The translations under genes and the position numbers were made by a program. 64,000 nt of DNA, taken from assembly GCA_964016885.1 (NCBI GenBank), contig OZ024762.1:10354001-10418000 (forward strand), read 5' to 3'. Positions 1 through 64,000 of the stretch are shown piece after piece. How positions within the stretch are numbered: the stretch's first letter is position 1; every line of letters starts with the position of its first letter. The DNA comes from Eledone cirrhosa. Taxonomy: Eukaryota. The notes below the pieces were generated by a model. That model made no database searches, was not told the origin of the DNA, and worked only from the letters and a program-made list of their open reading frames with translations.

Positions 1-486
1 TTACCACGGTTGATGGCGAGTCTAAGGCGTTGAAACAACCAAACACCCTCACGAGCATCACTTGACACTTCAGTAAGGCGACTCACCAGTGTGTCTTGTT
101 GGTAAAACATGTATAGATTCTAATGGTTTATATTTCGATCAATAAAGTTTATACTGGACTTAGATATGTCGTTTTAAAGTTAATGTTTAAAAACCTGCAT
201 TTATTTCTGAACAACTTGATAGGAACGATTGAAAAAATATCTCAAATGATTGAAACCCTTAAAAAGTAAAAAGTATATATATAAAAAAAGCTTAAATAGT
301 TTAGGGATTACCTGCTTTCATCTGGACACAGCTAAAGGGTGTTTCAGTTTTGAAATTACGATAGTCCCGACTTGCCATATTCAGACAGCAACTCTCTAAT
401 GGTTTCTTTACCTTTTCTATAGAGCTCTCCCTTCCGGAAGGGACACCATTTTTACACGCACACGCGCGCGCACACATATATGGATT

Positions 487-668
487 GGCAGTATCGGTAG
501 AGAGTCGGATGCCAAGCTTTGCAGCATAGAGTTACGGCCCTTTATGATCTGAGTTCAAATCCCCCCGAGGTTAACTTTGCATTTCATCCTTACGGGGTCG
601 ATAAAATAAAGTACCAGTAATGCACTGGGTTATTGCTGGCATTGTGCCAAAAGTAGAAACAATTATTA
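487..668 (+). mobile_element. tRNA-derived SINE (family A)
   Basis: A-box-like GGCAGTATCGG, B-box GAGTTCAAATCC, core TTTCATCCTTACGGGGTCGATAAAATAAAGTACCAG, (ATT)n tail; the sequence recurs several times in the window. Confidence 0.8.
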
Positions 669-790
669 TTACAGTTATAAGTTTGAGGAAAGAATTTCTG
701 CTTTCACATAAACGGGATCTTCTGAAACTAAACTTTAATCTGTACTACTAATAAATATTTGCTCTACGGGTTTATATATATTTTTATATA

Positions 791-888
791 TACAGAGGGA
801 ACCTCAAAAATGTATACACACTTTGTATAGGCAAAATTTATTAGAATGCCGTTAAAGTGTGTAGACATTTTTAGGGGACATCCTTTAT
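791..888. mobile_element. Tc1/mariner-like MITE remnant
   Basis: Imperfect TIRs (AAAAATGTATACACACTTT / AAAGTGTGTAGACATTTTT) flanked by TA; related copy at about 7987-8090. Confidence 0.5.
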
Positions 889-957
889 ATATAAGCCTTA
901 TTGAGCCCTCTTCGGATTTTGTTATTTGTATTTATTATTGCTATATACATACATACA

Positions 958-1035
<78 letters not shown>

Positions 1036-1081
1036 AATATATATATATATATATATATGAATATATATATATATATAAATA

Positions 1082-1140
<59 letters not shown>

Positions 1141-1397
1141 AAATATTCACTACTGCGTTCACAGATTGACTTTGTTAGTTTCAGAAGTTCCCATTAAGGG
1201 TGAAAGCAGCGATTCTTTGCTTAAACTTTAATCTGTTATTTTAATAAATATTTGCTCTACGGTTCTTATATATTTGATATATATTTATCCTTATCGAGCC
1301 CTCTTTGGATTTTAGCCTTCACATTTATTATTATTACTATATATATAGAGAGAGAGACACACACACACGCAATCACACACACACATATATATATACA

Positions 1398-1469
<72 letters not shown>

Positions 1470-1636
1470 GTATAGTACATTTATAGCCGAGACTAAGTAA
1501 GTGACATAGTGACTACTTTAAAACTCATAGCGAATGGTCTTCTAAATGTTTTTAATTAAACATACAGTATATTGCCAAATATACTATACATACATTCATA
1601 TATACATCGTTATTTCAGAGCACCAATCCTAATATA

Positions 1637-2514
1637 TAGTGGCAGACTGGCCAGGTTGCCAGGTTGCCAGGTTGCCCAATGACAAGTGAGCCCCAGGGGG
1701 CCCACGGTAGCATTGCAAGAGCCCACAGTAGCATTGCAGGACCCACTGTAGTATTTTAGGGGCCAATGCTTTGCTTTCAAAAAATACCTGAAATCTAAGA
1801 GAAAGAATAAAATTAAAATAAAAAATAAATAAAACAATTAATCAAAGTATTTGGTCAACGAATTCCGACCTTAGAAAGACATGAACGACACCACAACTGA
1901 AAGTAGGTTTATAAGTATGAATTTTCACAAGATTTTCGTATTCTTCTCTGTGGCCTAATGGTGGGTACTAGAGTCGGTGGAGATCCTGGACCTTGGGTTC
2001 AATCCTGGTCAACAGGTACATGAAATTTTTTCAGTTTTTATTTTACAACCCATAGGAAAAAAACCCCCCAAAAACTGAAATGGTTTACTGGGAACCCTTC
2101 TCCCGACCAGAATCGAACTTCAGACCAGGACCACCACCGTCTAAGATTCCTCCAACTCGGCCACCGAGACTGCTACAAAAGTATAGTGAAAATTTATAAT
2201 CATAAACCTACTTTCAAAATCAAAGTTAAAATGATGTGGCGTCGTTCATGGCTTTCCTAGAGCTATTAGTAATATTTAGGGTTGACTTCTGGTCATTATG
2301 GAAAGTCTCTGGATTTCGCAAAATACATAATAATTTTTATTGGAGAAGGTACGATATTTACCCGCAAAAATTTGATTGCACTGTTCTGTTTCCATTTATG
2401 TATTTTTCGAAAATGTTATTTATTCATTATAAAAATTAAATGATAGCATTCTATATGTGGGTGGGCCCCCTTCATCTCCTGGCAACCAATATTTTTAGAA
2501 CCAGTCCACCACTG
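1637..2514. mobile_element. Non-autonomous hAT-like DNA transposon with internal inverted tRNA-like segments
   Basis: Ends TAGTGGCAGACTGG / CCAGTCCACCACTG are inverted; subterminal GGGCCC motifs; about 1880-2030 and 2100-2250 are diverged inverted copies. Confidence 0.55.
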
Positions 2515-2734
2515 TATATATATATAGACACATACGTATAAATTTATCACTAGCATCACCATCAGTACCGTGGAAAAAGTGTGAACTCTGACCTTGCAAA
2601 TGAAGCGTATGCTTCCGTGTGTTTTCGTGTGCTTCCGTATGTTTTCGGAACTGTGTTTTTTGTTGTTTACATAAACATAAAAGTCCAGCTTTCCTCTCTT
2701 TTAAACTTCTCATTTTTCCACAGTCCGTGATGTT

Positions 2735-2821
<87 letters not shown>

Positions 2822-2888
2822 TGGTGTATGTATATATATATATGTTGGTGCATGGGTATGTGTGTGTGTGTGTGTATATATATTCATA

Positions 2889-2922
<34 letters not shown>

Positions 2923-3014
2923 CACGTCGGTGAGTATATATATACATGTGTGTATATATACATATTGGTGTATACACATACACATACACATATATACACT
3001 GGTAACCCCCCACC

Positions 3015-3052
<38 letters not shown>

Positions 3053-3318
3053 GCACTAGTAAACCCACACAAGTACGCACACACACACATACACACATAT
3101 ATATACCCACACAAGTATATATATATATATACACACAGTAGAAGTGTCATTCGTGGTGACCGTCTGCTATATATCCATCAACAGTTCGTCAAATGCCAAG
3201 ACATTCTCCATGTTCAAAATCAGAGTGTGTGTGTGTGTGTACGTCTGAGAGGAGCGTGTGTTTCAGTGTCTGGCTGTAGAAGTATGTGTATGTGTGTGTG
3301 TGTGTGTGTGTGTGTACA

Positions 3319-3357
<39 letters not shown>

Positions 3358-4033
3358 ATATATACATGTATATATATATACATGTGTATATATATATATA
3401 TATATATACATGTATATATATGTCAGGTCACCACTTGGTGCTACTGGTAACATGTATCCCAGTACAACCTGTCTCATGGTCGGGTCGTTGGCGACTAAAC
3501 TGGCAACCCCACTAAGGTTTCTTGGTGAGGAGGGTGACTTTGGACATCCTGCAGGACTAAAAACAAAACCTGTCAAAGGGCAAAGGAGCTCTTAAGAGTC
3601 AATGGCCATCCAAAATCACTGGGAGAGATGACCCCTTAGCCTTTGTCAAGGCAGAATTCTAGGAGAAGGAAAACTCTGATATAACACCTGCAACCCTGAT
3701 GGTATCCAATGATGTTGACTTGTTCTTCTTTTTGGTAAATATCATCTTGGTTAAGAGAGTGGGACTGGCTTTGTGCAGTGCCTTTGCTCACTATAAAAGC
3801 TTCACGGCACAGGCATTGCTTTATATCTGGAGATCTCTCTGCACTTGCCGTCACATGGTACCATGGGCCCAGCACTATGTGTCAATAATTGTCACAAGTG
3901 TAGTGTTTGTACCAGAGTTTTCAAGTCGCTGACTGGACTAAAAAGTCACACTCGTTCAGCGCATCGGTAGGGGTTCTCCTACATGGATATAAAGTAGTGG
4001 CCGTACTCGAAAACGAGTTGGCAGCCACCATAT

Positions 4034-4192
<159 letters not shown>

Positions 4193-4241
4193 TATACATG
4201 TATATATATATATATATAGATAGATAGATATACACATACAG

Positions 4242-4276
<35 letters not shown>

Positions 4277-4283
<7 letters not shown>

Positions 4284-4757
4284 AAGTTAAATAAAAGTCA
4301 AATGATTAAAATTTAGCTTCGTTTATTACTGCTATATATATTTCAGTGACAGCCATCTTTGGCTGTGACCTCTTCAGGCAGTTTGAATTAGTATGGTATA
4401 GACAAGTACATATGTTGTTTAGGTGTATAATATTGTCATATATGACTCCAGTTCCCCAGTGAATTAACAACCCAACAAGGAACTGGGCATATCAGAGTAT
4501 TGACAATATCATACACCTAAACAACATATGTACTTGTCTATACCATACTAATTCAAACTGCCTGAAGAGGTCACAGCCAAAGATGGCTGTCACTGAAATA
4601 TATATAGCAGTAATAAACGAAGCTAAATTTTAATCATTTGACTTTTATTTAACTTTATTTTACACTACTCCGGAGTAACCAAACCAACCTGCGCACTTCG
4701 TCGAGTGCTCCAGCCTGCATACTGAGGTGTTGGCATACAACCAACATAAACTCAAAA

Positions 4758-4760
<3 letters not shown>
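4277..4760. mobile_element. Fold-back Penelope-like non-autonomous element in (TA)n
   Basis: 162-bp inverted arms 4277-4438 and 4501-4662 with one mismatch seen; a hammerhead in each arm; unique tail after the right arm. Confidence 0.75.
4557..4611 (+). ncRNA. Type I hammerhead ribozyme motif (mirror copy on minus strand at 4328-4382)
   Basis: ACTGC-CTGAAGA-stem II (ACAGCCA/TGGCTGT)-GAAA-TATATA-TA-GCAGT; stem I ACTGC/GCAGT; palindromic stem III. Confidence 0.8.
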
Positions 4761-4795
<35 letters not shown>

Positions 4796-4824
4796 CAAAA
4801 GATATATTTAGTTTGGGCCAGCAA

Positions 4825-5000
4825 TTATTTGGAAGGGGAGGGAAAGTCTATTAAATGCACTCCAGTGCATTACTGGTACTTTATTTTATCGACCCCGTAA
4901 GGATGAAAGGTAAAGTTAACCTCAGCGGGATTTGAACTCAGAACACAAAGGGCCATAACTCTATGCCACTAAGCATGCTGTCCGACACTCTACCGATAAC
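4825..5000 (-). mobile_element. tRNA-derived SINE (family A)
   Basis: Reverse complement of the 487-668 core (CTGGTACTTTATTTTATCGACCCC...GGATTTGAACTC). Confidence 0.75.
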
Positions 5001-5116
5001 TTCCTGAGATCCCACATCTCTTGTGCACCCACTTTGCATTTATATTATATGTGTACCCATTATTGTGTACCCAGTTTGTATTTGAGATAGAAATATATCT
5101 ATATTATATATGGATA

Positions 5117-5292
5117 GGCAGTATCGGTAGAGAGTCGGACGCCATGCTTTGCAGCATAGTTACGTCCCTTTATGGTCTGAGTTCAAATCCCGCCGAGGTT
5201 AACTTTGCCTTTCATCCTTACGGGCTCGATAAAATAAAGTACCAGTAATGCACTGGGTAATTGGTGGCCTTGTGCCAAAAATAGAAACAATT
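5117..5292 (+). mobile_element. tRNA-derived SINE (family A)
   Basis: Close copy of 487-668. Confidence 0.8.
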
Positions 5293-5363
5293 ATATATAT
5301 ATATATATAGATAGAAATGGTTTCTACAGTACTAGAACTGTTTCATTCGAAGGAAACCCTTAG

Positions 5364-5412
5364 GCTTTCCTGATGATTTCCTTCGAATGAAACAGCTCAA
5401 GTCCTGTAGAAG
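5364..5412 (+). ncRNA. Hammerhead ribozyme motif (family of 14478)
   Basis: GCTTTC-CTGATGA-TTTCCTTCGAAT-GAAA-CAG..CTG-TA-GAAGC; preceded by an inverted partial copy at about 5313-5358. Confidence 0.7.
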
Positions 5413-5494
5413 CAATTTCTAAATTATATTTGATGTTTACACTCTACTAATGTATTGAGTACATAACTGTTATTACGCCCAATTGAACCCGGGA

Positions 5495-5529
<35 letters not shown>

Positions 5530-5626
5530 GGAAATCAGTAAAATCGAATCTCTGGCGGTTTGCAAGTAAATTCGCCCTACTTATATGAAATGATGAGTTA
5601 GCAAAGCATTCGATAAGATAGGACCT

Positions 5627-5682
<56 letters not shown>

Positions 5683-5684
<2 letters not shown>

Positions 5685-5888
5685 CGAAGGAAATGTGGTA
5701 AGGAACCAGGTGGACCATAACGCACCAAAGTACTCAATACTTGGGGTAGTAGAGTGGGTAATAGGAACCAGTAAGACCCCGACGGCTGAGCTCAAGCCGT
5801 TTCGACGGCTAATTCTGGACTAAATTTAGTCCAGAATTAGCCGTCGAAACGGCTTGAGCTCAGCCGTCGGGGTCTTACTGGTTCCTAT
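5683..5888. mobile_element. Fold-back element (family B) containing the 3' half of a hammerhead
   Basis: Perfect 128-bp palindrome 5761-5888; GAAA-CGGCT..AGCCG-TC-GGGG; relatives at 6076-6234, 6310-6475 and 43912-44105. Confidence 0.7.
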
Positions 5889-5897
5889 ATATATATA

Positions 5898-5957
5898 TAT
5901 ATATATTTCAAGGGTACCAAGACAACATTGGTACGCTTTCATCAGATAAAATACAAA
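5898..5957 (-). ncRNA. Hammerhead motif, 3' strand of stem I lost in the TA run
   Basis: Minus strand reads TATTTTAT-CTGATGA-AAGCGTACCAA..TTGGTACCCTT-GAAA-TATATATA. Confidence 0.6.
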
Positions 5958-6232
5958 GTTTGTTTTATAAATAGAGACAAACCCATTAAAATCATACCTT
6001 ATCGGTTGGATATTCTCTGGTTTCTTGCTTCAATACTTTCTATAGCTTTCATTTATATATATATATATATATATAACAAAGGAAGTGTGGTAAGGAACCA
6101 GATGGACCATAACGCACCAAAGTACTCAATACTTAGGGTAGTAGGGTGGGTAATAGGAACAAGTATGACCCCGACGGCATTGAGTACTCTGGTGCGTTAT
6201 GGTCCATCTGGTTCCTTACCACACCTCCTTCG

Positions 6233-6287
<55 letters not shown>

Positions 6288-6587
6288 GATGCATTCAGTT
6301 TAAAACTGGTAGACCAGTACTCAATACTTAGGGTAGTAGAGTATGGTTTTATTATAAAGCGACGGGACCCCGGCGGCTGAGCTCTTGCCGTTTCAACAGC
6401 TAGCTCCAGACAGTGTCAGGAACTAGCTGTTGCAACAGCAAAAGCTCAGCCGACGGGGTCCCGATGTTTTATAATATATATATATATGTATTTAAAAGTT
6501 AAACATGGTTTAATGCATACATCAAAGAATCACTACCATGACAGAATCTTAACCATCTACCATGTCAGGGTATGTCATGTATCATTT

Positions 6588-6654
6588 TATTTTATCTGAT
6601 GAGGACGTACTGTTGAACTTAACTCAGTACCTCTGAAATATGTATAATAAAATA
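6588..6654 (+). ncRNA. Type I hammerhead ribozyme motif
   Basis: 8-bp stem I TATTTTAT/ATAAAATA, CTGATGA, stem II GTACTG/CAGTAC, GAAA-TATGTA-TA. Confidence 0.75.
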
Positions 6655-6772
6655 TAATTGATCACAAGAATATCTATTTTGTTAATATTTTGAATTAATA
6701 TATATATATATTTTGCAAACTTGACTGTCACCACACATTATGAATTGCAAACTTGACTGTCACCACACATTA

Positions 6773-6811
6773 TGAACCTGAAGATTGCGAAAGTATGAAA
6801 GTACTTGTTCA
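6773..6811 (+). ncRNA. Minimal type I hammerhead motif (39 nt)
   Basis: TGAAC-CTGAAGA-TTGC(GAAA)GTAT-GAAA-GTAC-TT-GTTCA; palindromic stem III AGTACT. Confidence 0.7.
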
Positions 6812-6970
6812 ATTAACACTTAACATTTAATATTCTATCATACTATTTCATTATAATACCATTATATATATTTTAAAGGATTGTAAATAAAATGAGTAAA
6901 TCAGACAAAGTTGGAATTAATATAATCTTCTATACACAATCATACACACCCGTGTATATTTATCTCTCTC

Positions 6971-7009
<39 letters not shown>

Positions 7010-7084
7010 CAGGTGAGTCTAAAGAGCGGTGCCCCAGCATGGCCTCAGCCTTATGGCTGGAACAGGTAAAAGAGTAAAAGAGTA

Positions 7085-7117
<33 letters not shown>

Positions 7118-7119
7118 AA

Positions 7120-7196
7120 TATAGAAATGGCTTCTACAGGACTGATGATTTCTCCCGAATGAAACAGTTCTAGTCCTGTAGAAGCCATCTATATTA
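7120..7196 (+). ncRNA. Hammerhead motif of the 14478 family with its 5' flank replaced by an inverted copy
   Basis: CTGATGA-TTTCTCCCGAAT-GAAA-CAG..CTG-TA-GAAGCC, bracketed by GGCTTCTACAGGAC / GTCCTGTAGAAGCC. Confidence 0.6.
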
Positions 7197-7228
7197 AATT
7201 AAAATATATATATATAATATAATATCAA

Positions 7229-7744
<516 letters not shown>

Positions 7745-8302
7745 GTGTGTGTAATAAAAGTTTTACTTCACCTGGTGAATATATAATTAATAACAAGTAT
7801 GAACGAGGTGTCAAATTTTCATCAAGTTTATTCAGGTGTGACGCATGTTTCGCGATTGATTAGCTCAAGGTTGATTATCGGGGCCCGACTCTGTAATCAA
7901 AAGTTCATCAGACTTCTGTAAGCTTAAACTATATATATATATATATCACATAAGAAACGGAGAATATATATATATATGTATATGTATACAGGATGTCTCC
8001 AAAAATGTATACACACCTCAACAATATTCTAATAAATATTGCCTGTACAGGTAATCCAAGTGTGTATAGCATACATATTTTTGGGACACACATATTTATA
8101 TATATGTATGTATATATATATATATGTGTATATATATATATTTATGTATATATATATATACACACATAATTAAAATTGTATACACTTAACATGTATGCGC
8201 GACGTTAGGTTTCAGAGTCCAGTTATGGCCACCACTGCATAGACGAGTGTTCCCTTTAAAAAGTTGTTTTTCGTTCGTTGTCTTGTTCCCTCTGTTGGTG
8301 CT

Positions 8303-8384
<82 letters not shown>

Positions 8385-8562
8385 GTAAAGTTATATTTAA
8401 AATTGTTGGGTTACAACTAGTAAATATTTATAACTGATATAAAAGCACTCGACAAATACTTGGAGTATATTTACAATATACTGCTAGAGTAAACCTCTTC
8501 AAATGAAGTTGATGTTTATTACGGTATGTCGAATATATTTATCTATAAAACTGTTTATATTG

Positions 8563-8629
8563 TATTTTGTCTGATGAAGGCATAGGCATATTGTTAATAT
8601 GATATCCCCGAAATATATATAATGAAATA
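8563..8629 (+). ncRNA. Type I hammerhead motif; degenerate relative at about 8828-8890
   Basis: TATTTTGT-CTGATGA-..CATATT/AATATG..-GAAA-TATATA-TA-ATGAAATA; the 8836 copy has GAAT instead of GAAA. Confidence 0.65.
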
Positions 8630-8685
8630 AATATGGGTTTTATAAATATAGTTTTCCATTTATTTAGATTATTGTATATATATAT

Positions 8686-8729
<44 letters not shown>

Positions 8730-9179
8730 ATATATATATATATGTGATATTTATTAAAATAACAGATTAAAGTTTAAGCAAAGAATCGCTGCTTTCACAC
8801 TTAACGGGATTATAAAAACATATTTTGTATTTTATCTGATGAAAGCGCACCAAATTGGCCTTGGTGGGCACTTGAATATATATTATAATAATTATGTTTG
8901 GTTTTATAAATATAGTTTCCATTTATTATTATTGAATATTAATACCAGTAATCTGTTGAGTGCTTAGATATCTTAATAAAAACTTCTTAAGCATGATGAA
9001 TCCCAACAAAATTAAATAAACTTCTACATAATTATTTATATCTATATTATGATATATTATTATTTATAAGTATTTGTTTAGTGTGTGAGTGTAGTGTGTG
9101 TGAGTGTGATGTGTTGTTGAGTGAGTTGTGGAAAGTGTTTAAAGATGTATACACATTTTTTAGATGTGATGAAGTGTGT

Positions 9180-9660
9180 AACCCAGGTTAACCCCCAGCT
9201 ATTACTTTACTCATTATTCACTGAGTATACTGAGCAACGTGAAATGGCTCAAGAACACAACAACCCACCCAACCCATGAATCGAACCCACGACATCTATG
9301 ATCGCAATAGTTAACTCTTATCACTACGCCACGTAGACTCCCTCCCCACCGAAAGGACATCAGTCCAAATGCAGGGTTAAACCCCCAGCTATCGCTGGTA
9401 CTCATTTCCAGCTGATTGTGATCGTAAGTCCATCACCCCTCACCATAGCTAATATAACTGGAGCAACATGAAATGAAGTGTTTTGCTCAAGAACATAACA
9501 CACACCCGGCCTGGGAATCGAACCCGCGACAATATGATCGTAAGTCCAATGCCCTTACCACTAGAACAAAGTAGAATGAAATGTTTTGCTCAAGAACACA
9601 ACACACAACCCGGCCTGGGAATCGAACCCGTCACAATATTTTCGTAAGTCCAACACTCTT
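9180..9660 (-). mobile_element. Cluster of three SINE fragments (second SINE family)
   Basis: Repeated GCTCAAGAACA..GAATCGAACCC (reverse-complement B box); relatives at about 18630-18730 and 21540-21710. Confidence 0.6.
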
Positions 9661-9914
9661 ACATTCGATAAATAAATCCTACCTACACTGAGTCTGGGGG
9701 GAAAACAAATATTTAAATTAATTAAATAAAAACTCCTGATGATCAAAGTTAGAATTTTCTTCTTTTCTATCCTAGGTCTGCCTGGTCAGAGCTGGCCTAG
9801 GGTTAAACTACAACAACAACAACAAACTATTAATTAATCTATCAACGTATCTAATCTTAACATCTTAACGGGATGACGGTATGTAGACCAGGGTCGCCAT
9901 TTTAGGGGGAGGTG

Positions 9915-10010
9915 TGGTGGTGGCGGCGATGGTAGTAGTGGTAGTAGTGGTGGTGGTAGTAGTGGTAGTAGTAGTGGTGGTAGTAGTAGTAGTGGTGGTA
10001 GTAGCAGTGA

Positions 10011-10055
<45 letters not shown>

Positions 10056-10075
10056 TAGTAGTAGTAGTAGTAGTG

Positions 10076-10113
<38 letters not shown>

Positions 10114-10114
10114 G

Positions 10115-10173
<59 letters not shown>

Positions 10174-10278
10174 GGTAGCAGTAGTAGTAGTGGTGGTGGT
10201 GGTAGTAGTAGTAGTGGTGGTAGTAGTAGTAGTGGTAGTAGTAGTAGTAGTAAGTAGTGGTAGTAGTAGTGGTGGTAT
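9915..10278. repeat. (GTA/GTG)n trinucleotide microsatellite
   Basis: Direct reading. Confidence 0.95.
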
Positions 10279-11056
10279 TGAACTTTACTATTCCTACTAA
10301 CCCCCCCCTTACATACACTTACACACAAGCACGCGCATTTACACACTTACACATACATAGACACACACTCACACACGTACACACACATACACAAACATAT
10401 ACTTACACGCACGCAGACATACACTCACACACACAAGCACATACTCACACACACACATACACTCACATACAAAGGCACATACACTCATACACACACACAT
10501 ACATATTGGCACATACACTCACACATAGGCACATACACACATACATACAGTCACAGGTTTTAACAGTAATATAAGCCCTGCCGTGAGGTTTTGGGAGAAA
10601 AAAAAACTTTACTTCAGTGGGGTGTGTGGAGATGGGGTGGGGGTGCTAAGCAAGGTGTTGATTGCCGGCACTTCCCCCACACAGGTTCCCTACTGTCCTT
10701 CAGCAGAGGAATTTAAAGGGGTCACTTCAGTACTGCCCCTCCCTACTGGTTATTCCCTACCCCATCCACCAAATTATCTCCACTCCCACCAACACTCCAA
10801 ACTACCTACACTAGCCCTACCTTCACTAAAATGCTTTCTGATACTTGGTTTTATTTTTCTAAATGTTTTTCTATCAGGAAATACAACAGCCTAAGTTACT
10901 AACTGGAAATAGCTTCTTTCAATTTGAATCATCATCATCATCATCATCGTTTTTATGTCCACTTTTCCCTGCTAGCATGGGTTGGACAGGTCCTTCTCAA
11001 CACGGCATCACGCCACTTTGTTGCGTTCCTTCGTCATCTCCTCTTCCACTTTTAAT

Positions 11057-11410
11057 GATTCAAGGTCAGCTCTCCCAACCTCTTCCAAGGTCTTTCTTGG
11101 TCAACCTCTATTGCAGCTTCCTTCCACTGGGATTCAAGGTCACCTCTCCCAACCTCTTCCAAGGTCTTTCTTGGTCAACCTCTATTGCAGCTTCCTTCCA
11201 CTGGGATTCAAGGTCAGCTCTCACAACCTCTTCCAAGGTCTTTCTTGGTCAACCTCTATTGCAGCTTCCTTCCACTGGGATTCAAGGTCAGCTCTCACAA
11301 CCTCTTCCAAGGTCTTTCTTGGTCAACCTCTATTGCAGCTTCCTTCCACTGGATTCAAGGTCAGCTCTCACAACCTTTGCCTAGGTCTTGGTCATCCTCT
11401 ACTGTGACTT
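11057..11410. repeat. 74-bp tandem repeat, about 4.5 copies, RTE-derived
   Basis: Units start at 11057, 11131, 11205, 11279 and about 11353. Confidence 0.9.
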
Positions 11411-11614
11411 CCCTCCACTGAGATTTCTGGCATTTCGTCACCCATCAGTCATTGTCCATACACATCACATGTTCATACCAATGCAGTCTTCTCTTCTGCT
11501 CACCATCTCAAATCCCCCTTAAACCCAGCTTATCTCTCAGCTCGTCCAACCTCTGCCTTTCTCTCACATTTACATTGCACATCCAACGAAACATGGTTGC
11601 TTCTTTTCTCTCCA

Positions 11615-13330
11615 GTCACCACATGTCCTCTGCAGTCAAAGCCAATGTGTCACTACCATGTAGCACCACATGTCTTCTGCAGTCACAGCCTGTTTCACTA
11701 CCATGTAGCACCACAAGTCCTCTGCAGCCACAGCCCATGTGTCACTACCATGTAGCACCACATGTCCTCTGCAGTCACAGCCCATGTTTCACTACATGTA
11801 GCACCACATGTCCTCTGCAGTCACAGCCCATGGTTTCACTACCATGGAGTACCACATGTCCTCTGCAGCGACAGCCCATGTAGCACCACATGTCCTCTGC
11901 AGCCACAGCCCATGTGTCACTACCATGCAGCATCACATGTCCTCTGCAGTCACAGCCCATGTGTCACTACCATGTAGCACCACATGTCCTCTGCAGTCAC
12001 AGCCCATGTTTCACTACCATGGAGTACCACATGTCCTCTGCAGCCACAGCCCATGTGTCACTACCATGTAGAACCACATGTCCTCTGCAGTCAAAGCCAA
12101 TGTGTCACTACCATGTAGCACCACATGTCTTCTGCAGTCACAGCCTATGTTTCACTACCATGTAGCACCACAAGTCCTCTGCAGCCACAGCCCATGTGTC
12201 ACTACCATGTAGCACCACATGTCCTCTGCAGTCACAGCCCATGTTTCACTACCATGTAGCACCAATGTCCTCTGCAGCCACAGCCCATGTGTCACTACCA
12301 TGCAGCACAACATGTCCTCTGCAGTCACAGCCCATGTGTCACTACCATGTAGCACCCACATGTCCTCTGCAGTCACAGCCCATGTTTCACTACCATGGAG
12401 TACCACATGTCCTCTGCAGCGACAGCCCATGTAGCACCACATGTCCTCTGCAGCCAACAGCCCATGTGTCACTACCATGCAGCACCACATGTCCTCTGCA
12501 GTCACAGCCCATGTGTCACTACCATGTAGCACCACATGTCCTCTGCAGTCACATCCCATGTTTCACTACCATGGAGTACCACATGTCCTCTGCAGCCACA
12601 GCCCATCTGTCACTACCATGTAGAACCACATGTCCTCTGCAGCCACAGCCCATGTGTCACTACCATGCAGCACCACATGTCCTCTGGAGTCACAGCCCAT
12701 GTGTCACTACCATGTAGCACCACATGTCCTCTGCAGTCACAGCCCATGTTTCACTACCATGGAGTACCACATGTCCTCTGCCGCCACAGCCCATGTGTCA
12801 CTACCATGTAGCACCACATGTCCTCTGCAACCACAGCCCATGTTTCACTACCATGTAGCACCACATGTCCTCTGCAGCCACAGCCCATGTGTCACTACCA
12901 TCTAGCACCTTATTGTCCTCTGCAGCCACAGCCCATGTGTCACTACCATGTAGAACCACATGTCCTCTGCAGTCACAGCCCATGTTTCACTACCATGTAG
13001 CACCACATGTCCTCTGCAGCCACAGCCCATGTTTCACTACCATGCAGCACCACATGTCCTCTGCAGTCACAACCCGTGTTTCACTACCATGTAGCACCAC
13101 ATGTCCTCTGCAACCACAGCCCATGTGTCACTACCATGTAGCACCACATGTCTTCTGCAGTCACAGCCCATGTTTCACTACCATGTAGCACCACATGTCC
13201 TCTGCAGCCACAGCCCATGTGTCACTACCATGCAGCACCACATGTCCTCTGCAGTCACAGCCCATGTTTCACTACCATGCAGCACCACATGTCCTCTGCA
13301 GTCACAGCCCATGTTTCACTACCATGCAGC
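11615..13330. repeat. 47-bp minisatellite, about 36 copies, RTE-derived
   Basis: Unit CATGTAGCACCACATGTCCTCTGCAGTCACAGCCCATGTTTCACTAC. Confidence 0.95.
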
Positions 13331-13623
13331 ATTGTGCACCACACACAGGAGTCATACAGCCTTCCTTTTGTATTAAGGGGAAAAAAAAGTACGACCAAGT
13401 TCATAGCCATCTTTAAATGTGTAAAACTGAGCAGATAACTGTTAGGTAACTTCCAGGAGTTGTGACTGACTGACAGATAATATCAGCAATGGAAACATAT
13501 ATGTATGCATATATACATATATATATATATATGCATATATATATATACATACATATATATATATGCATATATATATATGCATATATATATATATATACAT
13601 ATATATATATGCATATATATATA

Positions 13624-13687
<64 letters not shown>

Positions 13688-13690
13688 TAT

Positions 13691-13729
<39 letters not shown>

Positions 13730-13772
13730 TATATATATACACACATATATATACACACACACATATATATAT

Positions 13773-13831
<59 letters not shown>

Positions 13832-13835
<4 letters not shown>

Positions 13836-14145
13836 GAGGCGGATTTTCAGGTCTCTACGAAGGGTCCGACTTCCACACCGATCTCAAGCTGTGGCACGCC
13901 GCCACAGGCCTTGCTCATCCTCTCAACCACATCATCTTCCGTATTCCCAATCTTTGCTCCCAAATACAGGAAGCCCTCAACCAATTCTAGCGGCTTCCCG
14001 CCTACATTAGTGATCCCCTCTGGCTTCTCAACATTCTCTACCAGATATTTTGTTGGAGACGCAGGACATGGCAGCGATAATGAGGGACAGAGACCGCTAG
14101 AGAGAACTCGTCCATGGATCTCAGGAATTTTACCCGCCTTAGAAT
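13832..14145 (-). mobile_element. Decayed LINE (RTE-like) RT fragment
   Basis: Translation [31 protein letters not shown] matches the E.V..F.YLG thumb motif. Confidence 0.65.
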
Positions 14146-14186
14146 AGAATAGAATATATATATATATACATACATATATATATATA

Positions 14187-14364
14187 CGAGGGGCAATCCC
14201 AAAAGTAAGGTCTCCTTCCGATATTGCAACTTTTCCCTTAAAATCCTGTGGATGGTGCTTCGGGGAAACCTCAGGAACTAAAATGCAGAGAGCATCCAGA
14301 GTGATCCGCCGATCTTTACGCATGTTTTCCTCGGAAGGAGACCTTACTTTTGGGATTGCCCTCG
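14187..14364 (-). mobile_element. Internally deleted mariner element
   Basis: TIRs of about 30 bp (CGAGGGGCAATCCCAAAAGTAAGGTCTCCTT) with TA on both sides; interior translates to DRRITLDAL..HRILREKLQYRK, a transposase HTH remnant. Confidence 0.85.
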
Positions 14365-14477
14365 TATATAATAACTGCGCGAAATTCGCACTTGGCTGCG
14401 GTAGCGTTCAACGGGAGCTCCATTCTCAACGGCTGCCAAGCCAAGATTGAGCATCCCAGCGAAGCGCGCGCATGCTC

Positions 14478-14529
14478 AGCTTCCTGATGATTTCTCCCCG
14501 AATGAAACAGTTCTTGTCCTGTAGAAGCT
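14478..14529 (+). ncRNA. Type I hammerhead ribozyme motif within a short element (about 14373-14610)
   Basis: AGCTTC-CTGATGA-TTTCTCCCCGAAT-GAAA-CAG(TTCTTGTC)CTG-TA-GAAGCT; perfect 6-bp stem I; downstream tail homologous to about 5420-5497. Confidence 0.75.
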
Positions 14530-14611
14530 TTTCTATATTAAATATTTATGCTCTGCTATGTATTGAGTACCTTACTTACTGTGGTTACCCCCGATTGAAC
14601 CTGGGATAACT

Positions 14612-14654
<43 letters not shown>

Positions 14655-14662
14655 CGATATGC

Positions 14663-14694
<32 letters not shown>

Positions 14695-14811
14695 TATATA
14701 TATATAATATACACATGTATGTTTGTTCGTGAACATGAGCCTGAGGGTGCATGCATCTGGGTGTGTGCGTGCTCCCACCCTCTTCCCTAAGCATGAATCC
14801 ACTTCATGCCC

Positions 14812-15345
14812 ACCCTAACCTAACCCTAACCTAAGCCATCCATCTCCATCATCACCCACACACACAGTCACACACCCCTATAATCACCATCATCATCATC
14901 ATCATCACCCGGCACTACCACCATACTCTGCTCATACCAACACCACCATCATCACTGCCATCCCCCACCACCACAACCCCTACCCTCACCCCCACCCCGA
15001 AACCCTACCCTCACCACCTCCACCCCACAACCCTAACCTCACCACCACCCACCACCACCCTACCCTCACCATCCCCACTCCACCAACCCTACCCTCACCA
15101 CCACCACAACCCTACCCTCACCATGCCCCCCCCAACCCTAACCTCACCACCACCACCACAACCCTACCCTCAACATCCCCCCCCACAACCCTAACCTCAC
15201 CACCACCTCAACAACCCTCCCCTCATTACCCCCCCACAACCCTACCATCACCATGCCCCCTACAACCCTAATCCCCCACCCCCACAACCCTAACCTCACC
15301 ACCACCACCACACCACCACCACCACCACCACCCTACCCCCCTTAA
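14812..15345. repeat. C-rich degenerate repeat with CCCTAA/CCCTAC cores
   Basis: CCCTAACCTAACCCTAACC followed by many ACAACCCTA(A/C)CCTCACC units. Confidence 0.75.
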
Positions 15346-16086
15346 CAACAACAAGAGGTCTGAAGAGTCACTTCTATCTGCTATCAAGTGACAAAAAAAG
15401 TGTCCCTTGTTATTCCAGGAATGGAATGTCTGATGGAAAAACCAACACTAGAGGGGGCTTACATACACACACATATAGAGAGAGACACACATACACACAC
15501 ATATATAGAGAGAGACACATACACACACATATATAGAGGACACATACACACACATATAGAGAGACACATACATAACATACATACATATATATAGAGAGAG
15601 AGAGAGACACACATGCATACATATATATATATATATATATAGAAGAGAGAGAGAGAGACACACACATACATACATACACACACATATAGAGAGAGATAGA
15701 CACACATACACACATATATATATATATATACATATACACACACATATATATAGAGAGAGACACACATACATATATATAGAGAGAGATAGACACATATACA
15801 TATGTATACATTACACACATATATATATAGAGAGAAAGAGATAGACACACATACATACATATATAGACACATATATGTATATAGATACACACACACACAC
15901 ACGCACACATATATAGAGAGAGAGATAGACACATATATATGTATATAGATACACATACACACACACGCACACATATATATATATAGAGAGAGAGATAGAC
16001 ACATATATGTATATAGATACACATACATACATACGCACACATATATAGAGAGAGATAGACACATATATATGTATATAGATACACAT

Positions 16087-16119
<33 letters not shown>

Positions 16120-16215
16120 CAGATACACACATACACATGCATACTTATATATATAGAGAGATAAACATATATATATGTATATAGATATACACACACATAC
16201 ATATATATATGTATA

Positions 16216-16415
16216 NNNNNNNNNNNNNNNNNNNNNNNNNNNNNNNNNNNNNNNNNNNNNNNNNNNNNNNNNNNNNNNNNNNNNNNNNNNNNNNNNNNNN
16301 NNNNNNNNNNNNNNNNNNNNNNNNNNNNNNNNNNNNNNNNNNNNNNNNNNNNNNNNNNNNNNNNNNNNNNNNNNNNNNNNNNNNNNNNNNNNNNNNNNNN
16401 NNNNNNNNNNNNNNN
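16216..16415. other. Assembly gap (200 N)
   Basis: N run. Confidence 1.
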
Positions 16416-16870
16416 ATATAATTATTGGGAGTTCCACCACCCCTAAATATAATATAATTATTGGGAGTTCCACCACCCCTAAATATAATATAATTATTGG
16501 GAAGTTCCACCACCCCTAAATATTATATAATTATTGGGAGTTCAACCACCCCTAAATATAATATAATTATTGGGACGTTCCACCACCCCTAAATATAATA
16601 TAATTATTGGGAAGTTCCACCACCCCTAAATATAATATAATTATTGGGAGTTCCACCACCCCTAAATATTATATAATTATTGGCAGGGTTCCACCACCCC
16701 TAAATATAATATAATTATTGGCAGGGTTCCACTAGCCCTAAATATAAACTATAATATCAATATGCACACTACACATGCCACCGAAGGGTGGTTTTTCTGC
16801 TAGTGTAATATAATTATTGAGAGGTTACACCACTCCTAAATATGATAAAATTATTGGGGTCTTCCACTGC
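16416..16870. repeat. 37-39-bp minisatellite, truncated by the gap
   Basis: Unit CCACCACCCCTAAATATAATATAATTATTGGGAGTT; same array at 42330-43170. Confidence 0.95.
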
Positions 16871-17516
16871 CGTTAAACCTTGGGAACAGGCCATGATATC
16901 AAATATCTTTAAACCCTTCAGCATTTAAACTGGCCATATCCGACTGCAGCAAGCCACTTATACTGATGTTATGGTATTGTTCTGAAAATAAATATCAAAA
17001 TCTCATAGATTCGATATTATGTGAGATAAATATATAAGATAAATCCTTTACCGTGAAAATATAATAGTAAATATAGAGTAATGTAAATGCTAATGGGTTA
17101 AACAGCCTCTATTATTAATGCTATCTTCTTTATTTCAGTTCCTTTGAATTCAACCGTGTAAAGAAACTGCTACAATTGAACATTTTGACTTCCCAATGAC
17201 TCTTAATATTCTTACCACTGAGAAACGCTTCACCTTTTTCTAAATAAACCAAAAGACTTTCTTGCAAATTATTCAGTTGTTTTGAGTTTTATATTTTATT
17301 TTTATATATATTCCTACATTGTTCTGTGTCATTATATATATGTGTGTGTGTATATATACATATATATATGTGTATATATATATATATATATGTGTGTATA
17401 TATATATATGTATAAATATATGTATATATATATACATATATATATATAGGATTTCGCTTCAAGCATAGCTACGGCTTCCTAAATGTTCTTGTAAACATAC
17501 CGTGTTTCTTTAGAAA

Positions 17517-17650
17517 TTTTTGTTATGTTTTTGTCGGTGTTTTTGCATTTCACTAGGTGTTTCTTAAATGAGGAAACGTTAGTATTGAGGTGTTCTTTTA
17601 TTCTTATGTGGAGTGGTCTGGTGGTGCTACCTACGTAGAAGTTGCTGCAT
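17517..17650 (-). pseudogene. Truncated Penelope-like GIY-YIG endonuclease fragment
   Basis: [20 protein letters not shown]; shortened version of 45321-45570. Confidence 0.75.
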
Positions 17651-17738
17651 ATATATGTATATATATATATATATATATATACATATATATCTATGTATAT
17701 ATATATGTATATATATATATGCATATATATGTATGTGT

Positions 17739-17770
<32 letters not shown>

Positions 17771-17817
17771 GCATATATATGTATGTGTATATATATGTAT
17801 ATATATATATATGTATA

Positions 17818-17886
<69 letters not shown>

Positions 17887-19789
17887 CTATATATCTATAT
17901 ATATCATCATCGTTTAACGTCTATCTTCCACACTAGCATGGGTTAGATGGGTTTGTCCTATTTAGAGGCAAGCTGGGTTGGGTGACCGTGACTCACTCAT
18001 ATAGGGCTGTTTTCTACGGCTGGATACCCTTCCTAACGCCAACCACATTTGCAGTGTGGACTGGCTGTTTTTTACCATGTCACCTACACAACCTCTTTAC
18101 AGTGTGGACTGGGTGCTTTTTGCCATGTCTCCTACACGACCTCTTTACAGTGTGGACTGGGTGCTTTTGTCCATGTCTCCTACACGTCCTCTTTACAGTG
18201 TGGACTGGGTGCTTTTTGCAATGTCTCCTACATGACCACTTTCCCATTGAAAATATCTCTATGTTAATTCAGAAAAAATGGTAAATCTGATGTAAATGGA
18301 ATTAAAAATAAGAGATTGATGCAAACAAAAATGTTGAAACCAGGTTATGTGGCAATGACCTCCTAGAGGGGTATTGTGGAATTAAGTATTGCCTGGTACT
18401 TGTGTCAAGTAACAATGATCCGGGGAGGGGCTATGAACGACAGCTGTAATAACATCAACAACAAATATCCAACAGTAGTGACAGCTTTCCCACCACCACC
18501 AAATAAATAGACAGATAGATAAATATTAAATAGATGAGTCCATTCGTTATGTCAATTATAGTACAGATAATATTGGAAATAGTGTAATAATAATAATAAA
18601 ATATATATATATATATATATTTATGCAATCAAAAGGTTGTGAGTGCAATTCTCAGACCGAGTGATGTGTTGTTTCCTTGAGCAAGACACTTTATTTCACG
18701 TTGCTCCAGTTTACTCAGCTGTAGAAATGAGATGATAGGGCTGGGATCCCTATCATTCCACTGTAAAGTGGTCGTGGGGGTGCCACGGCAAAAAAAAGGC
18801 ACCCAGCCCACACCGTAAAGTGGTCGTGGAGGTGCCACAGAAAAAAAAGGACCCAGCACTCACTGTAAATGAGGTTGGTGTTAGGAAGGGCATCCAGCTG
18901 TAGAAATCATGCCAGAATCGGTTCCCGTCCCAGCCTTGCAAGCAGGGAAAAGCGGACGTAAAATAATGATGATGATGATGATGATATATAAACAAAATTA
19001 GCTCAAATATCGAATCTTGAAATGTGAGTGTATTAGAATTTGTAGTACAATGGAAAAGCTTGGCGTAAGGAAGCTGTTAAAACAGCAAAATATTGTTGAT
19101 GTAGCGTTGGGTAAAACATTACCTCGAGGGACAGAGATCAGCGACTCGATTCAAGTTGAATCGAAGAAATGATAGGAAGGAAGAAATAGAATGGATGAGA
19201 ATAGGTGACAAATATTAAAATATGTTCATCAGATCTCAGCCACTGCAGTTTACACACATACATGTTCCCCACCAAGGCACAAGTCTGGTCAAGGTGTGTT
19301 TGTGGAAGACCAACAGTCACCCATGTATACCAGTCTCCTCTCTCCATGCCACCAATGTTGTCCAAAGGAAAGGCAATGGCTGATACAACTTGGAACCAGT
19401 GATGCCACAACTCATATATACACTCTATATATACATCATGTAAAGTATATATAGACTATGTACATTATCATCATCATCGTTTAACGTCCATCTTCCACGC
19501 TAGCATTGGTTGAACGGTTTTGTCCCGCTTGAGGCGAGATTGGTCGGGAGACCGTGTCTCGCTCATACAGAACTGTCTCTGGCAAGTTTCCTAAGGCTGG
19601 AAGTACTTCCTAACATCAACCATATTTACAGTGTGGACTGGGAGCCTTTTTACTGTGTCTCCTACACATTATATATACACTATGTACATTATATATACAC
19701 TATGTACAGTATATATATACTATGTACTGTATATATACACGATGTACAGTATATATACACTATGTACAGTATATATATACTATGTACAT

Positions 19790-21100
19790 AATACTTAGCT
19801 TTTGTTGACCTAGAGAAAGCCTTTGATAGTGTACCCCAATCTGTCATCTGGTGATCCCTAAGGAAACTAGGTGTTGAGGAATGGCTTGTGAGGACAGTGC
19901 AAGCTTTGTACAGAGGTGCTGTCTGTAAAGTGAGGGTAGGAATGGAGTTTAGTGAGGAATTCCAGATACAAGGAAGAGTCCATCAGAGTTCGGTCCTCAG
20001 CCCGCTCTTGTTCATTCTAGTCCTCCAAGCCATAACAGAGGAGTTTAAGACTAGCTGCCCATGGGAACTTCTCTATACTGACAATCTGGTTTTTATAGCA
20101 GAATCAGTAGAGGAGCTAGAGAATAAATTCTGGCTATGGAAACAGCAGTTGGACTTAAGAGGACTGAGAGTGAACCTAGCTAAAACAAAAGTGTTGATAA
20201 GTAGAAAAAAGGACAAAACTCTGATGGCCATGTTCGATATGCAGAAAAGGAATTGGCATACATTCTATAAAATGTACACAATGCAGATCTTGGGTACACA
20301 CGAGATGTAGTGGGATAGCAGGCAAACTACCAGGTAGGGAAAACTACGTATGCAGTAGATGTACAGGGAAATTTGACAGTAGAAGTCGCATTGATAGACA
20401 CATTTTTCAAATGCAAGTAGGTTCTATAAAAGTGGTTGATAGCTTCAGTACCTAGGTGATCAGATTAGTATGGGAGAGGGGGGGGGGGTGTTCCGAGGCC
20501 ATAGTATCTAGAATAAGGACAGGCTGGAAGAAGTTTAGGGAGCTGCTTCCTCTGGTGACAAAGAAGGGTTTCTCCCTGCATACAAAAGGTTGGTTGTTTG
20601 ATGCCTGTGTGAGATGCACAATGTTGCATGGTAGTGAGACATGGGCAGCAACTGCAGAGGATATGCGAAGGCTGAAGAGAAATGAAGCAAGCATGCTCCA
20701 TTGGATGTGCAATGTCAATGTGAGTGAAAGACCAAGTATGGACGAGTTGAGAGTGAAACTCTATAAGAAGGATAAACTGCAGTGTGCGGGAGAAAAGACT
20801 GCGTTGGTATGGCCATGCGATGCGTATGCAGGATTACCGCAGGGTGAAGAAGTGCCAAGTAATCCCAGTGGGAGGAATATGCAGTAGAGGAAGACCAAGG
20901 AAGATATGGGCAGAGGTAGTGAGAGCTGACCTCAGATCGTTGAAGCTCAGAGGAGATGATGAAGGAGAGATGCTGCGCTGAAGAGGATCTGTCCCACCCT
21001 TATAAGCAGGGAAAGGTGGATGTATAATGATGATGATATATATATATATGTCCCACCCTTGCAAGCAGGGAAAAGCAGACGTAAAATGAAAATGATGATA
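19790..21100 (+). mobile_element. Decayed RTE LINE 3' portion
   Basis: LAFVDLEKAFDSVP, VHQSSVLSPLLF, ELLYTDNL, LHGSETW and RLRWYGH motifs with stops and frameshifts. Confidence 0.9.
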
Positions 21101-22309
21101 TATATATAGATAGATAGATAAATATGTATATATATATATATATATTTATACTTATACGTCATGGTGGCTACAGGTGCCAATAGGAAGAAACCGGACAATC
21201 CTCTGATATTTGTTTATCTTCCTTTCCTTCGTGGGCCGCGGTACCCGGGTTTGTGGCCGAAGCGACCAAGTTGAAATCGGCCACTGGTGGTTGATATCAC
21301 CAGGTTAGGAAACCCTGGTTTAGTCGCTCCAGTTATTACTTCGTTAGACATAGTCCGTAATTGAAATTAAAGCCTAAAGGTGTACTAAAGCCACAAACGT
21401 TTTTCTATCTATGAATTATTAGTGGTGTAAACAGATGAATTAAAGTCAAAGTTAACAAATATATCACCAAGAAGAATATCTAAGGATTTCCAAAGTGTAA
21501 AGTCAGCTCAAGCCTGGAGACTTATCAAGCAGGTGCCTGTCCCAGTTCCTGTAGCGTAAAGGGACTGAGAGTACATGACTTCCCCCTGGACATGATGTCA
21601 GTCGATCGCAGGGTTAACCCCCCACCTATGTGAAATGAAGTTTTTGCTCAAGTAAAACAACTAACAACACAGTTCAGGAATCGAATACACATATGATCGT
21701 AAGACCACGGGCCTCCACTATCGAAGGATCTACCCTTCATTAAAGAATACATTAGACTTATGCTTACGTCGCCGACATAATTATGGTTGGTCGGAAAGGA
21801 CATTACTGAAAATAAAGAATGAACAACTAAAGGAAGACAACAGAAACGGTCCCTCCTATCTGAAATATTAAGGAAGGAATCTACACAGGAGGGCCCATCT
21901 TCCTACCAAAAGAATTATTTTAACAAGCCTACATCCTACTGAGCCCAAGAAAGGGGCCTCATAACTAGAACAGGCCTCATTTGTCCTAAATACGGAGCTG
22001 ACTTTACATATAATTATATATATGCAATAAAAGCAAAATCTTTAACTTAATTATATATATGCATATGTATATATATATAGTATGTGTGTGTATATGAAGA
22101 TGTATGACCCCTAGCAAGCCAAACTACAGTTACTCCCCAACATGGAGAGCAAATTAAAACATTACCTGTTAGAGACGAACGTGAAATGATTTGTGAGTGA
22201 ACTACCGGTGTAACAGTAATTATGTTACCGGTGTAACTATTTCTGTTTACCTTATTTTTAAATCACACTCCTATATTAGTTTAGTGACCTTTCAATTCAA
22301 ATAAATTCT

Positions 22310-22720
22310 TGATGATGAGTGAACTCGCATCGGAGTAGCCCAACGCCTTGGCCTCCGCGTGTGTGAGCCACATAAATGCTCTCAACGACATAATGAGAAG
22401 AAGCCTGGACGCAGCTGACTTTCCATCTCAACAGGAGCCAGCAGGCCTAGGCCGCGGAGATGGCAAGCACCCCGAGGGAATCACCCTCTTCCCATTCGAA
22501 GGAGGTAGATCCACAAACCCCGGCATCGCTGCCCGTCTCGCAGATAAACAAATTCCGGTGTTTGTCCTGGCGCTTCTTCTACGCACCAGCCGCCGTCGAG
22601 ACCCCAGGCCTACTTGGACCCATTACAGCTGAGCTCCTCCGCAACATCGGAGTGTCTGTGGCCCGTCTGAGGATGGAGTCCCACAAGGTTGGATGCCTGT
22701 TGCAGCAGGTGTCACTGCCC
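22310..22720 (+). mobile_element. Remnant of an RLE-type (CRE-like) non-LTR retrotransposon C-terminus
   Basis: NALNDIMRRSL..EPAGLGRGDGKHPEGITLFPF and PAAVETPG resemble the DGKRPDG restriction-like endonuclease region; frameshifted. Confidence 0.6.
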
Positions 22721-22938
22721 TTACATATATATACGTAAATGTTCCCTTGACTGCTATTTCTAGCATATATTAATAGACACTTTAGAAACAGAAGCTAAAA
22801 ATCTGGAAACAACAGTGTGTGTCTGTATATATATACACAGAGAGAAAGAGAGAGATATAGAGAGAGCAGCCAAAGACACACACTCATACACATAGGTGTA
22901 TGTCTGCATGTATGTATATATATGTGTGTCTGTGCGTC

Positions 22939-22977
<39 letters not shown>

Positions 22978-22992
22978 TATTTATATTTATAT

Positions 22993-24177
22993 CAGTGATC
23001 CCCAACCTTTAATTAAACAAACCTGCTATGTAGCGATGATCAAATTAAACACCAAAATGTAAACAAACAGCCCATAGGTGCTGCCGGATACACGATAACA
23101 TGTGTAGACGAAGTAAAACTTTTATTACTGTAATATAAAGTAGAAACCCCTTATTTAAACAAAGCTGCGATGCAGCGATGATCAAAACAAACCTCAAAAT
23201 GTCAACAAACTTCTCGTAGGTGCTGTCAGATACACGATAACATGTGTATCTGGAAGTTTGGTCGTATTATATCACTTTCAAATTGACCCCTATTATATTC
23301 AAATTATCCCCTGTGGGGCGTGCACCCCACGTTGAGAATCCCTCATAAATAAATATATGTGAGTGTGTTGCTATGACTGCTATTTCTAGCAGGTTTACTG
23401 CAGTCCTGTAGACGCACAACAAAAACCGGAAGTGGCAGCCATTAAAAAACTTTGGCTTAAAATCAGGCAAAAGTTTTTTAACAATTTGCCAAGAAAGATA
23501 ACTCTTGTCTTACTTAATCGCAAAAATCGAGGCAAAAATTTTGCGGGTGTGCAGTTTGTTTGGTGTATTTGACTGCTATTTCTAGCATGTATAGACACTT
23601 TAGAAATAGCAGCGAAACACGGGAAACATCAGAAAGAAGGACACACACATTTTTGTCTCGATTTTTGCGATTAAGTAAGACAAGAGTTATCTTTCTTGGC
23701 AAAAACACCCTGGTTTGTTTACATTAAATTTTCTATTGTTTAAAAACTTTTGCCTGATTTTAAGTCAAAGTTTTTTAATGGCTGCCACTTCCTGTTTTTG
23801 GTGTGCGTCTACAGGACTGCAGAAAACCTGCTAGAAATAGCAGCCATAGCAACACACTCACATATATTTATTCATGAGGGATTCTCAACGTGGGGTGCAC
23901 GCCCCACAGGGGATAATTTGAAAGTGATATAATACGACCCAACTCCCTGTTACACTTCGTCTACAGATGTTATCGTGTATCTGGCAGCACCTGCGAGAAG
24001 TTTGTTGACATTTTGATCATCGCTGCATCGCAGCTTTGTTTAAATAAAGGGTTTCTACTTTATATTACAGTAATAACACTTTTACAAGACTCGGATTGTT
24101 TTTATATTAAAGGGGGTACATAAACATATTTTAAATGTCGAGGTGGGGCATGGTGCAGAGAAGGTTTTAAACCACTG
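22993..24177. mobile_element. hAT-like fold-back non-autonomous element
   Basis: TIRs CAGTGATCCCCAACCTT / AAGGTTTTAAACCACTG; similar 8-bp flanks ATTTATAT/ATATATAT; internal inverted arms of about 400 bp (23110-23530 vs 23655-24085). Confidence 0.75.
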
Positions 24178-24954
24178 ATATATATTTATTTATGCCCTTC
24201 TTTCTGTTGTTTTTTAAACTCTGAACTCAGCACCTTTCTGTTGTTCTCCGGGATTCTAGCAAAGTATAATAATATATATACATATATATATATATATCTG
24301 GTAGTCAACCTCAGACTCGAAAAAGCCGCCGCTAGTCGTGATCGTTGGGGTTATAATTAGACTAAAGTGCTTCCACATTGCACCATTAGCTGGTTGTGAT
24401 CATTGGAGAATTTCTTTCTGCGCTGAAAGAGCCTAGGACTAAAAGATATAAATATATATAGATGTCGAAACGGCAGTAGCACAGCCGTTGGGGTCCTGAA
24501 TATTTTCACATCTATATATGCGTGTGTATTCTGCGACATTTATAATTACATAAGCAAGCATATTTGAATAACAAAATTTGAGGTTTAAATACTTTATTTT
24601 TTACCAATAACATAGAGAAAGGCATGAACAACACCACATGTTAATTACTTTAATATTGAAAGTAGGCTTATAAATATTAAAAAAGCAGATTTTTGTATCT
24701 TTCATGGTGGTCTGGTGGGTGATACCAGAGATGGTGGTAGTCCTGGTTTCGATTTCAATCCTAGTCATGGGTTACATATAAGATTTCAATTTTTTTGACT
24801 GGGGTGAAGTGTCTGTCGGTAGAGATCTCAACTCTCACCATACGAAATATATTCAGAAAGAGATATTTCTCCACGCCATCAGTTATCTCGTCTTCATTCC
24901 GTTTCTATATATATATTTTTTTAATAAATAAAGTTCTAACTATAAGTACGACTA

Positions 24955-25280
24955 ATTTACTCAGTAGAGTTGCGCTCTGTGCATGGCGCTGCACGTAACG
25001 TTTCGCGCTTCGCTGTCGTACTTCGGTATGGCATAATCATTCTATGTGTCTGAAGATCGAATCGTTGCGGCGGCAGCCCCGCTCTATGCTGGCCGGCGTC
25101 CCCGCCTCGCATTGAATTTTTACTAAAAAATTCGCCGTTTGAATTACTTGCCCCTGATTGGAACTCTTCTCGTTTGTTGTCATTCTTCTTTATTGAATTA
25201 AACTGTTAACATCGTTTGGATTTACTCGTGTAATTTGATAGAATCAGTCTGGATATTATACTAATGGTGAGAGGTATGTA
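24955..25280 (+). promoter_or_regulatory. CpG-rich promoter/first-exon-like module, copy A
   Basis: Local CpG cluster, UUCG hairpin 25014-25033, ends in donor-like GAG|GTATGT at 25273/25274. Confidence 0.45.
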
Positions 25281-26364
25281 ATGTTTTATTTACCGTATAT
25301 ACACTCACAGACATACATTATTCTATATGCCTTTCATCCTTATGGGGTCGATAAAATAAAGTACCAGTAATGCACTGGATAATTGCTGGCCTTGTGCCAA
25401 AAGTAGAAACAATTATTCTATATACAGAAAGATTCTAGAGACGTACATATTGTTTTATTTAAACCTAAATACACACACAAAACTAGATTTATATATTTAT
25501 AAATGTTCTTTAGCTGAGGTAAAATACCCTCTAATTTACCTATACGAACGCTTTATTTGCCATGTATATTTTAATTCATTGCTAAACACTCGAAAATACA
25601 GTCTTAGATATATATTAACATTCTTTAGTGATTGCATTCACCTCTATAATCCATACACTGGAAGAAACGTTTCCTATCTAGATCAATATACACATATAAA
25701 GCTACATTTATATATACACCTTCATTCTTCTAAAGAGGTATGTAATGTTTTAGTTGTCCCTTAAATTCATCGATAAACACGTAGTTATTCCTGAGACACA
25801 AGAATATATTCCACTATCCTTCATATACAGGAGGAATGTTAGAGACGTATATGTATAATATAACCGTCTTTTTACTAAGAATAATAACTAAAACCCCTTC
25901 ATACTCAGGAAAACTAAACATTATATCTACATACACCGCCTTCTGTCTTATTCATAGTGGTACATTGTTAGAAGTAACTAACTAAGCCTTCTCTCGAAAC
26001 TATCATTGCATATTTTAAAATCCACTTCTTCATATACTATATTTAGGTTTAATCAATACATATATTGATGATTGGAATCATGGTCTTAAGATTACCCAAA
26101 TCGATACTAACTATTACAAATACAGATCTCTCTAAGGCTATGTTACCTACATATTAATTGTTCTGAAAAGATGCATCAGTCTTCTCCTCTATGGAGCAGA
26201 AACGTGGCCCCTCACAAAGACGATTGACAGCAGTGCCCTGAGGACCATCACAGCCTTAGTCTCGTTCAACGCAGTAGCACCTGGTCGGCTCTACTCATGA
26301 TGATGCCGGTCTAGTCTAACAAGAATAGATGTACAAAATACTCGAATATAAGGAAAATGTTATA

Positions 26365-26725
26365 AATAAGTATGCCTATTTGACTCTGTAGAATTGCGGT
26401 TTGTGCGTGGCGCTGCACGTAGCGTTTCTGGCTTCGCTGTCGTACTTAGGTATGGCATGACCACTCGATCGTGTCTGAAGTTCGAATCGTTGCGGGAGTC
26501 GGCCGGGTCCACAGCAGGCTGGCCTACTCTCCCCCACGCATGAGTTTTTGCCAAACAATTTGACGAGAGTTATCTCCCCTTAATTTGAATTATTTTCCCT
26601 TTGTTTACATTGAACTACTTCCGGTTTGTGGAACCCTTCTTACTTTGTTGTCATTTCTTTTCAGTGCATTGAAGTGGTAACATTCTACTTACTTGGATTT
26701 TACGTTCGTGTAAAGAGGTATGTAA
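26365..26725 (+). promoter_or_regulatory. CpG-rich promoter/first-exon-like module, copy B
   Basis: CpG cluster, ETS-type ACTTCCGG, FOX-type TGTTTAC, donor-like GAG|GTATGT at 26717/26718. Confidence 0.5.
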
Positions 26726-28177
26726 AGTTTTATTTGCCGTATATACACACACATTGTTGAGACACAAAAGTAAGTTGCCATGTCTTTTAAAGAAACAAAA
26801 CTAAATATATACACGCAGCTACCTCTTCTAACTAAACATACATGTTACCCTCCTCTATTATGAAACAAAACTAACCATGATCTGTATATATACACACCTC
26901 TTCTAACATGTTACAACTAAATCTTCTCTCGATACTATATACATACTTGTAAGGAAATATAACCAAGCTTCCTCTCTATACACATTTTATCTTCTGTATA
27001 TAAACCTTATACCTGAATACACACACAGATATTCTATATACAAGAAGACACTTTTTCACGTAAATACACAAACACTTCAGGCATATTTATGTATTTGCCG
27101 TAAATTTATTCTAAACCATGTAGAGGAAGAATCCTGGGGACATACGTACACATGAAGCTATATTCATATATAAACGGTCTCCCTTCTATCATAACAGATA
27201 CTTATGAGGCGCAATATACAAACTTGTTCATACTGGAATAATAGACATGAAACTAAACCTTCTCTAGACATGAATATAGAAGCTAAACCATACAGTTATA
27301 TTTTATATCTAACGAAGCATGGTAGCTCCATTACTCTGCCGTAAGACTCCTTACTACTACTTCTAGCATCCTCACCTACTTGATAGCTACATCATCCATA
27401 TATAAACGTTCTTCACTAGATACAAAACTAAACCTTTATATATACACAACTAACCTATTTTATATTCCTAAGGAACAGCACCAGACCTGGAGACTACTAC
27501 AACCCTATCTCCAGAAAGAAAGGTAAATAAATTGTGAAATAAAAGAATAAACCAGTATTTTCCTTTGTTGCCTTATTATTTACTCCCTGTATATATACAC
27601 ACACACTAGACACCTCTTACACTGTAGGAAGACAAAAACCTTCTGTCACTGTATACTAGATTCATATTATATAAATTATTTCCTAGATACACACCTATTA
27701 GAAACAAGCCATCTCTATATACAGGTAAATAGCATCAATGTAGACATGTCTGTATATAAGAAACTGTATTCTATAGAATATATCTAAACCCACATTGTGT
27801 GTCTCTTTAAATTATACACGTGTATGTAGAAAGCTGGAAGTGAACATCATACATATATAAGATAAGAGGTTTTGATCTGTACATACATATCAATACATCC
27901 TCGCTAGATACTACACATACGTCTCTTAGGAAACTACTACTATTGTTCTTTTAGTTGTGTATAAGCATCTCATAGTAGAACGTGTACATGCTTCCTAAGA
28001 AGCAAGAGAGCTAACTGTTCTCCTCTAGACAGGCATACTCACCATATATAAAGCATATCTTCATTGTAAATTTAGAAGTTACACTACACAGATATAAAGA
28101 CAACAACCTACATACATATTAATACCCTTATATCTCTAGACTACTGTATTATATAAATATAGCTAAGGAATTAAAGA

Positions 28178-29176
28178 TGTATGTATGTGTATACATATGT
28201 ATGTATATATACGTATGTATGTACACATACATACGTATATATACAGACATACGTATGTATGTATATATACATACGTGTGTATACATACGTATGTAGATAT
28301 ACATACGTATATATATATATATACTTACGTATGTATGTATACATACATATATATGCATACGTATGTATGGATACATGCATACATATGTATGTATGCATGT
28401 ATCCATACATACGTATGTATGTATATATACATACGTATGTATAAATATATACATACATATGTATGTATACATACATATGTAGACATATACATACATTCGT
28501 ATGTATGTATACATAGACGTATGTATATATAGATACATGCATATGTATACATACGTACGTATGTATATATACATGTATATATACTTACGTATGTATGTGT
28601 ATATATGCATACGTATGTATATATACAGACATATGTATGTATATATACATATGTATGTATACATACGTATGTGTATGTATACATACGTATGTATGTATAT
28701 ATACATACGTATGTATATATATATATGTCTATATACATACGTATGTATGTATATATACATGTATGCATACATGTGTATGTATACATACATATGTATATAT
28801 ACATACACATGTATATATACATACGTATGTATATACATACGTATATATATACATACGTATGTATATACATACGTATATATATACATACGTAGGTATGTAT
28901 ATATACACGTCTGTATGTATGTATACATACATACGTATATGTACACATACATACATATGTATATATACATACGTACGTATATATACATACGTACGTATGT
29001 ATACATATATATATACATACGTATGTATATATATATGTATGTATACATGTATGTATACATACGTATGTGTATATACATATGTATATATATATACATACAT
29101 ACGTATGTATGTATATATACATATGTATGTATGTATATATATACATATGCATGTATGTATATATACATACGTATAT

Positions 29177-29208
<32 letters not shown>

Positions 29209-29242
29209 AGACATATGTATGTATATATATAAACATACATAT
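28178..29242. repeat. Complex (TATG/TACA/TACG)n microsatellite
   Basis: Direct reading; rearranged equivalent at about 56886-57878. Confidence 0.95.
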
Positions 29243-30619
29243 AGCTAAGGAGTTGAACTTTTTTCTCTAGATAGAGATAAGTATGTGTATTCTATAGGAT
29301 ACTATTACCTTAAAACCACCTGTATATATACACTTACTTCTATAGAATCCATACATATTAACACCCTTCTATCTCTAGGCATATGTATACAGACAGAAAG
29401 AAAGAAATGGCCTCACTATAATACTGCATTATATACACTACTTTCATGAAAGATGTTTCAAACTGAATTCATACTTCTATTCCTATATACATACTGGGAG
29501 AGATATAGAATACAAATTTATTCTATATACAGAAGGAAATAAACTTACGTATATATACACATTATAAATGTTTATAATATGAAACTTCTTTATTAATACC
29601 TCTATCCCTATATACTTACTGGTAAGTATGAGAGAGATATAGAATATCCACATAACCCTGTATATATAGATATTATAACCTCTTACAGGAGATATAGAAT
29701 ACCTATATACACAGAAAGAAATAAACTTGCTAGGATTACTGTATTATATATATATACATACAGTTTCCATTCTCAAAGAAACTTTTCTATAGCACCACAC
29801 TTACTTCTTTCAGTAAGAAGGATGTTTCTTACTGGGATTCTATAGTGTACATACACATTAATTAATCTATTCTATATATACACTTCTTTCAAGAAGGATG
29901 TTTCTCACTAATTACATAATAATTGAATTCTCTCGCATGTTAATACCTTTTTATCTCTAGGCATGTGTTTAACAATCCACTAGTTATATATACACAGCTG
30001 TTAATTCCTATATATTTAATATGAATGGAAGTTAAACGATCTACATGTAAGATACTACCTGTGTATATATATAAGAAACAAAAATGTGAAATAAAGATCA
30101 ATAAATAAACTACATTTTGTTGTTGGAGTTATTTTATTTCTTGAGACGACTGTGTGTATTTACACACCAAGTTGAGCTAGCGGAGATCTTCAACATACCT
30201 GGAAAGAAGCAGAGGGTATTAATAAAAACAATCCAGATTACACAGCTCTAACACCAATACTTTTCTAGAGGCAGAAATTAAACCTCTTTATCATGAACAG
30301 TTTAGTTTCTTAGGAGAGTGGGTATAGGGATGTGAAATACAGTTTCTTATATGCCTCTAGATAAGGTATTACTGTATATATGGGTTTTTTTAATTATAGA
30401 GAAGGATAGTAAATATAAGCCTTCTAGATGTTACAGAGGAGGCTCTACATACAAAAAGTAGATTCTTTGCTGTGTACACACAATATCTAGTAGTAAGTTT
30501 CTATATATATATAGAAGTGTATTATATACACACATGTGTACAATATTTATATAACAAGGCAGTGTATTCTATAAAAAACTGTATGTATGGGGAGTTTTTT
30601 TCCTCTATTGAGAAGGATA

Positions 30620-33590
30620 GTGCTGTGCTCCCGCAAAGGGTGCTCTACGCCTTGGCCGACCAGGCCCGAAACCCAGGTTAATTAGACTGTCGTTTTCAAA
30701 CTCAACTGAGGCACGTTCATACCTTGTAGCCTCTGATAAAGCTAGGCGTGAAAGTCGGATTGCTTTCCGAACACGCCCTGGTCTTCCACCTGATGTCCGC
30801 CCAAAGTTGCGTGCTGCAGCTTCCCTAAACCGCAGCTCGGTAGAACATGAAAGCTTCAGCCTACGAGATGTTGGGCAGATATGGAAGTTTGTTAAGGCTG
30901 GCGAATCATGGAAAAGAGACACCAGCTGGTCTGAAAACACGTTCGGTCAAATCTGTCGGCAATTCCTTGTGCTGATTTGAACCAATCACAGCAGGAAGTT
31001 TTTTTCTGCGATATACGTATGACCATGTCAACACTGCTACTTGGAGTCGTTTACCGTCCCCCAAATTACCATCAGGACACTCAACTTTGTGATATCCTCA
31101 GAGCTGCTGCCAGGAAGACAGCCACTTATGTTTTCATTGCAGGTGACTTCAATCAGCCTGAGATTGACTGGGAAACCTTTCGTTGGCCGCCAAGTGCAAA
31201 TGACTTCCTTGAGCTGGTGCTGGACTCGAGTTGGTCCCAGGTGGTCACCTCCCCAACGAGAGGTGACAACACTTTGGACCTACTCTTCACCACTACTCCT
31301 GAAACGGTCATTAGTGTTACTGCTGAGGAACCTTTAGGTGACTCTGATCATGCTATGATCATTGCCAATCTATCCCTCATGGGCAGTGACAAGAACCACA
31401 ACCATCTCCAAACTGCTCACTTTGACTGGAATAAAGCAGACTGGAACTGTTACTGCACCGAGTTGCAACGGCCAAACTGGCTTGAGTTCTACGACTCTGG
31501 AGATGTCAACACTGTACTCCAGAACATCCTGAGCTCAATATGGACAGCATGTGCAGCATCAGTGCCACGTAAGCGGAAAAAACATCCCAAAAGCGCAATT
31601 TGGGAGACTGCAGCAGTCTGTCTTGCCAGAAAAGAACGGCGCAATGCTGAACGTGAGTACAAACTTCACAAATCAGACATTAATAGGAAGAGGCGAAATA
31701 GATCGTCCAACCACCTCAAACAGGTGACAAAAAAGGCAGTGCTTCAATTTGAGCAGCGCATAGCAACCAGCCCTGACAGTAAGGTGTTCTGGAAGTATGT
31801 TCACTTAAAGCAGAGGCCTCACTCTCCAGTTGGTCCTCTTCGCAATCCCCACACAAGCCATGCGCAGAGCTCATTGCTGAATGCTATGCAGGCATTTTCA
31901 CTATTGAAGACCAGAGTGTACCATCTCCACCACCTATGACACCGGACTCTATTACAACCATGGAATTTACACCTGCAATGCTGCAACGTCACCTAAAAAA
32001 TAAACGCAGCCATGCCTCTCCTGGTCTTGATGGTGTTACGTACCTGCTTCTTAAACATGGTGGGCACTTCCTTCTACACCAGTTATCACGCTTCTTCCAA
32101 TTCTGTCTGAACAACGGTGCTACTCCAGAACAGTGGAAAACTGCCAGTGTCATTCCTCTGTTCAAAAATGGTGACCGCACATCACCTGTAAACTATCGTC
32201 CAGTCAGTCTTACTAGTTGCATCGCCAAACTGATGGAATCCTGTGTCAGAGAAACACTTTGGAACTTCTGGAGCTCTCACAGTCTTATCCGGCCCTCGCA
32301 ATTTGGATTTATCCCCAACTCCAGCTGCTGTGATCAACTTATAGAGTTTCTTGAGGACATCACCTGGATCACTGATGGCGGCTCATGGGTGGATGTTGTT
32401 TACCTTGACTTTGCGAAGGCCTTCAATTCTGTGCCACACAAAAGGCTTATGGCAAAACTCTTTGCAATGGGTGTGAAGGATGATCTTTTTAACTGGTTGA
32501 AGTCCTTCATTCTCAGTCGAAGAGAGGTAGTCGCGGTTCTGGGACAGCATTCCTCACCATATGAGATGTCATCTGGTGTACCACAGGGATCTGTTCTTGG
32601 CCCCCTCTTGTTTGTGGCATATATTAATGACATAGATGCCAACTTAAGGAATGCCACAGTACTAAAGTACACAGACGACATCAAGCTGTACCTTGAGATA
32701 AAAAGGACAGATCCTGAACACTATAGATCTTGCTTGCAGTCTGACCTGGACACAATACAACAATGGATCTCAGACTGGCAACTCAAGCTAGCTGTGGACA
32801 AGTGCACCACCATGCATTTTGGGAGTAAAAACCCAGCGTCCACATACTCCCTCCACAGCACTAATATCAAGAAGTCTTCCTGTGAACGTGACCTGGGCAT
32901 TACGGTCAGCAGCGATTTGCGTTGGACGAGGCACGTCTCTAAAGTTGTCAAGAGGGCCGAGGGTGTCTTAGCATCACTCAGCAAGACCTTTGTCAGCCGC
33001 TCTCCAGATATCTATTTAAGGCTGTATACAGGCTATGGTGCGACCACACTTAGAATTTGCATCACCAGTCTGGAACCCCTATCTTGCTCAGGACATTGAC
33101 CGCCTGGAAACTGTTCAGAGACGTGCAACCAAGCGAATACCCTCCATCAGGCATCTACCATACTCTGAGCGCCTTGCTTCCCTGGGCATGGATTCATTGA
33201 AGCTCCGACGCCTGGCAACTGACTTGGTAAACCCCCACAAAATTGTTAACCATGTTGCCAACAACAACCCTGAGTACCTTTTTGATTTCCATGTGTCTAA
33301 CACACGTGGACATGCCCACAAAGTAAGAAAACAGCACAGTTCCCATGACTTTCGGAAACATTTTTTCACGCTCAGAGTTGCTGAAGCATGGAACAAACTA
33401 CCTGCATCAGTTGTTAGCTGTCGAGACACTGCATCCTTTAAGGCCTCCAAGCTTCCCGAGATCCGCCAACACTACAGCTAACACATACACACATGTACTT
33501 CCCTGACATTTGTGTATTATTCTATGTACTATATTGACGAGTTGTAGTGCACCTGAGCACTTTACACAATAATTTCATTATTATTATAAT
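30620..33590 (+). mobile_element. CR1/L2-group LINE, 5'-truncated and frameshifted
   Basis: ORF1 end (RLGR..PRLIRLSF); APE endonuclease (VYRPP, GDFN, LDL, SDH); RT (NYRPVSLTS, YLDFAKAF, GVPQGSVLGP, YTDD); C-terminal FFTLRVAEAWNKLP; (ATT)n tail. Confidence 0.93.
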
Positions 33591-34214
33591 GTCTTCTACA
33601 TACAAAAAATAGATGCCTTGATAAAATATCCAGAGTTTTATGTAAGTATCCTCGGGAAAAGTAGTAGAGAAGAGTGTTTTAACTTTGCCTTGTGTGTATG
33701 TAGATGGTGCATATATACGATACTTCGAAGTAAGTGTGTTTATGTATAGAGAGAGGGTCTGTATTCTATATACTACAGTTTCTTATATAGCTCCGGATAC
33801 TGTGTATAATGAGGAGATATACCTTTCTTCTAAGTATATACAGAGAAGGTGTAATAGAGATACGATTATAATATAAATATATAGTTGATATGATGTGCAA
33901 GAGAGAATGCTGAGTTGGAGTAAAGGTGGTGATGCCGAGGTAACTCGACGTAGAAATTACGATGGTATAAGGTATAGAGAGGAAAGTAACATGTATGTTT
34001 AGTTAGAAGAGGTAGCTGCGTGTATATATTATTTGTTTTGTTTCTCGGAAGGAGGTTTAGTTCTGTGAAGAGTGTTTAGAATAAATTTAAAAGACATGGC
34101 AACTAAAACACTACAAGAATGTATTTATATTGAAGAATTAAATGTATGTATATTTCCAAGATAGTGAAATGTATTTTTGTGTCTCAATAATATTCGTGAG
34201 TGTGAATAAAACTT

Positions 34215-34600
34215 TACAAACCTCTTTACACGACCGTAAAATCCAAACCGGTATCGTTAATAGTCCCAGAGTAAGTAGAATGATGTTACCGCTTCAATAC
34301 ACTGAAAAGAAATGACAACAAAGTAAGAAGAGTTCCACAAACCGGAAGTAGTTCAATGTAAACAAAGGGCAAATAATTCAAATTAAGGGGAGATAACTCT
34401 CGTCAAATTGTTTGGCAAAATCTCATGCGAGGGGGAGAGCAGGCCAGCATAAAGCCAGCCTGCTGTGGTCCCGGCCGACCCCCGCAACGATTCGAACTTC
34501 AAACACATAGAATGGTCATGCCATACCGAAATACGACAGCGAAGCCAGAAGCGCCACGCACAAGTCGCAATTCTACAGAGTCAAATAGGCATACTTATAG
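34215..34600 (-). promoter_or_regulatory. CpG-rich promoter/first-exon-like module, copy C (inverted)
   Basis: Reverse complement of copy B within an inverted duplication (about 26037-26860 vs 33985-35278); donor-like GAG|GTTTGT at 34222/34221. Confidence 0.5.
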
Positions 34601-36504
34601 CTAACATTTTCTTTCTTTTTAAAAAAAAAAAAGAAACGGAAAGAAAGCGAGATAACACGACATATTCCGAGTGTTATCTCGTTTTCTTTCCGTTTCTCTT
34701 TCTATATAAATATAACGGGATATATAGCCATTAAGGAACTACTAGTATTTTGTACACATATAACGGGATATACACGAATAGAAGCCAGGGAATATGTAGA
34801 AAGGTGTTGACTTATATAGGGAGTCAATAGTTTAACCGTTTTCGCCAACTACAAATTCTACGTAAATAAGATTCGGATTTTTACCCATTTCTCAGACATA
34901 AGATAGGGAGGAGGGTCACCTTATATTCGAGTATTTTGTACATCTATTCTTGTTAGACTAGACTGGCATCATCATGGGTAGAGCCGACCAGGTGCTACTG
35001 CGTTGAACGAGAGTAAGGCTGTGGGCTGATGCGTCACTCTGTTGGAAACGTGGTGGTCCCATCTGATGTTTTAGATGGTCCTCAGGGCTCTGCTATCGAA
35101 GCTGTCAATCGTCTTTGTGAGGTGCCACATGTCTACAATTAATATGTAGTTAAATATACTTCAAGATGGTAACATAGCCTTAGACAGATCTATATATGTA
35201 ATAGTTAGTGTCGATTTGAGTAATCTTAAGACCATGATTCCAATCATCAATATATGTATTGATGAAACCTAAATATAGTCTGTTCTAGGCTTCTCACCAG
35301 TTTCTTTGGAATTAAGTGTCTGAGAGTATAGGACGCTGAGTGTACTGGAGAAATGTGAAATGGCTTTAAAGACTTACATACAGAACTTCCAAGCTGTGAG
35401 AGTTACATGTATGTATGTACCCGTAACTCCTGAGGGAGGCAACGCATTGACCTACAGTGTTTCTAGGGCTCTTTTAAAAACCTGGCAGAGCCCAGGTCTG
35501 AATACAGCGGATTTCTTCTAGAGAAGTATAGAGGAAGAATCAACCCCGAATGGATGAAAGGCAAAGTTGGCCTTGATGGGATTTGAATTCAGACAGCTGA
35601 AATGAAGGCATTCTATCTGTTACATTTATATATACATACTTTCTTTGTCTAATAAACAAAACTAAATCTTCTCTAAACACACACATAAAGTTACATTTAT
35701 ATAAACGTTCTTCTGTACAAAAACAAGGGTCAACTGAAAAGCTCATCGGCTGATTATGAAGGAGTGAAATCTTGCATGCATTAATTTCAACCCTCCTTAC
35801 TAATAACTGCATTGTTTCTTTCCATTTGGTCAGTCAGCCCTCTTACATAGATACTTCTGATTCTCTTTTTTACTAAGAAACAGAATTAAACCTTCTCTAC
35901 ACAGGAAAATACTACTGCCATCTTCAAAGGAATGTAAATAAACATCCTTATCTAGCGACGAACATGTGAAATAAACCAAACTTTTGCTTTTTCATTTCTT
36001 CTAAGAAACAAGACAGCTAACTCCAATAAGTGTGTATACAAAAAAAATGTCTACACACTTCAGGAAAAGCAAAATTTGTATAAATATATATTTAGCACCC
36101 ATCCACCATCTGAGTGAATCTCTTGGTCAGTGTCCAAGTCTCAGACCCGTACAGCAACACAGATGAATCTTCAAGTCTTTACGAAGGTCCGATCTCAAAC
36201 AGTGACAGGCTTTGCTCCAATGCTGAGGATGGCTCTGAACATTAATCAGTATACACTGAGGATGAAGAGCTCTGAGCTGTACAGGAGCCTCTCGAAAGTA
36301 ACACAGAGGAGATTGAGGTTAGCTGGACATGCTCACTGATATTCAGAGTTGATACTGCACTCAGTGGTCCTGTGGGAGCCCCTTCGCGGACAGAGGAAAT
36401 TTTACCCACCCTAGATATATACATACAAAAGATGAATTTCCATGTTGAGATATCTTGATTCAAGAAATGTATTATTGAATATATATTGAATAAATGTATT
36501 ATTG

Positions 36505-39056
36505 AATAAAGGTGGAGGAGCCAAATTAAGGCCAAAAAGCAGGCTTGGAAAGCATGGCGGGATGGGGGAAGTAGAGAAGACTATCAGGTAGCCAGGAGGG
36601 AAGCTAGGAGACAAGTGTACTTCGCAAGAAGGGAAGCAGAGGAAAGAAAGTTCAAGCATGTTCTACAACGTGAGGACCAAAAACGTGAGGTGTTCAGGAT
36701 TGCCAGGCAATGTGTCAAGGAAAACCGTGATATTGTCGGGGAGAAGTGTGTGCTTAACGATGATGGCATACTTGCCATCACCGACGCTGATAAGAAGGTA
36801 GCTTGGAAGTGTCACTACGAAAGGCTTCTAAATGAGGAGAACAAATGGGAGAAAGACAGTCTCCCCCACATCGACCCAATAGAGGGACCAGCAGTGTTAG
36901 TCCAGGGTAGTACAATAAGCAAGGCAATCAAAGATATGAAGACGGGTAAGGCGGCTGGTCCTTCGGAAATAGTTGCTGAGATGCTGAAGGCATCTGGTTC
37001 GGTGGGACACACCATGGTCACCCGGATAGTTAACCAAGTCGTACAGAATGGGGTTGTTCCGAAGGACTGGCGTAGCAGCATCATCGTTAACTGCTATAAG
37101 GGAAAAGGAGATGCCCTAGATAGGAGTAACTATAGAGGCATTAAATTAATCGACCAGGTCATGAAGGTCACGGAAAAAGTAATAGCGCAACTAATCAGAG
37201 AGAGAATTGATCTAGATGAAATGCAGTTCGGATTTGTGTCAGGCAAAAGTACCACAGACGCTCTTTTCATTGTACGACAACTACAGGAGAAGTACCTAGC
37301 TAAAAGTAAACCCCTATACTTAGCTTTCGTCGACTTGGAGAAAGCCTTCGACAGAGTCCCCCGTTCCATTATCTGGTGGTCTCTTAGAAAACTAGGTGTT
37401 GACGAATGGCTTGTGAGAGCTATACAAGCCATGTATAAAGAAACAGTCAGTAAGGTTAGAATTAACAACGAATATAGTGAAGAGTTTAGCGTAAAAGTTG
37501 GTGTCCATCAGGGCTCTGTTCTTAGCCCCCTACTATTTATTATTGCCCTTCAGGCTATAACAGAGGAGTTCAAGACCGGCTGCCCATGGGAACTCCTATA
37601 CGCAGATGATCTAACGCTCATAGCTGAATCAATGACCGAACTAGAGAAGAAATTCCAAACATGGAAGCACGGCCTAGAATCAAAAGGCCTTAAAATTAAC
37701 CTGGCTAAGACAAAAGTTCTAGTTTGTAGGAAAGAAAATATGGCAGCAGTCCCATCTGGGAAATGGCCATGCTCAGTGTGTAGGAAAGACGTAGGTAGAA
37801 ACTCCATTTTATGTCCCAAATGCAAAGTATGGGTGCATAAAAGATGTAGTGGGATCACAGGTAAGCTAACTAAGAACATAGATTTTACATGTGGCCGGTG
37901 CTCTGGTGCAATAAGTAGCAGCAAGTGCCCACAAATACTAGCTCCTTCAACTGCGCAGAGGGTTCTATAGAAATAGTGGACAGCTTCCGTTACCTGGGTG
38001 ACAAAATCAGCAGTGGGGGAGGGTGCTCTGAAAGTACAGTAGCTAGAGTCAGAACTGGATGGAAAAAGTTCAGAGAGCTTATACCACTATTAGCCGCTAG
38101 AGGGTTCTCCCTAAAAATGAAAGGCAGGTTATACGATGCCTGCATACGAACAGCAATGCTGCATGGCAGTGAGACCTGGGCATTGTGTGCAGAGGATATA
38201 TGCAGACTAGAGAGGAACGAAGCTTGCATGCTCTGCTGGATGTGCAATAGTAATATACGTGAACGGCAAAGCATAAACGAACTAAGGAAAAAATTAGAAA
38301 TAAGAGGGATCAGATGTTGTTTACTCGAGAGAAGGCTACGTTGGTACGGTCACGTGATGCGCATGAAAGACGACAGCTGTATAACAAAGTGCAGGGCAAT
38401 AAAGATAGACGGTAGCCACGGAGTAGGCAGACCCAGAAAAACATGGGACGAGCTGATAAATTCCGACCTCACACGCTTACACCTCTCCAAGACAATGTCA
38501 CTGGACTGAGACCTTTGGCGGTACTCAGTAATAGAGAAGACCCGCCTTACCTAAATACAAAGTAAAAACCTACTACAGTCAGTAGGCATCTCTATCAAAA
38601 CACCCCCCCGTCCCACCACCTCCACACCGCCCCTTTCAATGTACAGTTATGTTGGTCCCACAACATCCAGGCTGAAACAAATGAGATCGTGTAGGTGTCA
38701 CGACAAAAAAACACACAGTCCACGCTGTAAATGTGGCCGTGTAGGCAACACGGTAAAAACCTCCCAGCCCCACACTGTAAATGTGGTTGGTGTTAGGAAG
38801 GGCATCCAGCTGTAGAAAACCCGCCAGACAGTCCACGCTGTAATGTGGCCGTGTAGGCAACACGGTAAAAACCTCCCAGCCCCACACTGTAAATGTGGTT
38901 GGTGTTAGGAAGGGCATCCAACTGTAGAAAACCCGCCAGACAGTCCTATGCAAGCAAGACAACCACTCTTGCCTCAAGTGGGAAAACCCCTGTCCAAACC
39001 CATGCAAGCGTGGAACACGGACGCTAAACCTGATGATGATGATGATGATGATGATG
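36505..39056 (+). mobile_element. RTE-clade LINE, 5'-truncated, RT nearly intact with one frameshift
   Basis: ORFs 36615-37970 and 37925-38509: NYRGIKL, QFGF, AFVDLEKAFDRVP, GVHQGSVLSP, YADD, F.YLG, LHGSETW, RLRWYGH, GRPRKTW; 3' region ends in (ATG)n. Confidence 0.95.
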
Positions 39057-39205
39057 TATCTTTTCCCGAAGTGTGAATACATTTTATTGGCGGATTCTAT
39101 ATATATATATATACAAACAAAAGAGTAAACCTTTCAGCAACCAATATACCTTATGAAACATTTCAGCAAGTGACCTTGGAGTGAAAGGACTGGAGATCAG
39201 GAACT

Positions 39206-39309
39206 TATATATATATATGTACATATATATATATATATATATGTACATATATATATATATATATATGTACATATATATATATATATATATGTACATATAT
39301 ATATATATA

Positions 39310-39393
<84 letters not shown>

Positions 39394-39431
39394 TATATAT
39401 ATATATATGTACATATATATATATATATATA

Positions 39432-39467
<36 letters not shown>

Positions 39468-39569
39468 TATATATATATATGTACATATATATATATATAT
39501 ATGTACATATATATATATATATATATGTACATATATATATATATATATATGTACATATATATATATATA

Positions 39570-39611
<42 letters not shown>

Positions 39612-39703
39612 TATATATATGTACATATATATATATATATGTACATATATATATATGTACATATATATATATGTACATATATATATATATATATATATGT
39701 ACA

Positions 39704-39737
<34 letters not shown>

Positions 39738-39740
39738 CAT
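39206..39740. repeat. (TA)n tract punctuated by GTAC
   Basis: Direct reading. Confidence 0.95.
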
Positions 39741-40194
39741 GCAGAAGGAAGGGGCTGGCAAAATGCTATAATGAGGTGTGTTGTCTCCTTTTCGGGTTTA
39801 CCGGCTACATAGCCTATTCATATATTTTTATCTCTATTTCAACAGCTGATAGTAACTGTAGCCCTAGGAAAGCAGCTAATTGTATGGAAAAGCTTATGGC
39901 TGCTATGGAGGTTTTAATGGGTTCTATAAATAGGTAAGTATATATTTATAAGAATCTCACCATTTCAGAAAAGAACTGATTAAATATCAAAGTAACACAT
40001 TGAGTAGGGGATATTCATCTGCTATTTCTTCCTTCTTATATTATATTCACACAATAGCCCTTCGTCATGTGGTAATATTCTGTCCACCAGGGCCACAGGC
40101 TGGCCAGCGCGTGAGCCCTCATTTGTTAATAATAGTCTTGCTCTGGGTCTACCCCTTTGGTCTCCTGTTGGTTGATTTTACCCATGAAATCTGT

Positions 40195-41230
40195 CCAGTG
40201 ATTCTTTCCTGAGACATTCTAACCACATGTCTGTTGTATTGGAGTTGTGATCTCTCAATTCAGAGATTCTTTCCTGAGACATTCTAACCACATGTCCATA
40301 GTATCAGAGCTGTGATCTCTCGATTCAAAGATTCTCTACTAAGACATTCCAACCACATGCCCATAGTATTGGAGCTGTGATCTCTGAACCCAGAGGTTCT
40401 TTCCTGAGACATTCTAACCACATGCCCATAGTATTGGAGCTGTGATCTCTGAACCCAGAGGTTCTTTCCTGAGACATTCTAACCACATGCCCATAGTATT
40501 GGAGCTGTGATCTCTGAACCCAGAGGTTCTTTCCTGAGACATTCTAACCACATGCCCATAGTATTGGAGCTGTGATCTCTCAACCCAGAGGTTCTTTCCT
40601 GAGACGTTATAACCACATGCCCATAGTATTGGAGCTGTGATCTCTGAACCCAGAGATTCTTTCCTGAGACATTCTAAACACATGCCCATAGTATCAGAGC
40701 TGTGATCTCTCAATTCAGAGATTCTTTCCTGAGATATTCTAACCACATGTCTGTAGTATCAGAGCTGTGATCTCTCAAATCAAAGATTCTTTCCTGAGAT
40801 ATTCTAACCACATGTTCATAGTATCAGAGCTGTGATCTCTTGATTCAAAGATTCTTTCCTAAGACATTCTAATCACATTACTATATTATCATTGTTGTAA
40901 TCTCTCAATTCAGAGATTCTTTCCTGAGATATTCTAAGCACATTCCCATAGTGTTGGAGCTGTGATCTCTGAACACAGAGATACTTTCCTGGGACATTAT
41001 AAGCACATGCCCCCCATAGTATCAGAGCTGTGATCTCTCAACCCAGAGGTTCTTTCCTGAGACATTATAACCACATGCCCATAGTATTGGAGCTGTGATC
41101 TCTCAACCCAGAGGTTCTTTCCTGGGACATTATAACCACATGCCCATAGTATTGGAGCTGTGATCTCTCAACCCAGAGATTCTTTCCTGAGACATTATAA
41201 CCAGATGCCAATATTACTGGAGCTGTGATG
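40195..41230 (-). repeat. 65-bp minisatellite, about 16 copies, LINE-derived
   Basis: Units at 40201, 40266, 40331 and onward; minus strand translates ERSQLQYYGHVVRMSQER, homologous to RTE RRLRWYGHVMRM. Confidence 0.9.
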
Positions 41231-41654
41231 GCCCTAGCTGGAACAATTCCTTGACCTCAGCTACACACTCTGTTGAGTAACATTACTTCAAGACCCTTCT
41301 TCTTTGCCCACTTATTCCTTGGAGGGCCGTGGGAGGACAGAGTCCTAAAGCACTCCTTCCAGCGGGTCCAGTCAGAAGCCACTATTTCCAACTGATCCCC
41401 AAGCATGACCAACCAAGCTCATGGATGTTATCCAACCATCTTGCTCAGGGTGGGTCTACTCCTGGGTCTCCTGTCGGTTGCTTTTGCCACAATTTAAGAA
41501 AAAATTTAAAATATATATTTCTGATCTTTTACAGTCAAATAGACGCCGCGGTAGGCTGCTTCACACCTACCAAATGTCTTGATGTGGAAGATATGCCAAC
41601 ATCAGATAAAAATATCTGTAGTAAGTCTTCTTCTTTATATTAATCAATGTTGGG

Positions 41655-42085
41655 TGTCGGACAACATGCTTTGTGGCATATAGTTAGGACCCTTTACGTT
41701 CTGAGTTCAAATCCCGCTGAGGGTAGCTTTGCCATTCATCTTTATGGGTTTGATAAAATAAAGTACCAGTAATGCACTGGGGTTGATTTAATTGACTTTG
41801 CCTTCCCCTTCCATTGCTGGCCTTGTGCCTAAAGTACAAACCATTATTGTTATTATTATTGCTCAAAATTTGTCAACATTACAACACTAACTCGGTGGAA
41901 TGGCAGTATCGGTAGAGAGTCAGACGCCATGCTTTGCAGCACAGAGTTACGGCCCTTTATGATCCGAGTTCAAATCCCGCCGAGGTTAACTTTGCCTTTC
42001 ATCCTTACGGGGTCGATAAAATAAAGTACCAGTAATACACTGGGGTAATTGCTGGCCTTAAGCCAAAAGTGGAGACAATAATAAC
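41655..42085 (+). mobile_element. Two adjacent family-A SINE copies
   Basis: Cores at about 41700-41845 and 41901-42080 match 487-668. Confidence 0.8.
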
Positions 42086-42319
42086 ACTAACTCACGATAT
42101 ATATTTTAATGTTAACCTTAGGAATAGGCCATGACATAAACATATTTGAAACAGCCTGTAATACCAGGGGCAATGGAAACATTTCTAGATTAAGGGCTGA
42201 GGGGGGGGGGGGGGGCAAATTTGGTAAATTTAGTTGTAGTGATTCGTTTAGCTCTTTTCACTCTAAAATGGTGAGAAAATGCAATTTGAGTCCAAGCAGT
42301 TTTCAATAATTTTAAAATG

Positions 42320-43170
42320 ACTAGCAGAAAACCACCCCTAAATATAATATAATTATTAGTGTGGTTCCACTTGCCCTAAATATAATATAATTATTAAGAG
42401 GCTCCACTGGCCCTAAATATAATATAATTATTGGGAAGTTCCACCACCCCTAAATATAATATAATTATTGGGAAGTTCCACCACCCCTAAATATTATATA
42501 ATTATTGGGAGTTCCACCACCCCTAAATATAATATAATTATTGGGAGTTCCACCACCCCTAAATATAATATAATTATTGGGAAGTTCCACCACCCCTAAA
42601 TATTATATAATTATTGGGAGTTCAACCACCCCTAAATATAATATAATTATTGGGAAGTTCCACCACCCCTAAATATAATATAATTATTGGGAAGTTCCAC
42701 CACCCCTAAATATTATATAATTATTGGGAGTTCCACCACCCCTAAATATAATATAATTATTGGGAGTTCCACCACCCCTAAATATAATATAATTATTGGG
42801 AAGTTCCACCACCCCTAAATATTATATAATTATTGGGAGTTCAACCACCCCTAAATATAATATAATTATTGGGACGTTCCACCACCCCTAAATATAATAT
42901 AATTATTGGGAAGTTCCACCACCCCTAAATATAATATAATTATTGGGAGTTCCACCACCCCTAAATATTATATAATTATTGGCAGGGTTCCACCACCCCT
43001 AAATATAATATAATTATTGGCAGGGTTCCACTAGCCCTAAATATAAACTATAATATCAATATGCACACTACACATGCCACCGAAGGGTGGTTTTTCTGCT
43101 AGTGTAATATAATTATTGAGAGGTTACACCACTCCTAAATATGATAAAATTATTGGGGTCTTCCACTGCC
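42320..43170 (+). repeat. 37-39-bp minisatellite (about 20 copies) bounded by Helitron/Helentron-like ends
   Basis: ACTAGCAGAAAACCACCC at 42320 is inverted at GGGTGGTTTTTCTGCTAGT (ends 43103); CCACC-GAAG-GGTGG hairpin just before CTAGT. Confidence 0.7.
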
Positions 43171-44372
43171 GTTAAACCTTGGGAACAGGCCATGATATCA
43201 AATATCTTTAAACCCTTTAGCATTTAAACTGGCCATATCCGACTGCAGCAAGCCACTTATACTGATGTTATGGTATTGTTCTGAAAATAAATATCAAAAT
43301 CTCATAGATTCGATATTATGTGAGATAAATATATAAGATAAATCCTTTACCGTGAAAATATAATAGTAAATATAGAGTAATGTAAATGCTAATGGGTTAA
43401 ACAGCCTCTATTATTAATGCTATCTTCTTTATTTCAGTTCCTTTGAATTCAACCGTGTAAAGAAACTGCTACAATTGAACATTTTGACTTCCCAATGACT
43501 CTTAATATTCTTACCACTGAGAAACGCTTCACCTTTTTCTAAATAAACCAAAAGACTTTCTTGCAAATTATTCAGTTGTTTTGAGTTTTATATTTTATTT
43601 TTATATATATTCCTACATTGTTCTGTGTCATTATATATATGTGTGTGTGTATATATACATATATATATGTGTATATATATATATATATGTGTGTATATAT
43701 ATATATGTATAAATATATGTATATATATACATATATATATATAGGATTTCGCTTCAAGCATAGCTACGGCTTCCTAAATGTTCTTGTAAACATACCGTGT
43801 TTCTTTAGAAATACGAAATTTCTATATATATATGTATATATATATATATATATGTGTATATGTATGTATATATATATATATATATATGTGTATATGTATG
43901 TATATATATATAACAAAGGAGTTGTGGTAAGGAACCAGATGGACCATAACGCAACAGAGTACTCAATACTTAGGGTAGTACAGTGGCTAATAGGAAAATG
44001 TTTGACCTCGACGGCAGAGCTCAAGCCGTTTCGACGGCTATTTCTGGACTGAAATAGCCGTCGAAATGGCTTGAGCTCTGCCATCGGGGTCATACATTTT
44101 CCTATATATATGTGTGTGTGTGTATATACACCTGGCAGAGGGGAAAGCGGCTAATTGGTCTGTCGTCCTTTCTGTCTCTGATTTTTCGGACCCATGGTTT
44201 TTACATATTCCTTTGTTATATTTCGAATACCTGATATCACCGGATTCATATGGAACCCGGTCATTGAAATGATCATGGTATAATAAACCTTTGAGTACTC
44301 TCCACAATATTACACCAAGATTGACCATACGAATGACCAATTCTATTGAGTGGTGAACCAACAAACCTAAAG

Positions 44373-44440
<68 letters not shown>

Positions 44441-44445
44441 ATATA

Positions 44446-44496
<51 letters not shown>

Positions 44497-44548
44497 GTGT
44501 GTATATATATATATATATATGTATGTATATATATATATATATATATAC

Positions 44549-44601
<53 letters not shown>

Positions 44602-44603
44602 TG

Positions 44604-44716
<113 letters not shown>

Positions 44717-44824
44717 ATATATATATATACATTTATGTATATATATGTATGTATATATATGAATGTATATATGTATGTATGTATGCATGTATATATATAT
44801 ATGTATAAACGTTTGTATATGTAT

Positions 44825-45570
44825 AATAAAGCCAAAACAATGCAGGTATGGACATAGAATAAAGAATGCAAAAGATATTGTTGACAATTAGTCTTTTACC
44901 TTAGATTTATTTAAATGTCCTTAATTTTCGAGATAATATCTCTTCTTCAGAGGGAAGTAAAGTGGTTAAACCTTTGTTCTAAATAGCTTGCCAAGTCATG
45001 CGGACAGGAAATGGTATAGAGTATCTGTTCTATCTCTAATATCAAAGAGTTAAGGTTAGGTGGATAAAGAGTAGTCTCCCTTGAGTAGTCTCCTTGTTTT
45101 TTTTTTGTACATGCCTGTTTAAGTGTGTGGGAGAATGCGTGAAGGTGTAAGTATGTGTGTGTGTGTGTGTGTGTGAGTGTGAGAAGATATGTCTATACGT
45201 AAATGTGGGGGATAGATGTTATCTCGTGTTAGAACGGGTCTTTGTGTGTGTAAGAGAGAACAAGTGGAGGTGTAAGCGTGTGTGTGGGAGGGGGGTGTAA
45301 ATATGGGGCTAGATGCTCTATCAAGTTATAAATTGGGTGTTGAGTTCTAGTCTATTATTGATTGGTGGTTGTGTTTTGTCTATAATTAGTGCTTCCTTAA
45401 TTCTAAGATTGCAGAGGTTTCTTTCCTTAGTTTCTATCCTAGCTGTTATGGTTTTGTCGGTGTTTTTGCATTTCACTAGGTGTTTCTTAAATGAGGAAAC
45501 GTTAGTATTGAGGTGTTCTTTTATTCTTATGTGGAGTGGTCTGGTGGTGCTACCTACGTAGAAGTTGCTG
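44825..45570 (-). mobile_element. Penelope-like element 3' end: GIY-YIG C-terminus, 3' UTR and hammerhead-bearing pLTR
   Basis: [31 protein letters not shown] ending at the stop at 45321; about 370 nt downstream on the same strand is CCT-CTGAAGA-AGAGAT(ATT)ATCTC-GAAA-AT-TA-AGG (about 44919-44953). Confidence 0.85.
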
Positions 45571-45599
45571 CATATATATGTATGTATATATATATATAT

Positions 45600-46430
45600 A
45601 TAAAATATTAAAAAAATAATGAATAAAACAATGAAACAGTTCCTTATATTAAACAAAAAAAGTTCATTATTTAACGATCGTTTCTAGGATATATATGTGT
45701 TAGAATTGGCATGCATATTCAACAGATCTATGTACAAAATTATACAAAATTATACAAACTATCAAAATTAAATATACATACCAAACACATATATATGCCG
45801 TCTTCAGAAATAATGAAATATATTTATTGATAATAACAACAATTCAAAATTTCAGGTCTGTTTGGGAACAGAATTCAAATTGACCAATGAAAATACAAAA
45901 AGTTTATGCAGTTAGGTGTGTGTATATACATGTAATTAACTTCGTTCACAGATATGCATAAAGAAATATATATACACACACCTAACTGCATAAACTTTTT
46001 GTATTTTCATTGGTCAATTTGAATTCTGTTCCCAAACAGACCTGAAATTTTGAATTGTTGTTATTATCAATAAATATATTTCATTATTTCTGAAGACGGC
46101 ATATATATGTGTTTGGTATGTATATTTAATTTTGATAGTTTGTATAATTTTGTATAATTTTGTACATAGATCTGTTGAATATGCATGCCAATTCTAACAC
46201 ATATATATCCTAGAAACGATCGTTAAATAATGAACTTTTTTTGTTTAATATAAGGAACTGTTTCATTGTTTTATTCATTATTTTTTTAATATTTTATCTT
46301 GACTCTGTATTCCGTTTATCTTTCACCGAAAGTGATTTTTCATTGCATCTCTTCTTTCCATGATATCCGGATTACATTGAGTTCTTCATACGGATTGGAC
46401 ACTACCGTAAACTCTTGGTAGATTTATCTA
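45600..46430. mobile_element. Young fold-back element inserted in (TA)n, absent from duplicate copy 1
   Basis: 329-bp inverted arms 45600-45928 and 45969-46297, 40-nt spacer, about 130-nt unique tail. Confidence 0.85.
46080..46234 (+). ncRNA. Hammerhead motif with a very long stem II (mirror copy at 45663-45817, minus strand)
   Basis: 10-bp stem I TTCATTATTT/AAATAATGAA; CTGAAGA 46090-46096; 116-nt stem II closed by ATATATATGTGTT/AACACATATATAT; GAAA-CGATCG-TT. Confidence 0.7.
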
Positions 46431-48519
46431 CATATACATATATATCTATGTATATATATATGTATATATATATATGCATATATATGTATGTGTATATATA
46501 TGTATATATATATATATATATGCATATATATGTATGTGTATATATATGTATATATATATATATGTATATATATGTATATATATATATATATATGTATATA
46601 TATGTATATATATCTATATATATCTATATCTATCATCATCGTTTAACGTCTATCTTCCACACTAGCATGGGTTAGATGGGTTTGTCCTATTTAGAGGAGA
46701 GCTGGGTTGGGTGACCGTGACTCACTCATATAGGGCTGTTTTCTACGGCTGGATACCCTTCCTAACGCCAACCACATTTGCAGTGTGGACTGGCTGTTTT
46801 TTACCATGTCACCTACACAATCTCTTTACAGTGTGGACTGGGTGCTTTTTGCCATGTCTCCTACACGACCTCTTTACAGTGTGGACTGGGTGCTTTTGTC
46901 CATGTCTCCTACACGACCTCTTTACAGTGTCGACTGGGTGCTTTTTGCAATGTCTCCTACATGACCACTTTCCCATTGAAAATATCTCTATGTTAATTCA
47001 GAAAAAATGGTAAATCTGATGTAAATGGAATTAAAAATAAGAGATTGATGCAAACAAAAATGTTGAAACCAGGTTATGTGGCAATGACCTCCTAGAGGGG
47101 TATTGTGGAATTAAGTATTGCCTGGTACTTGTGTCAAGTAACAATGATCCAGGGAGGGGCTATGAACGACAGCTGTAATAACATCAACAACAAATATCCA
47201 ACAGTAGTGACAGCTTTCCCACCACCACCAAATAAATAGACAGATAGATAAATATTAAATAGATGAGTCCATTCGTTATGTCAATTATAGTACAGATAAT
47301 ATTGGAAATAGTGTAATAATAATAATAAAATATATATATATATATATATTTATGCAATCAAAAGGTTGTGAGTGCAATTCTCAGACCGAGTGATGTGTTG
47401 TTTCCTTGAGCAAGACACTTTATTTCACGTTGCTCCAGTTTACTCAGCTGTAGAAATGAGATGATAGGGCTGGGGTCCCTATCATTCCACTGTAAAGTGG
47501 TCGTGGGGGTGCCATGGCAAAAAAAAGGCACCCAGCCCACACTGTAAAGTGGTCGTGGAGGTGCCACAGAAAAAAAAGGACCCACCACTCACTGTAAATG
47601 AGGTTGGTGTTAGGAAGGGCATCCAGCTGTAGAAATCATGCCAGAATCGGTTCCCGTCCCAGCCTTGCAAGCAGGGAAAAGCGGACATAAAATAATGATG
47701 ATGATGATGATGATATATAAACAAAATTAGCTCAAATATCGAATCTTGAAATGTGAGTGTATTAGAATTTGTAGTACAATGGAAAAGCTTGGCGTAAAGA
47801 AGCTGTTAAAACAGCAAAATATTGTTGATGTAGCGTTGGGTAAAACATTACCTCGAGGGACAGAGATCAGCGACTCGATTCAAGTTGAATCGAAGAAATG
47901 ATAGGAAGGAAGAAATAGAATGGATGAGAATAGGTGACAAATATTAAAATATGTTCATCAGATCTCAGCCACTGCAGTTTACACACATACATGTTCCCCA
48001 CCAAGGCACAAGTCTGGTCAAGGTGTGTTTGTGGAAGACCAACAGTCACCCATGTATACCAGTCTCCTCTCTCCATGCCACCAATGTTGTCCAAAGGAAA
48101 GGCAATGGCTGATACAACTTGGAACCAGTGATGCCACAACTCATATATACACTCTATATATACATCATGTAAAGTATATATAGACTATGTACATTATCAT
48201 CATCATCGTTTAACGTCCATCTTCCACGCTAGCATTGGTTGAACGGTTTTGTCCCGCTTGAGGCGAGATTGGTCAGGAGACCGTGTCTCGCTCATACAGA
48301 ACTGTCTCTGGCAAGTTTCCTAAGGCTGGAAGTACTTCCTAACATCAACCATATTTACAGTGTGGACTGGGAGCCTTTTTACTGTGTCTCCTACACATTA
48401 TATATACACTATGTACATTATATATACACTATGTTGAGTATATATATACTATGTACTGTATATATACACGATGTACAGTATATATACACTATGTACAGTA
48501 TATATATACTATGTACATA

Positions 48520-49830
48520 ATACTTAGCTTTTGTTGACCTAGAGAAAGCCTTTGATAGTGTACCCCAATCTGTCATCTGGTGATCCCTAAGGAAACTAGG
48601 TGTTGAGGAATGGCTTGTGAGGACAGTGCAAGCTTTGTACAGAGGTGCTGTCTGTAAAGTGAGGGTAGGAATGGAGTTTAGTGAGGAATTCCAGATACAA
48701 GGAAGAGTCCATCAGGGTTCGGTCCTCAGCCCGCTCTTGTTCATTCTAGTCCTCCAAGCCATAACAGAGGAGTTTAAGACTAGCTGCCCATGAGAACTTC
48801 TCTATACTGACAATCTGGTTTTTATAGCAGAATCAGTAGAGGAGCTAGAGAATAAATTCTGGCTATGGAAACAGCAGTTGGACTTAAGAGGACTGAGAGT
48901 GAACCTAGCTAAAACAAAAGTGTTGATAAGTAGAAAAAAGGACAAAACTCTGATGGCCATGTTCGATATGCAGAAAAGGAATTGGCATACATTCTATAAA
49001 ATGTACACAATGCAGATCTTGGGTACACACGAGATGTAGTGGGATAGCAGGCAAACTACCAGGTAGGGAAAACTACGTATGCAGTAGATGTACAGGGAAA
49101 TTTGACAGTAGAAGTCGCATTGATAGACACATTTTTCAAATGCAAGTAGGTTCTATAAAAGTGGTTGATAGCTTCAGTACCTAGGTGATCAGATTAGTAT
49201 GGGAGAGGGGGGGTGGTGGTGTTCCGAGGCCATAGTATCTAGAATAAGGACAGGCTGGAAGAAGTTTAGGGAGCTGCTTCCTCTGGTGACAAAGAAGGGT
49301 TTCTCCCTGCATACAAAAGGTTGGTTGTTTGATGCCTGTGTGAGATGCACAATGTTGCATGGTAGTGAGACATGGGCAGCAACTGCAGAGGATATGCGAA
49401 GGCTGAAGAGAAATGAAGCAAGCATGCTCCATTGGATGTGCAATGTCAATGTGAGTGAAAGACCAAGTATGGACGAGTTGAGAGTGAAACTCTATAAGAA
49501 GGATAAACTGCAGTGTGCGGGAGAAAAGACTGCGTTGGTATGGCCATGCGATGCGTATGCAGGATTACCGCAGGGTGAAGAAGTGCCAAGTAATCCCAGT
49601 GGGAGGAATATGCAGTAGAGGAAGACCAAGGAAGATATGGGCAGAGGTAGTGAGAGCTGACCTCAGATCGTTGAAGCTCAGAGGAGATGATGAAGGAGAG
49701 ATGCTGCGCTGAAGAGGATCTGTCCCACCCTTATAAGCAGGGAAAAGTGGATGTATAATGATGATGATATATATATATATGTCCCACCCTTGCAAGCAGG
49801 GAAAAGCAGACGTAAAATGAAAATGATGAT
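48520..49830 (+). mobile_element. Decayed RTE LINE (duplicate of 19790-21100)
   Basis: Near-identical, with an extra stop (TGG to TGA) at about 48791. Confidence 0.9.
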
Positions 49831-51003
49831 ATATATATAGATAGATAGATAAATATGTGTATATATATATATATATTTATACTTATACGTCATGGTGGCT
49901 ACAGGTGCCAATAGGAAGAAACCGGACAATCCTCTGATATTTGTTTATCTTCCTTTCCTTCGTGGGCCGCGGTACCCGGGTTTGTGGCCGAAGCGACCAA
50001 GTTGAAATCGGCCACTGGTGGTTGATATCACCAGGTTAGGAAACCCTGATTTAGTCGCTCCAGTTATTACTTCGTTAGACATAGTCCGTAATTGAAATTA
50101 AAGCCTAAAGGTGTACTAAAGCCACAAACGTTTTTCTATCTATGAATTATTAGTGGTGTAAACAGATGAATTAAAGTCAAAGTTAACAAATATATCACCA
50201 AGAAGAATATCTAAGGATTTCCAAAGTGTAAAGTCAGCTCAAGCCTGGAGACTTATCAAGCAGGTGCCTGTCCCAGTTCCTGTAGCGTAAAGGGACTGAG
50301 AGTACATGACTTCCCCCTGGACATGATGTCAGTCGATCGCAGGGTTAACCCCCCACCTATGTGAAATGAAGTTTTTGCTCAAGTAAAACAACTAACAACA
50401 CAGTTCAGGAATCGAATACACATATGATCGTAAGACCACGGGCCTCCACTATCGAAGGATCTACCCTTCATTAAAGAATACATTAGACTTATGCTTACGT
50501 CGCCGACATAATTATGGTTGGTCGGAAAGGACATTACTGAAAATAAAGAATGAACAACTAAAGGAAGACAACAGAAACGGTCCCTCCTATCTGAAATATT
50601 AAGGAAGGAATCTACACAGGAGGGCCCATCTTCCTACCAAAAGAATTATTTTAACAAGCCTACATCCTACTGAGCCCAAGAAAGGGGCCTCATAACTAGA
50701 ACAGGCCTCATTTGTCCTAAATACGGAGCTGACTTTACATATAATTATATATATGCATATGTATATATATATAGTATGTGTGTGTGTATGAAGATGTATG
50801 ACCCCTAGCAAACCAAACTACAGTTACTCCCCAACATGGAGAGCAAATTAAAACATTACCTGTTAGAGACGAACGTGAAATGATTTGTGAGTGAACTACC
50901 GGTGTAACAGTAATTATGTTACCGGTGTAACTATTTCTGTTTACCTTATTTTTAAATCACACTCCTATATTAGTTTAGTGACCTTTCAATTCAAATAAAT
51001 TCT

Positions 51004-51410
51004 TGATGATGAGTGAACTCGCATCGGAGTAGCCCAACGCCTTGGCCTCCGCGTGTGTGAGCCACATAAATGCTCTCAACGACATAATGAGAAGAAGCCT
51101 GGACGCAGCTGACTTTCCATCTCAACAGGAGCCAGCAGGCCTAGGCCGCGGAGATGGCAAGCACCCCGAGGGAATCACCCTCTTCCCATTCGAAGGAGGT
51201 AGATCCACAAACATCGCTGCCCGTCTCGCAGATAAACAAATTCCGGTGTTTGTCCTGGCGCTTCTTCTACGCACCAGCCGCCGTCGAGACCCCAGGCCTA
51301 CTTGGACCCATTACAGCTGAGCTCCTCCGCAACATCGGAGTGTCTGTGGCCCGTCTGAGGATGGAGTCCCACAAGGTTGGATGCCTGTTGCAGCAGGTGT
51401 CACTGCCCTT
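51004..51410 (+). mobile_element. RLE-type retrotransposon remnant (duplicate of 22310-22720)
   Basis: Same sequence with a 6-bp deletion. Confidence 0.6.
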
Positions 51411-51626
51411 ACATATATATACGTAAATGTTCCCTTGACTGCTATTTCTAGCATATATTAATAGACACTTTAGAAACAGAAGCTAAAAATCTGGAAACAA
51501 CAGTGTGTGTCTGTATATATATACACAGAGAGAAAGAGAGAGATATAGAGAGAGCAGCCAAAGACACACACACATACACATAGGTGTATGTCTGCATGTA
51601 TGTATATATATGTGTGTCTGTGCGTC

Positions 51627-51664
<38 letters not shown>

Positions 51665-51680
51665 TTATTTATATTTATAT

Positions 51681-52865
51681 CAGTGATCCCCAACCTTTAA
51701 TTAAACAAACCTGCTATGTAGCGATGATCAAATTAAACACCAAAATGTAAACAAACAGCCCATAGGTGCTGCCGGATACACGATAACATGTGTAGACGAA
51801 GTAAAACTTTTATTACTGTAATATAAAGTAGAAACCCCTTATTTAAACAAAGCTGCGATGCAGCGATGATCAAAACAAACCTCAAAATGTCAACAAACTT
51901 CTCGTAGGTGCTGTCAGATACACGATAACATGTGTATCTGGAAGTTTGGTCGTATTATATCACTTTCAAATTGACCCCTATTATATTCAAATTATCCCCT
52001 GTGGGGCGTGCACCCCACGTTGAGAATCCCTCATAAATAAATATATGTGAGTGTGTTGCTATGACTGCTATTTCTAGCAGGTTTACTGCAGTCCTGTAGA
52101 CGCACAACAAAAACCGGAAGTGGCAGCCATTAAAAAACTTTGGCTTAAAATCAGGCAAAAGTTTTTTAACAATTTGCCAAGAAAGATAACTCTTGTCTTA
52201 CTTAATCGCAAAAATCGAGGCAAAAATTTTGCGGGTGTGCAGTTTGTTTGGTGTATTTGACTGCTATTTCTAGCATGTATAGACACTTTAGAAATAGCAG
52301 CGAAACACGGGAAACATCAGAAAGAAGGACACACACATTTTTGTCTCGATTTTTGCGATTAAGTAAGACAAGAGTTATCTTTCTTGGCAAAAACACCCTG
52401 GTTTGTTTACATTAAATTTTCTATTGTTTAAAAACTTTTGCCTGATTTTAAGTCAAAGTTTTTTAATGGCTGCCACTTCCTGTTTTTGGTGTGCGTCTAC
52501 AGGACTGCAGAAAACCTGCTAGAAATAGCAGCCATAGCAACACACTCACATATATTTATTCATGAGGGATTCTCAACGTGGGGTGCACGCCCCACAGGGG
52601 ATAATTTGAAAGTGATATAATACGACCCAACTCCCTGTTACACTTCGTCTACAGATGTTATCGTGTATCTGGCAGCACCTGCGAGAAGTTTGTTGACATT
52701 TTGATCATCGCTGCATCGCAGCTTTGTTTAAATAAAGGGTTTCTACTTTATATTACAGTAATAACACTTTTACAAGACTCGGATTGTTTTTATATTAAAG
52801 GGGGTACATAAACATATTTTAAATGTCGAGGTGGGGCATGGTGCAGAGAAGGTTTTAAACCACTG
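51681..52865. mobile_element. hAT-like fold-back element (duplicate of 22993-24177)
   Basis: Essentially identical sequence. Confidence 0.75.
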
Positions 52866-53642
52866 ATATATATTTATTTATGCCCTTCTTTCTGTTGTTT
52901 TTTAAACTCTGAACTCAGCACCTTTCTGTTGTTCTCCGGGATTCTAGCAAAGTATAATAATATATATACAAATATATATATATATCTGGCAGTCAACCTC
53001 AGACTCGAAAAAGCCGCCGCTAGTCGTGATCGTTGGGGTTATAATTAGACTAAAGTGCTTCCACATTGCACCATTAGCTGGTTGTGATCATTGGAGAATT
53101 TCTTTCTGCGCTGAAAGAGCCTAGGACTAAAAGATATAAATATATATAGATGTCGAAACGGCAGTAGCACAGCCGTTGGGGTCCTGAATATTTTCACATC
53201 TATATATGCGTGTGTATTCTGCGACATTTATAATTACATAAGCAAGCATATTTGAATAACAAAATTTGAGGTTTAAATACTTTATTTTTTACCAATAACA
53301 TAGAGAAAGGCATGAACAACACCACATGTTAATTACTTTAATATTGAAAGTAGGCTTATAAATATTAAAAAAGCAGATTTTTGTATCTTTCATGGTGGTC
53401 TGGTGGGTGATACCAGAGATGGTGGTAGTCCTGGTTTCGATTTCAATCCTAGTCATGGGTTACATATAAGATTTCAATTTTTTTGACTGGGGTGAAGTGT
53501 CTGTCGGTAGAGATCTCAACTCTCACCATACGAAATATATTCAGAAAGAGATATTTCTCCACGCCATCAGTTATCTCGTCTTCATTCCGTTTCTATATAT
53601 ATATTTTTTTAATAAATAAAGTTCTAACTATAAGTACGACTA

Positions 53643-55413
53643 ATTTACTCAGTAGAGTTGCGCTCTGTGCATGGCGCTGCACGTAACGTTTCGCGCTTCG
53701 CTGTCGTACTTCGGTATGGCATAATCATTCTATGTGTCTGAAGATCGAATCGTTGCGGCGGCAGCCCCGCTCTATGCTGGCCGGCGTCCCCGCCTCGCAT
53801 TGAATTTTTACTAAAAAATTCGCCGTTTGAATTACTTGCCCCTGATTGGAACTCTTCTCGTTTGTTGTCATTCTTCTTTATTGAATTAAACTGTTAACAT
53901 CGTTTGGATTTACTCGTGTAATTTGATAGAATCAGTCTGGATATTATACTAATGGTGAGAGGTATGTAATGTTTTATTTACCGTATATACACTCACAGAC
54001 ATACATTATTCTATATGCCTTTCATCCTTATGGGGTCGATAAAATAAAGTACCAGTAATGCACTGGATAATTGCTGGCCTTGTGCCAAAAGTAGAAACAA
54101 TTATTCTATATACAGAAAGATTCTAGAGACGTACATATTGTTTTATTTAAACCTAAATACACACACAAAACTAGATTTATATATTTATAAATGTTCTTTA
54201 GCTGAGGTAAAATACCCTCTAATTTACCTATACGAACGCTTTATTTGCCATGTATATTTTAATTCATTGCTAAACACTCGAAAATACAGTCTTAGATATA
54301 TATTAACATTCTTTAGTGATTGCATTCACCTCTATAATCCATACACTGGAAGAAACGTTTCCTATCTAGATCAATATACACATATAAAGCTACATTTATA
54401 TATACACCTTCATTCTTCTAAAGAGGTATGTAATGTTTTAGTTGTCCCTTAAATTCATCGATAAACACGTAGTTATTCCTGAGACACAAGAATATATTCC
54501 ACTATCCTTCATATACAGGAGGAATGTTAGAGACGTATATGTATAATATAACCGTCTTTTTACTAAGAATAATAACTAAAACCCCTTCATACTCAGGAAA
54601 ACTAAACATTCTATCTACATACACCGCCTTCTGTCTTATTCATAGTGGTACATTGTTAGAAGTAACTAACTAAGCCTTCTCTCGAAACTATCATTGCATA
54701 TTTTAAAATCCACTTCTTCATATACTATATTTAGGTTTAATCAATACATATATTGATGATTGGAATCATGGTCTTAAGATTACCCAAATCGATACTAACT
54801 ATTACAAATACAGATCTCTCTAAGGCTATGTTACCTACATATTAATTGTTCTGAAAAGATGCATCAGTCTTCTCCTCTATGGAGCAGAAACGTGGCCCCT
54901 CACAAAGACGATTGACAGCAGTGCCCTGAGGACCATCACAGCCTTAGTCTCGTTCAACGCAGTAGCACCTGGTCGGCTCTACTCATGATGATGCCGGTCT
55001 AGTCTAACAAGAATAGATGTACAAAATACTCGAATATAAGGAAAATGTTATAAATAAGTATGCCTATTTGACTCTGTAGAATTGCGGTTTGTGCGTGGCG
55101 CTGCACGTAGCGTTTCTGGCTTCGCTGTCGTACTTAGGTATGGCATGACCACTCGATCGTGTCTGAAGTTCGAATCGTTGCGGGAGTCGGCCGGGTCCAC
55201 AGCAGGCTGGCCTACTCTCCCCCACGCATGAGTTTTTGCCAAACAATTTGACGAGAGTTATCTCCCCTTAATTTGAATTATTTTCCCTTTGTTTACATTG
55301 AACTACTTCCGGTTTGTGGAACTCTTCTTACTTTGTTGTCATTTCTTTTCAGTGCATTGAAGTGGTAACATTCTACTTACTTGGATTTTACGTTCGTGTA
55401 AAGAGGTATGTAA
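53643..55413 (+). promoter_or_regulatory. CpG-rich modules A' (53643-53968) and B' (55053-55413)
   Basis: Duplicates of copies A and B. Confidence 0.45.
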
Positions 55414-58400
55414 AGTTTTATTTGCCCTATATACACACACATTGTTGAGACACAAAAGTAAGTTGCCATGTCTTTTAAAGAAACAAAACTAAATATATAC
55501 ACGCAGCTACCTCTTCTAACTAAACATACATGTTACCCTCCTCTATTATGAAACAAAACTAACCATGATCTGTATATATACACACCTCTTCTAACATGTT
55601 ACAACTAAATCTTCTCTCGATACTATATACATACTTGTAAGGAAATATAACCAAGCTTCCTCTCTATACACATTTTATCTTCTGTATATAAACCTTATAC
55701 CTGAATACACACACAGATATTCTATATACAAGAAGACACTTTTTCACGTAAATACACAAACACTTCAGGCATATTTATGTATTTGCCGTAAATTTATTCT
55801 AAACCATGTAGAGGAAGAATCCTGGGGACATACGTACACATGAAGCTATATTCATATATAAACGGTCTCCCTTCTATCATAACAGATACTTATGAGGCGC
55901 AATATACAAACTTGTTCATACTGGAATAATAGACATGAAACTAAACCTTCTCTAGACATATGAATATAGAAGCTAAACCATAGTTATATTTTATATCTAA
56001 CGAAGCATGGTAGCTCCATTACTCTGCCGTAAGACTCCTTACTACTACTTCTAGCATCCTCACCTACTTGATAGCTACATCATCCATATATAAACGTTCT
56101 TCACTAGATACAAAACTAAACCTTTATATATACACAACTAACCTATTTTATATTCCTAAGGAACAGCACCAGACCTGGAGACTACTACAACCCTATCTCC
56201 AGAAAGAAAGGTAAATAAATTGTGAAATAAAAGAATAAACCAGTATTTTCCTTTGTTGCCTTATTATTTACTCCCTGTATATATACACACACACACTAGA
56301 CACCTCTTACACTGTAGGAAGACAAAAACCTTCTGTCACTGTATACTAGATTCATATTATATAAATTATTTCCTAGATACACACCTATTAGAAACAAGCC
56401 ATCTCTATATACAGGTAAATAGCATCAATGTAGACATGTCTGTATATAAGAAACTGTATTCTATAGAATATATCTAAACCCACATTGTGTGTGTCTCTTT
56501 AAATTATACACGTGTATGTAGAAAGCTGGAAGTGAACATCATACATATATAAGATAAGAGGTTTTGATCTGTACATACATATCAATACATCCTCGCTAGA
56601 TACTACACATACGTCTCTTAGGAAACTACTACTATTGTTCTTTTAGTTGTGTATAAGCATCTCATAGTAGAACGTGTACATGCTTCCTAAGAAGCAAGAG
56701 AGCTAACTGTTCTCCTCTAGACAGGCATACTGACCATATAAATACTTTTGTGTATATAAAGCATATCTTCATTGTAAATTTAGAAGTTACACTACACAGA
56801 TATAAAGACAACAACCTACATACATATTAATACCCTTATATCTCTAGACTACTGTATTATATAAATATAGCTAAGGAATTAAAGATGTATGTATGTGTAT
56901 ACATATATACAGACATACGTATGTATGTATATATACATACGTGTGTATACATACGTATATATATATATATACTTACGTATGTATGTATACATACATATAT
57001 ATGCATACGTATGTATGGATACATGCATACATATGTATGTATACATACATATGTATCCATACATACGTATGCATATATACATACGTATGTATGTATATAT
57101 ACATACGTATGTATAAATATATACATATGTATGTATACATACATATACATTCGTATGTATGTATACATAGACGTATGTATATATAGATACATGCATATGT
57201 ATACATACGTATGTATGTGTATATATGCATACGTATGTATATATACAGACATATGTATGTATATATACATATGTATGTATGTATATATACATACATATAT
57301 GTATGTATACATACGTATGTGTATGTACGTACGTATGTATATATATATATGTCTATATACATACGTATGTATGTATATATACATGTATGCATACATGTGT
57401 ATGTATATATAATATGTATATATACATACACATGTATATATACATACGTATGTATATACATACGTATATATATACATACGTAGGTATGTATATATACACG
57501 TCTGTATGTATGTATACATACATACGTATATGTACACATACATACATATGTATATATACATACATATATATGTATACATACATACGTATGTAGACATATA
57601 CATACGTACGTATGTATATACATATGTATACATGCGTATGTATATATATATGTATGTATGTATACATACGTATGTGTATATACATATGTATATATATATA
57701 TACATACGTACGTATGTATGTATATATACATATGTATATATATACATATGCATGTATATATATATACATATGTATGTATATACACATGTATGTATATACT
57801 TACTTGTATATATACATACGTATATATACATATATATATATATAGACATATGTATGTATATATATAAACATACATATAGCTAAGGAGTTGAACTTTTTTC
57901 TCTAGATAGAGATAAGTATGTGTATTCTATAGGATACTATTACCTTAAAACCACCTGTATATATACACTTACTTCTATAGAATCCATACATATTAACACC
58001 CTTCTATCTCTAGGCATATGTATACAGACAGAAAGAAAGAAATGGCCTCACTATAATACTGCATTATATACACTACTTTCATGAAAGATGTTTCAAACTG
58101 AATTCATACTTCTATTCCTATATACATACTGGGAGAGATATAGAATACAAATTTATTCTATATACAGAAGGAAATAAACTTACGTATATATACACATTAT
58201 AAATGTTTATAATATGAAACTTCTTTATTAATACCTCTATCCCTATATACTTACTGGTAAGTATGAGAGAGATATAGAATATCCACATAACCCTGTATAT
58301 ATAGATATTATAACCTCTTACAGGAGATATAGAATACCTATATACACAGAAAGAAATAAACTTGCTAGGATTACTGTATTATATATATATACATACAGTT

Positions 58401-59254
58401 TCCATTCTCAAAGAAACTTTTCTATAGCACCACACTTACTTCTTTCAGTAAGAAGGATGTTTCTTACTGGGATTCTATAGTGTACATACACATTAATTAA
58501 TCTATTCTATATATACACTTCTTTCAAGAAGGATGTTTCTCACTAATTACATAATAATTGAATTCTCTCGCATGTTAATACCTTTTTATCTCTAGGCATG
58601 TGTTTAACAATCCACTAGTTATATATACACAGCTGTTAATTCCTATATATTTAATATGAATGAAAGTTAAACGATCTACATGTAAGATACTACCTGTGTA
58701 TATATATAAGAAACAAAAATGTGAAATAAAGATCAATAAATAAACTACATTTTGTTGTTGGAGTTATTTTATTTCTTGAGACGACTGTGTGTATTTACAC
58801 ACTGAGTTGAGCTGGCGGAGATCTTCAACATACCTGGAAAGAAGCAGAGGGTATTAATAAAAACAATCCAGATTACACAGCTCTAACACCAATACTTTTT
58901 TAGAGGCAGAAATTAAACCTCTTTATCATGAACAGTTTAGTTTCTTAGGAGAGTGGGTATAGGGATGTGAAATACAGTTTCTTATATGCCTCTAGATAAG
59001 GCATTACTGTATATATGGGTTTTTTTAATTATAGAGAAGGATAGTAAATATAAGCCTTCTAGATGTTACAGAGGAGTCTCTACATACAAAAAGTAGATTC
59101 TTTGCTGCGTACACACAATATCTAGTAGTAAGTTTCTATATATATATAGAAGTGTATTATATACACACATGTGTACAATATTTATATAACAAGGCAGTGT
59201 ATTCTATAAAAAACTGTATGTATGGGGAGTTTTTTTCCTCTATTGAGAAGGATA

Positions 59255-62205
59255 GTGCTGTGCTCCCGCAAAGGGTGCTCTACGCCTTGGCCGACCAGGC
59301 CCGAAACCCAGGTTAATTAGACTGTCGTTTTCAAACTCAACTGAGGCACGTTCATACCTTGTAGCCTCTGATAAAGCTAGGCGTGAAAGTCGGATTGCTT
59401 TCCGAACACGCCCTGGTCTTCCACCTGATGTCCGCCCAAAGTTGCGTGCTGCAGCTTCCCTAAACCGCAGCTCGGCAGAACATGAAAGCTTCAGCCTACG
59501 AGATGTTGGGCAGATATGGAAGTTTGTTAAGGCTGGCGAATCATGGAAAAGAGACACCAGCTGGTCTGAAAACACGTTCGGTCAAATCTGTCGGCAATTC
59601 CTTGTGCTGATTTGAACCAATCACAGCAGGAAGTTTTTTTCTGCGATATACGTATGACCATGTCAACACTGCTACTTGGAGTCGTTTACCGTCCCCCAAA
59701 TTACCATCAGGACACTCAACTTTGTGATATCCTCAGAGCTGCTGCCAGGAAGACAGCCACTTATGTTTTCATTGCAGGTGACTTCAATCAGCCTGAGATT
59801 GACTGGGAAACCTTTCGTTGGCCGCCAAGTGCAAATGACTTCCTTGAGCTGGTGCTGGACTCGAGTTGGTCCCAGGTGGTCACCTCCCCAACGAGAGGTG
59901 ACAACACTTTGGACCTACTCTTCACCACTACTCCTGAAACGGCCATTAGTGTTACTGCTGAGGAACCTTTAGGTGACTCTGATCATGCTATGATCATTGC
60001 CAATCTATCCCTCATGGGCAGTGACAAGAACCACAACCATCTCCAAAGTGCTCACTTTGACTGGAATAAAGCAGACTGGAACTGTTACTGCACCGAGTTG
60101 CAATGGCCAAACTGGCTTGAGTTCTACGACTCTGGAGATGTCAACACTGTACTCCAGAACATCCTGAGCAGCATCGGTGCCACGTAAGCGGAAAAAACAT
60201 CCCAAAAGCGCAATTTGGGAGACTGCAGCAGTCTGTCTTGCCAGAAAAGAACGGCGCAATGCTGAACGTGAGTACAAACTTCACAAATCAGACATTAATA
60301 GGAAGAGGCGAAATAGATCGTCCAACCACCTCAAACAGGTGACAAAAAAGGCAGTGCTTCAATTTGAGCAGCGCATAGCAACCAGCCCTGACAGTAAGGT
60401 GTTCTGGAAGTATGTTCACTTAAAGCAGAGGCCTCACTCTCCAGTTGGTCCTCTTCGCAATCCCCACACAAGCCATGCGCAGAGCTCATTGCTGAATGCT
60501 ATTCAGGCATTTTCACTATTGAAGACCAGAGTGTACCATCTCCACCACCTATGACACCGGACTCTATTACAACCATGGAATTTACACCTGCAATGCTGCG
60601 ACGTCACCTAAAAAATCAACGCAACCATGCCTCTCCTGGTCTTGATGGTGTTACGTACCTGCTTCTTAAACGTGGTGGGTACTTCCTTCTACACCAGTTA
60701 TCATGCTTCTTCCAATTCTGTCTGAACAACGGTGCTACTCCAGAACAGTGGAAAACTGCCAGTGTCATTCCTCTGTTCAAAAAGGGTGACCGCACATCAC
60801 CTGTAAACTATCGTCCAGTCAGTCTTACTAGTTGCATCGCCAAACTGATGGAATCCTGTGTCAGAGAAACACTTTGGAACTTCTGGAGCTCTCACAGTCT
60901 TATCCGGCCCTTGCAATTTGGATTTATCCCCAACTCCAGCTGCTGTGATCAACTTATAGAGTTTCTTGAGGACATCACCCGGATCACTGATGGCGGCTCA
61001 TGGGTGGATGTTGTTTACCTTGACTTTGCGAAGGCCTTCAATTCTGTGCCACACAAAAGGCTTATGGCAAAACTCTTTGCAATGGGTGTGAAGGATGATC
61101 TTTTTAACTGGTTGAAGTCCTTCATTCTCAGTCGAAGAGAGGTAGTCACGGTTCTGGGACAGCATTCCTCACCATATGAGATGTCATCTGGTGTACCACA
61201 GGGATCTGTTCTTGGCCCCCTTTTGTTTGTGGCATATATTAATGACATAGATGCCAACTTAAGGAATGCCACAGTACTAAAGTACGCAGACGACATCAAG
61301 CTGTACCTTGAGATAAAAAGGACAGATCCTGAACACTATAGATCTTGCTTGCAGTCTGACCTGGACACAATACAACAATGGATCTCAGACTGGCAACTCA
61401 AGCTAGCTGTGGACAAGTGCACCACCATACATTTTGGGAGTAAAAACCCAGCGTCCACATACTCCCTCCACAGCACTCATATCAAGAAGTCTTCCTGTGA
61501 ACGTGACCTGGGCATTACGGTCAGCAGCGATTTGCGTTGGACGAGGCACGTCTCTAAAGTTGTCAAGAGGGCCGAGGGTGTCTTAGCATCACTCAGCAAG
61601 ACCTTTGTCAGCCGCTCTCCAGATATCTATTTAAGGCTGTATACAGGCTATGGTGCGACCACACTTAGAATTTGCATCACCAGTCTGGAACCCCTATCTT
61701 GCTCAGGACATTGACCGCCTGGAAACTGTTCAGAGACGTGCAACCAAGCGAATACCCTCCATCAGGCATCTACCATACTCTGAGCGCCTTGCTTCCCTGG
61801 GCATGGATTCATTGAAGCTCCAACGTCTGGCAACTGACTTGGTAAACCCCCACAAAATTGTTAACCATGTTGCCAACAACAACCCTGAGTACCTTTTTGA
61901 TTTCCATGTGTCTAACACACGTGGACATGCCCACAAAGTAAGAAAACAGCACAGTTCCCATGACTTTCGGAAACATTTTTTCACGCTCAGAGTTGCTGAA
62001 GCATGGAACAAACTACCTGCATCAGTTGTTAGCTGTCGAGACACTGCATCCTTTAAGGCCTCCATGCTTCCCAAGATCCGCCAACACTACAGCTAACACA
62101 TACACACATGTACTTCCCTGACATTTGTGTATTATTCTATGTACTATATTGACGAGTTGTAGTGCACCTGAGCACTTTACACAATAATTTCATTATTATT
62201 ATAAT
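59255..62205 (+). mobile_element. CR1/L2-group LINE (duplicate)
   Basis: Same structure; keeps YADD but has a 20-bp deletion at about 60169 that frameshifts the endonuclease-RT linker. Confidence 0.93.
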
Positions 62206-62839
62206 GTCTTCTACATACAAAAAATAGATGCCTTGATAAAATATCCAGAGTTTTATGTAAGTATCCTCGGGAAAAGTAGTAGAGAAGAGTGTTTTAACTT
62301 TGCCTTGTGTGTATGTAGATGCTGCATATATACGATACTTCGAAGTAAGTGTGTTTATGTATAGAGAGAGGGTCTGTATTCTATATACTACAGTTTCTTA
62401 TATAGCTCCGGATACTGTGTATAATGAGGAGATATACCTTTCTTCTAAGTAAGTATATACAGAGAAGGTGTAATAGAGATACGATTATAATATAAATATA
62501 TAGTTGATATGATGTGTGCAAGAGAGAATGCTGAGTTGGAGTAAAGGTGGTGATGCCGAGGTAACTCGACGTAGAAATTACGATGCTATAAGGTATAGAG
62601 AGGAAAGTAGCATGTATGTTTAGTTAGAAGAGGTAGCTGCGTGTATATATTATTTGTTTTGTTTTGTTTCTCGGAAGGAGGTTTAGTTCTGTGAAGAGTG
62701 TTTAGACTAAATTTAAAAGACATGGCAACTAAAACACTACAAGAATGTATTTATATTGAAGAATTAAATGTATGTATATTTCCAAGATAGTGAAATGTAT
62801 TTTTGTGTCTCAATAATATTCGTGAGTGTGAATAAAACT

Positions 62840-63240
62840 TTACAAACCTCTTTACACGACCGTAAAATCCAAACCGGTATCGTTAATAGTCCCAGAGTAA
62901 GTAGAATGATGTTACCGCTTCAATACACTGAAAAGAAATGACAACAAAGTAAGAAGAGTTCCACAAACCGGAAGTAGTTCAATGTAAACAAAGGGCAAAT
63001 AATTCAAATTAAGGGGAGATAACTCTCGTCAAATTGTTTGGCAAAAACTCATGCGAGTGGGAGAGCAGGCCAGCATAAAGCCAGCCTGCTGTGGTCCCGG
63101 CCGACCCCCGCAACGATTCGAACTTCAGACACGATCGAGTGGTCATGCCATACCGAAGTACGACAGCGAAGCCAGAAGCGCTACGTGCAGCGCCACGCAC
63201 AAGCCGCAATTCTACAGAGTCAAATAGGCATACTTATAGC
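62840..63240 (-). promoter_or_regulatory. CpG-rich module C'
   Basis: Duplicate of copy C; intact C-TTCG-G hairpin at 63146-63165 on the minus strand. Confidence 0.5.
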
Positions 63241-64000
63241 TAACATTTTCTTTCTTTTTTAAAAAAAAAAAGAAACGGAAAGAAAGCGAGATAACACGAC
63301 ATATTCCGAGTGTTATCTCGCTTTCTTTCCGTTTCTCTCTATATATAAATATAACGGGATATATAGCAATTAAGGAACTACTAGTATTTTGTACATATAT
63401 AACGGGATATACACGAATAGAAGCCAGGGAATATGTAGAAAGGTGTTGACTTATATAGGGAGTCAATAGTTTAACCGTTTTCGCCAACTACAAATTCTAC
63501 GTAAATAAGATTCGGATTTTTACCCATTTCTCAGACATAAGATAGGGAGGAGGGTCACCTTATATTCGAGTATTTTGTACATATATTCTTGTTAGACTAG
63601 ACTGGCATCATCATGTGTTGAGCCGACCAGGTGCTACTGCGTTGAACGAGAGTAAGGCTGTGGGCTGATGCGTCACTCCGTTGGAAACGTGGTGGTCCCA
63701 TCTGATGTTTTAGATGGTCCTCAGGGCTCTGCTATCGAAGCTGTCAATCGTCTTTGTGAGGAGCCACGTTTCTACAATTAATATGTAGTTAAATATACTT
63801 CAAGATGGTAACATAGCCTTAGACAGATCTATATATGTAATAGTTAGTGTCGATTTGAGTAATCTTAAGACCATGATTCCAATCATCAATATATGTATTG
63901 ATGAAACCTAAATATAGTCTGTTCTAGGCTTCTTACCAGTTTCTTTGGAATTAAGTGTCTGAGAGTATAGGACGCTGAGTGTACTGGAGAAATGTGAAAT

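Follow-up and report, generated by a model that had tools for sequence, protein, structure and literature searches.

Inverted arms of a short repeat family in Eledone cirrhosa vary from copy to copy and resemble those of Penelope-type pLTRs

The 64-kb stretch of Eledone cirrhosa DNA that we analysed, hereafter the window, is AT-rich and dense in (TA)n runs, and it indeed contains the four copies of a short repeat, family B, that the original prediction had placed there. The strand of the repeat is set by the motif GTATTGAGTAC, which makes minus the sense strand in all four. In the first copy, B1, the long arm (5683..5824, minus strand) begins 21 nt upstream of a GAAA at 5803-5800, continues through a stem III with a palindromic loop to the TC of the putative ribozyme cut (5782-5781), and ends 98 nt later, at the long 3' end, against (TA)n. 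Joined to it with no spacer is an inverted short arm (5825..5888, plus strand) that matches the long arm at 64 of 64 positions and stops at about +20, again at (TA)n; the palindrome claimed for this copy is real, 5761-5888 being its own reverse complement over exactly 128 bp. In B2 the longer arm (6075..6178, minus) is 5'-truncated within stem III and reaches the long 3' end, and the inverted arm (6179..6234, plus) runs from +43 to the long 3' end as well, giving a long/long form with a 48-nt spacer and a 1-nt overlap at the junction; its outer arms are inverted as described, with 53 of 56 positions matching. B3 belongs to a diverged subfamily: its long arm (6300..6412, minus) reads GCCG-CC at the cut and is altered in its 3' part, and a 1-nt loop separates it from an inverted short arm (6414..6478, plus) that is identical at 55 of 65 positions. 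The long arm of B4 (43912..44050, minus) includes a 6-nt loop (44045-44050), and its inverted short arm (44051..44105, plus) has the same short end as B1; the two arms are identical at 52 of 58 positions. B3 and B4 are diverged copies with inverted arms; B1, B2 and B4 are close relatives of one another. A fifth copy, B5 (24456..24509, plus; duplicate at 53144-53197), is a solo short copy of a diverged subfamily, non-inverted and with TA-rich flanks.

The window also carries a large, recent segmental duplication (16416-35361 versus 42715-64000, 97-99.9%), next to a gap of 200 N at 16216-16415. A 1.6-kb indel between the duplicates, 43813-45443, contains B4; we considered it as an empty site for B4 and rejected this reading. 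Other inverted repeats, long or short, lie in the duplicated block at 23113-24085, 34633-34696 and 63271-63336.

A second family, A, is variably inverted, as had been claimed. A1 (5312..5498, plus) consists of an inverted short arm (5312-5356), a 20-nt spacer, a complete type I hammerhead motif at 5370, a segment shared with family B and a long end, the inverted structure spanning 5312-5421. A2 (about 7116..7201, plus) is inverted otherwise, over about 7116-7197, in a short/short form with a 28-nt spacer and a 2-nt junction overlap, and has lost the 5' strand of stem I. A3 (14478..14612, plus) is a solo long copy, non-inverted, with a complete hammerhead motif at 14484. The motif said to be common to both families, GTATTGAGTAC, occurs exactly six times, always in A or B copies and 37-45 nt after the putative cut, where 0.08 occurrences would be expected. 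It closes a longer common segment, CACTCTACTA...GTATTGAGTAC (5726..5757 in B1, minus), which scores 30 between B1 and A1 (reached by 0 of 500 shuffles; B1 against A3, by 2 of 500) and is predicted to fold into a weak bulged hairpin (-2.3 to -9.8 kcal/mol). The segment is a putative protein-binding element. We did not find it in two unrelated elements of the window, C and I, where 492 and 122 of 500 shuffles reached the score.

These two elements nevertheless share the overall build. Element C (4279..4760) has two arms placed head to head, each of which carries a complete hammerhead motif, and its right arm likely carries a further 95-100 nt, up to an inferred right boundary. Element I (45600..46431) has 332-bp head-to-head arms that are identical at 331 of 332 positions and separated by a 34-nt spacer; each arm contains a hammerhead motif with a 116-nt stem-loop II, and a 134-nt extension is found on the right arm only. 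It is a young insertion of 832 bp, absent as one block from a paralogous TA run at about 17676, which implies that inverted arm, long arm and extension arrived together, joint deletion being less likely. The one-sided 3' extensions measure about 79 nt in B, about 70 in A, likely about 95-100 in C and 134 in I, and that of I is part of the insertion.

The window is rich in further repeats. A dense group of hammerhead-like elements of several families occupies 4200-8960 (4377/4562, 5370, 5945 on the minus strand, 6596, 6778, 7142, 8571 and 8837), and the TA run to the right of B1 continues from the GAAA-TATA of the minus-strand element at 5906-5945. Within 8747-8950 two hammerhead-like families, J on the minus strand and the family of 8837 on the plus strand, appear to meet head-to-head at about 8810; the pair 8747-8812 and 8810-8950 may be a two-template join or a case of nesting. 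Family J, a degenerate hammerhead-like repeat, is also found at 662-790 and 1175-1270, and in the first of these an arm beginning at the putative cut site has an inverted arm attached to it. At 7220-7617, 135-bp inverted arms (91%) flank a (TG)n run, apparently tail-to-tail, with a CTGGTGA variant of the core. A tRNA-like SINE family, with a B-box-like motif recognised by eye, is present at 4816-5291, 476-663 and 41654-42082, and its copies at 4816-4998 and 5106-5291 stand head-to-head with diverged arms. Broken LINE-like open reading frames lie at 30935-33481 (endonuclease and RT), 36510-38509 (RT and PHD finger) and 19855-20310 (RT fragment). A Pfam scan of 15 of the 104 open reading frames in the window returned LINE-like endonuclease, RT and PHD matches, and among these 15 there was no Penelope-type frame, that is, none combining a PLE-type RT with GIY-YIG, whether beside A or B or elsewhere.

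Our ribozyme calls rest on a custom type I hammerhead descriptor, with 60 simulated windows as the null. The window holds six complete motifs, where the null averages 0.017; once long loops are allowed, two more are added, each with a 116-nt stem-loop II. Rfam returned no hammerhead at gathering score across the whole window, and none among the 96 weak matches in 4200-9000; weak Rfam matches to microRNAs, B1 and B3 among them, we rejected as hairpin or TA artefacts. By the descriptor, A1, A3, C and I hold the complete motif of a putative ribozyme, and B only its 3' half, consisting of GAAA, a stem of 4-5 bp with a palindromic loop, and TC. The claim that B keeps just this half stands in so far as CTGANGA does not occur upstream of B, neither in the window nor among the 22 loose ends listed of 431, each 30 letters long, but the half is not intact in every copy, since the long arm of B3 has GCCG-CC and B2 lacks GAAA-CGGC. 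A scan for the half-motif in the window returns 20 rows, 13 of which are non-B, and it is the position of the half in B, at the same 37-45-nt spacing to GTATTGAGTAC as in A, that weakly suggests a ribozyme remnant. Element I, with its 116-nt stem-loop II, shows that B could have its missing half more than 100 nt upstream. The unique 30 letters behind 5811 in 1,329 reads of a RAD library lack a ribozyme core, and a search with 18 of them gave no match in the window; they may be native upstream sequence or the flank of one locus. Exact-pattern scans of metagenome, viral and prokaryote collections returned no loci.

Where do the copies turn? At base level all junctions differ, in agreement with the idea of a different turn in each insertion, but three of the four B turns lie within 6 nt of each other. 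Their centres are 21.5 nt (B1), 19 nt (B3) and 15.5 nt (B4) upstream of the G of GAAA, with loops of 0, 1 and 6 nt. The turn had been placed just upstream of the half-ribozyme in three copies, which holds for B1, B3 and B4 (15-22 nt upstream of GAAA), B2 turning elsewhere. A feature that had been missed is that the inverted arms of B1, B3 and B4 have a common end about 20 nt after the putative cut. In B1, B2 and B4 the long arm stops at +98, and family B thus has two fixed outer ends, long (+98) and short (+19/20), both of which are joined to (TA)n in public sequencing runs. These ends occur in several combinations in the window: long/short in B1, B3, B4, A1, C and I, long/long in B2, short/short in A2, solo short in B5 and solo long in A3. 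More generally, window copies and public runs alike combine fixed 3' ends with variable 5' truncation; an adjacent head-to-head, inverted, 5'-truncated copy is present in B1-B4, A1, A2, C and I; and the insertions lie in AT-rich or (TA)n targets, again both in the window, including element I, and in the public runs. Since insertion takes place inside (TA)n, target-site duplications are illegible, even in the filled/empty pair of element I.

In B1, B3 and B4 the two arms have copy-specific bases in common. In four-way comparisons, bases shared by both arms of one copy and absent from the other copy occupy 6 of 58 columns for B1/B4, 13 of 61 for B1/B3 and 12 of 58 for B4/B3, and in none of the three is there a column in which the arms group by side. 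Other arms are less informative: that of B2 matches its partner and B4 equally well (53/56 each), the inverted arm of A1 matches its own long arm at 39 of 47 positions, A2 at 38 of 45 and A3 at 38 of 46, and the A1/A2 comparison of arm grouping has no informative site in 25 columns. Grouping by copy would also be expected from conversion between arms or from palindromic masters.

We aligned 4 of 23 public runs to the B1 long arm at 80% likeness. Matches were found in 21,086 of 17,142,217 contigs of run X1, 502 of 17,641,350 contigs of X5, 41 of 8,254,286 contigs of X6 and 24,615 of 12,467,656 RAD reads of X21; family B is very abundant, these run counts not being copy numbers. Among the 15 joints listed of 20, 14 connect opposite strands. 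One of these links both outer ends; the other 13 have one side in 5805-5824 (8 distinct positions, from 2 to 21 nt upstream of GAAA), their second side being at 5723, 5727, 5738, 5739, 5784 or 5764-5767. Eight of these 13 have a side at 5764-5767 and may be alignment breaks, since a subfamily diverges from the reference there. Several joints are backed by a single contig or have a side shorter than 30 letters, and the sample is biased, as perfect palindromes are expected to interrupt contigs, the reference ends at 5824 and the RAD library appears to have been cut at 5811-5814. We had considered the drop in RAD depth at 5814 (7,221 molecule ends) as a 5' limit and rejected it, an AATT site at that position pointing to a restriction cut. 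Two joints, 5767/5806 and 5767/5811, appear repeatedly, in runs that carry the labels of two organisms. As for microhomology at the turns, there is little: the overlap is 0 in 13 of the 14 opposite-strand joints listed and 1 nt in the remaining one, and 1-2 nt in B2 and A2.

The same runs bear on the outer ends. Among the 22 loose-end rows listed of 431, (TA)n directly precedes 5761 in 98 X1 contigs, 2 X6 contigs and 3,531 X21 reads, the subfamily form of this short end accounts for 99 contigs and 1,329 reads, and a variant of the long end for 98 contigs and 1,418 reads; in 100 X1 contigs a subfamily with the 5' limit of B1 reads directly into (TA)n, non-inverted. The other TAT sites of the arm, at +42 and +62, are absent from the 3' loose ends among these 22 rows. 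The short end is seen beside (TA)n in three of the four runs. Depth in X5 peaks at 5728-5757, the segment shared with family A, at about ten times the depth over stem III, and no variant in GAAA or TC occurs among the 40 variants listed of 148.

What process could give fixed outer ends, variable inner junctions and arms that match within a copy? Quite probably the inverted arm forms at the time of insertion, either by twin priming or by snap-back of a cDNA. Our leading, still tentative, reading takes family B for a non-autonomous piece of a Penelope-like pLTR. On this reading its inverted arm likely arises during insertion, by priming on both target strands. A Penelope-type enzyme would nick both target strands at (TA)n and copy one RNA from two start sites, corresponding to the long and the short end; two 5'-truncated cDNAs, joined at their 3' ends, would then form the head-to-head junction, and turns would cluster 15-22 nt upstream of GAAA if the template ends or the enzyme stalls there. 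In this scheme we infer the RNA intermediate, the enzyme, the use of both ends as starts of reverse transcription, the single RNA behind each pair of arms and the end-joining with little microhomology, and the assignment of A and B to Penelope-type elements (PLEs) is suggested by their anatomy. The fixed ends, the variable inner junctions, the arms matching within a copy, the (TA)n flanks and the filled/empty pair of element I count in its favour; against it count the failure to find a Penelope-type frame among the 15 frames scanned, the arms of B2 and A1 that match other copies as well as their own partner, the joints at 5764-5767 that may be alignment breaks, and the 79-nt difference between the ends of B, twice the published tail of 30-40 nt. 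Twin priming would account at once for the fixed ends, the matching arms and the scarcity of overlap.

Snap-back, in which a single cDNA folds back at its 3' end and primes its own extension, with cutting or joining of the copy at the short site, is a possibility to be taken seriously. The loops of B1, B3 and B4 are tiny or absent, the centre of B1 is a short self-complementary AT tract, the arms of young copies are near-identical (64/64 in B1, 331/332 in I), and palindromes at inverted junctions have been read as self-priming in PMC3846280. Yet the joints, biased as the sample is, show next to no overlap, an extra rule would be needed for the copy-back to stop at +19/20, and A2 and B5 would still require the short end as a start. 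Moreover, snap-back is impossible for the two-family join of 8747-8812 and 8810-8950, although nesting could explain that join. Two priming sites, used on the two strands of the target, account more simply for the fixed short end and for short/short and solo-short copies. We regard priming of both strands on one RNA as more likely than snap-back of a cDNA, even if the two products, two primed cDNAs or one snapped back, would look alike in sequence alone. The original prediction, that the inversion is made afresh by self-priming or template switching, is upheld as to the absence of a fixed terminal inverted repeat; self-priming or template switching may be the step, but the overlap is zero in nearly all joints listed.

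The arms could instead be inherited from a few palindromic masters, or could owe their origin or their likeness to hairpin repair or conversion after insertion, near fragile (TA)n, which we consider improbable. In its favour, the turns of three of the four copies lie within a few bases of one another, as do three of the four short ends; two joints recur in runs labelled as two organisms, and conversion too would group the arms by copy. On the other hand, the close relatives B1, B2 and B4 have three junctions, non-inverted copies exist, such as the 100 X1 contigs that run from the 5' limit of B1 into (TA)n, and the build is repeated in the unrelated families A, C and I. We reject an ordinary MITE with fixed terminal inverted repeats and later decay, the outcome that was to have overturned the original prediction. 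TA flanks, small size and high copy number would suit a MITE, and B2, alone, has terminal inverted repeats; in B1, B3 and B4, however, the termini are different positions of the element, with no constant inverted repeat at both ends, the junctions vary in the public runs, solo forms are present and the arms group by copy. A conventional element of this kind at 14188-14364, with perfect terminal inverted repeats of at least 31 bp and TA flanks, looks different from family B; we take it to be a mariner-like MITE. Hairpin chimeras do arise in sequencing libraries and B1 is a perfect palindrome, but a fold-back artefact of sequencing or assembly is hardly credible when the arms of B3 and B4 differ at 10-15%, the short end lies beside (TA)n in three of four runs, and element I combines a spacer with an extension on one side and is missing from its paralogous site.

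Returning to twin priming, a more specific version would have family B live as a SINE-like parasite on Penelope-type elements: its working ribozyme lost, it would need only the small hairpin shared with A and be twin-primed from starts about 79 nt apart on a single RNA. We think this rather unlikely as a whole, but if it were true, the many thousands of short B copies would be a readable record that could decide how inverted pLTRs and their tails form. More practically, since a whole B insertion fits one short read and the family is so abundant, statistics of its junctions and ends could discriminate between twin priming and snap-back. Elements like B are easily mis-annotated as MITEs or as microRNA hairpins, as the weak Rfam matches of B1 and B3 illustrate, and they seed many palindromes beside (TA)n runs.

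The inverted-arm structure is a known feature of PLEs, and the likeness to inverted Penelope pLTRs drawn in the original prediction is apt and already published (PMC8557442, PMC3846280). Our searches of titles and abstracts found neither families A and B nor PLE twin priming, prior annotation in Repbase or Dfam being possible; PMC8969392 and PMC13282606 serve as context only. Craig et al. 2021 (PMC8557442) describe, at the 5' end, a copy that is both inverted and 5'-truncated, together with a one-sided tail of 30-40 bp, both typical of PLEs, and (TA)n targets, and name the formation of inverted pLTR and tail structures an outstanding mechanistic task; Arkhipova et al. 2013 (PMC3846280) report palindromes at head-to-head junctions and propose self-priming. 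The elements studied here resemble these pLTRs of endonuclease-bearing PLEs in the 5'-truncated copy with its head-to-head inverted partner, in the junction palindromes, in the extension on one arm only and in the AT-rich or (TA)n targets. They differ in unit size, 60-830 bp without a visible ORF, in an extension of about 70-134 nt rather than the published 30-40, and in that every B copy seen lacks the 5' half of the ribozyme.

Minimal metazoan PLE hammerheads, solo or on opposite strands, were described by Cervera and de la Pena 2014 (PMC4209133). Like our elements they are type I with a short palindromic helix III, mostly solo and sometimes in opposite-strand pairs 100-700 bp apart; the parts of that paper available to us note such pairs without mapped turns or ends, and element I differs in its 116-nt stem-loop II. 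Animal non-LTR retrozymes (bioRxiv 10.64898/2026.07.22.740005) are likewise short, non-coding repeats with a hammerhead, presumed to stem from pLTRs and to rely on PLE enzymes. They form head-to-tail arrays with a complete ribozyme in each unit, whereas the window holds no tandem copies of A or B, and B has no CTGANGA.

A further parallel is with Poseidon of Anolis (PAc), for which Frangieh et al. 2024 (PMC11167929) report that a PLE protein, once purified, nicks AT-rich DNA on both strands and extends each of them. Two internal RNA starts delimit the tail, one of them, by subtraction of published numbers, 85-92 nt after the ribozyme cut, and ribozyme cleavage is dispensable. There are differences: the parts of that paper available to us do not treat inverted insertions, A and B are known here without a protein, and the hairpin that they share lies between the two ends and not at a start site. 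The likeness is that in both systems two fixed genomic 3' ends lie downstream of a hammerhead, the farther of them about 90-100 nt past the cut, with AT-rich targets and with ribozyme cleavage not required.

What the first reader, a model, noticed from the sequence alone, without database searches (positions are those of the whole stretch)
45600..46430. Recent 700-bp palindrome carrying two opposed long-stem-II hammerheads, present in only one duplicate
Seen: 329-bp arms with no mismatch I could find, plus a tail. At the equivalent site in copy 1 (about 17650-17690) there is only the uninterrupted TA run. Each arm holds a hammerhead whose stem II is 116 nt long, with palindromic stem III ACGATCGT. 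Inference: the element inserted after the duplication, so the family was recently mobile. A transcript from either strand would carry a ribozyme or fold into about 330 bp of dsRNA, a potential ADAR or Dicer substrate.
Basis: partly seen in the sequence, partly recalled or inferred. Interest (0 to 1): 0.8.

Follow-up and report, generated by a model that had tools for sequence, protein, structure and literature searches.

The report
Penelope foldback with likely edited hammerhead
This 832-bp palindrome is two copies of one repeat joined head to head inside a TA run, likely a shortened Penelope-like retrotransposon insertion of a known design; its unusual part is a predicted hammerhead ribozyme with a very long hairpin that is likely edited A-to-I in RNA, even in its catalytic core.

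Summary
In detail: perfect 329-bp arms (45600-45928, 45969-46297), 40-nt spacer, 134-nt tail, absent from copy 1, one hammerhead per arm. The design is the known Penelope-like one: a copy with a tail plus an inverted 5'-truncated copy without it, in (TA)n, hammerheads on opposite strands. Public contigs show the spacer is ordinary family sequence and that both ends recur joined to (TA)n. An unrelated family forms the same structure at 4277-4662, so it is not rare here. 'Inserted after the duplication' is likely but unproven: the copies differ by only 0.47%, perfect arms have P=0.21 even at that age, and copy 1 has its own 1.6-kb loss nearby. No coding parent was found. The unusual part is the ribozyme: a 44-bp stem II and two extra bases before GAAA. 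One run (type not on record, likely RNA) shows five A>G changes at 18-41%, under 0.02% in a genomic-scale run, all in stem II or the core, including A15.1. This points to ADAR editing of the local hairpin rather than of the 329-bp foldback; it lacks a same-individual DNA control.

The parts
45600..45968 (-). Inverted copy of the repeat unit: left arm (45600-45928) plus spacer (45929-45968); reaches 40 nt further 5' than the other copy and has no tail
   Evidence: arm+spacer are contiguous in other runs (X3 piece 9, X7 piece 25) and go on after 45969 into the same non-window sequence in X1, X3, X5
45969..46297 (+). Right arm: direct copy of the unit, ribozyme-sense on +
   Evidence: 329/329; loose ends show 46297 followed by (TA)n in 7 contigs of X1 and 2 of X3
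46298..46431 (+). Tail, 134 nt, on one side only; no clear ORF start
   Evidence: X3 piece 15 (46268-46436, 0 differences), X7 piece 32 (46373-46445, 1 difference)
46080..46234 (+). Predicted type I hammerhead: stem I 46080-89/46225-34, core 46090-96, extra C 46097, stem II 46098-46210 (44 pairs, 5 G.U), extra UA 46211-12, GAAA 46213-16, palindromic stem III 46216-23, predicted cut after 46224
45663..45817 (-). Mirror hammerhead in the left arm, identical sequence
   Evidence: core at 45807, minus strand
46129..46216 (+). Candidate A-to-I sites of family transcripts: 46129, 46191, 46205, 46212, 46216 (A15.1)
   Evidence: 41, 34, 20, 18, 21% in X5; 0-0.016% in X1; 0 in X3 and X7
45572..45599 (.). 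Left part of (TA)n target; no target-site duplication can be resolved
46432..46633 (.). Right part of the TA-rich target, shared with copy 1
45321..45572 (-). Neighbour, separate older element: C-terminal GIY-YIG remnant of a Penelope-like element (Neptune-like linker in homologues)
   Evidence: PF01541, E 1.2e-4; 7 homologues, 46-67%; P0004: RT + Cys linker + GIY-YIG
44947..44983 (-). Minimal hammerhead-like motif downstream of that remnant (stem I only 3 bp)
   Evidence: core at 44950, minus strand; approximate bounds

Best explanation
The element is two copies of one repeat unit joined head to head in a TA run, likely made when a Penelope-like retrotransposon enzyme reverse-transcribed the ribozyme-bearing end of an RNA twice at one nicked site. 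Shown: the right copy runs 45969-46431 and carries a 134-nt tail; the left copy is inverted, lacks the tail and extends 40 nt further 5' (the spacer); both 3' ends face (TA)n; the junction has only 1-2 nt of overlap. Inferred, from the in vitro behaviour of an anole PLE (cuts and extends both strands of AT-rich DNA, starts at two internal sites that bound the tail; PMC11167929): two cDNAs were primed from opposite strands, one from each start site, both stopped early and were joined at their 5' ends. Same template explains identical arms at birth. The enzyme came in trans from a parent not found here. A transcript across the whole palindrome would fold as one long duplex (-536 kcal/mol) and could not form the ribozyme; the hammerhead would form only in family transcripts with one arm, and would likely need pairing of two palindromic stems III. 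Its 44-bp stem II is likely an ADAR substrate. Timing: insertion in copy 2 after the copies split about 65%; loss from copy 1 about 25%; other 10%. Independently, about 30% that the two copies are haplotypes placed in tandem.
For: Anatomy. Spacer is family sequence: contiguous with the left arm in X3 and X7 pieces, and the same continuation after 45969 in X1 (1 contig), X3 (2), X5 (1). Tail-less end joined to (TA)n in X1 (7 contigs) and X3 (2); tailed end joined to TA-type sequence in X3 and X7 pieces. Large family: 2530, 61, 433 and 28 contigs laid in X1, X3, X5, X7 (4 of 24 listed runs laid, 3 studies; X1 may be the assembly's own sample). Hammerhead has PLE traits from PMC4209133 (extra base between 9 and 10.1, G10.1-C11.1, long helix II, palindromic helix III). 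Three of five paired genomic variants keep the pair (G>A 46187, A>G 46207, A>G 46229); sense fold -46.5 versus antisense -26.4. Head-to-head inverted pLTRs with a one-sided tail are typical of PLEs (PMC3846280, PMC8557442 passages). Same design from an unrelated family at 4277-4662. Lies beside a PLE endonuclease remnant. Editing: 5 of 5 X5-specific changes are A>G, in 7-28 contigs each; P about 1e-4 under the X1 spectrum of 4 A>G in 25.
Against: No RT or endonuclease is linked to this family; the element has no ORF and the neighbour remnant shares no DNA similarity with it. Tail is 134 nt, not the 30-40 nt described. The core has two extra bases before GAAA, so it may not cleave; two of five paired variants break end-of-stem pairs (46080, 46114). 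This copy's own junction has no independent confirmation. Perfect arms do not date it after the duplication (P=0.21) and copy 1 has a nearby 1,628-bp loss. X5 is a different sample from X1 with its type not on record, so a few highly represented variant copies could mimic editing; 10 of 50 difference rows were not shown.
Confidence: 0.8

Rival explanations
1. Same element, other history: it was present before the copies split and was lost cleanly from copy 1 by slippage between the flanking TA runs across the extruded palindrome; or the 'copies' are two haplotypes and the element is a heterozygous insertion.
For: P(0 arm mismatches) = 0.21 at 0.47% divergence; copy 1 lacks 1,628 bp that cuts the neighbouring endonuclease remnant, so copy 1 is the derived state there; copy 1 begins at a 200-N gap inside a minisatellite. 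That long palindromes between direct repeats are deletion-prone is recalled knowledge.
Against: No remnant of the element in copy 1; 153 bp of flank between the two indels is intact; no gap lies between the two copies, which favours a true tandem duplication. The haplotype case still means recent mobility.
Confidence: 0.3
2. A foldback DNA transposon or MITE with long terminal inverted repeats and a TA target that happens to carry a hammerhead.
For: Perfect long inverted repeats, TA context, no coding capacity.
Against: The inverted repeats are not terminal: 134 nt of family sequence lie outside one arm; the spacer continues into other sequence in other copies; a second unrelated family shows the same one-sided tail and outward-facing hammerheads.
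Confidence: 0.07
3. An assembly or foldback-read artefact created the palindrome.
For: Arms are 100% identical; the locus is repeat-rich and near a gap.
Against: Both flanks resume colinearly with copy 1; the arms are unequal in a way that matches recurrent family ends in independent runs; an unrelated palindrome of the same design lies at 4277-4662.
Confidence: 0.05
4. The family is a wholly non-autonomous retrozyme-like unit (short, never coding), mobilised by a PLE enzyme, rather than the truncated end of a coding PLE. The insertion mechanism would be the same.
For: No coding sequence in arm, spacer or tail; type I hammerhead; animal retrozymes are proposed to derive from PLE pLTRs (10.64898/2026.07.22.740005, abstract, introduction and part of methods read).
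Against: No head-to-tail tandem units here, which that paper uses to define them; family sequence continues upstream of the spacer for an unknown length.
Confidence: 0.3

Closest known systems
Inverted pLTR insertions of EN+ Penelope-like elements (Penelope/Poseidon, Neptune, Naiad; PMC3846280, PMC8557442, passages read)
   Same: Head-to-head inverted 5'-truncated copy, tail at one end, (TA)n target without clear TSD, hammerhead in the repeat.
   Different: No ORF between or within the repeats; tail 134 nt versus 30-40 nt; parent not identified.
Dual opposite-strand minimal hammerheads of Schistosoma mansoni PLEs (PMC4209133, parts 1-2 of 4 read)
   Same: Two type I motifs 100-700 bp apart on opposite strands, extra base after A9, G10.1-C11.1, palindromic helix III.
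   Different: Helix II is 44 bp over 116 nt rather than 7-8 bp; helix I 10 bp rather than 4-5; two extra bases before G12.
Hyper-edited repeats: lizard Penelope and the self-folding frog Harbinger (PMC5625713, passages read)
   Same: Repeat-derived hairpin edited A-to-I without needing a second copy; Penelope repeats are already known ADAR targets.
   Different: Here the hairpin is a helix of a predicted ribozyme and candidate edits hit the catalytic core (46212, 46216).
Non-LTR retrozymes (10.64898/2026.07.22.740005)
   Same: Short, non-coding, type I hammerhead, likely PLE-mobilised.
   Different: Inverted pair, not head-to-tail tandem.

Membership tests
Autonomous Penelope-like element | RT plus GIY-YIG ORF within the element | tested here: not met
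   No such ORF in 45600-46431; not filed as autonomous
Truncated or non-autonomous PLE insertion | Repeat is the pLTR of an RT-EN parent | not testable with these tools
   No genome held; 0 matches in metagenome and viral contigs; contigs too short
Truncated or non-autonomous PLE insertion | Type I hammerhead motif in the terminal repeat | tested here: met
   0 of 20,000 shuffles as strong
Truncated or non-autonomous PLE insertion | Inverted 5'-truncated copy, head to head | tested here: met
   (spacer is unit sequence; copies end at different 5' points)
Truncated or non-autonomous PLE insertion | Tail at one end only (30-40 nt in print) | tested here: inconclusive
   One-sided extension with recurrent ends, but 134 nt long
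Truncated or non-autonomous PLE insertion | AT-rich or (TA)n target | tested here: met
PLE-type type I hammerhead | Core CUGANGA, GAAA, UH with closing stem I | tested here: met
   H17 is U here and A in 36% of X1 depth
PLE-type type I hammerhead | Extra base after A9 and palindromic helix III | tested here: met
   C46097; ACGATCGT self-duplex -10 kcal/mol
PLE-type type I hammerhead | Stem II closing pair directly next to G12 | tested here: not met
   UA lies between C46210 and G46213 in the best fold; so it is called hammerhead-like, a variant
PLE-type type I hammerhead | Self-cleavage | not testable with these tools
   Needs an assay; contigs cannot show RNA ends
Non-LTR retrozyme | Two or more head-to-tail units each with a hammerhead | tested here: not met
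MITE / foldback DNA transposon | Inverted repeats at both termini | tested here: not met
   134-nt tail lies outside the right arm
MITE / foldback DNA transposon | TA target-site duplication | tested here: inconclusive
   Cannot be resolved in (TA)n

The most novel reading that the evidence does not exclude
A retrotransposon hammerhead whose stem II has grown into a built-in ADAR landing pad, so that host editing sets ribozyme activity: editing at 46212 shifts the fold to a flush core without the extra bases, editing at A15.1 would block cleavage, and edited RNAs get reverse-transcribed back into DNA (all 5 G.U pairs of stem II have the G on the edited 3' strand), which would help explain the puzzling variability of animal PLE hammerheads. 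Editing alone I put at about 0.75; editing that controls cleavage at about 0.2.
Probability: 0.2. Interest if true: 0.75.

Novelty: new variant of a known kind. Interest (0 to 1): 0.42.

Why it matters
The palindrome itself is ordinary for Penelope-like elements, though it is a clean natural record of the two-start, two-strand model of their insertion. The ribozyme variant is what merits follow-up. PLE hammerheads cleave poorly alone and vary more than DNA mutation easily explains (PMC4209133). A 155-nt motif with mapped candidate edits in its core makes two questions directly testable: whether ADAR switches a retroelement ribozyme, and whether edits are written back into genomic copies. Two full-text searches for editing of such ribozymes found no relevant paper; that library lacks most subscription journals.

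Tried and rejected
No whole genome is held, so copy number, empty-site polarity and the parent were not testable. Rfam: 0 matches at gathering score; the 48 weak matches are hairpin or TA noise. No RNA holder listed; X5's type is not on record. Of 20 runs holding part of the stretch (16 studies, 17 organism labels), only 4 were laid; the rest are not used. Summed contig depth falls steeply toward the spacer in X1 and rises past the predicted cut in X5, but contig depth cannot rank parts, so neither is counted as evidence of truncation or cleavage. No listed piece bridges 45968/45969 (32 pieces shown, 3058 not shown), which proves nothing either way; the two 'opposite strand' joints in X5 are the ordinary unit laid on both arms, not proof of a palindrome. 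Exact patterns gave 0 hits in metagenome contigs and viral contigs. ADAR neighbour preference is uninformative: none of 5 sites has a 5' G, but only 8 of 49 As do. The inverted repeat at 23113-24085 has no hammerhead core. Earlier scan notes: nothing. Lunse et al. on PLE hammerhead variants is not held and may describe long stem II forms; PMC5388425 had nothing on I15.1. Supplements of PMC4209133 and PMC8557442 (hammerhead alignments, family consensus files) were not opened and may hold this family or variant.

Full report
Observation. The arms are exact over 329 bp (45600-45928, 45969-46297) with a 40-nt spacer. Relative to copy 1 the extra sequence is 45600-46431, so the tail is 134 nt and copy 1 has only the TA-type run. 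A descriptor scan of the whole window, with a palindromic stem III and a folding filter, printed seven motifs: the two in this element, a second opposed pair at 4562(+)/4377(-), and singles at 6778, 8571 and 44950. None of 20,000 shuffles of the arm gave a motif as strong. Rfam does not see it.

The ribozyme. Stem I has 10 bp, stem II 44 pairs over 116 nt, stem III is a 2-bp stem with a palindromic loop that can self-pair at -10 kcal/mol. The extra base after A9, the G10.1-C11.1 pair and the palindromic helix III match the PLE hammerheads of PMC4209133 (parts 1-2 of 4 read). Two features do not: the length of stem II and two unpaired bases before GAAA. The hammerhead-constrained fold costs only 1.3 kcal/mol over the free fold (-45.2 versus -46.5), and the antisense folds at -26.4. 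A transcript of the whole element folds as one duplex (-536), which would exclude the ribozyme. Activity is untested; natural core insertions can impair cleavage (PMC3088659 passages).

What the family looks like elsewhere. Twenty of 24 listed runs hold part of the stretch. I laid four on 45875-46445: 2530 contigs in X1, 61 in X3, 433 in X5, 28 in X7; X1 may be the source of the assembly. Three results fix the anatomy. Left arm and spacer are contiguous in X3 and X7, and after 45969 they go on into the same non-window sequence in X1, X3 and X5; so the spacer is simply more of the unit, and the palindrome is two copies cut at different 5' points. The arm end at 46297 is followed by (TA)n in 7 X1 and 2 X3 contigs. 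The tail end runs into TA-type sequence in X3 and X7 pieces. Both 3' ends therefore recur. No listed piece bridges this copy's own junction.

Mechanism. Head-to-head inverted repeats with a one-sided tail are typical of PLEs (PMC3846280 and PMC8557442 passages), and opposite-strand hammerhead pairs 100-700 bp apart are reported in Schistosoma. The anole PLE protein cuts and extends both strands of AT-rich DNA and starts at two internal sites that bound the tail (PMC11167929 passages). I infer two primings at one (TA)n site, early termination and a head-to-head join. PMC3846280 proposes self-priming on an antisense template instead; my data do not separate the two. An unrelated family makes the same structure at 4277-4662 (152-bp perfect arms, 26-nt stem II, one-sided tail, TA flanks). 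Next to the site lies a GIY-YIG remnant whose homologue P0004 has RT, a Cys linker and GIY-YIG; the Neptune-like label rests on that linker as described. It is a separate, older element and not shown to be the parent.

Timing. The copies differ at 79 of 16,696 non-simple columns (0.47%); perfect arms have P=0.21 if the element were as old as the split. Copy 1 lacks 1,628 bp that removes the end of the neighbouring remnant, so it has suffered loss nearby, and it begins at an assembly gap. No gap separates the copies. Insertion into copy 2 is the likelier reading, not a proven one. The element is young on either reading.

Candidate editing. Of 40 listed difference rows (10 more not shown), 24 reach 5% in X5; five of these are under 0.1% in X1, and all five are A>G: 46129 (41%), 46191 (34%), 46205 (20%), 46212 (18%), 46216 (21%), in 7-28 contigs each, absent from X3 and X7. 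A>G makes up 10 of 26 changed places in X5 and 4 of 25 in X1. X5 has the same organism label as X1 but 88 rather than 1,394 million letters; I infer RNA, which is not on record, and it is another sample, so alleles are not excluded. No X5-specific T>C is listed, which fits editing of the sense-strand stem II hairpin in family transcripts, not of the 329-bp foldback; the signal cannot be assigned to this copy. 46216 is A15.1; that inosine there changes the cleavage rule is recalled and was not confirmed. Reading 46212 as G moves the best fold to a flush core by only 0.6 kcal/mol, with C-G in place of G-C; an I-C pair is weaker, so this is a hint. All five G.U pairs in stem II have G on the 3' strand, about 1 in 32 from the pair counts; also a hint. 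Penelope repeats are already known ADAR targets in a lizard (PMC5625713 passages). Searches for editing of hammerheads in retroelements gave one irrelevant paper and none; searches for octopus or cephalopod hammerheads gave nothing on this family (listings only, apart from papers named above). That the host is octopus-like is my recall from the TA-rich sequence and a SINE; no call tested it.

Verdict. A real, young, non-coding foldback that works like a Penelope-like insertion (0.8), not filed as an autonomous PLE and with no parent shown. The design is known and occurs twice in this window. The long-stem hammerhead variant with likely core editing lifts it above routine. Interest 0.42; new variant of a known kind.

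Noticed in passing
window 4277-4760: Second foldback of an unrelated family: 152-bp perfect arms, two opposed identical type I hammerheads (cores 4377-, 4562+, 26-nt stem II, palindromic stem III), one-sided tail of about 100 nt, TA flanks.
   Followed up: partly
window 44947-45572 (-): Remnant of a Penelope-like element: GIY-YIG C-terminus, 3' region and a minimal hammerhead-like motif; copy 1 keeps only part of it.
   Followed up: partly
window 43815-45443 versus 17520: 1,628 bp present in copy 2 and absent from copy 1, cutting through the remnant's ORF.
   Followed up: partly
window 16416-35361 and 42715-64000: Two copies of a region of at least 19 kb, 0.47% divergent, unevenly (2-3 substitutions per 2 kb at 20-28 kb, 14-20 at 30-35 kb); copy 1 starts at the N gap inside a 36-37-bp minisatellite.
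   Followed up: partly
window 6778(+) and 8571(+): Single hammerhead-like motifs with palindromic stem III, not in palindromes.
   Followed up: no
window 23113-24085 and 51801-52773: Older inverted repeat (377 matches, 17 mismatches, several indels) without a hammerhead core.
   Followed up: partly
window 30935-33481, 59570-62096, 36510-38509: Broken LINE ORFs (endonuclease plus RT); the first two are the duplicated pair. Family labels not tested.
   Followed up: no
window 46224: H17 is U in this copy but A in 36% of X1 depth and only 4% of X5 depth: subfamilies differ at the predicted cleavage triplet.
   Followed up: no
run X3 pieces 12, 13, 15: Contigs under a different organism label match the element with 0 differences over 85-169 nt: close relatives, horizontal transfer or mislabelling are all open.
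   Followed up: no
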